Source: Acidobacteriota bacterium (GTDB taxonomy: Bacteria; Acidobacteriota; UBA890; WLXD01). Taken from it: 64,000 bases of DNA. The notes beneath the pieces were generated by a model. The model had not been told where the DNA came from and made no database searches. It saw nothing but the letters and a program-made list of their open reading frames with translations. Made by a program: the position numbers and the translations under genes. Where the stretch lies: NCBI GenBank assembly GCA_965248695.1, contig CBDFKD010000002.1, positions 5,120,001-5,184,000 on the forward strand. The letters run 5' to 3'. Positions 1 to 64,000 of this stretch are shown one piece after another; position 1 is the stretch's first letter, and every line of letters starts with the position of its first letter.

Positions 1-1269
1 CCCGACGACATCGACGCTGCCAATGCCTGGAATCCCACCGAGGTTCACGTTCGTGTGTATCCGGCCACGAGCTCGTTCTCGATGGGGATGGCACATCGCA
101 TGACCGCTGACTCCGAGCCGAAGCTGACGCGCGAGACCGGGTTCCACCCTCGAACTTCGGCGCTGACTCGTAAGTTCACCGACTACAGCGGCTACTGGCT
201 GGCGACCGAGTTCACCGAGCACGGCCCGGTCCAGGAGTACTACGCCTGCCGCGAGCGCGCCGTGGTGATGGATCTGTCGGCGCTGCGCAAGTTCGAGGTC
301 CTGGGTCCGGATGCCGAGGCGCTGATGCAGGCGACCCTGACACGTAACGTGCGTCGCGTCGCTGTTGGCCAGGTGTCGTATACCTCGATGTGCAACGAGA
401 CCGGTGGCCTGCTGGATGACGGTACGCTGTTCCGGCTAGGCGCGGACAACTTCCGCTGGATCGGAGGTAATGCTACGGATGGCCTCTGGTTGCGTGAGCA
501 GGCGGAGCAACGTCGGCTCAACGTACGGGTGAAGTCGTCGTCCGATCAGCTGCACAACATCGCGCTTCAGGGCCCGCGCAGCCGTGACATCCTGCGCGAT
601 GTCGTCTGGACATCTCCGACACAGCCCAGCATCGACGAGCTCAAATGGTTCCGCTTCACCATTGGACGCGTGGCGGCCGCTGACGGCACGCCGCTGCTGG
701 TATCGCGGACCGGCTACACGGGCGAGCTGGGGTACGAGATCTGGTGCCATCCGGAGGATGCGGTCGCAGTCTGGGATGCGATCTGGGAAGCCGGTGAGCA
801 GCACGAGCTCACCCCGCTTGGCCTGGACGCGCTCGATATCCTGCGTATCGAGTCGGGACTGATCTTCCCGGGCTACGAGTACGACGACCAGGTGGATCCG
901 TTCGAGGCGGGAATCGGATTTACCGTCGACCTCGACAACACAGACGACGATTTCGTCGGGCGCTCCGCCCTCGCCGAGCGCAAGGCCCATCCGCAGAGGC
1001 AGCTGGTGGGGCTGGAGCTCGACGGCAACGAAACGGGGGGGCACGGCGATGGTGTCTACGCCGGCCGCAGTCAGATCGGGGTGGTCACCAGCGGTACACG
1101 GTCACCCATCCTGAGGAAGAACATCGCCCTTTGCCGATTGGCCAAAGAACATGGCGCCATCGGCACGAAGTTGGAAGTCGGCAAGCTCGACGGGCATCAG
1201 AAGCGCATCGCAGCAACCGTCGTGAGGTTTCCGTTCTATGACCCTGAGAAAGAACGCCCTCGCAGTTGA
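1..1269 (+). CDS. tdm: 5'-partial aminomethyltransferase (GcvT domain), probably TMAO demethylase Tdm-like (DUF1989 + GCV_T)
   Basis: Frame open from base 1 (PDDIDAANAWNPTEVHVRVY, resembling the end of the Tdm DUF1989 region), then GcvT motifs DLSALRKFEVLGPDA, SRTGYTGELGYEI, LRIESGL, FPFYDPEK. Neighbours are methylamine genes. Confidence 0.75.
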   Translation, partial: PDDIDAANAWNPTEVHVRVYPATSSFSMGMAHRMTADSEPKLTRETGFHPRTSALTRKFTDYSGYWLATEFTEHGPVQEYYACRERAVVMDLSALRKFEVLGPDAEALMQATLTRNVRRVAVGQVSYTSMCNETGGLLDDGTLFRLGADNFRWIGGNATDGLWLREQAEQRRLNVRVKSSSDQLHNIALQGPRSRDILRDVVWTSPTQPSIDELKWFRFTIGRVAAADGTPLLVSRTGYTGELGYEIWCHPEDAVAVWDAIWEAGEQHELTPLGLDALDILRIESGLIFPGYEYDDQVDPFEAGIGFTVDLDNTDDDFVGRSALAERKAHPQRQLVGLELDGNETGGHGDGVYAGRSQIGVVTSGTRSPILRKNIALCRLAKEHGAIGTKLEVGKLDGHQKRIAATVVRFPFYDPEKERPRS

Positions 1270-1277
1270 GGAAATCG

Positions 1278-2618
1278 ATGAGCTCCGTTCCTGAAGCAAG
1301 CAAGTACGTCGTCATCGGTGCCGGCATCCATGGTCTGAGCACCGCCTACCACCTAGCGCTCGAGCTCGAGGCCCGAGGGCACGGGAGCGGCGCCGACATC
1401 ATCGTCATCGACAAGGAAGGCGTTGGTGCGGGTGCGTCCGGGATTGCTTGCGGCGTGATCCGCAACAACTATTTCCAGCCTGCCATGCGCGAGCTCATGG
1501 CGCACAGCGTCGAGGTGTGGGATAGCGACCCGGAGGCATACAGCTACCACCCGGTCGGCTACATGCAGATCAGCCCGGCAGCGATGGAGTCCGACGTCGG
1601 CCAGATCTATGAGCAGCAGAAGGCGATCGGCTACGAGTCAGAGTTCGTCGTCGGCGCGGCTGAAGCCGACAGGTATATGAAGGGGCTGTTCCACGACTGG
1701 AAGGCGGCCGGGATCACATCAGTATTGCACGAGAAGAAGGGCGGCTACGCCAACAACATGGCGTCGATGCGCGGCCTCGCCACCAAGGCCGAAGGGGCTG
1801 GCGTCACGATCCACGCCGGCGTGACGGTGACCGGGTTCCAGTACACGGATACCGGAATCAGCGCCGTGGAAACCGACCAGGGGACGATCCGCACCGACTA
1901 CGTCGTGGTGGGTGTGGGCCCCTGGGTGAAGCACATCTGGGAGATGCTCGACCTGCCGAAGACCATTACGGTGAACGACAACGGCACTCTGCACGAAGAC
2001 GTCCGGATGTGGCGCTACTGGTGTCTGCAAGAGGGCACGCTGGGGGTCGACCCGGAACTGCAACGGACGAACGCCGGCGAGATGCCTCCGGTTGTGCATC
2101 TGGATACCGACGCGCCGTTGTACTCGGATGCCGACGGGTCGCTGATCACCGAAGAGATGTGGGGTATCTACTACAAGCCCGACTTCTCGTTCGGCGGTGT
2201 GCAGGGAGGCGCCATGCCCTACAAGGTCGACAAGGACCCCGACGACGTGGCGGTCGATCCGTACGGACCGAAGTCGCCGGATTTCATCGTCGGCGAGGAC
2301 TTCGCCAACATGTGGTGCTCGGCGCTTGCCTTTTGCCAGGAGCGCTTTGTCGGCAAATCGGGACTGTTCCGTGGCGAGGAGCCCTCCGGCGGGATCGGCT
2401 CGTTCACCGCCGATAGCTTCCCGGTTTTCGACGTGTTCCGGGGGAACTGCTATTTCGTTGCCGACTCCAACCACGGCTACAAGATGCTCGGGGTGGGTAA
2501 GCTGGTGGCTGCCGAGATTGCCGGCGATCGGAGCGGGCTGCTGGAGCCGTTTCGCTTCTCGCGTTATGCCGAGGGAAAGCTGCATCCGGTGTCCAACAGC
2601 CCGTATCCCTGGAGCTAG
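1278..2618 (+). CDS. FAD-dependent oxidoreductase, sarcosine oxidase beta / N-methylglutamate dehydrogenase A-like
   Basis: VVIGAGIHGLSTAYHLA dinucleotide fold, GASGIACGVIRNNY, C-terminal SNHGYKMLGVG; ATG at 1278. Confidence 0.8.
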   Translation: MSSVPEASKYVVIGAGIHGLSTAYHLALELEARGHGSGADIIVIDKEGVGAGASGIACGVIRNNYFQPAMRELMAHSVEVWDSDPEAYSYHPVGYMQISPAAMESDVGQIYEQQKAIGYESEFVVGAAEADRYMKGLFHDWKAAGITSVLHEKKGGYANNMASMRGLATKAEGAGVTIHAGVTVTGFQYTDTGISAVETDQGTIRTDYVVVGVGPWVKHIWEMLDLPKTITVNDNGTLHEDVRMWRYWCLQEGTLGVDPELQRTNAGEMPPVVHLDTDAPLYSDADGSLITEEMWGIYYKPDFSFGGVQGGAMPYKVDKDPDDVAVDPYGPKSPDFIVGEDFANMWCSALAFCQERFVGKSGLFRGEEPSGGIGSFTADSFPVFDVFRGNCYFVADSNHGYKMLGVGKLVAAEIAGDRSGLLEPFRFSRYAEGKLHPVSNSPYPWS

Positions 2619-2713
2619 CGGCGGGAGCGGATTGCGCGGTATCGGAGCCAGTGCAGGGGCGGTGACGGCTTCGGCGAAGACAACGACCGTTTGACTCAGG
2701 CTATCGAGGAACC

Positions 2714-4105
2714 ATGGAAAACGAGCTCAGCGCGCTGACCGTCATCTTCACGGAGTTCTACTACTGGGTCTGCATCGTGCTCATGTTCCTCATCCACGTC
2801 GGCTTCTGCCTGTACGAGGTCGGCGTGTCGCGTCGCAAGAACATGATGCACACGCTGATGAAGAACGCGATGGTGATTCCGCTGATCACGGTGGCGTTCT
2901 TCTTTGTCGGCTGGTGGATCTACTTCGCCTTTCAGAATGGCCCCGGTATTGCCGGCGGGCTCATCCCGGCGCCGTTCGCGCTGCCGTGGAGCGAGCTCAT
3001 GGGCACCCACATGGGCGGCCAGCCGGCGCAGGCGGCGTTGACCGCCGGCGACACAGCGACCTGGGCGCGTCTGAACGGGGTGTTCTTTGGGGCGTTTCTG
3101 CTGTTTTCCTGGACCTGCGCCTCGATCCTGTCCGGGGCGGTCATCGAGCGCATTCGCTCGAGTGCCTTCTGGCTGTTCGCCATCATGCTGGGCTCGATCA
3201 CCTGGGTCATCGACGCCTCCTGGGGCTGGTCGGGCGAGGGCTGGATGGTGCGCCTGCTGGGCTACCACGACGCCTACGCATCGGGCGTGATCCACGCGAT
3301 CAGCGGCGGATCGGCACTCGCTGTTCTGTATCACCTGGGGCCGCGCATCGGTCGGTTCCGGTCTGACGGCTCGGCGCGAGCGTTCCCGCCACAGAACACC
3401 TGGCTGGTGATCATCGGCCTGTTCATGATCTACACCGGCTTCTGGGGCTTCTACGCTGCCTGCAATATCCCGATTATCGACATCGATCCGGACTCCGCCC
3501 GCACGTTCTTTGCGGCGACGACGATCTACCTCACGCCGACCACGCTGAGCGCCATCACCTTCAACTTCCTGCTGTCGCTCGCGGGCGGTCTCATGGCCGG
3601 CTACTACGTCTCCAAGGGCGATCCTTACTGGACATTCTCCGGTGGCCTCGCCGGCATCATCACTGCTTCCGCCGGCAACGACCTCTATCATCCGTTGCAG
3701 GCCATGTTGATCGGGGCTTTCGGGGTGGTGTGCCTGTACCGGTTGCACCACTGGGTGGAGAAGAAGTTCAAGATCGACGATGCGGTCGGCGCGGTGGCGG
3801 TACATGGTTACGCAGGTGTCCTCGGCGTGGTGATCGCCGGGTTCGTGCTCTGGGGTTATCCGAGCTCGCCGAACCCGGAGTTCGCCAGCATCACCCCCTG
3901 GGGCCAGATCGCCGGCGCCTTCATCATGTTCTTCGTGCTGGGGTTCGCGCCGTGCTTCGTGCTCGGGGCGGTGCTGAAGAAACTGGACATGCTACGTATC
4001 CCGCACGCCATCGAGCTCGCGGGTCTGGATCATCAGATGCTGGCTGACGAGACGGCGGCGTCCTTCGACCTGGTGGTCGAAGAGCTCCGCGTCGCCGGGA
4101 GTTGA
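2714..4105 (+). CDS. amt: ammonium/methylammonium transporter (Amt family)
   Basis: Multi-TM protein with GFCLYEVG..RRKN, SILSGAVIER, GPRIGRF, GGLAGIITAS, IDDAVGAVAVHG; RBS GAGGA. Confidence 0.92.
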   Translation: MENELSALTVIFTEFYYWVCIVLMFLIHVGFCLYEVGVSRRKNMMHTLMKNAMVIPLITVAFFFVGWWIYFAFQNGPGIAGGLIPAPFALPWSELMGTHMGGQPAQAALTAGDTATWARLNGVFFGAFLLFSWTCASILSGAVIERIRSSAFWLFAIMLGSITWVIDASWGWSGEGWMVRLLGYHDAYASGVIHAISGGSALAVLYHLGPRIGRFRSDGSARAFPPQNTWLVIIGLFMIYTGFWGFYAACNIPIIDIDPDSARTFFAATTIYLTPTTLSAITFNFLLSLAGGLMAGYYVSKGDPYWTFSGGLAGIITASAGNDLYHPLQAMLIGAFGVVCLYRLHHWVEKKFKIDDAVGAVAVHGYAGVLGVVIAGFVLWGYPSSPNPEFASITPWGQIAGAFIMFFVLGFAPCFVLGAVLKKLDMLRIPHAIELAGLDHQMLADETAASFDLVVEELRVAGS

Positions 4106-4109
4106 GACA

Positions 4110-4379
4110 ATGCAGACAGGACTGATCGAGAACTGGACCGGGAACCCGCTGGATATCGGTCCGATGTACCCGTTTGTTGGCATGGAGATGGCCCTTTTTG
4201 TGGTGTGCGCTGCGCTTGCCATCGTCTACACGGTCTGGCAGCTGAAGTTCGAGTCGCGCACTTACGACGAGGAAGCGGCCGCGCTGGCGGCACCGTCCGA
4301 TCTGCAGGACGCCATCGTTGCCGGCGCACCGCCGTGCTACGAGCACGATGAAGCGAGGGTGCTCGACGACGAGGGCTAG
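4110..4379 (+). CDS. small single-TM membrane protein directly downstream of amt
   Basis: 89 aa, starts 4 nt after amt stop; NPLDIGPMYPFVG followed by a hydrophobic helix. Confidence 0.65.
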   Translation: MQTGLIENWTGNPLDIGPMYPFVGMEMALFVVCAALAIVYTVWQLKFESRTYDEEAAALAAPSDLQDAIVAGAPPCYEHDEARVLDDEG

Positions 4380-4918
4380 CGGTCCTGCCGCCACGCCTTA
4401 CCCCAGACGGGGCTGAAGGCGAGCACCTTGATCTCGGGCGGTGGACAGGCGTTGAACAGGTGGTTGTGCCAGTAGGCCGCCTGATGGTTCGCGTCTACGT
4501 GTGGCAGCTCCTCGACAGCGCACGGTAGACCGTAGGCGCGGGCTCCCTGGGCGAAGGCCAGGGTGCACTCAGCGTGCTCGAGAACCTCCGATGCGATCGC
4601 CGAATCGCTGGCGAACTGCGCCGTCAGCATTCCCGAGAAGCGCTCCGGGTGGTTGTAGTACTCCGACGACAGCAGCTTGATGCCGCTGTCGTAGCGTTTC
4701 TTCGGGTCCGGCGTTTGACGGATGATGTGGCGAAACAAGCCGGTATGTTCCTCGGGCTCGATTTCGGTCAGCAGCACGGTGATCTCGCAAATCAGGCTGC
4801 CGTCGGGCCGTGCGACGCCGGGGCGCATCCCCGGGCTCGGGGCACCGCCGCGCAGCCGCACGACCTCCTTGCGGACCCGACACTGCCAGGCGACGAACTC
4901 TTCTTGCAGGCTTGTCAT
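4376..4918 (-). CDS. hypothetical protein (possible FMN-binding split-barrel-like fold)
   Basis: Protein-like segment from MTSLQEEFVAWQCRVR (ATG 4918) with YWHNHLFN; the longer ORF overlaps gmaS and is unlikely. Fold is a guess. Confidence 0.6.
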   Translation of the reverse strand: MTSLQEEFVAWQCRVRKEVVRLRGGAPSPGMRPGVARPDGSLICEITVLLTEIEPEEHTGLFRHIIRQTPDPKKRYDSGIKLLSSEYYNHPERFSGMLTAQFASDSAIASEVLEHAECTLAFAQGARAYGLPCAVEELPHVDANHQAAYWHNHLFNACPPPEIKVLAFSPVWGKAWRQDR

Positions 4919-5048
4919 TGCATTGACGGCTGCTGCTGCTCCAGGACGTTGATTAATGTCGACGACACGGTATTGTCGCTCAACGCCAGTGCGGTTGCGA
5001 TCGGGTGGAGGCCCGCTAGGTACCAAGAGACTTTGATCGGTGGAGACC

Positions 5049-6383
5049 ATGACAGGCAAAGACGCGGCAGGCTTCTTCGAGAAGAACGGGGTGAAGTTCG
5101 TCCTCGCGCAGTTCGTCGACATCCACGGCGTGGCTAAGACGAAGGCGGTTCCGGCAGCGCACTATGAGGACATTCTCAGCGACGGGGCCGGGTTCGCCGG
5201 CTTCGCCGTATGGGGCCTCGGGCAGGAGCCGCACGATCCGGATTTCATGGCGGTTGGTGATCCAGACACCCTGAGCCTGGTGCCGTGGCAAGAGGGCTAC
5301 GCGCGGGTCGTGTGCGTCGGCAACGTGAACGGCGCGCCGTGGCCGCTGGATACGCGTCACATCGCCGGGCAGCAACTGGCCCGCATGGCCGAGCGGGGTT
5401 GGACGTTCAACACCGGCATCGAGCCGGAGTTCATGCTCCTGCAGCGCGACGACAGCGGCTCCCTCTCGCCGGCCGATCCCACCGATCGACTCGACAAGCC
5501 CTGCTACGACTACAAGGGCCTGTCGCGCAGCCGGATCTTCATCGAGAAGCTCGTGGGCGCACTGATGTCGGTGGGTTTCGACGTCTACCAGATCGACCAC
5601 GAGGACGGCAACGGTCAGTTCGAGATCAACTACACCTACACCGACGCGATGACCTCTGCGGATCGGTACGTATTCTTCCGCATGGCCGCCGGCGAGATCG
5701 CCCGCGAGCTCGGCGTTATCTGCTCTTTCATGCCCAAGCCGGCTACGCGGCGCACCGGTAGCGGCACCCACTTCCACATGTCGATCGACGATGCCGATGG
5801 CACGCCGCTGTTCGGTGACGAGTCGGATGGGCGCGGCCTCGGACTGTCAAAGCTCGCCTACCATTTCCTGGCCGGCCTGTTGGAGCACGCCCCGGCGCTA
5901 GCGGCGCTCTGTGCGCCCTCGGTCAACTCCTACAAGCGCCTGGTTGTCGGCAACACTCGGTCGGGAGCGACCTGGGCGCCGGCCTACATCTCATACGGCG
6001 ACAACAATCGCTCCAGTATGGTGCGCGTACCGCACGGGCGGCTCGAGCTACGGCTTCCCGACGGTAGCTGCAACCCATATGTGGCGACCGCTGCCATCGT
6101 TGCCGCTGGGCTGGACGGAGTCGATCGCCAGCTCGATCCCGGCGAGCCGCAGAATATCAACCACTACACGACCCCGATCGACGAGCTCAAGAAGCTCGGG
6201 GTCGGCATCCTGCCGCAGAGCCTGGGCGCCGCACTGGACGCCCTGGAGGCCGACGCGATGTTTCGCGAGCAGCTAGGCGAGAGGTTCATCGCCGAGTTCC
6301 TCGAGGTCAAGGAGACGGAGTGGATCGAGTATCAGCGCCACGTCTCCGACTGGGAGGTGGATCGCTACCTCGAGTACTACTAG
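5049..6383 (+). CDS. gmaS: type III glutamine-synthetase-like protein, gamma-glutamylmethylamide synthetase
   Basis: [72 protein letters not shown]; methylamine-gene context. Confidence 0.8.
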
Positions 6384-6419
6384 TGGGTTGTAGAGCCTCC
6401 ACGACAGGGGGCTAGTCGA

Positions 6420-7682
6420 ATGGAGCTGACGCCTGCCGACCGACGACTGCTCGACGGCGGCGGTGGCGGCGGTGCTCAACTCGCCATGCAGCTCATCGTC
6501 CGGGTGGCGGAGGCGATTCGCGCTCCACGATTGATCGATATCTCCTGGGCCCACGTTGGCAGCGCCTACTACAACGGACAGGCCAACATCGACTTCGCCG
6601 AGAAGCTGATCCGGCTCGGTACTCGCGTCGCCATCCCGACGACGCTGACCACCTGCTCGCTGAACCTGCAACGGCTCGACGACTCCGACCCAGACGATCG
6701 CAACACCAGCCTGCACCTGATCGACCTGTACGAGAGCATGGGCTGCCGCCCGACCATGACGTGCGCTCCATACCACGTGCGAGCGGAGCCTGAGCTTGGC
6801 GAGCACGTTGCGTGGACCGAATCGAGCGCGGTGGTCTATGCCAACTCGATTCTGGGTGCGCGTACGAACGCCTATGTGGAGTTTCTCGACATGTGCGCGG
6901 CGATTACCGGCCGTGCACCGGATGCCGGCCTGCATCGCACCGAGAACCGCCGTGCCAGCGTCGTTGTGGAACTGCACGACCTGCCGTCGAGATGGCTCGA
7001 CGACGATCGCTTCTTCCACGTGCTCGGATTCCTGATCGGCCGCACCGTCGGGGATGACATTCCAGCGATCGTCGGCCTGCCCGACACCGCACGTACGGAG
7101 CAGCTGCGGGCGATCGGTTCCGCCGGGGCGGCATCCGGTGCGTTGAAGCTCTTCCACGCCGTCGGCATTACACCGGAAGGCGCAACGCTGGAAGAGGCCA
7201 GCCAGGGAGCTCCGCCGAGTCGCCGGATCCGCGTTGGCCCTGCCGATCTTCGTGCCGCTGCGGAGCAACTCGGCGCTGCCGGGGGCGACGACGTTGTCGG
7301 GGCGGTGTGCCTGGGGACGCCGCACTTCTCGCTCGCCGAGTTCGAGCAGCTCGTGCCGTTGATCCGGGGAGTGCGAGTCCACAAGGGCGTACGCTTCTAC
7401 GTATCGACCAGCGAACATGTGCTCAGCGAGGTCGAAGAACACGGCTGGCTCGCAACGCTGCATGCCGCCGGCGTGACCCCGGTCACGGGCCGATGCACCT
7501 ACTACGCGCCCTTGGTCGCCGGCTGCGACGGTCGTGTGGTGACCAACTCGGCCAAGTGGGCCTACTACGCGGCCGGGAGTCTGGGGTCTCGGCCCACGTT
7601 CGCGAGCTTGGAAGATTGCGTGCGCGCCGCCGCGAGCGGCCGCGTTCGTTCCGATGCGGAGTTCTGGTCCGATGGCAGCTGA
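6420..7682 (+). CDS. aconitase X catalytic subunit (DUF521)
   Basis: TMTCAPY, WTESSAVVYANSILGARTN, CLGTPHFS, RCTYY, VTNSAKWAYY. Confidence 0.88.
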   Translation: MELTPADRRLLDGGGGGGAQLAMQLIVRVAEAIRAPRLIDISWAHVGSAYYNGQANIDFAEKLIRLGTRVAIPTTLTTCSLNLQRLDDSDPDDRNTSLHLIDLYESMGCRPTMTCAPYHVRAEPELGEHVAWTESSAVVYANSILGARTNAYVEFLDMCAAITGRAPDAGLHRTENRRASVVVELHDLPSRWLDDDRFFHVLGFLIGRTVGDDIPAIVGLPDTARTEQLRAIGSAGAASGALKLFHAVGITPEGATLEEASQGAPPSRRIRVGPADLRAAAEQLGAAGGDDVVGAVCLGTPHFSLAEFEQLVPLIRGVRVHKGVRFYVSTSEHVLSEVEEHGWLATLHAAGVTPVTGRCTYYAPLVAGCDGRVVTNSAKWAYYAAGSLGSRPTFASLEDCVRAAASGRVRSDAEFWSDGS

Positions 7683-8100
7683 GGTGATACGGGCTACCGA
7701 GATCCTTCTCGACGGCGAGTGCCGCGGCGAGACGCTGGTCCTGGAAGAGCCCTTGAGCTTCTGGGGCGGCCTCGATCCGAAGTCCGGCCGCATCGTCGAT
7801 GAGCATCACCCGCAAACCGGCACCTGTATTGCCGGGCGAATTCTCGTCATGCCGGGCACGCGCGGTAGCACCAGTTCGCCAGGCGCGCTGGCCGACGCAC
7901 TCCAGCGCGGCAAGGGGCCGGCCGCGGTGCTCCTGCCGGCGGGGAACGTCACGATTCTGGTGGCGGCGATGATCGCTCGAGAGCTCTACGGCACGGAATT
8001 ACCGGTGCTGGTCGTCGATCGAGGCGACTATCTCGGTCTGCGAACCGGGCAGCTCCTGACGATTGCCAACGGCAGCATCATGGAGGTCGACGAGCTCTGA
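7672..8100 (+). CDS. aconitase X swivel subunit (DUF126)
   Basis: LSFWGGLDPKSGRIVDEHHP, GRILVMPGTRGSTS; overlaps upstream gene end. Confidence 0.88.
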   Translation: MAAEVIRATEILLDGECRGETLVLEEPLSFWGGLDPKSGRIVDEHHPQTGTCIAGRILVMPGTRGSTSSPGALADALQRGKGPAAVLLPAGNVTILVAAMIARELYGTELPVLVVDRGDYLGLRTGQLLTIANGSIMEVDEL

Positions 8101-8155
8101 CTACGGGTCGCAGCTCGATCCAGCAGATTGCCGAGGGAGTCTCCGCGGCGTCTGG

Positions 8156-9235
8156 CTATCGCTCGTAGATCTCGGTGTCGCGGTTGAACGCCGCCCACGC
8201 AAACCAGAACGCGTTGAAGGCTTCGGCTATACGGGGCAACCCACCGTTCTCAACCCGTCCGACGAGCTTCCCGCGGACGGGCACACCCTGGAGATTCCAC
8301 GTCGACCCGGTTTGACGATCCTTCAAGCGAAAGGGGAACCCGCCGGAACCGACGATGTCGAAGTCGAACTTCTTCCACTTCAGCTTCCCCTTCTTGTTGA
8401 GGATGCGCACCCGCCGGTCGAATGAGATTGCCAGCCGACGAGCGCCATCGACAACGAGCAGGACAGCGCGGCCGCCGACGTGATCGTTGATTGCGTCGCG
8501 AAGGGTCAGATCGTCGAGCGGATACGCTCGCGCGGTGCCCTTATGGGCGATGCCGTGTACCAGCATCTTGGGCGCGAGACGGTCATCGATGAAGCTGTGT
8601 GGAAAGAGGAGCCGGGTGCTCTCCACGGTGTCGTAGTCGCCGTACGGATACCGGCTGTAATCGCGGTTGTAACCGGTGTTGAAGGCGACCACCGTGCTGT
8701 CGGGATGCATCGCCTTCCAGGCGGCCCATGTCGTTTCGACCACCGGGTAGAGCGCCGGCCGGTGCGAGATGTACGCGCCACAGATGCCGCGAACCATCAT
8801 CTGTGACCACAGGCTCTCGGAAGCCCGGTCGTACATGACGAGGTTGTTGTCGAACAGCAGTCCCGATGTGCCAAAGGTCACACGCTCACCTTCGAGCACC
8901 GAGTCGTACACCAGGCCGCTGCCGGTCAGCGGACAGTAGGTGATCGTCATGGCGACGCCGCCGACCACGTCGTTGACGATCTCGTGCCACCACAGAATGC
9001 GCAGCGGATAGGCGCGCGCCTCTCCGTTCTGCACCACGCCAAGCACCATGTCAGCGGGTCCGAGACTCGTCTTGTCGGCCGATACCGTCAGCGGATCAGT
9101 CAGCGCAGGGATGGAATCGCGCGCCGCGCCGGCGATCAGATCGGCTTCGGAGATCAGGCATTGAGCCGCCGCTTCGACAGGCGCCAGCGCCACGGTTACC
9201 AGAGCGGCGATCCCTAGCGACAGCTGGGACTTCAC
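8156..9235 (-). CDS. secreted DUF3179 domain protein
   Basis: Signal peptide; DSIPAL, ARAYPLRILWWHEIVND, TYCPLTGSG, FGTSGLL, MYDRASESLWSQ, FWFAWAAF. Confidence 0.88.
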   Translation of the reverse strand: MKSQLSLGIAALVTVALAPVEAAAQCLISEADLIAGAARDSIPALTDPLTVSADKTSLGPADMVLGVVQNGEARAYPLRILWWHEIVNDVVGGVAMTITYCPLTGSGLVYDSVLEGERVTFGTSGLLFDNNLVMYDRASESLWSQMMVRGICGAYISHRPALYPVVETTWAAWKAMHPDSTVVAFNTGYNRDYSRYPYGDYDTVESTRLLFPHSFIDDRLAPKMLVHGIAHKGTARAYPLDDLTLRDAINDHVGGRAVLLVVDGARRLAISFDRRVRILNKKGKLKWKKFDFDIVGSGGFPFRLKDRQTGSTWNLQGVPVRGKLVGRVENGGLPRIAEAFNAFWFAWAAFNRDTEIYER

Positions 9236-9419
9236 GACGACTCTCCTTTGGCGACCGGGCCGGAGCGCCAGCCCGAAGCTCCCAAAGTTAGTGCGGGGCG
9301 CACAGCACCGCCAAGGTCCCGCACCACGATTCCTGTCAGCGTCGCTACACGCCGCTATCAGGCCCGAGACGGGCCAGGGCCTGATCAGACCGACCCCGGA
9401 TCATCCCGCGTTGAATGCC

Positions 9420-9545
9420 CATGTACCAGCGCATGAAGCCGCCAGGTCCGAACGCGGGGGCCTCATGGACCGAATAACGTCCAGCGCCGTAGGCTCCGGA
9501 CTTCACGCCGGCATGGTTGTTCTCGACGATCCAGATGTCTTCTAC
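9420..9545 (-). pseudogene. C-terminal remnant of a Rieske oxygenase alpha subunit, paralogous to 51110-54247
   Basis: Minus strand reads VEDIWIVENNHAGVKSGAYGAGRYSVHEAPAFGPGGFMRWYM, aligning with EDIWITDNNHDGVESGAYSGGRYGTREGGPSSFINWYM of the 52727 gene; no upstream coding region. Confidence 0.8.
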
Positions 9546-9651
9546 CTCGTCGTCTGACGGCCGGTACCGCGCCGCGGTTGCTCGCGTTTTCCGAAACGTT
9601 CAAACTCTTGGGTCCGCACCAGAAACGAACGTACCACGGGAGATTGTCACG

Positions 9652-10005
9652 ATGGACGGCGTCCTAGGGCAAGTGGTCGATTTCGAGCGCTACCCGCTCG
9701 ACGAACCTGACACCCCGGAGCTCCGTGCCCTGGTGACCGCATGCCGTACGAAGCTTGATGATCCGGCGCTCTATTTGCTGCCGGGCGAGGCTGACTCTGG
9801 GGGTGATTTCGGGTACGTTCCGTACGTCCGCGCCGGCACGTTGACGTTGTTTCGGGGGGATGAGTCGATCCACCAGGTCACCGAGATCGGAGCCGGATCG
9901 AAACGACGGATGATCGCGGTCTTCAGATACGACCAGGCGCCGAACATGGTCTTTCCGCAGCAGTACATCGAACAGGTGCGAAGCCTGGGGCAGGGGATTG
10001 CATGA
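9652..10005 (+). pseudogene. internally deleted 2OG-Fe(II) oxygenase-like gene (117 aa)
   Basis: N-terminal VVDFERYPLDEPD...ACRTKL joined to EADSGGDFGYVP and GTLTLFRG..IHQVT...RMIAVFRYD (distal His, 2OG-binding Arg); no HxD motif. Confidence 0.55.
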
Positions 10006-10694
10006 CCGACCAAGACAGCCAGCTGAACGAGTACTCGGGACCGACGGCGTTCATCGATAGCGACCATCCCGACGTGGTCGAGTTCGCGCACGAGAGCGTC
10101 AGCGCGGAGGACTCCGAGATCGACAAGTCGATCGCGCTCTACGATCGCGTCCGAGACGGGTACCGGTACGATCCGTACAGGATCGACTTGACCGTCGAGG
10201 GAATGCGCGCCAGCACCGTGCTCGAGAAGGGGTTCGGTTTCTGCATCTCCAAGGCGACGCTGCTCGCTGCTGCGGCACGGGTGCATGGCATCCCGAGTCG
10301 GCTGGGGTTCGGCGATGTCGTGAACCACCTGGTCACGGAGCGCCTGAAGCGCGAGATGCAAACCGATCTGTTCGTGTTCCATGGCTACACGGAGCTGTAT
10401 CTCGACGGTAAATGGGTCAAGGCGACGCCAGCGTTCAACGCTTCGTTGTGTGAGCGCTTCAACGTCGAGCCGATGGGATTCGATGGCCGCACCGACGCGC
10501 TGTTCCAGCAGTTCGATCGCGACGGCAATCACTACATGGAATACGTCCATGACCGCGGTCGCTACGCCGACGTGCCGCTGGACGAGATCATCGCAGTCTG
10601 GGCAGAGCACTACCCGGCGGAGGTGCTTGCCTCGCAGGACAGCGCCGGCAGTGACGCGACCGCCGGCGAGCGCGACCAGTTCGTCGAGGCCTAG
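10002..10694 (+). CDS. transglutaminase-like domain protein
   Basis: IDSDHP, VRDGYRYDPY, GFCISKA (Cys), FHGYTELYLDGKWVKATPAF. Confidence 0.88.
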   Translation: MTDQDSQLNEYSGPTAFIDSDHPDVVEFAHESVSAEDSEIDKSIALYDRVRDGYRYDPYRIDLTVEGMRASTVLEKGFGFCISKATLLAAAARVHGIPSRLGFGDVVNHLVTERLKREMQTDLFVFHGYTELYLDGKWVKATPAFNASLCERFNVEPMGFDGRTDALFQQFDRDGNHYMEYVHDRGRYADVPLDEIIAVWAEHYPAEVLASQDSAGSDATAGERDQFVEA

Positions 10695-10970
10695 CAGGCG
10701 GTGGTGGAAGTGTGGCGGGCCTGGCGACAGGGTCTTGCGAGGTGGAGGCAAGGAGAGAGGAGGAGGCGATGGTTACCCCATCGTTGACGACGAACGACGC
10801 AGCATTACGCGCGCAACCCCCTGTCGCCCGAAGGGTTGCGGCGATTTGGGGCCATCTGCGGCGTTGGCCCTCCTCGACGATGGCTAGGGCATCGGCTGCG
10901 TCAGGCCGCCTTGCATCTGGCCCCAACTCGTCGCAACCAGGCCCGCCACACTTCCACCACGGCCTGCTAG
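10691..10970. mobile_element. 280-bp MITE-like element with 34-bp terminal inverted repeats, CTAG at both ends
   Basis: 10691-10724 CTAGCAGGCGGTGGTGGAAGTGTGGCGGGCCTGG versus reverse complement of 10937-10970: 33/34 identical; no credible ORF inside. Confidence 0.8.
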
Positions 10971-11012
10971 CGCCGTGGTGCTGAAGGTGCGATCCCTGAG
11001 AGGTGTGCAGCC

Positions 11013-12473
11013 GTGACGATTGCCGATCAGCAGCTGTATGTCGGCGGCAGGTATCTGGATGCCACCGGCGGCGAAACATTCGACACCGTCAATCCGGCCA
11101 CCGGCGAAGTGTTGTGCAGCGTGCAGCAGGCCGGCGCCGAGGATGTCGATCGGGCCGTGGACTCGGCGCGGGCTGGGTTCCGCGAGTGGTCGACGACGAG
11201 CGGGGCCGAGCGCGGCCGTGTACTCAACCGCGCGGTGGCGCTGCTGCGGCAACGCAACGACGAGCTGGCGCACCTGGAGGTCCTGGACACCGGTAAGCCG
11301 ATCCAGGAGGCCTCGGTTGTCGACGTGCTGTCTGGCGCCGACTGCATCGAGTACTACGCCGGTCTTGCCGCCAGCCTGCACGGTGAGCATTTCGACCTCG
11401 GCTCGTCGTTCGCCTACACCCGCCGCGAGCCGCTCGGCGTGTGCGCCGGAATCGGTGCCTGGAACTACCCGTTGCAAATCGCCTGCTGGAAGTCCGGCCC
11501 GGCGCTGGCGTGCGGCAACGCGATGATCTTCAAGCCCGCCGAGCTCACCCCGCTGACGGCGCCGAAACTGGCAGAGATCTTCACCGAGGCAGGCGTACCG
11601 GATGGAGTGTTCAACGTCGTCCACGGGGATGGCCGAACAGGACAGTTGCTGACGCGCCATCCGGGAATCGACAAGGTCTCGCTGACCGGCGAGGTGGGTA
11701 CCGGAAAGCTCGTCATGGCTGACGCCGCCAGCACGCTCAAGCATGTGACGATGGAGCTCGGCGGCAAGTCGCCCCTGGTGATCTTCGCCGACTGTGACCT
11801 CGAGAACGCGGTGTCGGCGGCGCTGATGGCGAATTTCTACACCCAGGGCGAGGTCTGTTCCAACGGAACGCGGGTGTTCGTCGAAAGCAGCATCCACGAT
11901 CGATTCATCGCCCGTCTCCTGGAGCGTGTCAGACAGATGCGGATCGGCGACCCGCTCGATCCAGAGACCCATGTCGGGGCCCTGATCTCCGCGGAGCACC
12001 GGGACCGTGTGCTCGGCTATATCGAGTCCGGAAAGGCGGCCGGCGCCAAAATTCTATGCGGCGGCGCCGCTCCGCCCGAACCAGAGCTTGCCGCCGGCTT
12101 TTTCGTCGAGCCGACGGTGTTTGATGGCTGCAGTGACGACATGCAGATCGTCAAGGAAGAGATCTTCGGCCCGGTGATGGCAGTGCTCGGCTTCGAAACC
12201 GAGGACGAGGTGGTCGCGCGCGCCAACGACACCACCTACGGGCTCGCTGCTGGCGTCTTCACGAGGGATATCCAACGCGCGCATCGAGTGGTGGCACAGC
12301 TGGAGGCGGGCACATGCTGGATCAACAACTACAACATCACGCCGATCGAGATGCCGTTTGGCGGCACCAAACAGTCCGGCATCGGGCGCGAGAACAGCCT
12401 CACCACCTTGAACCACTACACGCAGCTCAAGAGCGTCTATGTGGAGATGGGCGACGTGGAGGCACCGTACTGA
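11013..12473 (+). CDS. betB: betaine aldehyde dehydrogenase
   Basis: [64 protein letters not shown]. Confidence 0.9.
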
Positions 12474-13831
12474 TGCAGCGCCTCATCGCTTGCCTCGCCG
12501 TGGTGCTGGCGACCGGCGCGCTAGCTGCGACGAACGGAGGCGACCAGGACTTCGCCCATGCCGTACCCGAAGAGGTCGGCATGTCGACCGAGCGCCTGGA
12601 ACGCATCCGACCGCTGATGCAAGGGTACGTCGACGAAGGCAAGCTCCCGGGCGTGCTGACGGTAGTGGCTCGCCGCGGCAAGCTGGTGCATTTCGAGACC
12701 GTCGGCCAGATGGATATCGAAGCCGGGGCCCCGATGCGCGCGGACACCATCTTTCGCATCTACTCGATGAGCAAGGTGGTCAACGCCGTCGCCGTGATGA
12801 TGCTGCTGGAGCAGGGTGAGCTTCTGCTCACCGATCCCGTAGCCGACTACCTCCCGGTGCTAACGGACATGCGCGTCTATCTGGACGGCGCAGGTGACGC
12901 GCTTCGCACCGAGGCAGCGCGGCCGATCACGGTGTTGCATCTGTTGACCCATACCTCCGGGTTCACCTACGGCGGCGAAGGCACGATAGGTGACCTGTAC
13001 CGTCAGGAAGGCGTCTTCGGATCTCCATCACGGAGCGACACGGCGCCACCGACGCTAACGGCTTTCGTTGAGCGGCTAGCCACCGTGCCGTTGGCGGCAC
13101 AACCGGGGAGCGCCTTTCACTACGGGGTTTCCAATGACGTCTTGGGGCGCCTCGTCGAGGTGGTCTCCGGCAGTCCCTACGATCAGTTCCTTTCCAAGAA
13201 CATCTTCGTGCCACTGCGTATGGTCGATACGGGCTTCTACGTCCCGGATTCGAAGATCGATCGGTTCGCCGCCAACTACGCCCCCGTGGGCGGAAGTGTA
13301 GCGGAGGCGCTGCGCTCAGACGATTCCTCGCCCGCCAGGGCACCAACACCGCTGTTGCGGCTTGTCGACTCACCCCGCCAGAGCGTTTGGCGCGACCTGA
13401 ACCCGGTGCCCTACGGTGGCGCCGGGCTGGTCTCGACGGCCACGGATTACCTGCGGTTCGCGCAAATGTTGCTGAACGGTGGCGAGCTCGACGGGGCACG
13501 CTTGCTAGGCCGCAAGACCGTCGAGTTGATGCGGCAAGACCACACTACGCCGATGACCGGTCCGGATCCGTTGAGCGTCTTCGCCGACTACTACGAAGGC
13601 TGCTCCGCCGGCTTCGGCTTTGGCCTCACCGGCTCGGTAGTGATCGATGCCGCCCGTACCTGTACGCCGGGGTCGGTGGGTTCCTTCTCGTGGGGCGGTG
13701 CGGCGAGCACGGAATGGTGGATGGATCCCGAGGAGGAGCTCATCGGCATGCTGTTCACCCAACAGCTGGGCTCCCCGTATCCACTGCGCGCCCAGATGAA
13801 AGTCCTGACCTACCAGGCGCTGGTCGATTAG
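12473..13831 (+). CDS. secreted serine hydrolase (beta-lactamase-related)
   Basis: TGATG overlap with betB; signal peptide; FRIYSMSK (SxxK), LLTHTSG, FHYG, WGGAAST. Confidence 0.88.
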   Translation: MQRLIACLAVVLATGALAATNGGDQDFAHAVPEEVGMSTERLERIRPLMQGYVDEGKLPGVLTVVARRGKLVHFETVGQMDIEAGAPMRADTIFRIYSMSKVVNAVAVMMLLEQGELLLTDPVADYLPVLTDMRVYLDGAGDALRTEAARPITVLHLLTHTSGFTYGGEGTIGDLYRQEGVFGSPSRSDTAPPTLTAFVERLATVPLAAQPGSAFHYGVSNDVLGRLVEVVSGSPYDQFLSKNIFVPLRMVDTGFYVPDSKIDRFAANYAPVGGSVAEALRSDDSSPARAPTPLLRLVDSPRQSVWRDLNPVPYGGAGLVSTATDYLRFAQMLLNGGELDGARLLGRKTVELMRQDHTTPMTGPDPLSVFADYYEGCSAGFGFGLTGSVVIDAARTCTPGSVGSFSWGGAASTEWWMDPEEELIGMLFTQQLGSPYPLRAQMKVLTYQALVD

Positions 13832-13837
13832 GAGGTG

Positions 13838-15805
13838 ATGGAAGTGTCCGCCGACCTGCCGCATCTGTTCTCACCGCTCACGATCCGCAACGTCACCCTG
13901 AAGAACCGCATCGTATCCACCGGTCATGACACGATGATGGCCGAGGACGGTCTGCCGAGCGCCACAACGGCGGCGTATCATCGCGCTCGCGCCGTCGGCG
14001 GTGTCGGCCTGATCATCACCGAGGTGGCTGGAATCCACCCCAGCTCGCGGTACACGCCGCACATGGCTGTGGCGACGCACGACGACTGCATCCCGGGATT
14101 TCGTGGCATCGCCGAGGCGTGTCACGAGCATGGATGCACCGTGTTCGGCCAGCTGTTCCACCCCGGTCGAGAGCTGTTCCCGAAGAGCGAGGACGGTACG
14201 GCGATGGTCGCCTATTCGGCGTCGGCGGTGCCCAACGAGCGCTTCCACGTCATGCCGCGGGCGATGCCCAAACGGATTATCGACGAGATCGTCACCGGCT
14301 TTGCGGACGGCGCCGCTCGCCTGCAGCAGGCAGGCTTCGATGGGGTGGAGATCGTCGGCAGTCACGGCTATTTGATCGCTCAGTTTCTCAACCCGCGGGT
14401 GAACCGGCGCGACGACGAGTACGGTGGCTCCTTGGACGCCCGCCTGAGGCTGGTGCGTGAGGTGGCCGCAGCCATCCGGCAACGCACCGGCGACATGGTC
14501 GTCGGGCTGCGTATCTCGGCCGACGAGCAGAACCCGGACGGTCTGCAACCTGATGCCGTGACGGAGGTCTGTAGAACGCTCGACGTCGATGGCGAGATCG
14601 ACTACTTCAGCGTCGTTGCCGGTGCCTCCACGACGCTCGGAAGCGCCCTCCACATCGTGCCGCCCATGGAGCTGGGCCGCACCTACGTGGCGCCACATGC
14701 GGCCGCCGTGCGCGCCGCGGTGAGCAAGCCGGTCATCGTCACGGGCCGTACGGTCAACCCGATAGACGCCGAGCGAGTGCTCACCGACGGTCACGCCGAT
14801 CTGTGCGGCATGACGCGCGCCTTGATCAGCGACCCCGAGATGCCCAACAAGGCGCGTGCTGGCCGGCTCGACGACATCCGCACCTGCATCGGCTGCAACC
14901 AGGCGTGCATCGGCCACATGCACATGGGCGTGCCGATCTCCTGTATCCAATACCCGGAGAGCGGGCGAGAGCTGCGTTACGGCGAGCGGGGGCGGGCGAC
15001 GGCCGCCCGGCGCGTGCTGGTAGTCGGCGGGGGTCCGGCAGGCATGAAGGCGGCAGCGGTCGCTGCCGAGCGAGGTCACGAAGTGGTGCTCTACGAACGC
15101 ACCGCGGCCCTCGGCGGGCAGGTACTCATCGCAGCGGCACTCCCCGGACGCGCCGAGTTCGGGGGCCTGGTGCCCAACCTGCAGCGCGAGGTCGAGGCAG
15201 CCGGCGTGGAAGTGAAAACCAACGTCGAAGTGACCCGCGAGCTCGTTGCCGAGCGAGCGCCGGACGTGGTGATCCTGGCGACCGGAGCACGGCCGTACGT
15301 CCCGACGATCCCGGGAACTGACGGTGCCCACGTCGTTACCGCCTGGCAAGTGCTGCAGGACGAGGTCGAAACCCGAGGCTCAGTGGTGGTGGCAGATTGG
15401 CGCTGCGATTGGATCGGGCTCGGCGTGGCCCAGAAGTTGGCGATCGCCGGCCACTCGGTGCATCTGTGCGTCAACGGCAGGATGCCCGGTGAGACGATCC
15501 AGCAGTATGTCCGCGACCAGATGGTGGGTGCCCTGCACCGGCTGGGCGCAGAGGTCACTCCGCTCGCTCGCCTCCATCGTATCGACGGGAACGCGGCGCA
15601 CTTCGTGCACACCACCAGCGGTGAGCCGATGGTCGTAGCAGGAGTCGACACGGTCGTCCTGGCCCTGGGACACGCTGCACGGAACGAGCTAGAGTCCGAT
15701 CTGGCCGATTTCAGCGGTGAGCTGTGCATCATTGGCGATTGCCTTTGTCCGCGAACCGTCGAAGAGGCGGTGTTCGAGGGGCTCAAGGCAGGGATCGCCG
15801 TATAG
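13838..15805 (+). CDS. NADH:flavin oxidoreductase (OYE barrel + Fe-S + FAD), DgcA/StcD N-demethylase-like
   Basis: LKNRIVSTGH, QLFHPGRE, GSHGYLIAQFL, CIGCNQAC..C, VVGGGPAGM, IGDCLCPRT. Confidence 0.8.
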   Translation: MEVSADLPHLFSPLTIRNVTLKNRIVSTGHDTMMAEDGLPSATTAAYHRARAVGGVGLIITEVAGIHPSSRYTPHMAVATHDDCIPGFRGIAEACHEHGCTVFGQLFHPGRELFPKSEDGTAMVAYSASAVPNERFHVMPRAMPKRIIDEIVTGFADGAARLQQAGFDGVEIVGSHGYLIAQFLNPRVNRRDDEYGGSLDARLRLVREVAAAIRQRTGDMVVGLRISADEQNPDGLQPDAVTEVCRTLDVDGEIDYFSVVAGASTTLGSALHIVPPMELGRTYVAPHAAAVRAAVSKPVIVTGRTVNPIDAERVLTDGHADLCGMTRALISDPEMPNKARAGRLDDIRTCIGCNQACIGHMHMGVPISCIQYPESGRELRYGERGRATAARRVLVVGGGPAGMKAAAVAAERGHEVVLYERTAALGGQVLIAAALPGRAEFGGLVPNLQREVEAAGVEVKTNVEVTRELVAERAPDVVILATGARPYVPTIPGTDGAHVVTAWQVLQDEVETRGSVVVADWRCDWIGLGVAQKLAIAGHSVHLCVNGRMPGETIQQYVRDQMVGALHRLGAEVTPLARLHRIDGNAAHFVHTTSGEPMVVAGVDTVVLALGHAARNELESDLADFSGELCIIGDCLCPRTVEEAVFEGLKAGIAV

Positions 15806-15846
15806 AGTCGGCAACCTCGCGGCGAATTGCCCAAGGAGCAAGACGG

Positions 15847-17274
15847 ATGACTCGAAACAAGGTTCTAGTGGCCACCGCAACGCTGACCTGTGCTATCGCG
15901 GCACTCGCGCCGACCGGACGCGGATGGGCGCAGATGGACGGCGGCCACAGCCGCACCGCGATGTACACCGTACGCTCCCAACAGGGCGTCCAGGTGCCGA
16001 TGCGTGATGGCGTCAGTCTGTCGACCGATCTGTACTTTCCGGAAGGCGCGACCGGGCCGTTACCGACGATTCTCGTCCGGACTCCCTACAACAAGGAGAA
16101 CCCGGCAAGCAATCGGGTCAACGTCGAGACGTTCGTTGGCCAAGGCTACGTCGTCGCCGTTCAGGATATTCGGGGCCGGTTCGAATCTCAGGGCCGATAC
16201 ACGGTGCGCGTCGGTGAGCGCACCGACGGCTACGATGCGGTGGAGTGGTTAAGCAGCCAGGCGTGGTCCTCAGGCAAGGTGGGCTCCTTCGGTTGCTCGT
16301 ATCGCGGTGAGACACAATTGACCCTCGCCGCAGCCCGTCACCCGAATCACGTCGCCGGGATACCGATGGCCCCCTCCGGCGGCTACTACTCGCCCGGGCG
16401 GCCGTGGGGCTCATTCGACGGCGGTGCGTTCGAGCTGGCGCAAACTGCCGGCTGGTTCATCGGCAACCCCGCCAAGATTCACTACGGCCCGCCAGCTTGG
16501 GTCGACCGCGAGGAGTGGCTCGCCTCCGAGCAGGCGCGGCTGTTTCGCACCGGCCCGGAAGACCTGCAGGTCGACCGACTCGCGCTGTACTGGACGTTGC
16601 CGGTAGTGGATGTGCTCAACAAGGCCGGCGCACCCCCGAACGACTACGTCGACTATGCCAGCAATTCTCCGGAGGCCGAATACTTCCAGGAGTTGGGCTA
16701 CGTTCGCAGCGACGATCGATTCGATATGCCGATGCTCTACGTCGACACCTGGTACGACTTCGCGCAGGCCGACACACTGATGATGTTCAACCAGATGCGC
16801 GCCAACGCGGTGAGTGAACGGGCACGCGACAACCAGTTCATCATCATCTCACCGACCCGGCACTGCAGTCACAGCGCGGCCACCGAGCAAACCACCGCCG
16901 GTGAGCGCGACCTCGGCGACGCCCGCAAGGGCTTCGTAGATCTCTACCTCGACTGGTACGACCACTGGCTCAAGGGCATCGACAACGGCGTCACCGGCAT
17001 GCCCCGCGTGCAGTACTACCTGATGGGAGCCAACGAGTGGCGCGCCGCCGACAGCTGGCCACCTGCCGGCACGTCGTACAAGAAGCTGTTCCTGCACAGC
17101 GACGGCCGCGCCAACAGCCGGCTCGGTGACGGGGCGCTGTCGGCGACACCTCCCACACAGGAGCCGGCGGATCGCTTCACCTATGACCCTGGTACACCGG
17201 TGATGTCGCTGGGCGGCCAGGGCTGCTGCTCGGGAATGAGCACCGGCCAGGGTGGCTACGACCAGTTGACCTGA
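15847..17274 (+). pseudogene. CocE/NonD family hydrolase, C-terminally truncated by IS
   Basis: VPMRDGVSLSTDLY, LVRTPY, QDIRGRFES, GCSYRG; breaks at GGYDQ where the IS end TGACCTG starts (17267); lacks the C-terminal part seen in the 34762 paralog. Confidence 0.85.
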
Positions 17275-18357
17275 CCCCGCGGTTAGTACCATGTCTTATC
17301 TCAGTAACTCGGTGCTGACAAGAGGTTGTTGAGGCCGGCGAAGCGGAGCGCAGCCGGCTTCAACAACGTCGCTTCGGGTGCGGGCGGCCGATAGCTCAGC
17401 GAGCTGTGCGGTCGCATGCGGTTGTAGTGCTGACGCCATCTCTCGATCAGAACCTTTGCCTCCTTGAGCGTGTAGAAGATCTCTCCATCCAGCAGCTCGT
17501 CGCGTAGCTTGCCGTTGAAGCTCTCCACGTAACCGTTCTCCCACGGCGAGCCCGGCTCGATGAACAGCGTCCCCACGCCCAACCGGCCCAGCCAGTCGCG
17601 AACCGCCTCGGCGGTGAACTCTGGTCCGTTATCCGACCGGATGTGCTCAGGTATGCCCCGGTGTACGAACAACCTCCCGAGCTGCTCCAGCACGTCCTCA
17701 GAGTTGAGCTTCCGTGCTACATGGATCGCCAGGCTTTCTCGTGTGTACTCATCGACGATCGTCAGCAGCCTCATAGCCCGACCGTCGTGCGTCCGGTGGT
17801 GCAGGAAGTCATACGCCCAGACATGATCCCGGTGCTGTGGGCGCAGCCGGATGCAGGAGCCATCGCTCAGCCACAGCCGTGCTCGTTTGGGCTGTTTTCT
17901 CGGTACTTTCAGCCCTTCGCGCCGCCAGATACGCTGCACTCGTTTGTGGTTCACGGACCAGCCCTCCATGCGCAGCAACGCTGTCACCCTCCGATATCCG
18001 TAGCGCCCGTACTGTCGGGCTAAATCCACGATCCGCTCCGTCAAAATCTGCTCCTGTTGCGGCTCTCTTGGCACGTACCGGTGTGTCGTGCGTGGTTGTT
18101 TCAGTACCCGACACGCCCGCCTCTCCGAGACGCCCAGCCGCCCCCGTACATGTGCCACCGCCTCTCGCCGCCGAGCTGGGCTCAGAAGTTTCCCTCCGCC
18201 ACTTCCTTCAGGATCGACAGGTCGAGTTCCTTTTCCGCCACCAGCCTCTTGAGCCGGGCATTCTCCTTCTCCAGTTGCTTGAGCTTTCTGGCCTGGTTGA
18301 GCTTCAGTCCGCCGTACTCTCGCCGCCACCGGTAGTAGGTGTGCTCGGTGATTGCTA
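17267..18357 (-). mobile_element. IS3 family (IS407 group) element, left end and orfA start missing
   Basis: End TGACCTGACCCC at 17267; orfB with WAYDF, TIVDEYTRE, RSDNGPEF, PGSPWENGYVESFNG; orfA remnant YYRWRREYGG; slip region GGGAAACTTCTGAGCCC. Confidence 0.92.
17301..18186 (-). CDS. IS3 transposase OrfB (DDE)
   Basis: LSPARRREAV...RYGYRR...DDE motifs; expressed by frameshift from a truncated orfA; start approximate. Confidence 0.85.
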
Positions 18358-18434
18358 TGACCTGCCCCCCAATAATCGGGCCAGTCTGAGAGTTAGGATT
18401 TGAGGCTCTCAGGATGGCTCGGGAAGGGGGAAGA

Positions 18435-18713
18435 ATGGCGCGGAAGCGGTACACTGTAGAGCAGATCATCGCCAAGCTCAGGGAGGCAGAGATCGAGCTA
18501 GCGAAAGGGGCCAAGACACCGGAGGCATGCCGCAAGCTGGGAATCAGCGAGAACACGTATTACCGGTGGCGCAAGGAGTACGGTGGACTGAGGGTGGATC
18601 AGGCACGGCGACTCAAGGAGCTGGAGCGGGAAAACGGCCGGCTCAAGAAGTTGCTGGCGGAGACGATGCTCGACAACGCCATCCTCAAAGAGGTTTCGTC
18701 GGGAAACTTCTGA
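18435..18713 (+). CDS. IS3 transposase OrfA (HTH)
   Basis: MARKRYTVEQIIAKLREAE...CRKLGISENTYYRWRKEYGG...ELERENGRLKKL. Confidence 0.92.
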   Translation: MARKRYTVEQIIAKLREAEIELAKGAKTPEACRKLGISENTYYRWRKEYGGLRVDQARRLKELERENGRLKKLLAETMLDNAILKEVSSGNF

Positions 18714-19594
18714 GCCCGGCACGACGGAGCCGGGCAGTGCACCACGCACAGCAGTCGTTGGGTGTGTCCGAGAGGCGAGCCTGCAGAGTACTGGGCCAGG
18801 TGCGCTCGACGCAGCAGTATCGGCCCAAGGTGCCGCAGGAGGAGAAGGCACTGGTGGAGCGGATGACCCAGCTGGCGACGCAGTACGGGCGCTATGGGTA
18901 CCGGCGGATCACGGCGCTGTTGGTACGTGAGGGGTGGCGAGTGAATCACAAGAGGGTCGAACGGTTATGGCGTCGTGAGGGGCTGAAGGTACCGAAAAAG
19001 CAGCCCAAGCGCGGACGCTGGTGGCGCAATGATGGATCGTGCGTGCGGCTGCGGCCGGAGAGGAAAGATCACGTCTGGGCCTATGACTTCGTGCACGAAC
19101 GAACTCACGACGGGCGAGCGTTTCGTCTACTGACGATCGTGGATGAGTACACGAGAGAGTGCTTGGCAATCGATGTAGCACGCAGGCTCAACTCCGAGAA
19201 CGTGCTGGAGCGACTCGCTGAGCTGTTCGTGAACCGGGGTGTTGCCGATCACATCCGCTCCGACAACGGACCGGAGTTCACTTCTCGGGCAGTGCGTGAA
19301 TGGCTCGAGCGAATCGGTGTGAAGACGCTGTTCATTGAGCCCGGATCGCCATGGGAGAACGGCTACGTGGAGAGCTTCAACGGCAAGCTCCGCGACGAGC
19401 TGCTGAACGGCGAGATCTTCTACACGCTCAAGGAGGCGCAGTGCTTGGTGCACCGCTGGCGCCGCCAGTACAACCAGGTGCGGCCCCATAGCTCGTTGGG
19501 CTATCGACCGCCTGCACCCGAAGCGACGTTGTTGCAGCCGGCTACGCTCCGCTTCGCCAGCTCCAACAATCTCTTGCCAGTACCGATTCTATGA
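18710..19594 (+). CDS. IS3 transposase OrfB (DDE)
   Basis: WAYDF, IVDEYTRECL, RSDNGPEF, SPWENGYVESFNGKLRDE, RPHSSLGY; start approximate. Confidence 0.92.
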   Translation: MSPARRSRAVHHAQQSLGVSERRACRVLGQVRSTQQYRPKVPQEEKALVERMTQLATQYGRYGYRRITALLVREGWRVNHKRVERLWRREGLKVPKKQPKRGRWWRNDGSCVRLRPERKDHVWAYDFVHERTHDGRAFRLLTIVDEYTRECLAIDVARRLNSENVLERLAELFVNRGVADHIRSDNGPEFTSRAVREWLERIGVKTLFIEPGSPWENGYVESFNGKLRDELLNGEIFYTLKEAQCLVHRWRRQYNQVRPHSSLGYRPPAPEATLLQPATLRFASSNNLLPVPIL

Positions 19595-19628
19595 GTTACG
19601 AAGTGGCCCAAACACTTGGGGCAGGTCA

Positions 19629-19889
19629 CTGGTGGCTCTTGGTGGCCTTGCCCTGGGGACGGTCGCCATCGGCGGCCTCTCAATGGGCGGCGTGGCGGCC
19701 CAAGGCGCCTTGTCGGGCAGCATCTTGACCCTCTCCGAGGGCGATTCCGAGCGTGTTCTCTTGATCGGCTGGTTCGTCCTCATCGTCGCCATCGCCGCCG
19801 CCGTTGTTGCGGCAATCGTAGCGTTCATGAAGACGACCGCGAGGGACAGCGGCGAGGCAGGTCCGGAAGGACGAAACGATCCGAGCTAG
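19629..19889 (+). pseudogene. 3' fragment of a membrane protein gene cut by the IS
   Basis: Frame begins at the IS end: LVALGGLALGTVAIGGLSMGGVA plus a TM helix; no independent start or RBS. Confidence 0.5.
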
Positions 19890-20180
19890 CGCGACCGTGG
19901 AGACGCGCGAGAGCCAGAATCTCCTCGACGATTACTTCATCCTGATCCGTCCCGGCCTTTCGCCTGACCGCGACCGGCTGGCCCATCCCTGGGACGAGTC
20001 CGACTCGAACCAGGGTACGTGCGGCCCTAGGCCGACCTCGAAGGGGGCGAGTTGCAGAACCTCCTCGCCTCGATCGCAGAAACCCTCTCAGCCGGCTGTA
20101 ACACCGAGCTACCGATCGCATAGAAGAGGGTGACGGCGAGATTCTGAGATCGAGAGTAGCGGACTGAGGAGGATCGAAGC

Positions 20181-20330
20181 ATGCAGAACGCGATCAAATG
20201 CCGGGGCGTCAGCAAGGGGTACCCGCGCTTCACCCTGAACGACATCGATCTCCAAGTGCCGGAGGGCTCGGTCATGGGCTTGGTGGGGCCATGGCGCCGG
20301 CAAGCCAACCAAACGCATCATGAACTCCAA
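20181..20330 (+). pseudogene. N-terminal fragment of an ABC ATP-binding protein
   Basis: RBS GAGGAGG; MQNAIKCRGVSKGYPRFTLNDIDLQVPEGSVMGLVGP, then GAGK in a shifted frame (broken Walker A); ends shortly after. Confidence 0.7.
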
Positions 20331-20346
20331 GGGCGGGAACTGCCGC

Positions 20347-21597
20347 ATGAGTGAGTCGGCGGTAGCAGCCACCCCCGTCGCCCGCGGTGAGCGCATCGTC
20401 GCCATCGATGTGCTGCGGGGCTTCGCGATCCTGGGCATCCTGATCATCAACATCCAGAGCTTCGCGATGGTCGATGCGTCGTACCTGAACCCGGCGGCCA
20501 CCTGGCCGGCCGGCGAGCTGACGGGCGCCAACCTGTGGTTATGGGCCGTCAGCTACCTGTTCGGCGACCAGAAGTTCATGACGATCTTCTCGATGCTCTT
20601 CGGCGCGGGCATCGTGCTCATGAGCGGGCGCGCCGAGGCCAAGGGCATCCGGGCCGTCGGCCTGCACTACCGGCGGCAGTTCTGGCTGCTGCTCATCGGC
20701 ATGGGGCACGCCTACCTGCTCTGGTCGGGCGACATCCTGGTGACCTACGCGCTGTGCGCGCTCCTTCTCTATTGGCTCCGCAACCTCTCGCCGCGGACGC
20801 TGATCGCGCTCGGCGTCGTCGTCGTCAGCGTCTCATCGATGCTCTCGTTCAGCGCCCAGTTCTCGATGCCGTATTGGGGCGAGGAGCAGATCGAGGATGG
20901 CCGGCTCGGTTGGGCGCCACCGCCCGAGGAGCTTCAGGCCGGCGTCGACGCCTATCGCGGCGGCTGGTGGGAGCAGATGCCGCAGCGCGCCGCCACCGCG
21001 CTAGCGATCCAGACCTTCATCTTCTTGGTCTGGTTCGGCTGGCGCGCCGGCGGGCTGATGCTCATCGGCATGGCGCTGTTCAAGCTCGGGGTGCTGACCG
21101 CGGCCCGTGAGGACGCGTTCTATAAGAGGATGCTCCTGTGCCTGCCGGTGGGCCTGGGGATCGTCGCTTACGGGATCTCGCGCAACCTCCAAGAAGGGTT
21201 CGCATTCGAGTACTCGATGTTTCTCGGCGCCCAGTTCAACTACTGGGGGAGCATGCTGGTCAGCCTCGGCTACGTGGCGATCGTGATGCTGGTCTGTCGG
21301 CGCGGCCTGATGACGGGGCTGACCGATCGCCTGGCGGCGTGCGGCCGCATGGCCCTGACCAACTACCTTACCCAGACGATCATCTGTACGCTCATCTTCT
21401 ACGGCCACGGGCTGGGCCTCTACGAGCGCATCCAGCGCCCGGGACAGGTGCTGATCGTCCTCGGCGTCTGGGCGGCGCAGCTCCTGTGGTCGCCCTGGTG
21501 GCTGGCCCGCTACAGCTTCGGCCCGTTCGAATGGGCGTGGCGCTCGCTGACTTACGTACTGCAGCCGCTCCGCCGCGCTGCCGAGCTGCGCGGTTAG
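20347..21597 (+). CDS. DUF418 (YeiB-like) membrane protein
   Basis: RIVAIDVLRGFAILGIL, KFMTIFSMLFGAG, WSGDIL, GRMALTNYLTQT, GPFEWAWR. Confidence 0.92.
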   Translation: MSESAVAATPVARGERIVAIDVLRGFAILGILIINIQSFAMVDASYLNPAATWPAGELTGANLWLWAVSYLFGDQKFMTIFSMLFGAGIVLMSGRAEAKGIRAVGLHYRRQFWLLLIGMGHAYLLWSGDILVTYALCALLLYWLRNLSPRTLIALGVVVVSVSSMLSFSAQFSMPYWGEEQIEDGRLGWAPPPEELQAGVDAYRGGWWEQMPQRAATALAIQTFIFLVWFGWRAGGLMLIGMALFKLGVLTAAREDAFYKRMLLCLPVGLGIVAYGISRNLQEGFAFEYSMFLGAQFNYWGSMLVSLGYVAIVMLVCRRGLMTGLTDRLAACGRMALTNYLTQTIICTLIFYGHGLGLYERIQRPGQVLIVLGVWAAQLLWSPWWLARYSFGPFEWAWRSLTYVLQPLRRAAELRG

Positions 21598-21725
21598 CTT
21601 GGCTGCTGTCCTGTTCGCCGTACCGCTCCGAGATGGGGCCATCGGCCTCTAGAAACCGCCTTGGAGCCCCCCCGGCCTCCAGCAATTTCATTGGCCTTAC
21701 CTCTGGAACCCTGCCTATCGCGGGT

Positions 21726-22344
21726 TCACAACGGTTTCGTCATTCGATAGAACTTCAATCCCGGTATGGGCAAGCGCTTTGGCCACTGCGAGTCGACGGT
21801 CATCCCGCGGCGCTCGTAAAATCGGCGAGCTCCCTCATTCTTGGCTGAGACGTCGAGGGATATTCGAGTCGATCCACTTGCACGAGCTCGCTCTTCAAAG
21901 GAGTCCATCAAAACGGAGCCAACGCCATCGCCGCGAAGTTCCTTGTCAACGGCGATGAACTGGAGGTAGAAATCGCCATCGGCGATTGAGTCGGTAATTC
22001 GGATGAGTGGAGCCAACAGTATTAGCACAACCCTCATCCGTAGATTGCGCCTGCCCGCAGCCTGCTTCAGGGGTTGGGGCGAGGAACGGCGATGCTGCTC
22101 GGCGGTGTGGCCCGAGACCATTCCCACAATAGCGTTGTCACATTCTGAGAAGGTTACGTTTTGGTACGAGAGGTTGTGGTCGGGCTGGGCGAACGCTGTG
22201 GCGATTATGTGCGCGACGCGGGGACCGAGCATGAAGCGGACGCGGGGAGAAACCCTCAGCTGCTTCATCGACGTAGTGGGCAAATGCCAGACCCTCTTCG
22301 AACGTGGGGTTGGCGGCCCGAAGGGTTACCGAATGCTGATCCAT
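21726..22344 (-). pseudogene. frameshifted GNAT N-acetyltransferase
   Basis: N-part MDQHSVTLRAA...DEAAEGF and C-part RFMLGPRVA...FIAVDKELRGDGVGS...NEGARRFYERRG lie in different frames; break at about 22239-22248. Confidence 0.75.
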
Positions 22345-22612
22345 GATGATCATTAGCACCTTAGTGTGCGCCCGGGCATTGTCAACTTAGCGGAGATCCT
22401 GGCAGAGTGCGGCCACTGCGACCTTCGGTTGTGAGCCCGACGAGCCACCCAACTGCCGAGCGATCGTGGCGCGGATCAGGGCTAGCTCCGCCTCCTAGCG
22501 AGAAGTGGGGTCAAATCCTGCCCCGCTATTCCAGAAAGCCCCGGTGGCGCAGCGTTCTCCACGATGACCGTCGAGATCGAGTACAAGCCGAAGGGGACGG
22601 ACGGAGCGAACG

Positions 22613-23815
22613 TCAGCGCGCCGAGGCCACCTGGAGCGCGGGTTCGACAGTCGGTGGAACCGAGAAGATGAATAGGCCGCGGGATTGATCGGAAAGCAGG
22701 ATCTGGCCGGGGCCTAGCAGCGAATAGATTCCCCAGGCGCCCCTGAACCGCCTGCCACCACCGCCGTAGGTGTCGTAGTCGCCGGCGAAGCTGAGCTTGC
22801 CGGTGACAGGATTGATGTCATAGACGCGGAGACCCGCCTCGTACCAGGAGTTGTAAAGCCGGTATCCGACAATCATCTGATTGTGCACGCTGCTTGTACG
22901 ACGCACTTTGAGGGAATCCGTCCGCGTCAGCGACACCGAGTCGCCGGTGTCCGTGATCCTGTAGACGGTGATTCCGCCGCCGCGGCGCTCCTCGCCGGTA
23001 ACAACGTACTTGCCATCGGCCGTTGGCCAGGCCGAATGAGTGTTGTTGCCCGGTGTCGATCCCAGGAAGGAAGGCGGAGCGTTGGCCACGTCGCTGACGT
23101 CGTAGATCCATAGTCCACCGTCCCAAGCCGAAGCGTATAGGCGGCCGTCCTGGACCGTGATGTCGTGTACGTTGTCACCGCCGACGTCGGTTATGGTCCA
23201 CTTGTCAGAGCTGATTGTCGCGGGCGCATTGTTGGGATCGAACGCGGTGAGATCGACAATGCTGATGCGATCGCGGTCGGTGTCGCACTGGTACAGGAAG
23301 CCGGCGTCATAGAAGACGTTGTGAACTCCCAGCTCATCGAGCGTCGTTACCCTGGTCAGCAGCTCGGGATTGCTCGGATCACGAACGTCGACGATGAGGG
23401 TTCCGGGCGTGTTTCCGTCGGTGAACTCCTCGACCCCGACGAACATCAGGCCGTTGGCGGCCTTGACGTCCTGGGGGGAGTCTCTGTGGGCCCCCTCATC
23501 CCTGGACTGTGTGCCGGAACGGAGCTTCGACAACCGAGCAGTCGCTTTTCTCCGCGGGGGCCCGAAGCGGAACTCGGACAAGAGCTCGGGGGCTGTAGGA
23601 TCCGAAATATCGACGAGGCTTACCGCCTCATCGCCGTAGTGCCCGACGAAAGCCACGGTACCCTCCGCCCAGACGTCGGCGTACTTCCCGTCAAAACCGT
23701 CCCATCGTCCGACCAGCGCTACCGCCGGATCGTTGCCCGCCGCGGCCGGGGCCGCCGCGATCACCGTGATCGCCGCAATGGCGGCGAGTGGCATGCCACG
23801 TCGCTCTGCTGTCAT
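22613..23815 (-). CDS. secreted LVIVD-repeat (choice-of-anchor-B-like) beta-propeller protein
   Basis: Signal peptide; repeats LVDISDP, IVDVRDP, IYDVSD; VHN/VHD/THS His motifs; GAWGIY. Confidence 0.8.
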   Translation of the reverse strand: MTAERRGMPLAAIAAITVIAAAPAAAGNDPAVALVGRWDGFDGKYADVWAEGTVAFVGHYGDEAVSLVDISDPTAPELLSEFRFGPPRRKATARLSKLRSGTQSRDEGAHRDSPQDVKAANGLMFVGVEEFTDGNTPGTLIVDVRDPSNPELLTRVTTLDELGVHNVFYDAGFLYQCDTDRDRISIVDLTAFDPNNAPATISSDKWTITDVGGDNVHDITVQDGRLYASAWDGGLWIYDVSDVANAPPSFLGSTPGNNTHSAWPTADGKYVVTGEERRGGGITVYRITDTGDSVSLTRTDSLKVRRTSSVHNQMIVGYRLYNSWYEAGLRVYDINPVTGKLSFAGDYDTYGGGGRRFRGAWGIYSLLGPGQILLSDQSRGLFIFSVPPTVEPALQVASAR

Positions 23816-24025
23816 CTCACGCCTCTCTCAGGGGTATCGATCCGAGCAAACTCGATCTTCGGCCGAGCGACCGCGACCGACCGTCGCTATTACAAGCGTG
23901 AGATGTCGTCGATTAGGCTCACCGGGAGCGACGGCGTTGGCGAGCGATCTTGCGGTGGTTTCGTGAGAAGGTCACGCTGGACGCTGGCCTGCTCCGTGAA
24001 CCAGAAGAGCTAAGAACACCACGAG

Positions 24026-25459
24026 ATGAACAGATCCCGCAGAGCATGCCTGAAGCTCACCGCCGTAGGAGCCGTGGGCCTGCCGCCAACTGCACGATCC
24101 TCCAGCGCATTTGCCCAAACTACTCCGGCCGATACAACGATGCGGTTCCTTGCCGCTGCGGGGCGGGGAGACCTAGACACGGTCAAGCGGTTGCTGGCGT
24201 TCCACCCCCTTCTACTAGGAGCCAGGGACGGTGAGGGACGCAGTGTGTACGCCCTAGCTCTACTTGGCGGCCATCAGAGTGTGGGCAACTATCTGCATGC
24301 TCAGGGCTATCTCGCCGATGTGCACGAGGCAGCTCTCGCCCAGGATTGGGAGCGATTCGACGCGCTGACGACGGATGACGTCTCGGCGGTCAATCGCGAT
24401 CATCCCATCGGGGGTACCGCAATGTACGCCGCGGCCACGAGCGGCGCAGGCCTCGACATGTGGCGGGTCTATGCGGTAACCGGTGATCCTAGTGCCGTTC
24501 CCAGTGGCACACACGGCGCTTCACCACTGCAAGCAGCACTGCGCTACCGAGACCTGCCCGCGGCGGAGATGACGGCAGCTACCCTTCTGGGGAACGACGC
24601 CGATCCCAACCCGCCGAGCAACGCCGATGACCCCCCTCTTCACATCGCGGCCGCTCGCGGCTCGGAGGTGATGGTCGAGATGTTGATCCGTCGAGGCGCG
24701 GCACTGGGCGCGAAGAATCGGAAGGGTCAGACTCTTGGTCAGGTTGCAGAGCTAGCCGGGAACGCGCAAGTCGCTGCGTTGCTCGCCCGACACGCCGAGA
24801 TCCCCCGCACGCACTCGACTTCACGAAGCGCTTTTGATGCGATGGGCCGCGCCTACAGGCCACCTGACATCAGCAACATCCCGCTGGTCGAGCGGCGGCG
24901 TTTCGTGGGTCAGTCTCACGGCAACCTGGAGTACGTCAAGAAGGCCGTCGCAGCGGAACCGCGAATGGTGCACTCGGTGGCTACTACAAGCGAGATTTGT
25001 GTCGAAGCGTGCGCCCATACGGGGCGCAAGGCCGTAGCAGACTTCTTGCTGGAGCACGGCTCTGCGTATTCTCTACCCACCGCCGTGATGAGGGACGACA
25101 AGCCGCGAGTCGAACGACTGCTCGACGAAGATCCGCTGCGTATCTACGAGCGCGGCGCACATGACTTCGCGTTGCTTTGGTACCCGATCATCGGCAAATG
25201 CGATCTGGAAATGATGGAGCTGCTGCTGGAGCGCGGAGCTGACGTGGAGCAACAGCACTTCCTTGGGACAACGGCGCTGCACTGGGCCAGCATTCGGGGT
25301 CCTATCGAGCTGGTCGACTTGCTCATTGCGAACGGAGGCGATGTGAATCGGAAAGGGCGAAAGTTCGATGCGGCGGGAGAGACACCGCTTGAGGCCGCAA
25401 TGGCCCACGACAATCAGGAGATCGCCCAACTGTTGAGACAGCGAGGCGCTAGGGCTTGA
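24026..25459 (+). CDS. ankyrin-repeat protein with Tat-like leader
   Basis: MNRSRRACLKLTAVGAVG; ankyrin motifs PPLHIAAARG, TALHWASIRG, TPLEAAM. Confidence 0.82.
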   Translation: MNRSRRACLKLTAVGAVGLPPTARSSSAFAQTTPADTTMRFLAAAGRGDLDTVKRLLAFHPLLLGARDGEGRSVYALALLGGHQSVGNYLHAQGYLADVHEAALAQDWERFDALTTDDVSAVNRDHPIGGTAMYAAATSGAGLDMWRVYAVTGDPSAVPSGTHGASPLQAALRYRDLPAAEMTAATLLGNDADPNPPSNADDPPLHIAAARGSEVMVEMLIRRGAALGAKNRKGQTLGQVAELAGNAQVAALLARHAEIPRTHSTSRSAFDAMGRAYRPPDISNIPLVERRRFVGQSHGNLEYVKKAVAAEPRMVHSVATTSEICVEACAHTGRKAVADFLLEHGSAYSLPTAVMRDDKPRVERLLDEDPLRIYERGAHDFALLWYPIIGKCDLEMMELLLERGADVEQQHFLGTTALHWASIRGPIELVDLLIANGGDVNRKGRKFDAAGETPLEAAMAHDNQEIAQLLRQRGARA

Positions 25460-25621
25460 GGAGCTGCTGGCGTACTTGGGGCGAACCTCATCTCGGTGAC
25501 CATCTGGCCCTGAAGGCGTCATCGACGGTCGACTGGGCCGGCCATCAGAAGAAGATGGCGTCAAGGGACCGCAGCGATCCATAGCGATCTTGACTCCGGT
25601 CGCATACGCCGCCGCGTTCCG

Positions 25622-26923
25622 TCAGCCCATCTGTCGCGGCAACCAGAGCGCCAGCTCCGGGAAGGCGATCAACAGGGCCAGGACCACCAGGACGCCGGCC
25701 ACGAAGGGGGCGACGCCGAGGAAGATCTCGCCCATCGGGACCTCGGGCGCCACGCGTCGCATGACGAAGACGTTGGCGCCGATCGGCGGTGTCACCAGGG
25801 CGAGCTCCGCCATGATCACCGCGAAGACGCCGAACCAAATGAGGTCGATCCCGAGCTCCTCGATCACCGGCACCACGAACGGGATGGTCAGCACCAGCAT
25901 GCCGAAAACGTCGAGCATAGCGCCAAGGATCAGGAACAACACGACCAGCAAGAGCAGGAACGAGACACGCCCGAGCTCCATGCTGACAAGGAAATTGACA
26001 ATGTCCTGGGTCAGTCCGGTGACGGCCAGGAAGCGCGCCATCAGGTAGCCGCCCATGATGATGGCGAAGATCATCGAGGCGATGAGGGCGGTACTGCGGA
26101 GGCCGCGCGAAATCGCTTCGACGTTTAGCTTGCGGAGCAATCCGGCGGCGACGATCACCCCGGTGCAGCCGATGCCGGCGGCCTCGGTCGGCGTGAAGAT
26201 TCCGGCGTAGATTCCGCCGATGACCAGAAAGAAGAGGCTGCCGATAGGCGCCAGGCGGCTGACGGCGCCTAGCCGCTCGGACCAGGTCGAGGGTGGGCCC
26301 TTGGGTCCGAGCTCGGGCCGCAGCAGGCAGCGGACCAGAATGATCGCCGAGAAGGTCAGCGCGGTGAGGATTCCTGGAACGATGCCGGCGACGAACAGGC
26401 CGCCGATCGAGGTCTCGGTCATCACCCCGTAGAAGATGAAGATGACGCTCGGAGGAATGAGGATTCCGAGCGTCCCTGATGCAGCCAGTGCGCCGGTCGC
26501 CAGGCGGGCGTTGTAGCCGTGGCGCCTCATCTCAGGCATGACGATCGACCCCATGGTAGCGACCGTGGCGATGCTCGAACCGGTTACCGCGCCGAAGCCG
26601 GCGCAGGCGAGAACGGAGGTAATCGCCAGGCCGCCAGGCACCCGGCCAATCCACTTCTGCACGCCGTCGTAGAGATCGGCGGCGAGGCCGGTATGGAACA
26701 CCAGCTGCCCCATGAGCACGAACAGCGGGATCGTCACGATCACGAAGCTGCGGCCCTCGTCCCACGGGATCAAAGCGACGTGCGCGATGGTGGCGGAGGC
26801 GCCCTCGAGCACCCAGAGCCCGACGACCCCGGTCACCGCCATGGCCAGCGCAATCGGTACTCCTACGATTAGCAGCACCAGCAGAAGCGCGACCCCGAGT
26901 AGACCGACGATCGTTACATCCAA
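25622..26923 (-). CDS. dctM: TRAP transporter large permease
   Basis: IPLFVLMG, GAVTGSSIAT, GTLGILIPPS, IFTPTEAA, TPPIGANVF. Confidence 0.93.
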   Translation of the reverse strand: MDVTIVGLLGVALLLVLLIVGVPIALAMAVTGVVGLWVLEGASATIAHVALIPWDEGRSFVIVTIPLFVLMGQLVFHTGLAADLYDGVQKWIGRVPGGLAITSVLACAGFGAVTGSSIATVATMGSIVMPEMRRHGYNARLATGALAASGTLGILIPPSVIFIFYGVMTETSIGGLFVAGIVPGILTALTFSAIILVRCLLRPELGPKGPPSTWSERLGAVSRLAPIGSLFFLVIGGIYAGIFTPTEAAGIGCTGVIVAAGLLRKLNVEAISRGLRSTALIASMIFAIIMGGYLMARFLAVTGLTQDIVNFLVSMELGRVSFLLLLVVLFLILGAMLDVFGMLVLTIPFVVPVIEELGIDLIWFGVFAVIMAELALVTPPIGANVFVMRRVAPEVPMGEIFLGVAPFVAGVLVVLALLIAFPELALWLPRQMG

Positions 26924-27420
26924 TCGCTCTCGGCCTCCCCGTCCGCCGGTTCGCCCTCAGGGTTGGACAGCAGCCGCGCCACGAACACGAGGCTGGAGAC
27001 GCCCATGAACGCCATGAAGGGCCACAAAGGCAACATCAGGTCTTCACCGGTTTCCCAGGTGATTGCCATGTAGGGCACGAAGCGAATGCTCTGTGCGGTC
27101 AGCGCCCCGAATACGATGATCCCGGAGAGGGCAGACAGCAGATCGGCCAGCTGTCTCCGGCGTCCCGTGAGCCGTGCGTGAACCAGCTCCATGCGGATGT
27201 GGAAGCCGCGGTCCCAGGCGTGTGGCAGCGCTCCGAACAGCGAGATCAGCAGCAGGATCCCGTTGGCGTCGCGGCTCCAACGCAGTGGGGCGTTGAACAG
27301 GTAGCGCAGCATCACGTCGACGGTGACCAGGACAACCAACGCCGGCAGGCCGCCGTAGACACCGATCCGGTAGAGCCAGATCGAGGCGAGGGCCGACCAG
27401 CGGTCCGTCAGCGCCAGCAT
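26914..27420 (-). CDS. dctQ: TRAP transporter small permease
   Basis: Four TM helices, DVMLRYLFNAPLRWS, GFHIRMEL; lies between dctP and dctM. Confidence 0.88.
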   Translation of the reverse strand: MLALTDRWSALASIWLYRIGVYGGLPALVVLVTVDVMLRYLFNAPLRWSRDANGILLLISLFGALPHAWDRGFHIRMELVHARLTGRRRQLADLLSALSGIIVFGALTAQSIRFVPYMAITWETGEDLMLPLWPFMAFMGVSSLVFVARLLSNPEGEPADGEAESDWM

Positions 27421-27441
27421 GAGCAACCTCCGTCGCCGCGA

Positions 27442-28599
27442 TCAGAAGTCAATGATCCCCTCGACGGGATGGTCGGTGACCCGCTGCAGAATCTCGGCGT
27501 CGGTCAGGTGAGCGTACTGCGCCGCCACCTGCTCCAGATCGTCAACGACCGCGCGTGCCGGCAATCCCAGTGCCTCGTTCTCGGCGATGAAGCGCTCCTT
27601 GAGTGGCACCAGGCGCTGTCGCCAGCGCTGCGTCTCCTCTTCGCCCAGATCGATCAATTCCACCCCGGCGTCGAGGATCGTCGCCATCGCACGGTCGGCG
27701 CGCGGCCCCGAGTAGTAGTTCTGCGAGGCCATCTGACTGCGGATTCGCAGCAGGCGGTAGAAGTCGCCTTTGACGTCGTCCGGAAGGGCGTCAAAGGTGG
27801 TGCGGTTGAGGCAGTACTGCAGCGCCAGCATGTTGACGTCGACGCGGGTGAAGGCGTTGCCGATCTCGTAGAGGCGATAGGTCGCCATGTCGGGAGCACC
27901 GAGGGCGACAGCATCCAGGATGCCGCGCTGGAATGCAGTGTAGGTTTCGCCGGCGGCCATCACGACAGGCACCACTCCGAGCTCCTCGAAGATCTGTGCC
28001 GTCAGGCCGCCGGTGACGCGCATCTTGATGCCCTGCATGTCCTCGAGGCGGCGGATCGGTCGTCTGGAGATGATGTTGTAGGGGCTGGTGGTGTCGTAGT
28101 GCGCCAGATACACCCCCATGCGCTCGTACTCGGCCTTGAAGTGCTTCGGGTAGAGCTCTTCGGACACCAGCGATCCGACCGGGGGACTGCTGAACAGGAA
28201 CGGCAGCTGTAAGGCGTGCAGCAGCTGGAAGCTGCCGGGCTGATACCCGGCGTAGCCGTGGGTGTAGTCGGAGATGCCGGTCACCGCGGCCTTGAAGCCA
28301 TCGAGCGGACCGTGGAGAAGCTTGTCCATGTACTCCTGCAGGCGGAGCCGATCGCCCATCTCGTCCGCAACCAGCTTCTGGAAGGGGATGAAGCCCTCCG
28401 TGTACAAGCCGTGCGAGCGTGGAACATGCGACGTGTAGCGGATCGTGAACGGCGCTTCCGCGCTGCTTCGCTGGCCACGCAGGAATGGCGCGGCGACCGC
28501 TACGCCGGCGGCTGACATCAGGAGCTTTCGGCGCGTCCAATCCGAATCTACGGACGGCTCCTCAGCCGTCTGCGCCTGGCTCGTCGGGTCATCGTGCAT
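27442..28599 (-). CDS. dctP: TRAP solute-binding protein with Tat-like leader
   Basis: WTRRKLLMSAAG leader; LQLPFLF, PIRRLEDMQGIKMRV, GETYTAFQRGILD. Confidence 0.88.
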   Translation of the reverse strand: MHDDPTSQAQTAEEPSVDSDWTRRKLLMSAAGVAVAAPFLRGQRSSAEAPFTIRYTSHVPRSHGLYTEGFIPFQKLVADEMGDRLRLQEYMDKLLHGPLDGFKAAVTGISDYTHGYAGYQPGSFQLLHALQLPFLFSSPPVGSLVSEELYPKHFKAEYERMGVYLAHYDTTSPYNIISRRPIRRLEDMQGIKMRVTGGLTAQIFEELGVVPVVMAAGETYTAFQRGILDAVALGAPDMATYRLYEIGNAFTRVDVNMLALQYCLNRTTFDALPDDVKGDFYRLLRIRSQMASQNYYSGPRADRAMATILDAGVELIDLGEEETQRWRQRLVPLKERFIAENEALGLPARAVVDDLEQVAAQYAHLTDAEILQRVTDHPVEGIIDF

Positions 28600-28663
28600 G
28601 GCGGGCAACGTTCGCACCGATCGGGCGGCGCTGTCAAAGGGCTGGATACCAGCGCTGAGTCCT

Positions 28664-29428
28664 CTACTCGTGTTTCCACTGACTGCAGAAGCCACCGGTA
28701 GTCTCTGCACCGTCCATCACGTAAACGTGGCCGGTGGCGAACGCGGCATCGTCGGAGGCGAGGAAAGCGAACAGCGCCGCGATCTCCTCGGGCTTCGCGT
28801 GCCGGCCTAGGGGAATCTTGCGGTTCACCGCGTCGAGCATGGCGTCGCTGTACTCTGCGCGCTGCATCGGCGTCAGCACGTAGCCCGGCGATATGGCGCT
28901 GACGCGAACGGTCGGCGCGAGCTCGAGCGCCATCGACTGAGTCAGCGCGATCACCCCGCCCTTGCTGGCGTTGTAGTCGGCGTAGTGGGGGTAGCCGGTG
29001 CTACCACCGGTGGAAGCCGTGTTGACGATCACGCCTGCGCCGCGCTCCATCATGTGACGGGCAGCCGTTTGCGCCACCAAGAACACGCCCTTCAGGTTCA
29101 CGCCCAGTACCTCGTCCCACTCCTCGGGGGTGATGTCGAGGAAATCGTGCCGGATGCTGATGCCGGCGTTGTTGATCAGGACGTCCACCGACCCCATACG
29201 CTCGATCGCCTGCTCGAACGCCGCCTCCACCTGCTCCAGCTTGGAGACGTCAGCGTCTATCACCCCCGAGAGCGCAGGTAGCTCCGTGGCGACGCGATCC
29301 CGTGCCTCGGCGCTTCGATCGAGCACGCAAACGTTGCAACCCTCTTCCAGAAACCGGGTGGCGGTGGCCTGGCCGATGCCGCTCGCCCCACCGGTCACCA
29401 CAATGTTCTTGCCCTTCAACCCTCTCAT
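28664..29428 (-). CDS. short-chain dehydrogenase/reductase
   Basis: TGGASGIG, NNAG, YNASK (YxxxK). Confidence 0.93.
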   Translation of the reverse strand: MRGLKGKNIVVTGGASGIGQATATRFLEEGCNVCVLDRSAEARDRVATELPALSGVIDADVSKLEQVEAAFEQAIERMGSVDVLINNAGISIRHDFLDITPEEWDEVLGVNLKGVFLVAQTAARHMMERGAGVIVNTASTGGSTGYPHYADYNASKGGVIALTQSMALELAPTVRVSAISPGYVLTPMQRAEYSDAMLDAVNRKIPLGRHAKPEEIAALFAFLASDDAAFATGHVYVMDGAETTGGFCSQWKHE

Positions 29429-29450
29429 CGAGCGCTCTCCTGTCGACGGT

Positions 29451-31649
29451 TCAATCGGTGGGCTCGAAGAATGACACGGCGATCTCGTCGGCGAGGGCGC
29501 TCGGATCTCGTCCCGCCAGGTTGGTCAACACGATGACCGTCAGGCGGATCTCCGGATAGCGAAGGATGACGGTGCGGAAGCCCACCCAGGATCCTCCGTG
29601 CGAGATGCGCCGATGCCCACGGTGGGAATCGACGCCCCATCCGAACCCATAGCCGAACGTACTGCCGTCGTTCAGGACTCCCGAGGTAAACGCCTCGTCC
29701 AGTGACGTTTGACTGACCAGCTGATCGGTGTACAGAGCCTGATCCCAGCGAAGCAGATCTTCAACGGTTGAGAAGACGCCGCCGGCGCCGACGATGGAGT
29801 TCAGCATGTGATCGTCGTTGATCTCGAACTCGTCGCCGGCGCGGGAGTGGCCGAGGGCGCGGTTGTCGATCTGCGGCACCGTGTCGCCCGGTTGCGGTGG
29901 CCAGCTGCCGGCGTAGTCAGGAACGAACGATCGGGTCATTCCGAGCGGCGAGAAGATGCGCGCGTCGACGAACTCGCGGAACGATTGGCCCGAAACCCGC
30001 GCCACCAGGGCCGCGAGGGTGTCGTATCCCGGATTGCTGTATTGGTATCGGTCTCCCGGCGCAAACTGCGCTTCTCCCCAGTCGACGAACAACGAAACGG
30101 CTTCTTCATTGCCGGGTCGCTTTCCGGCGAAGCGCTGCTCGAGCTCGTCGTAGTACTCCGGGAGTCCGCCCGTGTGGACCAGGAGGTGACGGATGGTGAT
30201 GTCCGGGAATCGGCGCAGTGCGGGCAGATGCTCGGCCACTGCGTCGTCCAGGCCGATCTCGCCGTCCTCGGCCAGCATCATGACCGCCATCGAGACGAAC
30301 TGTTTCGACACGGAGCCGAGCCGGAAGTTCGTGTCGGCGTCGATCGGCGCGCCTGTTGCCACGTCAGCGAGCCCGTAGCCACCGCTGTAAAGAACCTCAC
30401 CGTTGCGCGCCACGAGGACGGACGCTCCAGGTTGGTCGCCCCGGTCCATGAAGCCCAGGACGTTGTCGACCCGCTCCTCCGCAAAAAGCGGATCGAGGTA
30501 AATGTCCGTGATCGGATCGATGAACTCACCGCTGTCGAAATCGGCGCGGTTGGACAGCAGAACGATGCTGAACTGGGCGTCCGGATGGCGGGCTATGGCG
30601 GTGCGGAAGCCGACCCAGCTGCCGCCGTGAGAGATGCGGCGGTGGCCCTGATACGCATCGATCCGCCAGCCGAACCCGTATCCGATGTCTTCGAAGCGGT
30701 TGTTGTGGGCCGGCGTAAACGCCGCCTTCAGCGTCGCGTGGCTCACCAGTTGCTCGGTGTAGAGCGCCTGATCCCACCGGTACATGTCCTGCAAGCTGGC
30801 GTAGATACCGCCCGCGCCCATCATGTAGTTCATGAGGTGGTCGTCGTTGAGCTCGAAGTCGTCGCCGGCGGGTGAGTACCCGAATGCCCGGTTCGGGATT
30901 ACCTTGCCCGGATCGTCCCAGGCGATCGCGCCGTGCATCTCGAGGGGATCGAAGATGTTGCTTGCCACGAAGTCGGCGAATGGCTCGGCTGCCACTCGCT
31001 GCACGATGAGGGCCAGCACCTCGTAGCCCGTATTGCTGTACTCGTAGCGCTCTCCCGGCTCGAAAACCGGCTTTCCCCAGTCTGGCCAGACCTCGGCACC
31101 GTCCTCGTTGTTCGGCGGCCGACCGACGACGTGTTCCTCGAGCGCCGGATAGTAGTTCGGTAGTCCACCGGTGTGGTTCATGAGGTTGCGGACGGTGATC
31201 TCATCGCCATACCGCGCCGAAATCTCCGGCACGTACTTGGAAACCGGATCGTCGTAGTCGAGCAACCCACGCTCCGCCAGCAGCATGGCGGTCATACAGA
31301 CGAATTGCTTGGTGACGGAACCCAGCCGTACGGAGGTGTCGGGCGCCAGGGCGACCTGATCGGCGACATCGGCATAGCCGTATCCCGCCTCGTGCACCAC
31401 CTCGCCATTGTGAATCACCATGGCCGCCACGCCGGGCTGGACACCGTCCGTGAATCGAGCGAACAACGCGTCGACGCGCGCCGATCGATCGGCATCCGTT
31501 TCGGCCACCGGCACGTTGGCAACACAGCCGGTTGCCAGGACGACCGCCGCGGCTACGGAAAGGGCGCTGTACAGCGCCCGCCCGGCCGCATCAGGCGCGG
31601 AGGCGGCGGCGGCGAAGCGCCGCGTACTCGTGTTCTCGGCGTTGGTCAT
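29451..31649 (-). CDS. lipoprotein serine hydrolase with two tandem beta-lactamase-like domains
   Basis: Lipobox-like LATGC; LGSVTK...YSNTGY...HGGSW and LGSVSK...YSNPGY...HGGSW. Confidence 0.88.
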   Translation of the reverse strand: MTNAENTSTRRFAAAASAPDAAGRALYSALSVAAAVVLATGCVANVPVAETDADRSARVDALFARFTDGVQPGVAAMVIHNGEVVHEAGYGYADVADQVALAPDTSVRLGSVTKQFVCMTAMLLAERGLLDYDDPVSKYVPEISARYGDEITVRNLMNHTGGLPNYYPALEEHVVGRPPNNEDGAEVWPDWGKPVFEPGERYEYSNTGYEVLALIVQRVAAEPFADFVASNIFDPLEMHGAIAWDDPGKVIPNRAFGYSPAGDDFELNDDHLMNYMMGAGGIYASLQDMYRWDQALYTEQLVSHATLKAAFTPAHNNRFEDIGYGFGWRIDAYQGHRRISHGGSWVGFRTAIARHPDAQFSIVLLSNRADFDSGEFIDPITDIYLDPLFAEERVDNVLGFMDRGDQPGASVLVARNGEVLYSGGYGLADVATGAPIDADTNFRLGSVSKQFVSMAVMMLAEDGEIGLDDAVAEHLPALRRFPDITIRHLLVHTGGLPEYYDELEQRFAGKRPGNEEAVSLFVDWGEAQFAPGDRYQYSNPGYDTLAALVARVSGQSFREFVDARIFSPLGMTRSFVPDYAGSWPPQPGDTVPQIDNRALGHSRAGDEFEINDDHMLNSIVGAGGVFSTVEDLLRWDQALYTDQLVSQTSLDEAFTSGVLNDGSTFGYGFGWGVDSHRGHRRISHGGSWVGFRTVILRYPEIRLTVIVLTNLAGRDPSALADEIAVSFFEPTD

Positions 31650-31666
31650 GGCACTGCTCCTGGTCG

Positions 31667-32176
31667 TCAGATGTCCTTCGCCAGACACACGCTGAGTGCC
31701 GACGTAGAGTATTCGCCGAACCGGGCGACGCGTCGGAAGCCGACGCGCTCATACAGCGCCAGGGCGGCATCTTGGCGTTCGCCGGTCTCCAGCAGGATCC
31801 GACCGACGGCCAGATCGTGCGCTTTTGCCTCGAGCGCACGCAGCAGCTGGCGACCGATCCCACGGCCGCGCGCGTCGTCCGACACGTACATTCGCTTGAT
31901 CTCGGCCGTACCGGCGTCGAGTCTGCGAATGGAGCCACAGCCGACCGGCCGCTCCGCGGCGTATGCCACGAACAGCGCGCCGCGGCCTGCTGCGATCTCT
32001 TCCGCGTTGAGCCGGAAGTGGGTGGTCCCCTCCTCCGGATATCGTTCCATGATCTCGGCATTCAGCGCCGCGAACAGCTCCTGTACTGCCGGTGAGTCGA
32101 GGTTCTCCCTGCGGAGATCAATCTCCGCGTCGCTCGAGTCGGTAAGTCGATTCTGTGGCATGTCGAGCTCGAGCAA
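31667..32176 (-). CDS. GNAT N-acetyltransferase
   Basis: AEIKRMYV, ARGRGIG, LETGERQ, LYERVGF. Confidence 0.9.
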   Translation of the reverse strand: MLELDMPQNRLTDSSDAEIDLRRENLDSPAVQELFAALNAEIMERYPEEGTTHFRLNAEEIAAGRGALFVAYAAERPVGCGSIRRLDAGTAEIKRMYVSDDARGRGIGRQLLRALEAKAHDLAVGRILLETGERQDAALALYERVGFRRVARFGEYSTSALSVCLAKDI

Positions 32177-32185
32177 CGGTCCCGT

Positions 32186-33835
32186 CTACTCCGGGAGCGC
32201 GAAGGTAAGCAGCGAGTTATGTACCGCCATGCTGATGAACTGGCGACCGCCGACGCTATAAGTCATGGGCGCCGCGTGCGCGGTTCCACCGGCACTGAGC
32301 TGCCACAGCACATCGCCGTTGCGGTCATCAAGCGCGAACAGGTAGCCGTCGACCGTACCGGTGAACAGGAATCCTCCGGCCGTTGTGAGGAGTCCCGCCC
32401 CGAAGGCTATCGACGGAGTGATCGGATATTCCCAACGCAGGTCGCCCGTCAGCGGATCGAGGGCACGAATCGCGGCGCTGAAGTTCTCCAGGTGGTCGGC
32501 GGGCTCTCCACTGCCGCCGTAGTACAGGTCGCCTTCGGAATACTCCTCGTCGCGCTTGAAATAGATATCCGCACCGTCGAACGCCCGCACATAGAACAAG
32601 CCCGACGAGCGGCTATAGCTCGGCGACCACCAGTTGGTGCCGCCATACATCCCCGGGTAGACGACCACCCCTTCCTCACTGGGCTCAAGGCCGGGAATGA
32701 CGATCGGACGTCCGTTCTCGGCGATGCCCGATGCCCAAGTCTGCTGAGCGTAGGGCTTGGCTCGCAGGAACTCGCCTGTTTCGCGGTCGAGGACGTAGTA
32801 GAAGGTGTTGCGATTGGCCGTCAGGAGCAACTTGCGCTCACGACCGTCGATGGTGATATCCGCTAGCACCATCGTCTGGTTGGCGTCCCAATCATGCGTG
32901 TCGTGAGGCGTGAACTGGTAGTGCCATCGGAGCTCGCCGGTGTCCGGATCGAGCGCCACGACACTGTCGGCGTAGAGGTTGTCTCCCGGTCGCACGTCGC
33001 CGTTCCAGTCGGGGCTCGGGTTGCCCGTGCCCCAGTACGTCAGGTCGAGCTCGGGGTCGTATGAGCCGGTCAGCCATGTTGGCGCGCCGCCACGCTTCCA
33101 TGAGTCACCGCCCCAAGAGTCGTTGCCGGGCTCGCCTTCGCCGGGGATGGTGTAGAAGCGCCATAGGCGTTCGCCGGTGGCGGCGTCGTAGGCGTCGAGG
33201 AATCCGCGAATACCGTATTCGCCGCCGGCCACGCCGGTCAGGACCTTGTCTTTGATGATCAGCGGGGCCGCGGTGATGCTGTAGCCGGAGTCAGGACTGG
33301 CGACCTCGGCATTCCAGATCACGCTGCCGGTTCGCAAGTCCAGCGCCAACAGTCGCCCGTCGACGGTGCCGACGTAGACGCGATCACCGAGAATGGCCAC
33401 GCCGCGATTGTTCTCTCCGCAGCAAAGCCTCATCCGCCCGGACACCGGGTGCGTGTACTTCCAGTACTGTCGTCCCGTGGCGGCGTCAAGAGCGATGACG
33501 TTGCTCGGTGATTCGGTGATCACCATGAGTCCGTCGGCGACAACCGGCTGCGTCTCGACGGTCGACAGCGTACGAAACTGATGGATCCACTCGACGCGCA
33601 TGCGGTCGATGTTGTTGCGGTCGATCTGGGCGAGCTCGCTGTACTGGTTGCTCGCATAGGAGCCCGTGTACGTGAGCCAGTTGTGCGGCTCCTCGGCCGC
33701 CCGCATGAGTCTCTCTGCGGTGACCGGGGCGCTTCCCGGTGCCTGGGGTCCGGTCGCCGCCACCTTTTCAGGCAGGGTGGCTCCGAGCGCTGCCACGCCG
33801 AGCAGCAGGAACAGGGCCATGGCTCGGCCTCTCAT
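32186..33835 (-). CDS. PQQ-dependent alcohol dehydrogenase (methanol/ethanol family)
   Basis: Signal peptide from ATG 33835; vicinal CC (LCCGENNRG), GVAGGEYGIRG, WGTGNP, PHDTHDWD, GGTNW. Confidence 0.88.
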   Translation of the reverse strand: MRGRAMALFLLLGVAALGATLPEKVAATGPQAPGSAPVTAERLMRAAEEPHNWLTYTGSYASNQYSELAQIDRNNIDRMRVEWIHQFRTLSTVETQPVVADGLMVITESPSNVIALDAATGRQYWKYTHPVSGRMRLCCGENNRGVAILGDRVYVGTVDGRLLALDLRTGSVIWNAEVASPDSGYSITAAPLIIKDKVLTGVAGGEYGIRGFLDAYDAATGERLWRFYTIPGEGEPGNDSWGGDSWKRGGAPTWLTGSYDPELDLTYWGTGNPSPDWNGDVRPGDNLYADSVVALDPDTGELRWHYQFTPHDTHDWDANQTMVLADITIDGRERKLLLTANRNTFYYVLDRETGEFLRAKPYAQQTWASGIAENGRPIVIPGLEPSEEGVVVYPGMYGGTNWWSPSYSRSSGLFYVRAFDGADIYFKRDEEYSEGDLYYGGSGEPADHLENFSAAIRALDPLTGDLRWEYPITPSIAFGAGLLTTAGGFLFTGTVDGYLFALDDRNGDVLWQLSAGGTAHAAPMTYSVGGRQFISMAVHNSLLTFALPE

Positions 33836-34614
33836 GGCCTGCTCTCCGTTCCGGCGAGTCTGGACAGGTAGGCGATGAGGTCGGTGATCTCGTCTTCGCT
33901 CAAGAGTTCCCCGAAGGCTGGCATCAGCGAGTCGACCCGTCGGTCGATGCGCCGTAGGTTTCGCTTGCGGAAAGCGCGCAGGGCGTCGTCGCGGTCGAGA
34001 AGGCGAATGTTGAATTGATCGTCGTCGACAACGTAGCCTGCGACCTCCTCGCCGGCGTCGGTCAACACCACAGCGGGCCACCAGCGCGGTGCCACCTCGG
34101 CGTTGGGCACGACGATCGCTTCGCGCAGGGCGTCGGGCCCGAGGCGCCACCCGACCCAGCTCAGGTCGGGCCCCTGGCGGCCGCCGGCACCGTTTACCAT
34201 ATGGCAGAGGGCGCAGTCAGCCTTGCCGGAGAATAGCTCCCGGCCTTGCCGAGAGTCGCCGGCGACCGTGGGGGCGCCGCTGCTCAAGGACCGCAGATAG
34301 GCGACGATCTGCCACGCGCCCTTGTCGCTGATGCCGTTGAACGGCATCCCCGGAAGGCCGTACAGGATGATCGAGTGCACCTGGGCGTCGCTGTTTCCGT
34401 TGCGGTAGGGGCGACGGCGGAGGTTGGGTCCTCGACCACCGGTGGCGTTGCCGCCGTGGCAGGAGGAGCAGTTGCGCTGGAACAGCTCTTCGCCGGCCGC
34501 CGCGTCGCTGGCGCTGGCGTAGGGGTTCTGGGCTTCGGCAACGGTGCCCGCCGTGGTCGCGAGCATCAGGGCGGCCGAGAGCACGAGTCGGCGGTGTCGT
34601 GGTATCGGGTTCAT
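33832..34614 (-). CDS. diheme c-type cytochrome
   Basis: Signal peptide; CSSCH and CALCH; 4-nt overlap with the PQQ dehydrogenase start. Confidence 0.9.
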   Translation of the reverse strand: MNPIPRHRRLVLSAALMLATTAGTVAEAQNPYASASDAAAGEELFQRNCSSCHGGNATGGRGPNLRRRPYRNGNSDAQVHSIILYGLPGMPFNGISDKGAWQIVAYLRSLSSGAPTVAGDSRQGRELFSGKADCALCHMVNGAGGRQGPDLSWVGWRLGPDALREAIVVPNAEVAPRWWPAVVLTDAGEEVAGYVVDDDQFNIRLLDRDDALRAFRKRNLRRIDRRVDSLMPAFGELLSEDEITDLIAYLSRLAGTESRP

Positions 34615-34761
34615 GTCAGCGGCCGGGCAGACTTCTTCATGCCCCGTCTCCTCGAATCGCTAGGTTGACGCGTCGGGTCGATCACGTGATCGTCAAGATC
34701 GACGACTCCGACCGGAGTCTCTCTCGTCGGGTGGCGCCGGCGCAACGGGACGACCGCAACG

Positions 34762-36543
34762 ATGGCATTCAGAGCTGCAGTAGGGACGGCGCTGGCGACT
34801 GGTCTCCTCGGCTGCGCGACGAGTCCGGCACCAAGTCCGGGCGTTGAGATGGGTCTCCGGGTGCCGATGCGGGACGGGGTGACGCTGGCGGCCGACGTGG
34901 CCACGCCCGGTACCCCAGGGCGAGTACCGGCAATCCTGGAGCTGACCCCATATGGCCGAGGCCCGCAGGGAGTCAACTACCGCAACGAAATGGACTACTG
35001 GGTCGAGCAAGGCTATGCCTTCGTGATTGTCGATGCGCGCGGCCAGGGCGATTCCGACGGCACGTTCGAGTTCTTCGCGCGGGAGGGCGAGGACGCGCAC
35101 GACGTGATCGCGTGGATCGGTGAGCAACCGTGGTCGGATGGTCGAGTCGGCATGCGTGGCTCGTCCTATACGGGGGGCAATCAGCTCTACGCGGCGCTGG
35201 AGCAGCCGCCGTACCTGCGGTGCATCACCCCGAGTGCCAGCCCCAAGGGTCCGATGGACGACCTGCCATATCAGAGCGGCGCCTTTCGCTTCGATTGGGC
35301 GCTGAGCTGGCCGACCGCGCTATCGAACTCGGAATTCGAGATGCCTGTCACGCTGGACTGGAACGATCTACTGGATCACCGGCCCCTGAACACCGCCGAC
35401 GAGGCGCTGTTCGGCCGGCCGATGGAGCTGTACAGGCGCTTCCTCGAGCACCCGCAGATGGACGATCACTGGCGGCAGATCCAGATCAGCGACGCCGACT
35501 ATGGCCGCATCGCTGTGCCTTCGCTGTCCTTCACCGGGTGGTTCGATGGCACACTGCCGGGCACGCTGGCCCACTACCGGGGCATGAGAGAGCGCTCGCC
35601 GGCAACCGATGCGCATTTCCTCGTCGTCGGTCCCTGGGAGCACATGACGGCGCCCGACGGCGGCTACTCTTACGTCACCGGTGAGCCGGTCATACAGGTC
35701 GGGGACCTCGAGCTGCCGGCGCACGCATTCCTGCCGGGCCAAGAGATCACGCGACAGTATTTCGATTGGTGCGCCAAGGGCGAAGGTGAGTTCGCAGCGG
35801 CGCCGGTGAAGATCTACCTGACCGGATCACACCGCTGGCTCGAGCTTGCCGACTACCCGCCTCCGGAGATGAGGGTGCAGGCGTTGTACCTGCACAGTGC
35901 CGGGGCCGCCAACGGAATCAACGGGGACGGCGCTCTACGCTGGCACCAGGCCGGCGCGCTCCCGACCGACGAGTTTGTCTACGATCCGCTGCACCCGTTT
36001 CCGTCGAGCATCCGTCGCGAAGATGGCAGCTGGCATAGCCTGGGCTCCCAGCCGGTCGATATCAGCGACCTGCTCGATCGACCCGACGTGCTGACCTACG
36101 CTACCGAGCCGCTGACCGAGCCGCTTTCGATCGCCGGCAACGTGTCGCTGGTGCTCTGGGCGTCATCAGACGCTCCCGACACCGATTTCGTCAGCCTGAT
36201 CGAGGACATCGCCCCGGATGGCAGTGCCGTGAAGCTCGGAGCCAAGTTCGGTGGCCATGTACGCGCGCGGTTTCGAAATGGCTACGAGAAGGCGGAATTC
36301 CTGACGCCGCGCCAGCCCGTGGAGCTCCGCATCGACTATTCGGACATCGGCCATACCTTCTTGAGCGGGCATCGCATCCGCATCACTGTTACCGGCAGCG
36401 CCTACCCGTGGATCTTCCCTAATCCGAACACCGGCAACCCGATCGCCACCGATACCCAACCGCCGCGGCTGGCGCGACAGCGCATCTACCACGACGAGCG
36501 GTATGGATCGCGACTGCTGCTACCGACCATCCCACAGGAGTGA
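34762..36543 (+). CDS. CocE/NonD family serine hydrolase (lipoprotein)
   Basis: LLGC lipobox; VPMRDGVTL, ELTPYG, GSSYTG, GWFD, GPWEH, GHRIRITV, PNPNTG. Confidence 0.9.
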   Translation: MAFRAAVGTALATGLLGCATSPAPSPGVEMGLRVPMRDGVTLAADVATPGTPGRVPAILELTPYGRGPQGVNYRNEMDYWVEQGYAFVIVDARGQGDSDGTFEFFAREGEDAHDVIAWIGEQPWSDGRVGMRGSSYTGGNQLYAALEQPPYLRCITPSASPKGPMDDLPYQSGAFRFDWALSWPTALSNSEFEMPVTLDWNDLLDHRPLNTADEALFGRPMELYRRFLEHPQMDDHWRQIQISDADYGRIAVPSLSFTGWFDGTLPGTLAHYRGMRERSPATDAHFLVVGPWEHMTAPDGGYSYVTGEPVIQVGDLELPAHAFLPGQEITRQYFDWCAKGEGEFAAAPVKIYLTGSHRWLELADYPPPEMRVQALYLHSAGAANGINGDGALRWHQAGALPTDEFVYDPLHPFPSSIRREDGSWHSLGSQPVDISDLLDRPDVLTYATEPLTEPLSIAGNVSLVLWASSDAPDTDFVSLIEDIAPDGSAVKLGAKFGGHVRARFRNGYEKAEFLTPRQPVELRIDYSDIGHTFLSGHRIRITVTGSAYPWIFPNPNTGNPIATDTQPPRLARQRIYHDERYGSRLLLPTIPQE

Positions 36544-36546
36544 GCG

Positions 36547-38286
36547 TTGGGTACGACATCGACTGGGTCTCCGGCGCTGAGCAGCGTCTTCCTGGCGGCG
36601 GTGAGCTTGCTGGTTGGCGCCATCGGTTGTTCATCCGGCGAACCCGGCAATCCGCCCGCAGACCTCGTGCTCAGGGGCGGCCAGATCTACACCGTTGATG
36701 CACAGCGCTCGTGGGCGCAGGCGGTGGCGGTCAGAGGCGGCGAAATCGCCTACGTCGGCTCGGATGACGGCGCCGACGGACATATTGGCGACGACACGCG
36801 TGTCGTCGAGTTGGGTGGACGCATGGTGCTGCCAGCATTCCAGGATGCCCATATCCACCCGATATACGGTGGACTGGAGGCCCTGGCGGTCAGTCTCAAC
36901 ACGCTGAGCACGATCGAGGGGTACGTAGACGCCATCGCGGAGTATGCGGCGGAGAATCCGGATGAGCCCTGGATTCTGGGCGGCGGCTGGTCGATGGCGG
37001 TGTTTGGCGTCGGTGCCCTGGCCCGCAAGGAGCTGATCGACGCCGTCGTGTCTGATCGGCCCGTCTACTTGGTCTCGGCGGACGGGCACACCGGGTGGGC
37101 CAATTCGAGGGCGCTTGATGTTGCTGGGCTGACGGCCGCGACGCCGGATCCTCCAGGCGGTCGCGTCGATCGCGATCCGAGCACCGGCGAAGCGATCGGC
37201 AGCCTGCAGGAGGGGGCGATGGATCTGGTCACGGAGCACGTGCCCGCGGCATCACTGGAGACTCGGTTGGCCAGCCTCCGCTACGCCGTCGACATGTTAA
37301 ATGGCTACGGCATCACGTCGATCCAAGAAGCAATGGCCAATCGGCCAGATCTCGAGGCCTACCGGGAGCTTGACCAACTAGGCGAGCTGTCCGTGCGGGT
37401 CGTCGCCTCGCTGTGGTGGGATCGCAACAGGGGCCAGGAACAGATCGACGGATTGCGCCGTCTTCGAGAGGAGTTCACCGGCGGGCGCGTGCGCGCAACG
37501 ACGGTCAAGATCATGCAGGACGGCGTCATGGAGAACTTCACCGCTGCACTTCTACAGCCCTATCTGAATGAGGGCGAAACGCGCGGTATGCCGATGGTGG
37601 AGCCGGAGGCCTTGAAGCTTGCCGTTGCGGCGCTCGACGCCGAGGGATTTCAGGTGCACTTCCACGCTATCGGTGACGCCGCCGTCAGGCATTGCCTCGA
37701 CGCCGTTGAGGCGGCGCGCCTGCAAAACGGCGATCTCGGACATCGGCACCACATCTCGCACCTACAGCTCATTGATCCGGCCGACATTCCGCGGTTCCGG
37801 GAGCTCGATGTCGTCGCCAACTTCCAGCCACTGTGGGCGTCTGCCGGTACCTACATCGATGACCTGACGATCCCGTATCTGGGACCAGAGCGCAGCCAGT
37901 GGCTTTATCCCCTGCGCAGCATTCAAGACGCCGGCGCGATGCTCGCGTTCGGCAGCGACTGGTCCGTGTCGACGGCCAACCCCTTGCCGCAGATCGAAAC
38001 GGCGATCACGCGCATAAGTGCGGTGGGAGGAGCCCACGAGGCGTTCCTGCCTGAGCAGCGGATCGACTTGGCGAGCGCGGTGGCGGCGTTCACCATGGGG
38101 GCCGCCTTCGTGAACCGCATCGAGAGCGAGACCGGCTCGATCGAGCCCGGCAAGCTCGCCGACCTTATCGTGCTCGACCGCAACCTGTTCGAGATCGAGC
38201 CGGCCGAGATTTCGGATGCACGCGTGCTGCTGACCTTGATGGAGGGCGAGCCGGTACACGGCGACCTGTCGGACATCTCGCCATGA
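36547..38286 (+). CDS. amidohydrolase_3 family metallohydrolase (NfdA-like lipoprotein)
   Basis: AIGC lipobox; PAFQDAHIH, DGHTGWANS, HAIGDAA, FGSDW, GSIEPGKLAD. Confidence 0.9.
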   Translation: MGTTSTGSPALSSVFLAAVSLLVGAIGCSSGEPGNPPADLVLRGGQIYTVDAQRSWAQAVAVRGGEIAYVGSDDGADGHIGDDTRVVELGGRMVLPAFQDAHIHPIYGGLEALAVSLNTLSTIEGYVDAIAEYAAENPDEPWILGGGWSMAVFGVGALARKELIDAVVSDRPVYLVSADGHTGWANSRALDVAGLTAATPDPPGGRVDRDPSTGEAIGSLQEGAMDLVTEHVPAASLETRLASLRYAVDMLNGYGITSIQEAMANRPDLEAYRELDQLGELSVRVVASLWWDRNRGQEQIDGLRRLREEFTGGRVRATTVKIMQDGVMENFTAALLQPYLNEGETRGMPMVEPEALKLAVAALDAEGFQVHFHAIGDAAVRHCLDAVEAARLQNGDLGHRHHISHLQLIDPADIPRFRELDVVANFQPLWASAGTYIDDLTIPYLGPERSQWLYPLRSIQDAGAMLAFGSDWSVSTANPLPQIETAITRISAVGGAHEAFLPEQRIDLASAVAAFTMGAAFVNRIESETGSIEPGKLADLIVLDRNLFEIEPAEISDARVLLTLMEGEPVHGDLSDISP

Positions 38287-38389
38287 GAAGCGCCCCACCG
38301 ACCCGATGTTAGTGGCGGTGGGGCGCGATGCTGTCTCTGCTGCTCGTGCGACTGCCGGTGTTCTGGCAGGCTGCTGGTGCTGCGAGGCG

Positions 38390-38770
38390 TCAGTCGCTCG
38401 GCGGCCACTCTCCGTGCTGCGGTAGACCATCGGTGATCTCGAACCACGATGCCTTGTGGTCGACCATGATGTGCGCCGACGGGCGCATGCCGGGATCGTC
38501 GGTCAGCGTGCCGGCCTCGATGAAGTGCTCGCCGTGATAGAGGTTGCCGCCGCAGTTCGAGCAGGAAACACGCGCCGTGAAGGGCTCTTCCTCGTACTTG
38601 TGCACGAGCTCCGCACCCTGTGTGATGCGGAAGTTCTCCGGGGAGACCATCACCACCGTGCCATGCGCGGTGCCGCTGCTGTGCTGGCATCGCGAGCAGT
38701 GGCAATGGACCATCAACTGCGGATCGCTGGCTTCGTACTGCACGCCCCCACAAAGGCACTTACCTTGCAT
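38390..38770 (-). CDS. GFA (glutathione-dependent formaldehyde-activating) family protein
   Basis: GKCLCGGV, HCHCSRCQ, CSNCG, HIMVDHKASW; RBS GGAGGAG. Confidence 0.88.
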   Translation of the reverse strand: MQGKCLCGGVQYEASDPQLMVHCHCSRCQHSSGTAHGTVVMVSPENFRITQGAELVHKYEEEPFTARVSCSNCGGNLYHGEHFIEAGTLTDDPGMRPSAHIMVDHKASWFEITDGLPQHGEWPPSD

Positions 38771-39002
38771 CGTGATGCTCCTCCCTTCGCCGGAGCCGGG
38801 CCGTTACCGGAGGTTGGACTACCGTAGTCAACGGCCCATGCCCACTGGCAGGTATCCATGACGGGCGGACTTTACTGACGGCAATCGGCAAAGACAACCG
38901 AATCCCTGCAGATCCGGGGGAGCCTGACCTGGATCGCCGCCAGGAGCAGCGGCGGTTGACAGCGATCGTAAGGACCGATTGGATCTACGGTTGGAGGCTT
39001 CA

Positions 39003-40904
39003 ATGGTGGATCGCGTCAAGGCGCGCCAGCTCGGTATGGACCGCCCGGTCACGCGGCGCGATTTCGTCAACGGCTTCGCAGTGGGCAGCGCCGGCGCATG
39101 GGCGGCGACGCGCAGCGCTCTGGCAGGGCTCGAACGGTCGGAGCTCCTGGCCGCCAGTGTCGCTAGCGATTACCCGCCCGCGCTCACCGGGCTGCGCGGC
39201 AGCCATGAGGGGTCGCTCGAGGTGGGGCATCAGCTCCGCGACGGCGCCTACGCGAGCGCGTCTGGTGCCGAGGACTCCGGCGAAGTCTACGACCTGGTGG
39301 TCGTCGGTGGCGGGCTCTCCGGGCTATCCGGGGCCCACTTCTTCTGCCAGGCGCTCGGCGACGATCAGACCGTCCTGATCCTCGACAACCACGACGACTT
39401 CGGTGGACACGCCAAGCGCAACGAGTTCACCCACGGGGGCCGGACCTGGATCGGCTACGGCGGCACTATGAGCATCGTCTCGCCGTTCCCGTACAGCTAC
39501 GCCGCCAAAGCACTGGTGCGGGATCTGGGCATCGAGGTGGAACGCGCCAGCGAGTTTGTCGACAACGATGTCTACGCCGGGCTGGGCTCGGCGACCTTTT
39601 TCGATCGCGAGACCTTCGGCGACGACAAGCTCGTGGTCGGTCGCGGGGACGGCTCCTGGGAGAGCTTCTTCGGTAATGCGCCCTTCTCGGAGCGAGCGCG
39701 CCAGGATTTGATTCGTATCCACACCGCGAATCGCGACTACATGTCCGGTCTGAGCCGCGCCGAGAAGCGTGCGCGGCTCGCCAGAACGAGCTACCAGGAC
39801 TACCTGCTCGAGGTGGCACAGGTGGCTCCGGAGGCAATCAAGTTCTTCCTCGGCCGCGGCTACCGGAACAACAAGCGGGTCGATACGCTGCCGGCGCTGG
39901 AGGCGGCCCAGGGGGGAGCCCCCGGATTCGACGGCCTCGATCTCGCGCTCGAGGCCCGCTGGGCAGGCAGCGCCGACTACCGCTTCCATTTCCCTGACGG
40001 CAACGCCACGATCGCCCGCCTGCTCATCAACCGGCTGGTTCCCGCGGCGCTGCCCGGCGATCACGACATGCAATCGGTGCTGCAAGCCCCGTTGAGCTAC
40101 GACCGCCTGGATGAGGATGGAGCCAAGGTGCGGATGCGCCTCGACAGCACCGTCGTGCGGGTGGAGCACGAAGGCGTCGCCGGAAGCGCCGACTGGGTGA
40201 GTGTTGCCTACGTGCGCGACGGCAAGCTGTCGCGGGTACGAGCCCGCAGCTGTTTGCTCGCCTGCTGGAACCACGTCGTGCCGTACCTGGTCCCCGATCT
40301 GCCGCAGGAGCAGAAGGACGCGCTCGGCTACGCCGTGAAGGTACCGATGATGTACACCAACGTGTTCATCAGGAACTGGCGAGCGTTCAAGGAGTTGGGA
40401 GTGTCCCGCCTCAGCTATCCGGCGATGTACCACAGCTCGTGCAGACTGGATTATCCGGTGTCGATGGGAGGCTATGAATGCACCCAGTCGCCGGATGACC
40501 CCATCGTGCTGCACATGGTGCGCAACCCCAACAAACCCGGACTACCGCGCAAGGACCAGCAGCGCGCCGGCATGCTCGACATGCTGATGACCTCGTTCGA
40601 GACCATCGAGCTGGAGACTCGCGACCAGCTGACGCGCGCCCTCGAGGGCGGCGGCTTCGATCCCGCCGAGGACATCCTGGCGATTACCGCCAACCGTTGG
40701 CCGCACGGCTATGCCTATACCTACGACACGCTCGCCGATCCGGACGTTCCCGCCGCCGAGCGCCCGCACGTGGTCGGCCGCAAGCCCTTCGGGAAGATCG
40801 CGATCGCCAACGCCGACGCCGGAGCGGCGGCTTATACCAACGTCGCCATTGATCAGGCGCATCGCGCCGTTCAGGAGCTCATGCTGGCTAACGGGCTGAA
40901 GTAG
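39003..40904 (+). CDS. spermidine-dehydrogenase (SpdH)-like Tat-exported flavoprotein
   Basis: TRRDFVNG leader, YPPALTGLRGSH, VVGGGLSG, DNHDDFGGHAKRNEF, HFPDGN, NRWPHGY. Confidence 0.85.
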   Translation: MVDRVKARQLGMDRPVTRRDFVNGFAVGSAGAWAATRSALAGLERSELLAASVASDYPPALTGLRGSHEGSLEVGHQLRDGAYASASGAEDSGEVYDLVVVGGGLSGLSGAHFFCQALGDDQTVLILDNHDDFGGHAKRNEFTHGGRTWIGYGGTMSIVSPFPYSYAAKALVRDLGIEVERASEFVDNDVYAGLGSATFFDRETFGDDKLVVGRGDGSWESFFGNAPFSERARQDLIRIHTANRDYMSGLSRAEKRARLARTSYQDYLLEVAQVAPEAIKFFLGRGYRNNKRVDTLPALEAAQGGAPGFDGLDLALEARWAGSADYRFHFPDGNATIARLLINRLVPAALPGDHDMQSVLQAPLSYDRLDEDGAKVRMRLDSTVVRVEHEGVAGSADWVSVAYVRDGKLSRVRARSCLLACWNHVVPYLVPDLPQEQKDALGYAVKVPMMYTNVFIRNWRAFKELGVSRLSYPAMYHSSCRLDYPVSMGGYECTQSPDDPIVLHMVRNPNKPGLPRKDQQRAGMLDMLMTSFETIELETRDQLTRALEGGGFDPAEDILAITANRWPHGYAYTYDTLADPDVPAAERPHVVGRKPFGKIAIANADAGAAAYTNVAIDQAHRAVQELMLANGLK

Positions 40905-40939
40905 ACGGAGCGAGGCTAGCCAGCCAGGGGAGGACGAAG

Positions 40940-43066
40940 ATGCGCTACATCCTTGCGTCGGGCGCGGCCACGACCCTGGTGATCCTGGCGGGCGCCTGCA
41001 CCGATGGTGGACCCGCGCCGCCGCAGCAGTCGGCGTTGCCAGAGCGTCGCGAAGCGCGCTACATAGAGCCGGTTCCCTGGGACAAGGAGCACATTACCAA
41101 GGTCATCGGTCTAGGCTATCCGGAGCTCGGCATGGAAATGGATGTCGCTCATTCCGAGATGCGGACGATCGATGGTCGGAGCTGCGTCGTGGGCAACATG
41201 ACGTCATTCGATGTCGACGACGACTACGCCTTCGATATCGACGAGCCGGTCAGGGTCACTCTGACCTACGCTCCCGGGCACACCACCGCCACCGCGTTCC
41301 AGGTAATCTGGGATCGCAACGGCGGTGACGGTCATGGCCGACAAGAGGTTCTGGTCGAGCCAGGCGCGACCTTCCGGGAGACCACGGTTACGCTGGACCG
41401 GGCGCGGCTAGCGGGGCTCGGGGCGCAGCAGACAGACTTCGCCATCGGCGTGTCCCGCGCCGCGGTGGCTCTGTGTGACGTATCGATCGAACGCAGCGGG
41501 ACCACATCGGCGGCGACGCGATTCGGCGTCGTGCGGCTCGCGGTGGAAGATGGCGCTACGGGCACCACGATGCCCGCCAGGGTAGGCATCTACGACGAGA
41601 CCGGTCGTGCGCCCCTCCCGTCCGAGAGCGCCATTCCTGTGTGGAGGTTCACCGACCAGGTAAGGCGTCACTGGTTGAACCGCCGCACCATGTGGCCCTC
41701 CGACAACCGCCAGGCGTTCTACATGAATGGCTCCTATGAGGCGCGCATACCTGTCGGAATTTACGAGCTCGCCGCAACCCACGGGGTCGAGTACCACGCG
41801 TACCATGGCGCCTTCGAGGTCAGGGAAGGGGAGACCACAGAGGTAACGGCGTCGCTGCAGCGCTACGACGATCTGCCGAGCCGCGGATGGTTCTCGGGCG
41901 AATCGCATGTCCACCTGCAACGCGATCAGGTCGAGGATCTCGACGTCTGGACGCAGATCGCTGCCGAGGACGTTCACGTTGCCAACCTAGTGGAGATGGG
42001 CAACATCGGCGGCACGTACTTCACCCAGCCGACATGGGGCACTGACGGCCGATTCGCGCGCCATGGAACCGTGCTCGTGTCCGGCCAGGAAGACCCGAGA
42101 ACCGGACATCGCGGCCACACCTTGCACTGGGATATCGAGCGCCCGACCCACGCCGAGTCGACCACGTTCTACGACTACCGCGACGTCTTCGAGCAGACCC
42201 GCGCAAACGGCGGCATCACCGGCTACGCCCACCTGGGCTCGTTGTTCAACGGCGAGCGCGGGCTCGCCCTCGACATCCCGTATGGCCTCATCGACTTCAT
42301 CGAAGTTCTACAGGGCGGCAACCTGCATACCGACCTCTGGTACGACTTCCTCAACCTCGGGTACCGAATCTTGCCGGCCGCCGGCGCCGACTACCCGTAT
42401 TTCGGCCCCACGCTTCCTGGCGTGGAGCGCACCTACGTGCAGTTGGACGGCCCGTTCAGCGCCGATGCCTGGTTCGAGGGTTTTCGCCAAGGGCGCACCT
42501 ACGTCACCAACGGACCATTTCTCGAAGCGACGGTAAACGGCCAGCCCATGGGCGCCGAGCTGCGCGTCGAGCCTGGGGCGCTGCTCAACATCGTCGCCAG
42601 CACGCGCATGAATCCCGAGATCGAACCGCTCGTGCGGCTCGAGCTAGTTGTCCTCGGTGACGTGGCGCACACGGTGCCGGTGCCCACCGGCGAGGATCAC
42701 GTGAGCCTCGAGACGACGCTGGTGGCGGATCGGAGCATGTGGCTCGCCGTGCGTGCCTACGGTGTCAACGACGAACGCTGGTACACGACGGTGGCGCACA
42801 GCGCCCCCTTCTACGTCGTGGTCGACGATCAGCCGACCTGGAAGACCGAGGCCGTTCCGGATCTCATTGACGAGCGCCTGCAACACCTGGAGGAACTGCT
42901 CGCCACGCCAATAGACCCGATCGAGGATCTCGAAGCGTTCGAGACCGGGGACCTGCTCATCGAGCAGTGGGACTTGCAGCTACCGCACCTGACGGAGCGG
43001 GTCGAGGAGACTCGAGCGCTCTACGAGGATCTACGGCAACGGCACGGGGAGATCTCGGGGCGGTAG
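40940..43066 (+). CDS. CehA/McbA-like PHP metallohydrolase (lipoprotein)
   Basis: LAGAC lipobox; GWFSGESHVH, GQE..GH, GYAH, WYDFLNLG, GADY, TYVTNGP, AHSAP. Confidence 0.8.
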   Translation: MRYILASGAATTLVILAGACTDGGPAPPQQSALPERREARYIEPVPWDKEHITKVIGLGYPELGMEMDVAHSEMRTIDGRSCVVGNMTSFDVDDDYAFDIDEPVRVTLTYAPGHTTATAFQVIWDRNGGDGHGRQEVLVEPGATFRETTVTLDRARLAGLGAQQTDFAIGVSRAAVALCDVSIERSGTTSAATRFGVVRLAVEDGATGTTMPARVGIYDETGRAPLPSESAIPVWRFTDQVRRHWLNRRTMWPSDNRQAFYMNGSYEARIPVGIYELAATHGVEYHAYHGAFEVREGETTEVTASLQRYDDLPSRGWFSGESHVHLQRDQVEDLDVWTQIAAEDVHVANLVEMGNIGGTYFTQPTWGTDGRFARHGTVLVSGQEDPRTGHRGHTLHWDIERPTHAESTTFYDYRDVFEQTRANGGITGYAHLGSLFNGERGLALDIPYGLIDFIEVLQGGNLHTDLWYDFLNLGYRILPAAGADYPYFGPTLPGVERTYVQLDGPFSADAWFEGFRQGRTYVTNGPFLEATVNGQPMGAELRVEPGALLNIVASTRMNPEIEPLVRLELVVLGDVAHTVPVPTGEDHVSLETTLVADRSMWLAVRAYGVNDERWYTTVAHSAPFYVVVDDQPTWKTEAVPDLIDERLQHLEELLATPIDPIEDLEAFETGDLLIEQWDLQLPHLTERVEETRALYEDLRQRHGEISGR

Positions 43067-43524
43067 GGCGGCGACGGTTGAGGGGCATGCACCTCGGCCA
43101 GGGACCTGCTCTGGAGCTCGACGACCGGTGTAGTCAACGGCCTGCGGCTAAGAGGTTTCTGACCGCCGTGCACGCGAGCCTGGCTACGGTGCATACCCCT
43201 CAACCGCCGCCGCCGCGATCGTCGGAGGACCCCCAGTCTGGGGGGACGGCAATGCCGCAGTCACGACGGAGTCCGCAGGCGGAGGGGCAAAGTCCTTCGG
43301 GAGGTCTCGAGTGCCCGGGGCTCGGCCTGCAGGAGCGTGCTGGACACGGTGCTTCCGGCAACAGAGGACCGCGCGGACTCGAGGCGTTGCCGGGGAGGGA
43401 GTCGACACACTCGCTTCAGCCAGCATCGCGTGCACGGCGCTCAGAACCTATCGGCTTAGACGCGCAAGCAGAAGAGCTCCCTCAACGCCAGGCAGTGACG
43501 TTGGCAGAAGTGAGTGTGTCGACT
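43067..43524. repeat. structured intergenic repeat, copy 1 (right arm interrupted by IS256, resumes at 44938)
   Basis: Inverted pairs 43076-43102/43179-43205, 43165-43177/43426-43438, 43394-43417/43507-43524+44938-44943; homologous to 50662-51074. Confidence 0.85.
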
Positions 43525-44928
43525 GAGATATAACCGGAAGTTGTGGATGGGAGGAAAAAGAAAGGCGGCGTAACCTTCGCTGGGATCATCAACAACCAGC
43601 AGCCGGCTGTGGAGGCCGGGAAGGAGACGCCACTCGTGCTCAAGATTATCGGTGGATCGGACGCGGAGGAAGGACAGCTGACACTGGACGTCGATGAGCT
43701 CGCCCGGCAGGGCGCGCTGCAGATGCTGGCAACAGCACTGGAGTGGGAGGTTCAGGAGTATATCCAGAGCCACGCCGGGCAACTGGATGAAGCCGGCCGT
43801 CGGCAAGTGGTACGCAACGGTCGGGCTCGCGCACGCAAGATCACGTTGGGGTGCGGGACGGTGCAAGTAGCCGCGCCACGGGTCAACGACAAGCGGCTCG
43901 ACGAGCAGGGACTGAGGCAGCGGTTCAGCAGTCGGATCCTGCCGCCCTACATGCGGCGCTCGCCGAAGGTGGCGGAGGTGCTGCCGGTGCTGTACCTGCG
44001 GGGCCTGTCGACGGGCGACTTCAAGGAGGCGCTGCCGATCTTACTGGGACAGGAAGCCAGCGGGCTGTCGGCATCGGCGATCTGCCGGCTGACGAACGCC
44101 TGGAGCACGGAGTACGAGGCATTCCGGAAGCTGGATCTGTCCACCAAGCAGTACGTATACGTGTGGGCGGACGGTGTGCACTTCAACATTCGACTCGAGG
44201 ATGATCGGCTGTGCACGCTGGTGATCCTGGGCGTTTTGCCGGACGGAACCAAGGAGCTCATCGCGGTCGAGGACGGGTATCGAGAGAGCACCGAGAGCTG
44301 GGCGTTCGTGCTCCGGGAGCTGAAGCGTCGAGGCATGCGGGCGCCGCTCGTGGCAGTGGGTGATGGGGCGCTGGGGTTCTGGGCGGCGGTGCGGGATGTA
44401 TGGCCCCAGACTCGAGAGCAACGATGCTGGGTGCATCGGCTTGGCAACGTGCTCGACAAGCTACCGAGGCGGCTGCAGGCCAAAGCCAAGCGCGCGCTGC
44501 ACGAGATCATCGGTGCGCCAACGCGCGAGGATGCTCAGGAGGGCATGGCGCGGTTCGCAGCCGACTACGGCGCCAAGTACTCCAAGGCCGTGGCGTCGTT
44601 GCAACGCGACTCCGACAAGCTGCTGACGTTCTACGACTTCCCCGCCGACCACTGGGTTCATCTGCGCACGGCCAACCCGATCGAGTCGGCGTTCGCCACC
44701 GTACGCCTGAGACAACGCGTCACCAAGGGCGCCGGCTCACGCACCAAGGCGCTGACGATGGCATTCAAGCTCCTGGAGATGGCACAGCAACGATGGCGCC
44801 GCATCAACGCTCCTCACCTCACTGCCCTCGTACTCGAGGGCGCCACATTCGTCGATGGAGTTCACCTGATCGCTAGCGAAGACGCCGCCTGAACAAATCC
44901 ACCGATCCACAACATTTGCAAATAACTC
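43525..44928 (+). mobile_element. IS256 family element, 1404 bp, 9-bp TSD GTGTCGACT
   Basis: IRL GAGATATAACCGGAAGTTGTGGATGGG, IRR (reverse complement) GAGTTATTTGCAAATGTTGTGGATCGG; TSD at 43516-43524 and 44929-44937. Confidence 0.95.
43627..44892 (+). CDS. IS256 transposase
   Basis: VVRNG, LYLRGLSTGD, YVWADGVH, RESTESW, GDGALGFW, QRCWVH, LRTANPIES; start uncertain (ORF open from 43543). Confidence 0.92.
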   Translation, partial: TPLVLKIIGGSDAEEGQLTLDVDELARQGALQMLATALEWEVQEYIQSHAGQLDEAGRRQVVRNGRARARKITLGCGTVQVAAPRVNDKRLDEQGLRQRFSSRILPPYMRRSPKVAEVLPVLYLRGLSTGDFKEALPILLGQEASGLSASAICRLTNAWSTEYEAFRKLDLSTKQYVYVWADGVHFNIRLEDDRLCTLVILGVLPDGTKELIAVEDGYRESTESWAFVLRELKRRGMRAPLVAVGDGALGFWAAVRDVWPQTREQRCWVHRLGNVLDKLPRRLQAKAKRALHEIIGAPTREDAQEGMARFAADYGAKYSKAVASLQRDSDKLLTFYDFPADHWVHLRTANPIESAFATVRLRQRVTKGAGSRTKALTMAFKLLEMAQQRWRRINAPHLTALVLEGATFVDGVHLIASEDAA

Positions 44929-44956
44929 GTGTCGACTCCCTCCGCTCACCGACCCC

Positions 44957-46951
44957 TCAGGTCCGCTCCGCCCACGGATACTGGAACTCCGGCCTGATCA
45001 CGTCACCGATGAGGTCCTGAACGGCGCGATGCGCTTGATCCATCGCCGCATGCGTCAGGCTGGTGGCAGCGGCATCCGAGTTGGCCACGGCAATGCGACC
45101 AAATCGCTTCCGGCCGACCACCCAGGGGACCTCGTCGTAGCCCCATTCCGGGTCGTAGAGATCGTTGGCGCCGCCGGCATAGCCATGAGGCCATCGGTTG
45201 ACGGTGATCGCGCTGATCTCCTCGGCGGGGTCGAAGCCGCCGCCTGCGAGGGCGCGCCCAAGCTCGTCGCGGATGCGGTACTCGAAGTAATCGAACGATG
45301 TGGCGAGCAGCTCCTCGCGGCCGGCCCGGAACTGTTCCCTGGCAGAGAGACCAGGCTTGTGCGCGGGCATGCGCTGCAAGTGAAGCGGCTGAGGATCATC
45401 GGGGGTCCGGGCGCAGGTGTAGTCGCCGAGACTCCGATTCATGTCCAGCATCGCCGACCCGTGGTAGCAGCCGGGACCGTAGAAGCTGTTGATCCCGAGT
45501 GCCTCAAACGCCCTCCAGTTGCGCACCACGACGTTCGTGTAGACGAGCGGCTGGCGCACGGCCATCTTCAGCGCCGCCTTCTGCTCGTCGGGAAAGTCGG
45601 GACAGAGGTAGGGGATCATGGAGTTGTAGCAGGCCATGACGCAGGTGGCGCCGCGGGCCCGGTAGGCCTTGCCGTCACGCACGTAGGTGACCTCGACCTC
45701 GCTGGCAGTGCGGCGCTCGCCGACGTGGCGGACGTTGACCACGGTGCTGTTGAGGCGGACGCGCGCGGCGCTGCCGTCTTCATCGATGGCGGCGTAGTCG
45801 ACCGGCGTCGCCACCGAGTCTTCCATCGTCGTTCCCGGGAGAGCCTTCGGAATCAGCCATCTGACGATCAGTCGAGCGATCGCGGCATTGCCGTCGGGGA
45901 AGTGCACTCCCTCGCCGAAGTCGTTACCCTCGCCAAGCCAGCTCTCGGGCGGTCGCTCGAGACGCAGGCCGTCGAAGCCGGGCAGGGAGCCGGTGCGAAA
46001 CGCTCCCCAGGCGCTATAGGAGTCGATCCTGGCCGCACCGTTGGAGCCGCCTTCAGCACGGCGCATGAAGAAGGGCATGACACCGGGATCGGCTTTGACG
46101 ATCTTCAGAAGATAATCCTGGTAGCTCATCTTCCGCAGACGCGAGACCTTCTCATCGGAGGTCAATCCGGTTAGATAGTCGGTGTTGTCGTCGTAGGCGC
46201 GGGCGATATCGTGTTTGACGACATCAGTTAGCGGCGCATCGGCCAGGAACTGCGTCCATGTGAGCGTGCTACGAACCGAGCCCCAGCCGGCGGGATCTCC
46301 CACCGACAGGTGGTCGGCGCCGAACGTTTCCTGATCAAAGAAGACACCGGCCTGTAGGCCCATCTCGCGGTAAATGCTGCGATCGGCCGCCGTCGTCCGC
46401 AGGAAGCGTTGCTTGTCGATCCCGATGTCCTCCAGCAGCGCCTTTGCCTCGTGCGGGTAGCTGTTAGCGCCGTGGATCATCATCGTGCCGCCGTAGCCGA
46501 TGACCAGCTTGCCATCGACCTCGAACTCGTTGCGCTTGGCGTGCCCGCCGAAGTCATCGTGATTGTCGAGAATCAGAATTCGCGCCTCCGGCAACGCCTT
46601 GCGGAAGAAGTACGCCGCCGACAACCCGCTCAGCCCACCACCGACGACGATGAGGTCGTAGCTCTCGCCGGTGTCCTCGGCGTTGTCCCAGGTCTTCCCA
46701 TAGCGCATCTCGTGCGCTACTTCGTAGGAGCCCTCGTGACTGCCCCGCATGCCGGTGAGCCGCGGCGGGTAGTACTCGCCCGGCTGCGCTGCGGAAACGC
46801 CTGACCCGTTTGTCGAGCCCTTCGAGCCTGCGGGAGCCCCCGGCCTCCCGGCACCGACCAGGCCGCCGCCAATTGCGACGCTGGCCCCGTTGAGAAAATC
46901 CCGGCGGCTGATGTCACGGTCCATCCCGAGCTCTCGGTCAGTCTTGGTCAC
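44957..46951 (-). CDS. SpdH-like Tat-exported flavoprotein (paralog 2)
   Basis: SRRDFLNG leader, YYPPRLTGMRGSH, VGGGLSG, DNHDDFGGHAKRNEF, HFPDGN, NRWPHGY. Confidence 0.85.
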   Translation of the reverse strand: MTKTDRELGMDRDISRRDFLNGASVAIGGGLVGAGRPGAPAGSKGSTNGSGVSAAQPGEYYPPRLTGMRGSHEGSYEVAHEMRYGKTWDNAEDTGESYDLIVVGGGLSGLSAAYFFRKALPEARILILDNHDDFGGHAKRNEFEVDGKLVIGYGGTMMIHGANSYPHEAKALLEDIGIDKQRFLRTTAADRSIYREMGLQAGVFFDQETFGADHLSVGDPAGWGSVRSTLTWTQFLADAPLTDVVKHDIARAYDDNTDYLTGLTSDEKVSRLRKMSYQDYLLKIVKADPGVMPFFMRRAEGGSNGAARIDSYSAWGAFRTGSLPGFDGLRLERPPESWLGEGNDFGEGVHFPDGNAAIARLIVRWLIPKALPGTTMEDSVATPVDYAAIDEDGSAARVRLNSTVVNVRHVGERRTASEVEVTYVRDGKAYRARGATCVMACYNSMIPYLCPDFPDEQKAALKMAVRQPLVYTNVVVRNWRAFEALGINSFYGPGCYHGSAMLDMNRSLGDYTCARTPDDPQPLHLQRMPAHKPGLSAREQFRAGREELLATSFDYFEYRIRDELGRALAGGGFDPAEEISAITVNRWPHGYAGGANDLYDPEWGYDEVPWVVGRKRFGRIAVANSDAAATSLTHAAMDQAHRAVQDLIGDVIRPEFQYPWAERT

Positions 46952-47043
46952 GGCATCCTCGGTCCGAGAAGTAAAATCGTGCGCTAGCGTTACAGAGACC
47001 TTACGTCAGCGCCAGAGGCGGCGATTGCGAGCGCCATATAGCA

Positions 47044-47742
47044 ATGAATGAAGTCATCGGTGCTGTTCATGAATTCCATGACGAAGAGTTCGCTGCAGGA
47101 TGGGCTGACCGCTTCGTGCCGACACTCGAACGCCTGGAGTTGTTCGATGTCATGCTCGCCGAGCTGACGTCACGTGTGCCGCCGAGTGGCTGCGTGGTCG
47201 AGCTTGGAATTGGTCCAGGGTACTTGGCAGATCATCTGCTGAGAGCGATGTCCTCGGTTCGCTACTATGGCATCGATTCGTCCGATCCGATGCTCGTCAT
47301 CGCGCGGCAAAGGCTCGGGTCGCACTCAGCCCGAGTCACCTACATACAGGCTGATCTCCTAGCGGCCCATTGGTGGAGGGACATCCGCACCCCGGTCGAT
47401 GCCATCGTTTCAACCTGGGCGTTGCACGATCTGGGCTGCCAGGAGAGCGTCGAGGCAGTCTACGCTCGCTGCGCTCGCATGCTCCAGGATGGGGGGATTC
47501 TGCTGAACGGAGACTTCATCAAGCCTGACAAGACCATGTACGAATATGAACCGGGTAGATTCGAGATAGCGCGACATCTCGCGATTCTGCGCCGTGTCGG
47601 GTTCACCAAGGCAGACTGCTTGGTCGTGCTCGAAGAGGAAACCGAATCGCCTACGGCGGCGCAGAACTACGCGTGCTTCAGGGCGGTAGTAGCCCGGACA
47701 CATCAGAGCCCGGAGCCCGGCAGACGGAAAGGCTGCATATGA
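47044..47742 (+). CDS. class I SAM-dependent methyltransferase
   Basis: VVELGIGPG, GIDSS, QADL, DAIVSTWALH, GGILLNGD. Confidence 0.85.
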   Translation: MNEVIGAVHEFHDEEFAAGWADRFVPTLERLELFDVMLAELTSRVPPSGCVVELGIGPGYLADHLLRAMSSVRYYGIDSSDPMLVIARQRLGSHSARVTYIQADLLAAHWWRDIRTPVDAIVSTWALHDLGCQESVEAVYARCARMLQDGGILLNGDFIKPDKTMYEYEPGRFEIARHLAILRRVGFTKADCLVVLEEETESPTAAQNYACFRAVVARTHQSPEPGRRKGCI

Positions 47743-50661
47743 AGCGTCTCTTGTCGACCGCACCCGCACTGGCCAGTGCGATCATCCTCTCGCTCACCGC
47801 AGGCGCCTGTTCCAGTCCCGACCCTGCTGACCAGACGCCGTCCGGCTCGGCCGTCGATCGGCCGCTGATGCCGGACTGGGACGCGGAGCGCAGCGAACGA
47901 CTGGCGTTTTCCGGCGAGCCGTTTCGCACACCGGAGGGCTTTCGCGTCGAGGAAGTTGCCGGCGACGATCTCATCGGATCGGCCGTGAATCTCACGTTCG
48001 CGTGGGATGGCCGCCCCATCGTGGCGCTCGAGCAACGGGGACTCGTAATTCTCGACGACGGCGACGGAGACGGTCGCTACGATCGAATGACACGGCTCTC
48101 AGAAGAGATCAGCACCGCTCACGGCCTTTATGTGCTCGGCCCGGACGATCTGCTCGTGCATGCCGACGGGCCGAGTGATGGCCCCGGCCTCTATCGTGTG
48201 AGCGGCTGGCAGGAGGGTCCCTCGGAGAGCACGGTCGAGCTGCTTCGACGGTCGCGCGGAGGGATCCAGGAGCACGGTCCCCACACGATCACCCGAGGCC
48301 CCGACGGAGCAATTTACCTGCTCTTCGGCAATCATGCCGTTCCCGACATCGAGCCCTCACAGCGCTCACCACTTCGCGCGCTCCAAGAGGATCAGCTACT
48401 ACCCGTCATTCTGGATCCACGCGGTCATGCAAACACCATTCGTGCCCCGGGCGGAACCATCTGGAGAGTCGACCTCGAGGCCGACTCCTGGGAGCTGTTC
48501 GCCGGCGGGCTGCGCAATCCATTCGACATGGCCTTTTCTCCTGCCGGCGGCCTCTTTGTCTACGAGGCGGACATGGAGTGGGATCGCAGTCTCCCGTGGT
48601 ACCGACCCACGCGGGTCCTGCACGCGATCCCGGCCGGCGACTACGGGTGGCGAACCGGCTCCGGCAAAGTAGCGTTCGATAACATCGATACGCTCCCCAG
48701 CGTCGCCGACGTCGGCCGCGGCTCGCCGGTGGGCGTGGCCTTCTACCGCCATCACGCCTACCCCGCGGCGTTCGACGGCGCGTTATTCCTAGGCGATTGG
48801 GCACGTGGCCGCATACGCGTTCTCTTTCCGCAGGAGCACGGCGCTAGCTGGCAGGGGGAGGCCGTCGACTTCGTTCTTCGAGAGCCTCTCAATGTGACCG
48901 ACCTCGCGGTGGGTCCTGACGGCCATCTGTATTTCACCATCGGCGGTCGCCAGACCACTGGTGGGCTGTTCCGAGTGGTCTACGACGGATCCGACGGTGG
49001 CGCCCGAGGGAGCATGCAAGGCGGTCAGGGGAGCGCTGTCGAGAGGGCCTTGCACCAGCCAATGCCGCGATCCGCCTGGGGCCGCGCGGCCATCGCACAG
49101 CAGCGAGCTGCGGCCGGGGCAAGCTGGGGAGAAGGCCTGCGCGACGCTGTCGAGGACACCGATCGATCGAGGTTGGAGAGACAGAGCGCGCTGGAGATCC
49201 TGCAGCTCTATGGCCCGCAACCGTCTGTTGACGATTTGCGGAGATTCCTGGCGGCAGATGATGCCGGCGTACGAGCTACCGTCGTGACCCACCTGGGAAC
49301 CCGAACCGGCCCTAGCGTCTACCGCGCACTGGCAGTCGCACTGGAAGACCCGGATGCGCGCGTTCGGCGCCGGGCGGCAGAGGCGCTGGCGCGCTCCGGG
49401 AGCGCTGGAGAGGGCGCAACCTGCGGACATCGAAGCTATCCTCGCCGGCCTGGTCGGCCTTCTCGACGACGAGGATCGGTTCGTTCGGTACGCTGTCCGC
49501 GAGACGCTCGCTCGAGTGGACCCGGATCGCTGGATCTCCAAAGTGGATCTCGCCGGGCCACCTTCGAACGCCGCGTTCGAGGCGATGCTTGCCTTGGTTC
49601 TCCGTCCGGGCTTTCCCGATGCCGAGCTCGTCTTCGAACATCTGCGCCTTCACGTCCAATCACAACCCGGCGAAGTACTGCTGGGCTCCTATTTACGCGT
49701 GCTCGAGCTCGCCCTGGTGCGCTCCAGGGACGCTGGGGTCGACAGCGTGGAGCTCGAGGGACTGGGCCAGTCCATGTTGGATTGGTTCCCCACGCAACGC
49801 CGCGAGCACAACCGCAAGCTCGAGCGCATCCTCGCCTACCTGGCTCCGCCGGGGGCGGTGGACGCGCTGACGGCAAGGTTGGCGCTCGGCCGGAACCAGG
49901 AGGACGAGATCCACACCCTCTACGCCTTGCGAGCGATCGAAGGCGACTGGAGCGAGGCCCAGCGACAGAGCGTCGTCACCTGGTTCGATCGTGCTCGAGC
50001 GTTCACCGGCGCAGCCAGCATGGTGGGCTATATCGACGCCCTCTGGCAGCGGTGGCTAGCGAACCTCTCCGACGCCGAGCGCGTGGCGGCGGTCGAACGC
50101 CGGCAGGTCTGGTTGAGCGCCGAGCGGGACAGGATCGCGGCACTGGTGGCCGACGAAGACCTGCCGAGCGAGGATGAGCGCCGCATGCTGCGTCAGATGA
50201 GCTTCGATGAGCTGGCAGAGTACGTCGAATACGACGTCATGGCCTACGAGCGCTTCGACCCTGCGCACGGCGAACGCGTCTTCCAGCGTGCCCGTTGTGC
50301 CGACTGCCACGTTTTCGGCGATGTCGGTCGCGGTGGCGGACCCGACCTCTCGACCGTCGTCAGTCGCTTCAGGCGGCGCGAGATCCTGGAGTCGATCGTC
50401 TACCCGTCACGGGTGATCTCCGACCAGTACAGTGCCCTTCGCGTCCGCCTCCGTGACGGACGGAGATACGTCGGCATGCACGCCGCCGAGAGCGAAGAGG
50501 ACCTCGTCCTGATCACCGCTACGGGCGAACGGGTCGTCCTGGACAAACAGCTGGTCAGCGAGCGCGAGCCGGCCGACGTATCCCTGATGCCGGAGGGTCT
50601 ACTCGAGGCCATGAGCTTCGACGACTTGATGAGCCTGATGCGATACCTGGAAGAAGGGTAG
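47739..50661 (+). CDS. PVC-type heme-binding protein (sugar-dehydrogenase-like beta-propeller + HEAT repeats + CxxCH cytochrome c), with a frameshift near 49400
   Basis: TAGAC lipobox; EHGPH, GLRNPFD, DMEWD, YGWR, GRGSPVG; HEAT-like segments; CADCH, GPDLS, SLMPEGL in the second frame. Confidence 0.8.
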
Positions 50662-51074
50662 GGCGGGCGGGTTCGAGCCCCAATGCGCCGTAACCAGGGA
50701 CATGCCCTGGTGCTGGGTGAGCGGCGTAGTCTACGGCCTGGGGCACTGAGGTTTCCGGCCGCCGTGCACGCGAGCCTGGCTACGGCGCACTGGGGCTCGA
50801 ACCCGCCGCCGCGACCGAAGACACTTCTTGCCGGGCGGGCCGGTCGTGCCGCGAACTGAGACGCCGCGGCCCAGCGGTTCCGACGATCGCCCTCTTCCGT
50901 ATTCCGGAGGCTGCCGCGACCTCAGGCGCTGCCGGGGAGGAAGTCGACACACCTCCTTCAACCAGCATCGCGTGCACGGCACACACCACCTAAAGGCGAT
51001 GACGCGCGAGCAAAGGAGTTCCCCTAGCGCCAGGCGATGACGCTGGTAGAAGGAGGTGTGTCGACTTGCTCCGC
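50662..51074. repeat. structured intergenic repeat, copy 2
   Basis: Inverted pairs 50666-50698/50775-50807, 50761-50773/50968-50980, 50936-50959/51049-51072; shares blocks such as CCGCCGTGCACGCGAGCCTGGCTACGG with copy 1. Confidence 0.85.
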
Positions 51075-51109
51075 CCTCGTCTCAATCCCGCTCGCCTGAT
51101 ACCGAAAGA

Positions 51110-52591
51110 TCAATCGCCCGTTTGGCCGAACGTCTCCATGTACCACTTCACGAACCGAGCCGGGCTCCCCTCGTGAGTGGCGTAGCGGCCAGCGCTGTAG
51201 CCGCCCGACTGGATACCGAGGTGGTTGTTGCCGGTAAGCCAGATGTCTTCCATCGTCGTGACGTGCCACAGCGCCTTGAGCTCGTCCGGATCGTAGTCGC
51301 GCCCCTCGACCGCATCCGGATGCACGAGCCAGATGACCTCGTTGTCGGTTCGGTCGTGCGCACGCGGTGTGTATCGGGCGATCATGACGTGGTCGTCGTA
51401 GCCCTGCCAGTAACCGGTTTGCCAGCGGGTCGTGGCGATATCGGTCTCATGGGTCCACGCGATCCTGGTTGGCAGGAGAGGAGCGACGGGGTTGCCATCC
51501 ATGGACCCAGTGACGAACCCCGGGTTGAGCTCGCCGTCAACGTCGCCATAGCCGCCCATGCCTGACGCCCGTCGTTCGGCCGCTGCCGGGACCCACTCGT
51601 CGACCGCCGTCGCGTGGGCGGCCTTCTGTTCGTCGGTGCGCTCTTCGTCGTAGTTGTGCGCTTTCACCAAGGACCCGTGCGCTGGTCCGCAGTGGTAGCA
51701 CTCGATGAAGTTCTCCGTCGCGAGCTTCCAGTTCGACTTCAGCGGGTAGTACTCGCGGGCCGCGACCTTGAGCTTGTCGAAGCGGTAAATTTCGTTCAGC
51801 GCTCGCACACGAGTCACGGTCGATTCGAACTCGGGGGGCGAATCCGATCGAGATAGATTGATGAAGATCTGGCCAGCGGCGACGCGCACATGGCAGGGGA
51901 GAAGTCCGTTGTCCGCCGGGTCGAAATCGTCCTGCATGCCATAGGCGTAGATCAGACTTCCTTCGGTGTCATACGTCCAGGCGTGGTACGGACAGCGGAA
52001 CACCGGCGAGTTGCCGTTCTGGCCAAGCTGCTTCACTGACAAGCGTGGATCCTGCGGCCTCGTATCCGCGTCGTGGCGGCACACCCGTGAGCCGCGGTGC
52101 CGGCAGACATTGTGGAAGGCGCCGACACTTCCGGTCTGGCTACGAACGAGCAGGATGCTCTCCGAGCGCCCGAACTCGAAAACGAAGAAATCGCCCGGGC
52201 TCGGAATGCGGCTCGCCTGGTCGACGTACTGCCAGAGATTCTCCGCCAGGAAAGCCTCCTCCACCGCATAGTGCTTCGGGTCCAGGTAGTACTCGGCCGG
52301 AATCGTGGTGCCTTCTTTCCAGCCGTTGATGCCGGCGTTCTCGGGCACGGTTACTGCGAACCGTGGCGCACCCTTGCCACCGTAGCCCGGTGCTTCCGCC
52401 GGCAAGTCTTTGCGGGCAACCGCAACCGGCGAGCCGATCGCATTCGCTGTTGATGGCCCCTGTGGTGGCGCACCGAACAGGGAGTTGGGCAAAGCGATTG
52501 CCGCGGTCCCAGCGGCTACCGAGGACTTGGCGAACGTGCGGCGGCTTACGCGCTGTCCGCCGTTGACGTCGTGACTGTCCTCGTTGCTCAT
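51110..52591 (-). CDS. Rieske non-heme iron oxygenase alpha subunit (GbcA/Stc2-like) with Tat leader
   Basis: SRRTFAK + hydrophobic stretch; NVCRHRG...CPYHAWTY; NWKLATENFIECYHCGPAH; WHVTTMED. Confidence 0.88.
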   Translation of the reverse strand: MSNEDSHDVNGGQRVSRRTFAKSSVAAGTAAIALPNSLFGAPPQGPSTANAIGSPVAVARKDLPAEAPGYGGKGAPRFAVTVPENAGINGWKEGTTIPAEYYLDPKHYAVEEAFLAENLWQYVDQASRIPSPGDFFVFEFGRSESILLVRSQTGSVGAFHNVCRHRGSRVCRHDADTRPQDPRLSVKQLGQNGNSPVFRCPYHAWTYDTEGSLIYAYGMQDDFDPADNGLLPCHVRVAAGQIFINLSRSDSPPEFESTVTRVRALNEIYRFDKLKVAAREYYPLKSNWKLATENFIECYHCGPAHGSLVKAHNYDEERTDEQKAAHATAVDEWVPAAAERRASGMGGYGDVDGELNPGFVTGSMDGNPVAPLLPTRIAWTHETDIATTRWQTGYWQGYDDHVMIARYTPRAHDRTDNEVIWLVHPDAVEGRDYDPDELKALWHVTTMEDIWLTGNNHLGIQSGGYSAGRYATHEGSPARFVKWYMETFGQTGD

Positions 52592-52660
52592 CTACTTCGC
52601 CTCTCGACTATTCGAACGTTGGTCGACTCGCGCTTTCGCGAACTCGCCGAGCTTCAACGA

Positions 52661-52701
52661 ACGAAAACCGCGGGAGCCGACGAGCAGATCGGCTCCCGCG
52701 G
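52661..52701 (-). terminator. intrinsic terminator after the 52727 Rieske gene
   Basis: 13-bp perfect stem CCGCGGGAGCCGA/TCGGCTCCCGCGG with 8-nt loop, followed by TTTTCGT on the minus strand. Confidence 0.75.
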
Positions 52702-52726
52702 ATTCACTAGCCAACTGACAGAAAGC

Positions 52727-54247
52727 TCAATCGCCGGCCTGGACAATCTCCTTCATGTACCAGTTGATGAAGCTCGACGGCCCGCCCTCGCGCGTTCCAT
52801 ACCGGCCGCCGCTGTATGCGCCGGACTCGACGCCGTCGTGGTTGTTGTCGGTGATCCAGATATCCTCCTGGATCGTGACGTGCCACAGCCCCTTGACGTG
52901 TTCCGGGTCGTAGTCACGGCCCTCGACTGCGTCGGGGTGCACCAGCCAGACGATCTCGGCGTCAGTGAACTTCTCGTTGCGCGGCGTGAACCGAACCACC
53001 ATGACGTGATCGTCGTAGAACTGCCAGTATCCGGTCGACTCTCCGGTGGTCGCGATGATCGTACGGTGGTCGCCTTCCTTTCTGCCGGGCAGCCAAGGTG
53101 CAGCCTGCTTGCCGTCGATCGTGCCAGTGACAAACCCCGGGTTGAGCAGACCAGTGAGGTTCTCATACTGGGGCTCGCCGCCCATACCTCCTCCGCCCAT
53201 GCCGGCATCTTCATCGTCGCGACGACGACGGCTGTCCTCCGGAACCCAGTCCGCCACGGCAGCAGCCTTTTCGTTCATCTGCTGGTCGCTGAGGTCGTGG
53301 TCCCAATTGTGCGTCGTCACCAGGGGTCGGTGGGCCGGGCCGCAGTGGTAGCACTCCTTGAAGTTCTCGAGCGCCAGCTTCCAGTTGGCGTTGATTGGGT
53401 AGGACTCGCGCGCCGCGACCTTGAGGTCTTTCAAGCTGTACTCGGGGGCCAGCCGCCTGAGGGCGGTAACTGCCGAATCGAAATCCGGCGGCGTGTCTGA
53501 CTTCGACAGGTTGACGAAGATCTGGCCTTCGGTAACCCGCGTGTGGCACGGGAGCAAACCGTTGTCGGCCGGGTCGAAGTCGTCCTGCATGCCGTAGGCG
53601 TAGATAAGGCTGCCCTCGGTGTCGTATGTCCAGGCGTGGTACGGGCAGCGGAACACGGGTGAGCTGCCGCTCTGGCCGAGCTGCTTGACCGACAGACGCG
53701 GATCGCTCGGCTTCGAGTCGGAGTCGTGACGGCACAATCGCGATCCGCGGTGACGACAGACGTTGTAGAACCCGCGCACCTCGTTGTCCTGGCCTCGAAC
53801 GATCAGAATGCTCTCGGAGCGACCGAACTCGAAGACGTAGAAGTCGCCCGGGTTCGGAATGCGGCTCTCCTGGTCGGTGTACTGCCAGAAGTTCTCCCCG
53901 ACGAATTTCTCGTCGGCTTCGAAATGCTTCGCCTCGATGTAGTACTCGGCGGGAATCGTCAGGCCCTCTTTCCAGCCGTTGACGCTCGCCTTCTTGGCCA
54001 CCGGGCCGGTGAGCGGGGCTGCGCCCCGGCCGCCGTAGCCAATGTTCTCGTTGCGCGCTTCGACGCGCGCGGCGCGGCCATAGGTGGCCGTGGTTGCGGT
54101 CGTCGTTGCGGCCGTTGCCGGGGTAGCGCCGAAAAGCGATTTCGGGAGAGCGACGGCGGCGGTGCCCGCGGCAACCGAGGACTTGGCGAACGTGCGGCGG
54201 CTTACGCGCGGCCCGCCGTTCTTGTCGTGGTCGTCCTTCTTGCTCAT
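52727..54247 (-). CDS. Rieske non-heme iron oxygenase alpha subunit (paralog) with Tat leader
   Basis: ATG 54247 after AGGAG; SRRTFAK; NVCRHRG...CPYHAWTY; ENFKECYHCGPAH; WHVTIQED. Confidence 0.88.
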   Translation of the reverse strand: MSKKDDHDKNGGPRVSRRTFAKSSVAAGTAAVALPKSLFGATPATAATTTATTATYGRAARVEARNENIGYGGRGAAPLTGPVAKKASVNGWKEGLTIPAEYYIEAKHFEADEKFVGENFWQYTDQESRIPNPGDFYVFEFGRSESILIVRGQDNEVRGFYNVCRHRGSRLCRHDSDSKPSDPRLSVKQLGQSGSSPVFRCPYHAWTYDTEGSLIYAYGMQDDFDPADNGLLPCHTRVTEGQIFVNLSKSDTPPDFDSAVTALRRLAPEYSLKDLKVAARESYPINANWKLALENFKECYHCGPAHRPLVTTHNWDHDLSDQQMNEKAAAVADWVPEDSRRRRDDEDAGMGGGGMGGEPQYENLTGLLNPGFVTGTIDGKQAAPWLPGRKEGDHRTIIATTGESTGYWQFYDDHVMVVRFTPRNEKFTDAEIVWLVHPDAVEGRDYDPEHVKGLWHVTIQEDIWITDNNHDGVESGAYSGGRYGTREGGPSSFINWYMKEIVQAGD

Positions 54248-54506
54248 TTGCGTTCTCCTGGGCCGCGGCAGCGGTGATCGGTCTGGAAGTCCAGAAGTTC
54301 TCCCTCGGCGCCTGGTGCCCGGAAGCGGCACTCACCCCACTTACGCACGCGCAGAGAACCTACTTTCACTTGTCTAGGTACTACGGTTGCGGCCGCACTA
54401 CAACTGGCCGGGCGCCGACCTCCGTATCTTTATCCGGAGCCGGAGCCGCAGCACCTCCTGCTGCATCTATCATCCTTCCATGCCGGTGAACGGTCGACCG
54501 TACCCC

Positions 54507-56320
54507 TCAGGTACGTTCCGCCCAGGGGTATTGGAACTCGGGACGAATCACGTCGGTCAGCAGCTCCTGCACGGCGCGGTGTGCCTGCTCGAAGGCCGCC
54601 TGGGTTAGCGAGATGGCTGCGGCGTCCGAGTTGGCGATCGTGATGCGCCCGAAACGCTGTCGCCCAACGACCCATGGCGCCTCGTCATAACCCCAGTCGG
54701 GGTCATACAGGTCATTGGCGCCGCCCGCATAGCCATGCGGCCAGCGGTTGACGGTGATCCCGGCAATGTCGCGCGCCGGGTCGAACCCGCCGTCGCCGAG
54801 CGCCCGGCCGAGCTGGTCGCGGATGCTGCGCTCGAAGGTCTCGAAGCTTGTCGCCTGAAGCTCCTCGCGTCCAGCGCGAAACTGATCTCGCGCCGACAGT
54901 CCGGGCCGAATGGGAAGGCGCTGCAGCCACAACAGGATGGGCTCGTCGGGAGAGGCGGAATGGCGGTAGTCCCCGACGTTGACGCCCCAGTCCAGATCGA
55001 TGAACTCGTGGAACCCACCCGGGCTGTGGATGGCACCGACACCCAGGTTGGCAAACGCCGTCCAGTTCTCGATCGCAACCTGCGTGTAGACGTACGGCTT
55101 CCGTACCGCCAGCTTCAGGGCCTCCTTCTGTGCCTCCGGAACCTCCGGACACAGGTACGGAATCATTGCGTTGTAGCAGGCCATTACGCAGCTGCCGCCG
55201 CCGACGCGGACCGCCCGCCCGTTCTGCACGTAGGTCACCGCGACCTCGTTGGCTGCGCGTCGCTCGCCCGCGTGGCGCGCACTCACCACCGTGCTGTTGA
55301 GACGGATGCGTACCGGATTGCCGGCCTTGTCCAGCTGCGAGTAACGGATCGGCGTGGTTACCGAATCCTCCATCGTCGTCCCCGGCAGCGCCGCCGGAAT
55401 GAGCCAACGGACCATTAGCCGCGCGATGCTGGCATTGCCGTCCGGGAAGTGAATTCCCTGGAATGGGTTGTCGCCCGGGGCAGCGTTGCGCGCCGGACGT
55501 TCGAGACCCTCATCTTTCGCAGTCGGGCGATCTTCTCCTCGTCGCTCAACTCCGGTAAATAGTCGCGGTTCTCGGTATAGAGCTGCAGGATGCCCGCCTT
55601 GGCGGCTTCCGATAGGGGTGTTTGGGCAAGGAAGTCGGTCCAGCGACGGCGCGCCTGGGCACCGCGTGCCCGCCTTGGCTCGCCGACGACCAGGCGGTCT
55701 GTGCCGAAGGTCTCGCGGTCGAAGAACACGCCGCCGCGCAGACCCATCTCACTGTAGAGGTCGTTCGCCGAGCCGCCAGGGAAGCGCTCCGCGCTCACGC
55801 CGATATCCTCGAGGAGATCCTTGGCCTCCGCCGGATAGTACCCGGTGATGAATTGGGTGCCGCCGTAGCCGATCAACTGCCGGTCGCCGACGGTGAACTC
55901 GACGCGTTTGGCATGCCCACCGAAGTCGTCATGATTGTCGAGAACGAGCACCCGGGCTTCGGGGAGCGCCTTGCGAAAGTAGTAGGCGGCGGCAAGGCCA
56001 CTGAGCCCGGCGCCGACCACCACCAGGTCGTACTGCTCGCCCGATTCCTCTGCCTCGTTCCAGGTCTTGCCGTAGCGCATCTCGTGCGCCACCTCGAAGG
56101 AACCGTCGTGGCTGCCGCGCATGCCGGTGAGCCTCGGCGGGTAGTAGCTTTCCGGGTCCTGTGTGGGCGTCGCATGGCTGCCTGGGGGCTGGCCGGTAGG
56201 CACGGTGGCGGAGGCTCCAATCGCTGCTGCCGAGCCTCCAACGGCGACGCTGCTGCCGTTAAGGAAATCCCTTCGAGTGATTCGGCGGTCCATACCAAGC
56301 TGCTTGTCAGTCCTTTTCAC
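54507..56320 (-). pseudogene. SpdH-like flavoprotein (paralog 3), internal deletion with frameshift at about 55509
   Basis: TRRDFLNG leader and same C-terminus DVIRPEFQYPWAERT as 44957 gene; after RLRKM it jumps out of frame to GLERP...HFPDGN, lacking about 50 aa present in the paralog. Confidence 0.82.
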
Positions 56321-56468
56321 GGTCGAGTCCCCTTCTCCAGTTTTCGATCGGATACGGCTCGGTATGGACTTCCTGCGCCGGGATACTGGACTTCTTGCGC
56401 CAGATTGGAAACCCTGTACGGCACTCAGCGAGTTTCTTTGCGCGGTCCCACCGGTGAGGAGGTACGAG

Positions 56469-56978
56469 ATGCGGCAGGTTCAAGGAATGGGGAAGCTCAT
56501 AGTGGTCATGGTCGCGGCGGTGTTTGTCGTTGCTTGCGGCGACAGCGAGCCAGCACCGGAGCCGGAGCCAGAGCCCGAAGCGGCAATGCCGACCGCTGAG
56601 GACGAAGTGCGTGAACGGATGATGGAGTTTGTCGGCGCGTATGGCTCCAACGATGTGGAGGGCTACATCGGCTCGTTCGCGGCCGATGGGACGCAGTGGT
56701 GGCCGGGTCGACGGGTGACGCGCGCCGAGTACCACGATCTGTGGAGCGGCGTTGTCGGCGGCGGCGGTGGTCTGACGGAAGCCAACATAAGCGATCTACA
56801 GATCCACACATCGCCCGGCGGCGACGGCGCGGTGGCATCGTACCTGCTGAAGGTGAAGCGCATCTCGGACGATCCCGAAAGCGTGGATGCCACTTACCAG
56901 ATGTCGGCGACTTGGTTTAAGCGCGACGGAAAGTGGGAGATCATTCATTTCCACTGGAACCCTGTTACCAGCGGCTAG
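56469..56978 (+). CDS. NTF2/SnoaL-like (DUF4440) lipoprotein
   Basis: RBS GAGGAGG; VVAC lipobox, PEPEPE linker, AYGSNDVEGY...WFKRDGKWEIIHFHW. Confidence 0.78.
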   Translation: MRQVQGMGKLIVVMVAAVFVVACGDSEPAPEPEPEPEAAMPTAEDEVRERMMEFVGAYGSNDVEGYIGSFAADGTQWWPGRRVTRAEYHDLWSGVVGGGGGLTEANISDLQIHTSPGGDGAVASYLLKVKRISDDPESVDATYQMSATWFKRDGKWEIIHFHWNPVTSG

Positions 56979-57002
56979 CAGCTCAGGGAGACGTTGATCG
57001 AG

Positions 57003-57485
57003 ATGCGACAAGCAATCGGACGATCTTTGCTGGTAGCGGTCGGCGCGATGGCCATGTTTGCTGCTTCCGCAGCGACCGCGCAGGAGCCTGAGGTTCTCGA
57101 GCAGGAAGTGCGCGATGCTGTCGAGCAGCTCACCGCCACCTACGCTGCGAACGACATCGACGGCTACTTCGCGCTCTACGCACCCGAGCTCACCTGGTGG
57201 GGGCCGAACGGCAGGTGGGACAAGGGGTCCTATCTGGCGTACTGGACCGAGTACATCGAATCTACCGGCGGCCTTGCCTCGGCAGAGAACACCGATGTAC
57301 AGGTCGCGGTGTCGCCGAGCGGGGATCTGGCGTCAGCGTCGTACCTGCTATCGGTCACACGGGCCAACCCCGGGGATGCGCCCCCGGCGGTGACCTACCA
57401 GATGTCGCCGACCCTGGTGAAACGCAGTGGCAGCTGGACGATCGTCCATCTCCACTTCCAGGTGGTGCCGGAGCCTGAGGAGTAG
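57003..57485 (+). CDS. secreted NTF2/SnoaL-like protein (tandem paralog)
   Basis: Signal peptide; TYAANDIDGY, ASYLL, TYQMS, VKRSGSWTIVHLHF shared with upstream gene. Confidence 0.8.
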   Translation: MRQAIGRSLLVAVGAMAMFAASAATAQEPEVLEQEVRDAVEQLTATYAANDIDGYFALYAPELTWWGPNGRWDKGSYLAYWTEYIESTGGLASAENTDVQVAVSPSGDLASASYLLSVTRANPGDAPPAVTYQMSPTLVKRSGSWTIVHLHFQVVPEPEE

Positions 57486-57535
57486 ACAGACAGGTCGCGC
57501 CGGCGGTCCGGTGGCGCAAGGGGGAAAGGCAGGCA

Positions 57536-59491
57536 GTGTCCAATCTGCAGCGGCTCATCGGCTGTGGTGTCGTGCTGGCGATGGTCGGCGGAGGGCCAAT
57601 CGCCCTGCACGCCGAAGACGATCGTCCTCCCGGCGAATGGCCGTACTTCGGCGGCGACAAGGCGTTCACGCGCTACTCGGCCCTGGCGCAGATAAACAGC
57701 GACAATGTCGCCGACCTGCAGGTGGTCTGGCGTCGCCCGGCGGTCGACCAGGCGTTTCGGGATGCCTACTCGGAGGTACGCATCCCGGGCTACTTCCGGT
57801 CGACGCCGATCATGCTGGAGGGACTGCTGTTCGCACCCAACGGCGTCGGTCTACTGCGGGCGCTGAACCCGGCGACCGGCGAGACGGTCTGGGAGCAGGA
57901 GCCGTTCGCGCCGACGGTCGGTGAGGCGCGCGGCCGAAGCCCGCGCGGCATCGACACCTGGACCGACGGGACGGATCGGCGGCTGTTCTTGGTACGCAAC
58001 GGCCATCTGTACGCCCTCAACGCGCGTACCGGAGAGCCGTACGCCGACTTCGGTGTTCGGGGACGTCTCGATCTGAGCTTCGCTGAGCAGCGCGCCGGCA
58101 GTTTCCGCTGGTCCGCCGGTCCCATCGTCGTGGGCGACGTCATCGTCATTGCCGGAATCACCGGCGGCGCTGGGGACGGCGGCAACCGCAAGGAGGCCGT
58201 GCCGGAGGACGTGCGCGGTTACTCGGTTCGCACGGGCGAGCTGCTGTGGACGTTCAACGTGGTTCCGAAGCCCGGTCAATTCGGCAACGACACCTGGGGC
58301 GAGGATTCCTGGAAGTCATCCGGCGATCTGGGCTCGTGGTGCTGCGTGACCGCCGACGAGGATCTGGGCTACGTGTATATCCCGCTGACGGCGCCAACCG
58401 CGGCGTACTACGGGGGGCACCGGCCGGGCGACAACCTGTACTCCAATTCATTGGTCGTACTCGACGCCAAGACCGGCAAGCGGGCGTGGCATTTCCAGAT
58501 GGTGCATCACGATGTGTGGGAGTACGACACGGTAGGCCCGGCGACGCTGGGCGAGATCACCGTTGATGGCCGGCGGATCAAAGCCGTGATGCAGCCCAGC
58601 AAGACGGGTTTTCTGTATGTTTTCGACCGTGCGACAGGGGAGCCTGTGTGGCCGATCGAGGAGCGCCCGGTGCCGCAGTCGAACGTCCCTGGCGAGCGCC
58701 TGTCGCCGACGCAGCCGTTCCCGACCAAGCCCCCGCCGTTCGACATGCAGGGCTTCTCCGAGGACGACCTGATCGACTTCACGCCGGAGCTCCGGGCGCG
58801 AGCGCTCGAGCTCGTGGAGCCGTTCCTGCTGGGCCCGATGTTTACCCCGCCATCTGCGACTGCGGACGATTCGGATGGCAAGCAGGGCACGCTGATCAGT
58901 CCGGGGGCCTGGGGTTCGGGCAACTGGAATACCGGGGCCTTCGATCCCGAGACCGGGTTCTACTACGCCGTTTCGCACACGATGCCAAACGTCTATCCGC
59001 TGTCCAGCCCCGACGATCCGGAGGCCACGATCGATTACGAGTGGGGTGATGGGCCCGGCGTCCCGACCATCGATGGGTTGCCGATCTTCAAGCCCCCGTA
59101 TGGCCGCATCACGGCCTACGACATGAATCGCGGCGAGCAGGTCTGGATGGTGGCCAACGGTGATGGTCCGCGTGACCATCCACTGCTCGAGGGGCTCGAC
59201 GTTCCGCCGCTCGGCATGCTCGGCCGGCCGGCGCCGTTACTTACCAAGAGCTTGCTGTTCCTCGGTGAGAGCAGCGATGCCATCCTCGGTATCAGCGTCA
59301 ACGGCAACAAGTTCCGCGCCTACGACAAGGCCGACGGCAACGTCCTGTGGGAGACGGAGTTGCCCGCCGGCGTCACCGGCGCCCCGATCACGTATCTGTA
59401 CGAGGGCCGGCAGTACATCGTCGTCGCCGTCGGCGGCAACGACGATCCGGCCGAGTGGGTGGCCTTCGCGCTGGACGGGACGACGGATTGA
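57536..59491 (+). CDS. PQQ-dependent dehydrogenase, glucose/quinate/shikimate-type soluble form
   Basis: EWPYFGGD..TRYS, YGGHRPGDNLY, WHFQMVHHD, PVWPIEERPVPQS, PTQPFP, KPPYGRITA, PITY. Confidence 0.88.
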   Translation: MSNLQRLIGCGVVLAMVGGGPIALHAEDDRPPGEWPYFGGDKAFTRYSALAQINSDNVADLQVVWRRPAVDQAFRDAYSEVRIPGYFRSTPIMLEGLLFAPNGVGLLRALNPATGETVWEQEPFAPTVGEARGRSPRGIDTWTDGTDRRLFLVRNGHLYALNARTGEPYADFGVRGRLDLSFAEQRAGSFRWSAGPIVVGDVIVIAGITGGAGDGGNRKEAVPEDVRGYSVRTGELLWTFNVVPKPGQFGNDTWGEDSWKSSGDLGSWCCVTADEDLGYVYIPLTAPTAAYYGGHRPGDNLYSNSLVVLDAKTGKRAWHFQMVHHDVWEYDTVGPATLGEITVDGRRIKAVMQPSKTGFLYVFDRATGEPVWPIEERPVPQSNVPGERLSPTQPFPTKPPPFDMQGFSEDDLIDFTPELRARALELVEPFLLGPMFTPPSATADDSDGKQGTLISPGAWGSGNWNTGAFDPETGFYYAVSHTMPNVYPLSSPDDPEATIDYEWGDGPGVPTIDGLPIFKPPYGRITAYDMNRGEQVWMVANGDGPRDHPLLEGLDVPPLGMLGRPAPLLTKSLLFLGESSDAILGISVNGNKFRAYDKADGNVLWETELPAGVTGAPITYLYEGRQYIVVAVGGNDDPAEWVAFALDGTTD

Positions 59492-60501
59492 CCGCGACAA
59501 TCGAGCCCCTCCGCATCGGCTTCATCGGTGCCGGCGCAATGGCCACCTGGCAGGTGTACCCGTCGCTACACTTCGCGCCCATTCACCTGCAGGCGGTTTG
59601 CGATCGCGACGAGGCATTGGCCCGTGACACGGCCGGCAAGTTCGGACCGGGGCGCTGGTACACCGACTACCGGGAGATGTGGGCGAGCGAGGATCTCGAG
59701 GCGGTGATCGTTCAGATGCACCCGAAGCCGCGCCAGAAGATCGTGCTGGAGGCTCTCGAGGCCGGCTATCACGTCTTCATTCCGAAGCCGCCGGCCGCTT
59801 CATTGGTGGCAACGGAAGAGCTGGCCGCGGCGGCGCGCCAGGCGCGGCGGACGCTGATGGTCAACTTCCAGCGACGCTTCTGCTTCGGGGTTCGAAAGGC
59901 GCGAGAGATCATGGCGACCGAGTCGTTCGGTGCGATGAGCCAGTTCTTCGGCTCCTTTTGCTGCGGCATCTTCGATCCGGTCCGTGGCCGCGACTACGAA
60001 GACCCGATCCATGCGTACGTGCTCGATTTCGCGCCACACTATCTGGATATAGCCCGGTATATCGGTGGCGAGGTGCAGCAGCTGTCGCTGTTCCATCAGA
60101 CGGCCGGTGAGGGCGTCGCGCTGGCCGTTGCCGTGGAGTTCGCAAGCGGTGCGGTCGGGACGCTGCAGCTCAACAGCCAGCGGCTATGGTGGCGTAACTA
60201 CGACCGCATCGAGATCACCGGGCAGAGCGAGTACCTCGTTCTCGATGACCTGTGGTCGGTGAAGCACTACGGTCAAGAGCAGAATACCTTCACCGAGAAC
60301 TGGAGTGATGAGCGGAGCGGCGAGCTCACCGGCGACGGTCCGTGTCTGAGCGAGTGGGTCAACGCCATCCGCGAGGATCGCGAGCCAGTTGGCAGCATCG
60401 CAGACGCGGTCCGGACCATGCGCTTGTATCAGGCAGTCTGGGACGCGGTCAGAGAAGGACGTTCGGGGGTCGTGTTCGATCGACGGACTGCTGCCGGCTG
60501 A
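59488..60501 (+). CDS. Gfo/Idh/MocA family oxidoreductase
   Basis: LRIGFIGAG, AVCDRD, ALEAGYHVFIPKP, MVNFQRRF, HYLD; TTG start overlapping previous stop. Confidence 0.85.
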   Translation: MTATIEPLRIGFIGAGAMATWQVYPSLHFAPIHLQAVCDRDEALARDTAGKFGPGRWYTDYREMWASEDLEAVIVQMHPKPRQKIVLEALEAGYHVFIPKPPAASLVATEELAAAARQARRTLMVNFQRRFCFGVRKAREIMATESFGAMSQFFGSFCCGIFDPVRGRDYEDPIHAYVLDFAPHYLDIARYIGGEVQQLSLFHQTAGEGVALAVAVEFASGAVGTLQLNSQRLWWRNYDRIEITGQSEYLVLDDLWSVKHYGQEQNTFTENWSDERSGELTGDGPCLSEWVNAIREDREPVGSIADAVRTMRLYQAVWDAVREGRSGVVFDRRTAAG

Positions 60502-60505
60502 GCCT

Positions 60506-61249
60506 ATGATTGCTCTCGATCGGGTGACGAAGCGGTTCGACTCGGTTGTAGCGATCGACGACCTTTCTTGTGAGTTCCGACGAGGTCAGACGCACGTCCT
60601 TCTGGGCTCCAGCGGATGCGGGAAATCGACCATCCTCCGCCTCGTGCTCGGCCTGGTATCGGCCGACAGCGGCTCCGTAATGGTCGATGGACGTCTGATG
60701 GACGCCGCCAGTAGAACCGAGATCCTCGCTGCGATGGGCTACGTCGTACAGGAAGGGGGACTCTACCCACACCTCGATGCCCGCGGCAACGTGTCGTTGG
60801 CCGCCGAGGCTCGTGGTTGGCCGGCCGATCGAATAGCGCAGAGGATCCAGGATCTGGTGGCACTGGTCGGGTTTGACGCGTCGATCATGCGTAAGTATCC
60901 GCATGAGCTCAGCGGTGGTCAGCGGCAGCGGGTGGGCCTCATGCGCGCCCTGATGTTGGATCCACCGATCCTGCTTCTCGACGAGCCGCTGGGGGCACTC
61001 GATCCGCTCGTGCGCGACGGGCTGCAGGTGCAGCTACGAGAGATCTTTCGCGCCCTCGGCAAGACCGTGCTCCTGGTCACTCATGACATTCGCGAGGCGG
61101 CGATGCTGGGCCAAACCGTCAGCCTGATGACCGAGGGTCGCATGGTTCAGCACGGAGCGTTTCTCGATCTCGCAACGAATCCGGCCAACGAATTTGTCCG
61201 TGCGTTCTTTCAGGCTCAGAAGCCACCACCTCAAATGCGGGGGCTCTGA
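60506..61249 (+). CDS. ABC ATP-binding protein, osmoprotectant (OpuBA/OsmV-like) type
   Basis: GSSGCGKST, LSGGQRQRV, LLLDEPLGALDP, VTHD. Confidence 0.92.
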   Translation: MIALDRVTKRFDSVVAIDDLSCEFRRGQTHVLLGSSGCGKSTILRLVLGLVSADSGSVMVDGRLMDAASRTEILAAMGYVVQEGGLYPHLDARGNVSLAAEARGWPADRIAQRIQDLVALVGFDASIMRKYPHELSGGQRQRVGLMRALMLDPPILLLDEPLGALDPLVRDGLQVQLREIFRALGKTVLLVTHDIREAAMLGQTVSLMTEGRMVQHGAFLDLATNPANEFVRAFFQAQKPPPQMRGL

Positions 61250-61252
61250 CCG

Positions 61253-62808
61253 ATGCCACGCCGCAAGGGCAGGTGCAACGAGTCGGAGTGCAACAACGCT
61301 TCGCGGACATTCGCCGCTGCCGTGCTCATGGCGCTGCTGTCGACGATTGGCTGCGCTGCCGCCTCCAGTCGCGACTCGCCCGTGGTTCGCGTCGGATCCA
61401 AAGCGTTCACCGAGAGTTTTATCCTCGGCGAGCTCATCGCGCAGATCATCGAGGACGAAGGCGAGGCAGCGGTCGAACGCCAGCTGGGACTGGGTGGTGC
61501 TGCGATTGCGTTCCGGGCTCTGTCGAGCGGCGAGATCGACGTTTATCCCGAGTACACCGGGACACTGACCCACGCAATCCTCCGGGACCCGGCCGTTGTC
61601 GGGGTAACGGAACTTCGCCTGCGTCTGCGAAACATGGGCCTCTCACAGTCAGTGATCCGCTGGGATTCCAGAATACGTATGCGCTGGCGATGCATCGCGA
61701 GGCGGCCGATTCTCTCGGCATCGAGAAGATTTCCGACCTCCAAGGGCATCCCGAGTTCCGGGCGGCGTTCAGCGCCGGGTACATCGATCGCGCCGATGGA
61801 TGGCCGGGCCTACAACGGCGCTACGCACTCGATTTCGCGGACGTCCGAGTGATCGAGCATTCCCTGAGCTACGAAGCGGTGGCTCGCGGAGAGGTCGACC
61901 TGATCGATATCTACTCCACGGACGGCAAGATCGATCGTTACGACCTCCGTATTCTGGCCGACGATCTGGAGTTCTTCCCCGACTACGACGCCGTGATGGT
62001 CGTTCGTGAGGACTTCATCGCTCGGTACCCCCGCAGCTGGGCGCGGCTGGAGGAGCTCCTCGTAGAGGGGTTCGATGACGCCGGGATGGCACGGCTCAAC
62101 GCGCGTTCGGATCTCGACGGAGAGACGCCACGCGCGGTCGCAGCCGCGTTCTTGAACGGTGGACAGCCCGGTCAGCCGAGCACCATCTCGATCAGAGACG
62201 AGATCCTCGGGCTGACGCTGGACCACGCCTATCTGGTGCTGCTTTCGCTGGGCCTGGCCAGCCTCGTTAGCGTCCCGCTCGGCGTCGTCGCCGCACGCTT
62301 CCGTCGCCTCGGGCAAACTGCTCTGGTGTCGGTGGGGGTCCTGCAGACAATTCCGTCGCTGGCGCTGCTGTGCTTCATGATCCCGTTGTTCGGAATCGGG
62401 CAGGCGCCGTCTCTGGTGGCGTTGTTTCTGTACGCCCTGTTGCCGATCGTTCGCAGCACCTATACAGGGCTCATCAGCCTGGATCGCCAGCTACTGGAGA
62501 TCGCGGAGGTGCTGGGGCTCAGCCGCTGGCAACGGCTGGCCCGTGTCGAGTTGCCCCTCGCGTCGGTCCACATCATGGCTGGAATCAAGACGTCGGCGGT
62601 GCTTACGGTCGGAACGGCGACCCTCGCCGCCTTCGTCGGCGGCGGTGGCTACGGCACGTTGATCGTTCGAGGGTTGGCCATCAATCACATCCCGACGATC
62701 CTTGCCGGCGCCGTCCCCGCAGCTGCTATGGCGCTGGTAATCCACGCCGGCTTCGAGCTGCTCGACCGGGTCGTGATCCCGGAGGGTTTGCGGCGAGCCC
62801 ACCGCTAG
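61253..62808 (+). CDS. fused substrate-binding/permease subunit of a glycine betaine/choline-type ABC importer, frameshift at about 61642
   Basis: VGSKAFTESFILGE, YPEYTGT in frame 1; LGFQNTYALA, YSTDG, LQTIPSLALL, TATLAAFVGGGG in frame 2; junction CTCTC at 61640-61644. Confidence 0.82.
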
Positions 62809-62811
62809 GCC

Positions 62812-63624
62812 TCAAGGACGCTCGGCGGGACCACCACCGCGAGTCTGGGATCGCGGCGTCCGGAACATCATGCCAGGGATTGTTTGCTGGTCGTCGGCAT
62901 CGAAATCGTCGAGTCCGATCCGTACTGCATCGACGTCCTCACGCAGACGGAGGCTCCCGAGCACGAAGTCCCAGTAGGGAAACAGCGACCCGTAGTTGGA
63001 GTCCGTCTCGGACCGCTCTCGGCTGTGATGAACGCGATGCATCGCCGGGGTAACGACGAGGAGCAGAAACCCGCGGTCGATCCATCTGGGCAGCGCGACG
63101 TTGGAGTGGTGAACGAGCACCACCGGCAGGACGATCGCTTCGTAGAGCGCCAGATGCCAGATTGACATGCCGATGAGCTGCATCGCGACGATCTTGGTAA
63201 AGAACGACAGGACTACTTCGACGGTGTGAAAGCGCACGCCGGTGCTGGCGTCCATGAACGGATCAGCGTGGTGCATGCGGTGGAAGCGCCACAGAAACGG
63301 GATGGCGTGGTTGCCGCGGTGCCACAAGTACATCCAGAAATCGAACAGCACGATGGCCACCAGCGCGCCCAGCCATGCCGGGAGGTCGTAGGCGCGCAAG
63401 AGGCCATAGCCGTTCGCTGCCCCCCAGCTGTTACCGACAATCGCGAGCCCGGAGAAAACAACTGACACGATGACGGAGTTCAGCACGCCCATGAAGAGGT
63501 TGCGTGCGTCGTGGCGGATGCGCGCGCCGCGGCGGTCGCCGAACTGCGCATAGAACGGTACCCAGGCCTCGCCGAGCCAGAGCGCGATCAGAACGAGACC
63601 GCCGACCAGGGTCTTGGGCTCCAA
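62812..63624 (-). CDS. sterol desaturase / fatty acid hydroxylase family protein
   Basis: His boxes YLWHRGNH, WRFHRMHH, VHHSN, MHRVHHS, then NYG. Confidence 0.9.
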   Translation of the reverse strand: MEPKTLVGGLVLIALWLGEAWVPFYAQFGDRRGARIRHDARNLFMGVLNSVIVSVVFSGLAIVGNSWGAANGYGLLRAYDLPAWLGALVAIVLFDFWMYLWHRGNHAIPFLWRFHRMHHADPFMDASTGVRFHTVEVVLSFFTKIVAMQLIGMSIWHLALYEAIVLPVVLVHHSNVALPRWIDRGFLLLVVTPAMHRVHHSRERSETDSNYGSLFPYWDFVLGSLRLREDVDAVRIGLDDFDADDQQTIPGMMFRTPRSQTRGGGPAERP

Positions 63625-63850
63625 GACCTATACCCAGGCGCAGATGGTCGTCCCGGAGCCGAGAGTCGCGCCGTCAGGTAGTGACGCCATTGTGTTTCCG
63701 AGTAGAAGGGACCGGTACGGGGCGATGGTATCCTGCGCCAACTTGAGCCGCACTGGCCGACTTGGCGAGGGGACGACGACGAAGGCGCCTCTGGAACAGC
63801 GAGGTCGATGACCACGCGCGGCGATGCGAAGCCCAGGAACGGAGGCGTCG

Positions 63851-64000
63851 ATGCTCTTGAGTGGCGAGATTGCTGAGGTCGGGCAGCGCGGCCCCGTCCG
63901 GCCCCGCCTGCGGCGTGCCTGGGTGGCGACGCTGGTGCTCCCCGTGTTGCTCGGAACCGCGCAGACGCCGTACCGCGCCGCGGAAGGCAATATCGAGTTC
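63851..64000 (+). CDS. 3'-partial secreted protein
   Basis: GGAGG at 63841, ATG 63851, open to window end, signal-like RLRRAWVATLVLPVLLGTAQ. Confidence 0.45.
   Translation, partial: MLLSGEIAEVGQRGPVRPRLRRAWVATLVLPVLLGTAQTPYRAAEGNIEF

Follow-up and report, generated by a model that had tools for sequence, protein, structure and literature searches.

To our knowledge, descriptions of Rieske oxygenases place them in the cytoplasm, where they rely on a reductase chain fed by NAD(P)H. Stc2 is cytoplasmic, and CntA uses the reductase CntB. Tat export is known for Rieske proteins of another kind, i.e., the Rieske subunit of bc1/b6f complexes and the small subunit of arsenite oxidase. Full-text literature searches turned up no description of an oxygenase alpha subunit that is exported by Tat.

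Here we analyzed a stretch of 64,000 nucleotides from an Acidobacteriota bacterium, in the following called the window, which carries two adjacent oxygenase genes, RO1 and RO2. From their sequences, we consider it reasonably probable that both encode Tat-exported, periplasmic, alpha-only Rieske monooxygenases of the Stc2/GbcA/CntA lineage, in a clade that is most often paired with SpdH-like dehydrogenases.

Two tandem Rieske oxygenase genes

51110..52591, minus strand: RO1, alpha-only Rieske oxygenase, 493 aa (ORF and translation)
52727..54247, minus strand: RO2, paralogous Rieske oxygenase alpha subunit, 506 aa, same domain plan as RO1
52668..52701, minus strand: terminator-like hairpin between RO2 and RO1, 14-bp stem, then TTTTCGTT

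In RO1, the Tat-type leader is followed by a linker that is rich in Ala and Pro and contains a GYGG motif, and then by the Rieske and the catalytic domain. The protein is about 62–64% identical to RO2. It starts with an ATG that has GAGAGG 8 nt 5′ of it, and RO2 starts with the ATG at 54247, with AGGAGA 6 nt 5′ of it. A longer, GTG-started RO2 ORF reaching 54331 is unlikely to show the real start. In both genes the leader, with its RR motif, lies downstream of a putative ribosome-binding site.

PF00355 (Rieske), above its cut-off, and PF00848 (Ring_hydroxyl_A), at 98–107 bits, were found in RO1 and RO2 alike by Pfam. In a 100-sequence alignment, the Rieske ligands of the CxH...CxxH motif (C163, H165, C200 and H203) are invariant. 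The same holds for H300, H305 and D449 of the mononuclear-iron 2-His-1-carboxylate site, and E297, the bridging acidic residue, is at least 90% conserved; these roles were assigned by alignment to 3n0q. ORFs, Pfam and alignment hence agree with the earlier claim of two tandem Rieske oxygenase alpha subunits with a full ligand set. With CRHRG...CPYHAW, the Rieske motifs follow the pattern usual for oxygenases, and clusters of this type have a low potential.

The AF2 model of RO1 has a pLDDT of 87.7, and both proteins probably form an alpha3 assembly. No longer, fused form of RO1 turned up when such proteins were searched for, which is weak evidence. The hairpin between the two genes is a consensus match only, and the regional count of such sites is no higher than in shuffles.

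A conserved Tat-type leader

52469..52591, minus strand: RO1 Tat-type signal peptide, residues 1–41 (sequence; 113-sequence leader logo)
54125..54247, minus strand: RO2 Tat-type signal peptide, residues 1–41 (sequence; RO1/RO2 codon comparison)

Both N-termini read ...RVSRRTFAKSSVAAGTAA(I/V)ALP(N/K)SLFGA and then run into divergent Ala/Thr/Pro-rich linkers. The Tat consensus is S/T-R-R-x-F-L-K. In RO1, SRRTFAK is located at residues 16–22 (RR at 17–18), followed by the h-region SSVAAGTAAIALP and the c-region NSLFGA. SRRTFAK and an h-region are found in RO2 as well, so that the Tat-like leader noticed earlier is present on both proteins. It is furthermore conserved across homologs: [ST]RRxFA[KR] plus an h-region occurs in 113 of 122 homologs with 48–100% identity, and the other nine, which have no leader, are N-terminally shorter gene calls. 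RR and the Phe at +3 are found in all 113 leaders, Ala at +4 in 106 and Lys or Arg at +5 in 100. A chance match is excluded by this conservation. Among the 27 leader codons compared, 10 synonymous and two non-synonymous changes separate RO1 from RO2; by this codon comparison the leader is under purifying selection.

The h-region is short, weakly hydrophobic and rich in Ala, Gly, Ser and Thr, with a Pro at its end. A (−3,−1) cleavage-type site is present in 109 of the 113 leaders and a basic c-region residue in 75. From these properties the leader reads as a cleaved signal and not as an anchor. Alternatively, it might be an uncleaved Tat signal-anchor that holds the oxygenase on the outer side of the membrane, or a vestigial or chaperone-binding segment of a cytoplasmic enzyme that works with a generic reductase. 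We regard this as improbable. Both Tat-anchored Rieske proteins and remnant leaders have precedents, the h-region is followed by a long flexible linker, and the Tat profile HMMs remained under their cut-offs on the RO leaders, which all count for this alternative. With TIGR01409 (cut-off 16.7) the RO leaders gave no match at E ≤ 1, and the SpdH-like neighbours reached 19–21.6 bits. With PF10518 (TAT_signal, cut-off 22.7), RO1 scored 13.5 bits (E 0.073) and RO2 had no match; however, even the SpdH-like control remained below the cut-off with 17.2 bits, and the Tat profile HMMs are uninformative here. Against an anchor or a vestigial leader stand the short h-region ending in Pro, the cleavage-type site with its basic c-region residue, and an RR that is invariant down to 48% identity.

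The host genome contains two TatC genes, and its own bc1-type Rieske protein has a twin-arginine leader (C2:5585874-5586425). A crude genome-wide regex for RR leaders returned 269 candidates with many false positives and is of qualitative use only.

A leader-bearing clade with an insertion in the Rieske domain

52022..52093, minus strand: clade-specific insertion in the RO1 Rieske domain, about residues 167–190, HDADTRPQDPRLSVKQLGQ...

In a tree restricted to catalytic columns, all 57 sequences with a leader are set apart by a single split with an SH-like support of 100 and a stem length of 0.9. As read from this tree, the leader-bearing oxygenases are a distinct monophyletic clade on a long stem, defined by the leader. 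A 17-residue insertion, sited between the CxH and CxxH cluster-binding loops, was found in all 57 leader-bearing sequences of the 100-sequence alignment and in none of the 43 leaderless relatives; in the RO1 model it is predicted with a pLDDT of 74–81. Further metagenome and genome loci show an H-to-C spacing of 34–44 residues. The leader arose together with the long stem branch and the cluster-side insertion, which also speaks against an anchor or a vestigial leader.

Search for a reductase and a beta subunit

The host genome, from an Acidobacteriota bacterium and 96% complete, has 18 paralogs of the RO-type oxygenase and 14 oxygenase gene arrays. Neither PF00866 for a beta subunit nor PF00970 for an FNR-type reductase had a match in this genome, and its sole PF00175 match looks PyrK-like by our reading of the sequence. 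The leaderless relatives P0187 and P0238 are natural fusions to FAD_binding_6, NAD_binding_1 and Fer2 domains; used as a query, the reductase part of P0238 retrieved nothing from the host genome. A Pfam scan of 45 further window ORFs, most of them at least 200 aa long, yielded neither Ring_hydroxyl_B nor a ferredoxin nor an FNR-type reductase, in agreement with the earlier statement that the window is without beta subunit, ferredoxin and reductase. In 27 Acidobacteriota neighbourhoods, no ferredoxin, reductase or other carrier recurred beside the oxygenases, and the recurrent neighbours carry signal peptides. The absence of a reductase hence extends to the host genome and to the 27 neighbourhoods, covering the FNR type, with glutathione-reductase-type ferredoxin reductases lying outside this exclusion. 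It counts against a cytoplasmic enzyme with a vestigial leader. In favour of such an enzyme, the host genome has three small Rieske ferredoxins without a leader and many flavoproteins of the Pyr_redox type.

Candidates for a periplasmic ferredoxin were rejected: the best Fer2 ORF (C2:2341416-2341805) is without a signal, and a Rieske ORF of 194 aa, close to one of the RO-FAD loci, is part of an oxygenase of a different type and has no leader. By our reading, the one Fer2 protein with a Tat signal that was found resembles the small subunit of a molybdoenzyme. At 13835-15805, 35 kb off, the window encodes an NADH:flavin-oxidoreductase/Pyr_redox_2 protein, which is not a canonical Rieske-oxygenase reductase.

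SpdH-like dehydrogenases in the neighbourhood

54507..56320, minus strand: SpdH-like FAD/heme b dehydrogenase with Tat signal, directly upstream of RO2, broken
44957..46951, minus strand: intact SpdH-like flavocytochrome with Tat signal (MDRDISRRDFLNG...), PDB 7d9f/7d9i, E 1e-148
38979..40904, plus strand: third SpdH-like paralog, RR leader
47673..50661, plus strand: PVC-type CxxCH heme-binding protein, convergent with RO1, two overlapping ORFs
57536..59491, plus strand: PQQ-dependent dehydrogenase with signal peptide

The SpdH-like flavoproteins and PQQ dehydrogenases named as neighbours in the preliminary description are present in the window, and so is a CxxCH heme protein. The window also encodes three transposases, as well as an OpuAC-type transporter and DAO/GCV_T proteins, which together with the SpdH-like genes form the context for a possible quaternary or N-methyl amine substrate. 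As a specific oxygenase partner the PQQ dehydrogenase was rejected, with such a gene within 10 kb of only four of the 14 arrays. The protein encoded at 44957..46951 aligns to SpdH over residues 14–647, with the motifs EVAH and NRWPHGY conserved and both heme b His ligands kept, and reaches 19 bits with TIGR01409 (cut-off 16.7). The heme b ligands are His54 and His562 in PaSpDH (PMC12564564). These axial histidines are kept in 24 of 24 and 23 of 24 aligned SpdH-like homologs, respectively.

The SpdH-like gene beside RO2 is split into two ORFs, and about 46 residues are missing relative to the intact ortholog (L001:6070-8010). Logan contigs of runs X1–X3, which come from this sample and may not be independent of the assembly, span the break without a gap. 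The PVC-type heme-binding protein, split in the window, is intact in L001 with 1048 aa. One might hence ask whether RO1 and RO2 themselves are decaying or non-functional copies in an IS-rich genome with many broken genes, with a leader that has no present function. The two broken genes, the transposases and an in-frame TGA in one oxygenase paralog would fit this. The intact RO1 and RO2 ORFs with all metal ligands conserved, the selection on the leader, and intact orthologs in L001 and L002 with 81–93% identity argue against decay, which we consider very improbable.

Within 300 bp, an SpdH-like gene lies next to seven of the 14 oxygenase arrays. Random placement gives a mean of 0.30, and none of 5000 permutations reached seven linked arrays. 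A FAD-RO-RO operon occurs also in another family of the phylum (L096), and oxygenase and SpdH-like genes are adjacent in the metagenome contigs L099 and L103. Several RO-FAD pairs are on the same strand with gaps of 9–85 bp, which suggests co-translation. The other seven arrays have no adjacent SpdH-like gene, and neither do L095 and L097, very GC-rich loci that were examined by tblastn instead of ORF calling. In Gammaproteobacteria, operons that encode a leaderless oxygenase also carry genes for an SpdH-like protein with a Tat signal, for an aminotransferase, for an acyl-CoA-synthetase-like protein and for an MFS transporter. Because this oxygenase is leaderless, linkage between SpdH-like and oxygenase genes can be metabolic rather than redox in nature.

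The preliminary description had suggested the SpdH-like flavoproteins as electron donors. The linkage to half of the arrays supports this; the leaderless gammaproteobacterial oxygenase and the broken gene beside RO2 do not. Exported oxygenases might instead have the SpdH-like proteins as pathway neighbours, which would handle the same family of substrates at a step that precedes or follows the oxygenase. An unlinked periplasmic or membrane carrier would then supply the electrons, for which a cytochrome, a quinol-linked protein or a hitch-hiking ferredoxin are candidates. This arrangement is possible, if on the unlikely side. It agrees with the different compartments of the two gammaproteobacterial proteins, with the arrays that have no adjacent SpdH-like gene, with the broken gene, and with an apparently high SpdH heme b potential. 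In contrast, an alternative carrier recurs in none of the 27 Acidobacteriota neighbourhoods, the sole Tat-signal Fer2 protein appears to belong to a molybdoenzyme, and the short gaps of several RO-FAD pairs speak for co-translation.

In PaSpDH, FAD passes electrons on to a heme that is exposed at the surface; cytochrome c and artificial compounds are given as acceptors, and the available passages name no natural acceptor (PMC12564564). The heme b works near −0.14 V vs Ag/AgCl (PMC12564564). By our conversion, this is roughly +0.06 V vs SHE. With a low-potential Rieske cluster, electron transfer from a heme at about this value to the cluster would be uphill.

A proposed model of exported Rieske oxygenases

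In the reading that we prefer, i.e., Tat-exported alpha-only oxygenases, RO1 and RO2 would receive their cofactors and fold in the cytoplasm, then be exported by the Tat pathway, lose the signal by cleavage and act in the periplasm. With the 17-residue insertion, the surface on which the donor docks may have been remodelled for one that does not depend on NAD(P)H. The clade, expanded to 18 paralogs in the host genome, would serve periplasmic catabolism of nitrogen-rich small molecules, possibly methylated amines or polyamines. The Tat-exported SpdH-like FAD/heme b amine dehydrogenases, with which it is most often paired, might act as donors. We may thus speculate about an NAD(P)H-free periplasmic system, in which an SpdH-like protein oxidizes an amine and passes two electrons via its surface heme to the exported oxygenase, docked by the insertion; as a complete scheme this is tentative and rather doubtful. 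If it were true, oxidizing one amine would meet the cost of activating oxygen for a second substrate, or for the same one, and this would happen outside the cytoplasm.

Should a large, conserved clade be exported, oxygen activation by Rieske oxygenases would take place also in the periplasm, driven by another electron source. This would bear on how methylated amines and polyamines can be degraded without uptake, and on the way in which annotation arrives at a "missing reductase". Direct electron exchange with electrodes is described for SpdH-type heme b proteins (PMC12564564), so that an exported system would be relevant for biocatalysis as well. With leader, insertion and partner candidates all defined, the clade is readily testable.

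Comparison with known systems

The alpha-only fold of RO1 and RO2, with a Rieske and a catalytic domain, recurs in the stachydrine demethylase Stc2 (PDB 3vca, 4qup) and in 3n0q, an uncharacterised protein, as does the ENxxECYHCxxxH iron motif. Stc2 and 3n0q are the best PDB matches to RO1 by sequence (E 1e-48 to 3e-52), where CntA was also matched. In Foldseek, 3n0q, 4quq, 3vca and 6y9d came out on top, with E about 1e-32 and a TM of 0.78–0.81 on target for 3n0q/Stc2. However, identity is only 28–30%, Stc2 and 3n0q have neither leader nor linker, and their CxH-to-CxxH spacing is 17 residues, compared with 34 in RO1.

The glycine betaine monooxygenase GbcA (NF058607) is the best NCBIfam match of both proteins and covers nearly the whole catalytic region. 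At 225 and 233 bits, RO1 and RO2 nevertheless stay below the 670-bit cut-off and are not GbcA equivalogs. From the earlier likeness to GbcA/Stc2-type enzymes, a kinship thus remains, with Stc2, GbcA, CntA and 3n0q as the nearest relatives, but not GbcA identity. GbcA works with the reductase GbcB, whereas the host genome has no GbcB-type FNR-Fer2 reductase. The carnitine monooxygenase CntA (PDB 6y8j, 6y9d), a quaternary-ammonium Rieske enzyme, belongs to the same structural group; its identity to RO1 and RO2 is about 20%, and the sequence match covers the N-terminal half only.

Like RO1 and RO2, the Rieske proteins of bc1/b6f complexes and arsenite oxidase place a Rieske [2Fe-2S] domain behind a twin-arginine leader. 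In contrast, they are electron-transfer subunits without a mononuclear-iron oxygenase domain, and their leader usually is a membrane anchor. The window flavoproteins align end to end with the spermidine dehydrogenase SpdH (PDB 7d9f-7d9j) at about 45–50% identity and share with it the RR leader and both heme b histidines.

Two Rieske oxygenases with Tat-type leaders

Both genes, RO1 and RO2, lie where the preliminary description had placed them, and its observation on the pair as a whole is confirmed.

51110-52591, minus strand: RO1, oxygenase alpha subunit of 493 aa; GAGAGG 8 nt upstream of the ATG
54247 (ATG) to 52727, minus strand: RO2, oxygenase alpha subunit of 506 aa; AGGAGA 6 nt upstream of the ATG

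Each protein runs from an n-region with acidic and basic residues through RVSRRTFAKSSVAAGTAA(I/V)ALP(N/K)SLFGA and an Ala/Thr/Pro-rich linker, which diverges between the two, to a catalytic subunit that, as had been claimed, is complete, with the Pfam domains Rieske and Ring_hydroxyl_A. C163, H165, C200, H203, H300, H305 and D449 are invariant in an alignment of 100 sequences, and E297 is conserved in 90% of them or more. Between RO2 and RO1 lies a hairpin that resembles a terminator, with a stem of 14 bp and a run of T.

An alignment-based AlphaFold2 model reached a mean pLDDT of 87.7 and a pTM of 0.86, with low confidence at residues 1-50 and pLDDT values of 74-81 at residues 170-190. Since pLDDT is 64-78 in the linker (RO1 residues 51-90), this segment may lie packed against the enzyme instead of forming a free tether. 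In many clade members the linker contains a semi-conserved GYGG motif, though it is variable elsewhere.

The leader is conserved across homologs

Leader conservation, which the preliminary description had proposed as a check on export, was followed in 120 listed relatives (48-86% identity) found among 5.8 billion searched proteins. With RO1 and RO2 counted in, 113/122 carry an [ST]RRxF... leader. The starts of the other nine fall inside or past the h-region, so we regard them as shorter gene calls. When the 113 leaders were aligned on RR, both arginines and Phe at +3 were present in all of them, position +4 was Ala in 106, and position +5 was basic (Lys or Arg) in 100; the h-region consists of Ser/Thr/Ala/Gly/Val with Leu-Pro at its end, a (-3,-1)-type site follows in 109, and 75 have a basic residue in the c-region. 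Between RO1 and RO2, 12 of 27 leader codons differ and 10 of these differences are synonymous; the leader peptide is therefore under purifying selection and no mere recent copy.

Profile models for Tat signals tell little about these leaders either way. TIGR01409 gave no match at E <= 1, although it scored above cut-off for the SpdH-like proteins nearby (FAD/heme b dehydrogenases resembling spermidine dehydrogenase), and Pfam TAT_signal, with a cut-off of 22.7 bits, scored 13.5 for RO1, nothing for RO2 and 17.2 for an SpdH-like control. The genome holds two TatC genes. Tat export of RO1 and RO2 is a prediction, well supported by the comparative evidence.

A distinct clade with a Rieske-loop insertion

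Among 1.84 billion representatives clustered at 50% identity, one full-length match at 724 bits was followed by a few partial or divergent ones. Beyond this gap, the matches are leaderless, some 400 aa long and 31-41% identical, and align only from query residue ~88. In a FastTree phylogeny built from catalytic-domain columns, with leader and insertion left out and a midpoint root for drawing only, 57/57 leader-bearing rows lie on one side of a branch of length 0.9 with an SH-like support of 100. A 17-residue insertion between the two Rieske-cluster loops, HD[AE]D..P.D.RLSV[KR]QLG, occurs in 57/57 leader-bearing and 0/43 leaderless rows, and in further genome and metagenome clade members the H-to-C spacing is 34-44 residues versus 17. 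We take the insertion to sit on the protein side used for electron-donor docking in known enzymes. Some clade members have a still longer insertion in this loop (spacing 42-44 versus 34), namely L101:7263-8633, L103:10028-11539 and L111:239-1600. With at most four candidates scored per genome, 401 sampled genomes of the phylum included eight, from three genera, in which the clade reached 740 bits or more.

Paralogs and the search for reductase partners in the genome

The genome (5.89 Mb, two contigs, 96% complete; close relatives labelled Acidobacteriota) encodes 18 clade paralogs in 14 arrays, one paralog being interrupted by TGA. Two leader styles occur among them, ...SRR[DT]FAK[ST]SVAAG... 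and STRRDLARSAVVGY.... A second oxygenase subclade with leader STRRDLARSAVVGYTAAA and a short linker is found at L080 (G000:C2:5609000-5628000, same genome), arranged as RO-FAD and RO-RO-RO-FAD (FAD, SpdH-like gene), where 29 and 63 bp precede the FAD gene. Redox enzymes with predicted export are greatly expanded: within 5.9 Mb there are 18 oxygenases with a Tat leader, 28 ORFs of the SpdH-like type and 20 for PQQ dehydrogenases. They are concentrated in contig C2, at about 2.35-2.55 Mb and 5.15-5.65 Mb.

Profile searches of this 96%-complete genome found no Ring_hydroxyl_B and no FAD_binding_6 domain, the latter negative covering reductases of the FNR type, so that ones of the glutathione-reductase type may be present. 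NAD_binding_1 matched once, in what looks like a PyrK-type subunit, and the small Rieske ferredoxins and the plant-type ferredoxin are signal-less. Two leaderless relatives, P0187 and P0238, are oxygenases fused to FAD_binding_6, NAD_binding_1 and Fer2, and P0236, also leaderless, is fused to Fer2 alone; from these natural fusions, the leaderless cytoplasmic cousins use FNR-type reductase domains. Searched against the genome, P0238 matched only with its oxygenase half and Fer2 stretch. No ferredoxin or reductase family recurred in 27 Acidobacteriota neighbourhoods, where greedy-ORF gene calls are noisy.

Linkage to SpdH-like flavocytochromes

The SpdH-like flavoproteins of the window (640-664 aa) are full-length homologs of the Pseudomonas spermidine dehydrogenase PaSpDH (PDB 7d9f-j, E 1e-148). 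They carry a leader of the ISRRDFLNG type and the two heme b histidines, which are kept in 24/24 and 23/24 aligned homologs. PaSpDH is reported to have a surface-exposed, bis-His ligated heme b that is reduced by FAD upon substrate addition and whose electron exchange with an electrode sets in at -0.14 V vs Ag/AgCl; cytochrome c and artificial dyes are named as in vitro acceptors (PMC12564564).

An SpdH-like gene lies within 300 bp of 7/14 oxygenase arrays, in five of the seven as a same-strand pair separated by 9-176 bp; when genes were placed at random, 5000 trials averaged 0.30 arrays and none exceeded three. The pairing is also found in related Acidobacteriota genomes (L001, L002, L007, L017, L019, L022), and L096, a genome from another family of the phylum, has a FAD-RO-RO operon. 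Among metagenome contigs, the pair is adjacent in L099 and L103 and at most 10 kb apart in L101 and L138; by manual count, eight contigs with usable flanks gave two adjacent and four within 10 kb.

Several points speak against a simple donor model. Half of the oxygenase arrays have no SpdH-like neighbour, and the SpdH-like gene adjoining RO2 is broken:

54507-56320, minus strand: SpdH-like gene in two ORFs; ~46 residues (~262-307) absent and frame changed relative to L001:6070-8010

Contigs from three sequencing runs of the same sample (X1-X3) span the break gaplessly, although they and the assembly may go back to the same data. On conversion of the reference scale, heme b also seems to have a higher potential than the Rieske clusters of oxygenases typically do.

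The linkage can, moreover, be metabolic and not redox, because at several gammaproteobacterial loci a Tat-signal SpdH-like protein and a leaderless oxygenase, which must occupy different compartments, share one operon. The order there (L042, L043, L049; also L031, L040, L064) is TonB receptor, Tat-signal SpdH-like protein, acyl-CoA-synthetase-like protein, aminotransferase, leaderless oxygenase and MFS transporter, the middle genes being named from N-termini and lengths only. These operons look like an uncharacterised amine-catabolic pathway common with the Acidobacteriota module.

Other neighbours

Counted over the same 27 neighbourhoods with the noisy greedy ORF heuristic, SpdH-like proteins (20 genes, 12 loci) and PQQ dehydrogenases (12 genes, 11 loci) recur, as do Amidohydro_3 and S15/S9/M28 peptidase proteins, and M24 creatinase-like and arginase-family proteins, several of the latter with RR or lipoprotein signals. 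M24 creatinase/prolidase-like and arginase-family enzymes are generally known as cytoplasmic; such leaders on their copies adjoining oxygenases (L008:14134-15540, L003:11601-12842 and similar) suggest that they may be exported in this lineage.

Further window features

47673-50661, plus strand: PVC-type CxxCH heme-binding protein (DUF7133, HEAT repeats, C-terminal heme domain) in two overlapping ORFs; a single 1048-aa ORF in L001:11931-15077
43543-44892, plus; 17301-18329, minus; 18527-19594, plus strand: three transposase-type genes, one Mutator-family transposase and two IS3-type integrases
24026-25459, plus strand: ankyrin-repeat protein of 477 aa, here in a bacterial genome
55-2618, 13835-15805 and 60389-62808, all plus strand: GCV_T/DAO genes, an Oxidored_FMN/Pyr_redox_2 flavoprotein, and an ABC transporter of OpuAC type whose binding and permease proteins are fused

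IS3-type copies recur by oxygenase loci of related genomes (cluster c5). The proteins of the last line show no export signal on reading their sequences, and taken together these genes suggest that methylated amines have a parallel route in the cytoplasm.

Relation to known Rieske monooxygenases

We consider it fairly probable that RO1 and RO2 are Tat-exported, periplasmic, NAD(P)H-independent Rieske monooxygenases. If they are, the SpdH-like flavocytochrome might be their direct donor, a proposal that we make tentatively and with considerable doubt. A Tat-exported oxygenase alpha subunit is not described in the full-text literature searched, a coverage from which most subscription journals are absent, so that prior work may exist. 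GbcA, the top NCBIfam model, is ruled out as the identity of the two proteins, because their scores of 225 and 233 bits are under the cut-off of 670. By sequence, the nearest solved structures are 3n0q, the stachydrine demethylase Stc2 (3vca, 4qup) and the carnitine monooxygenase CntA, and Foldseek against the PDB again placed these first. As judged from such relatives, RO1 and RO2, whose own substrate, like their donor, we only infer, belong to the alpha-only Rieske monooxygenase group acting on quaternary ammonium compounds.
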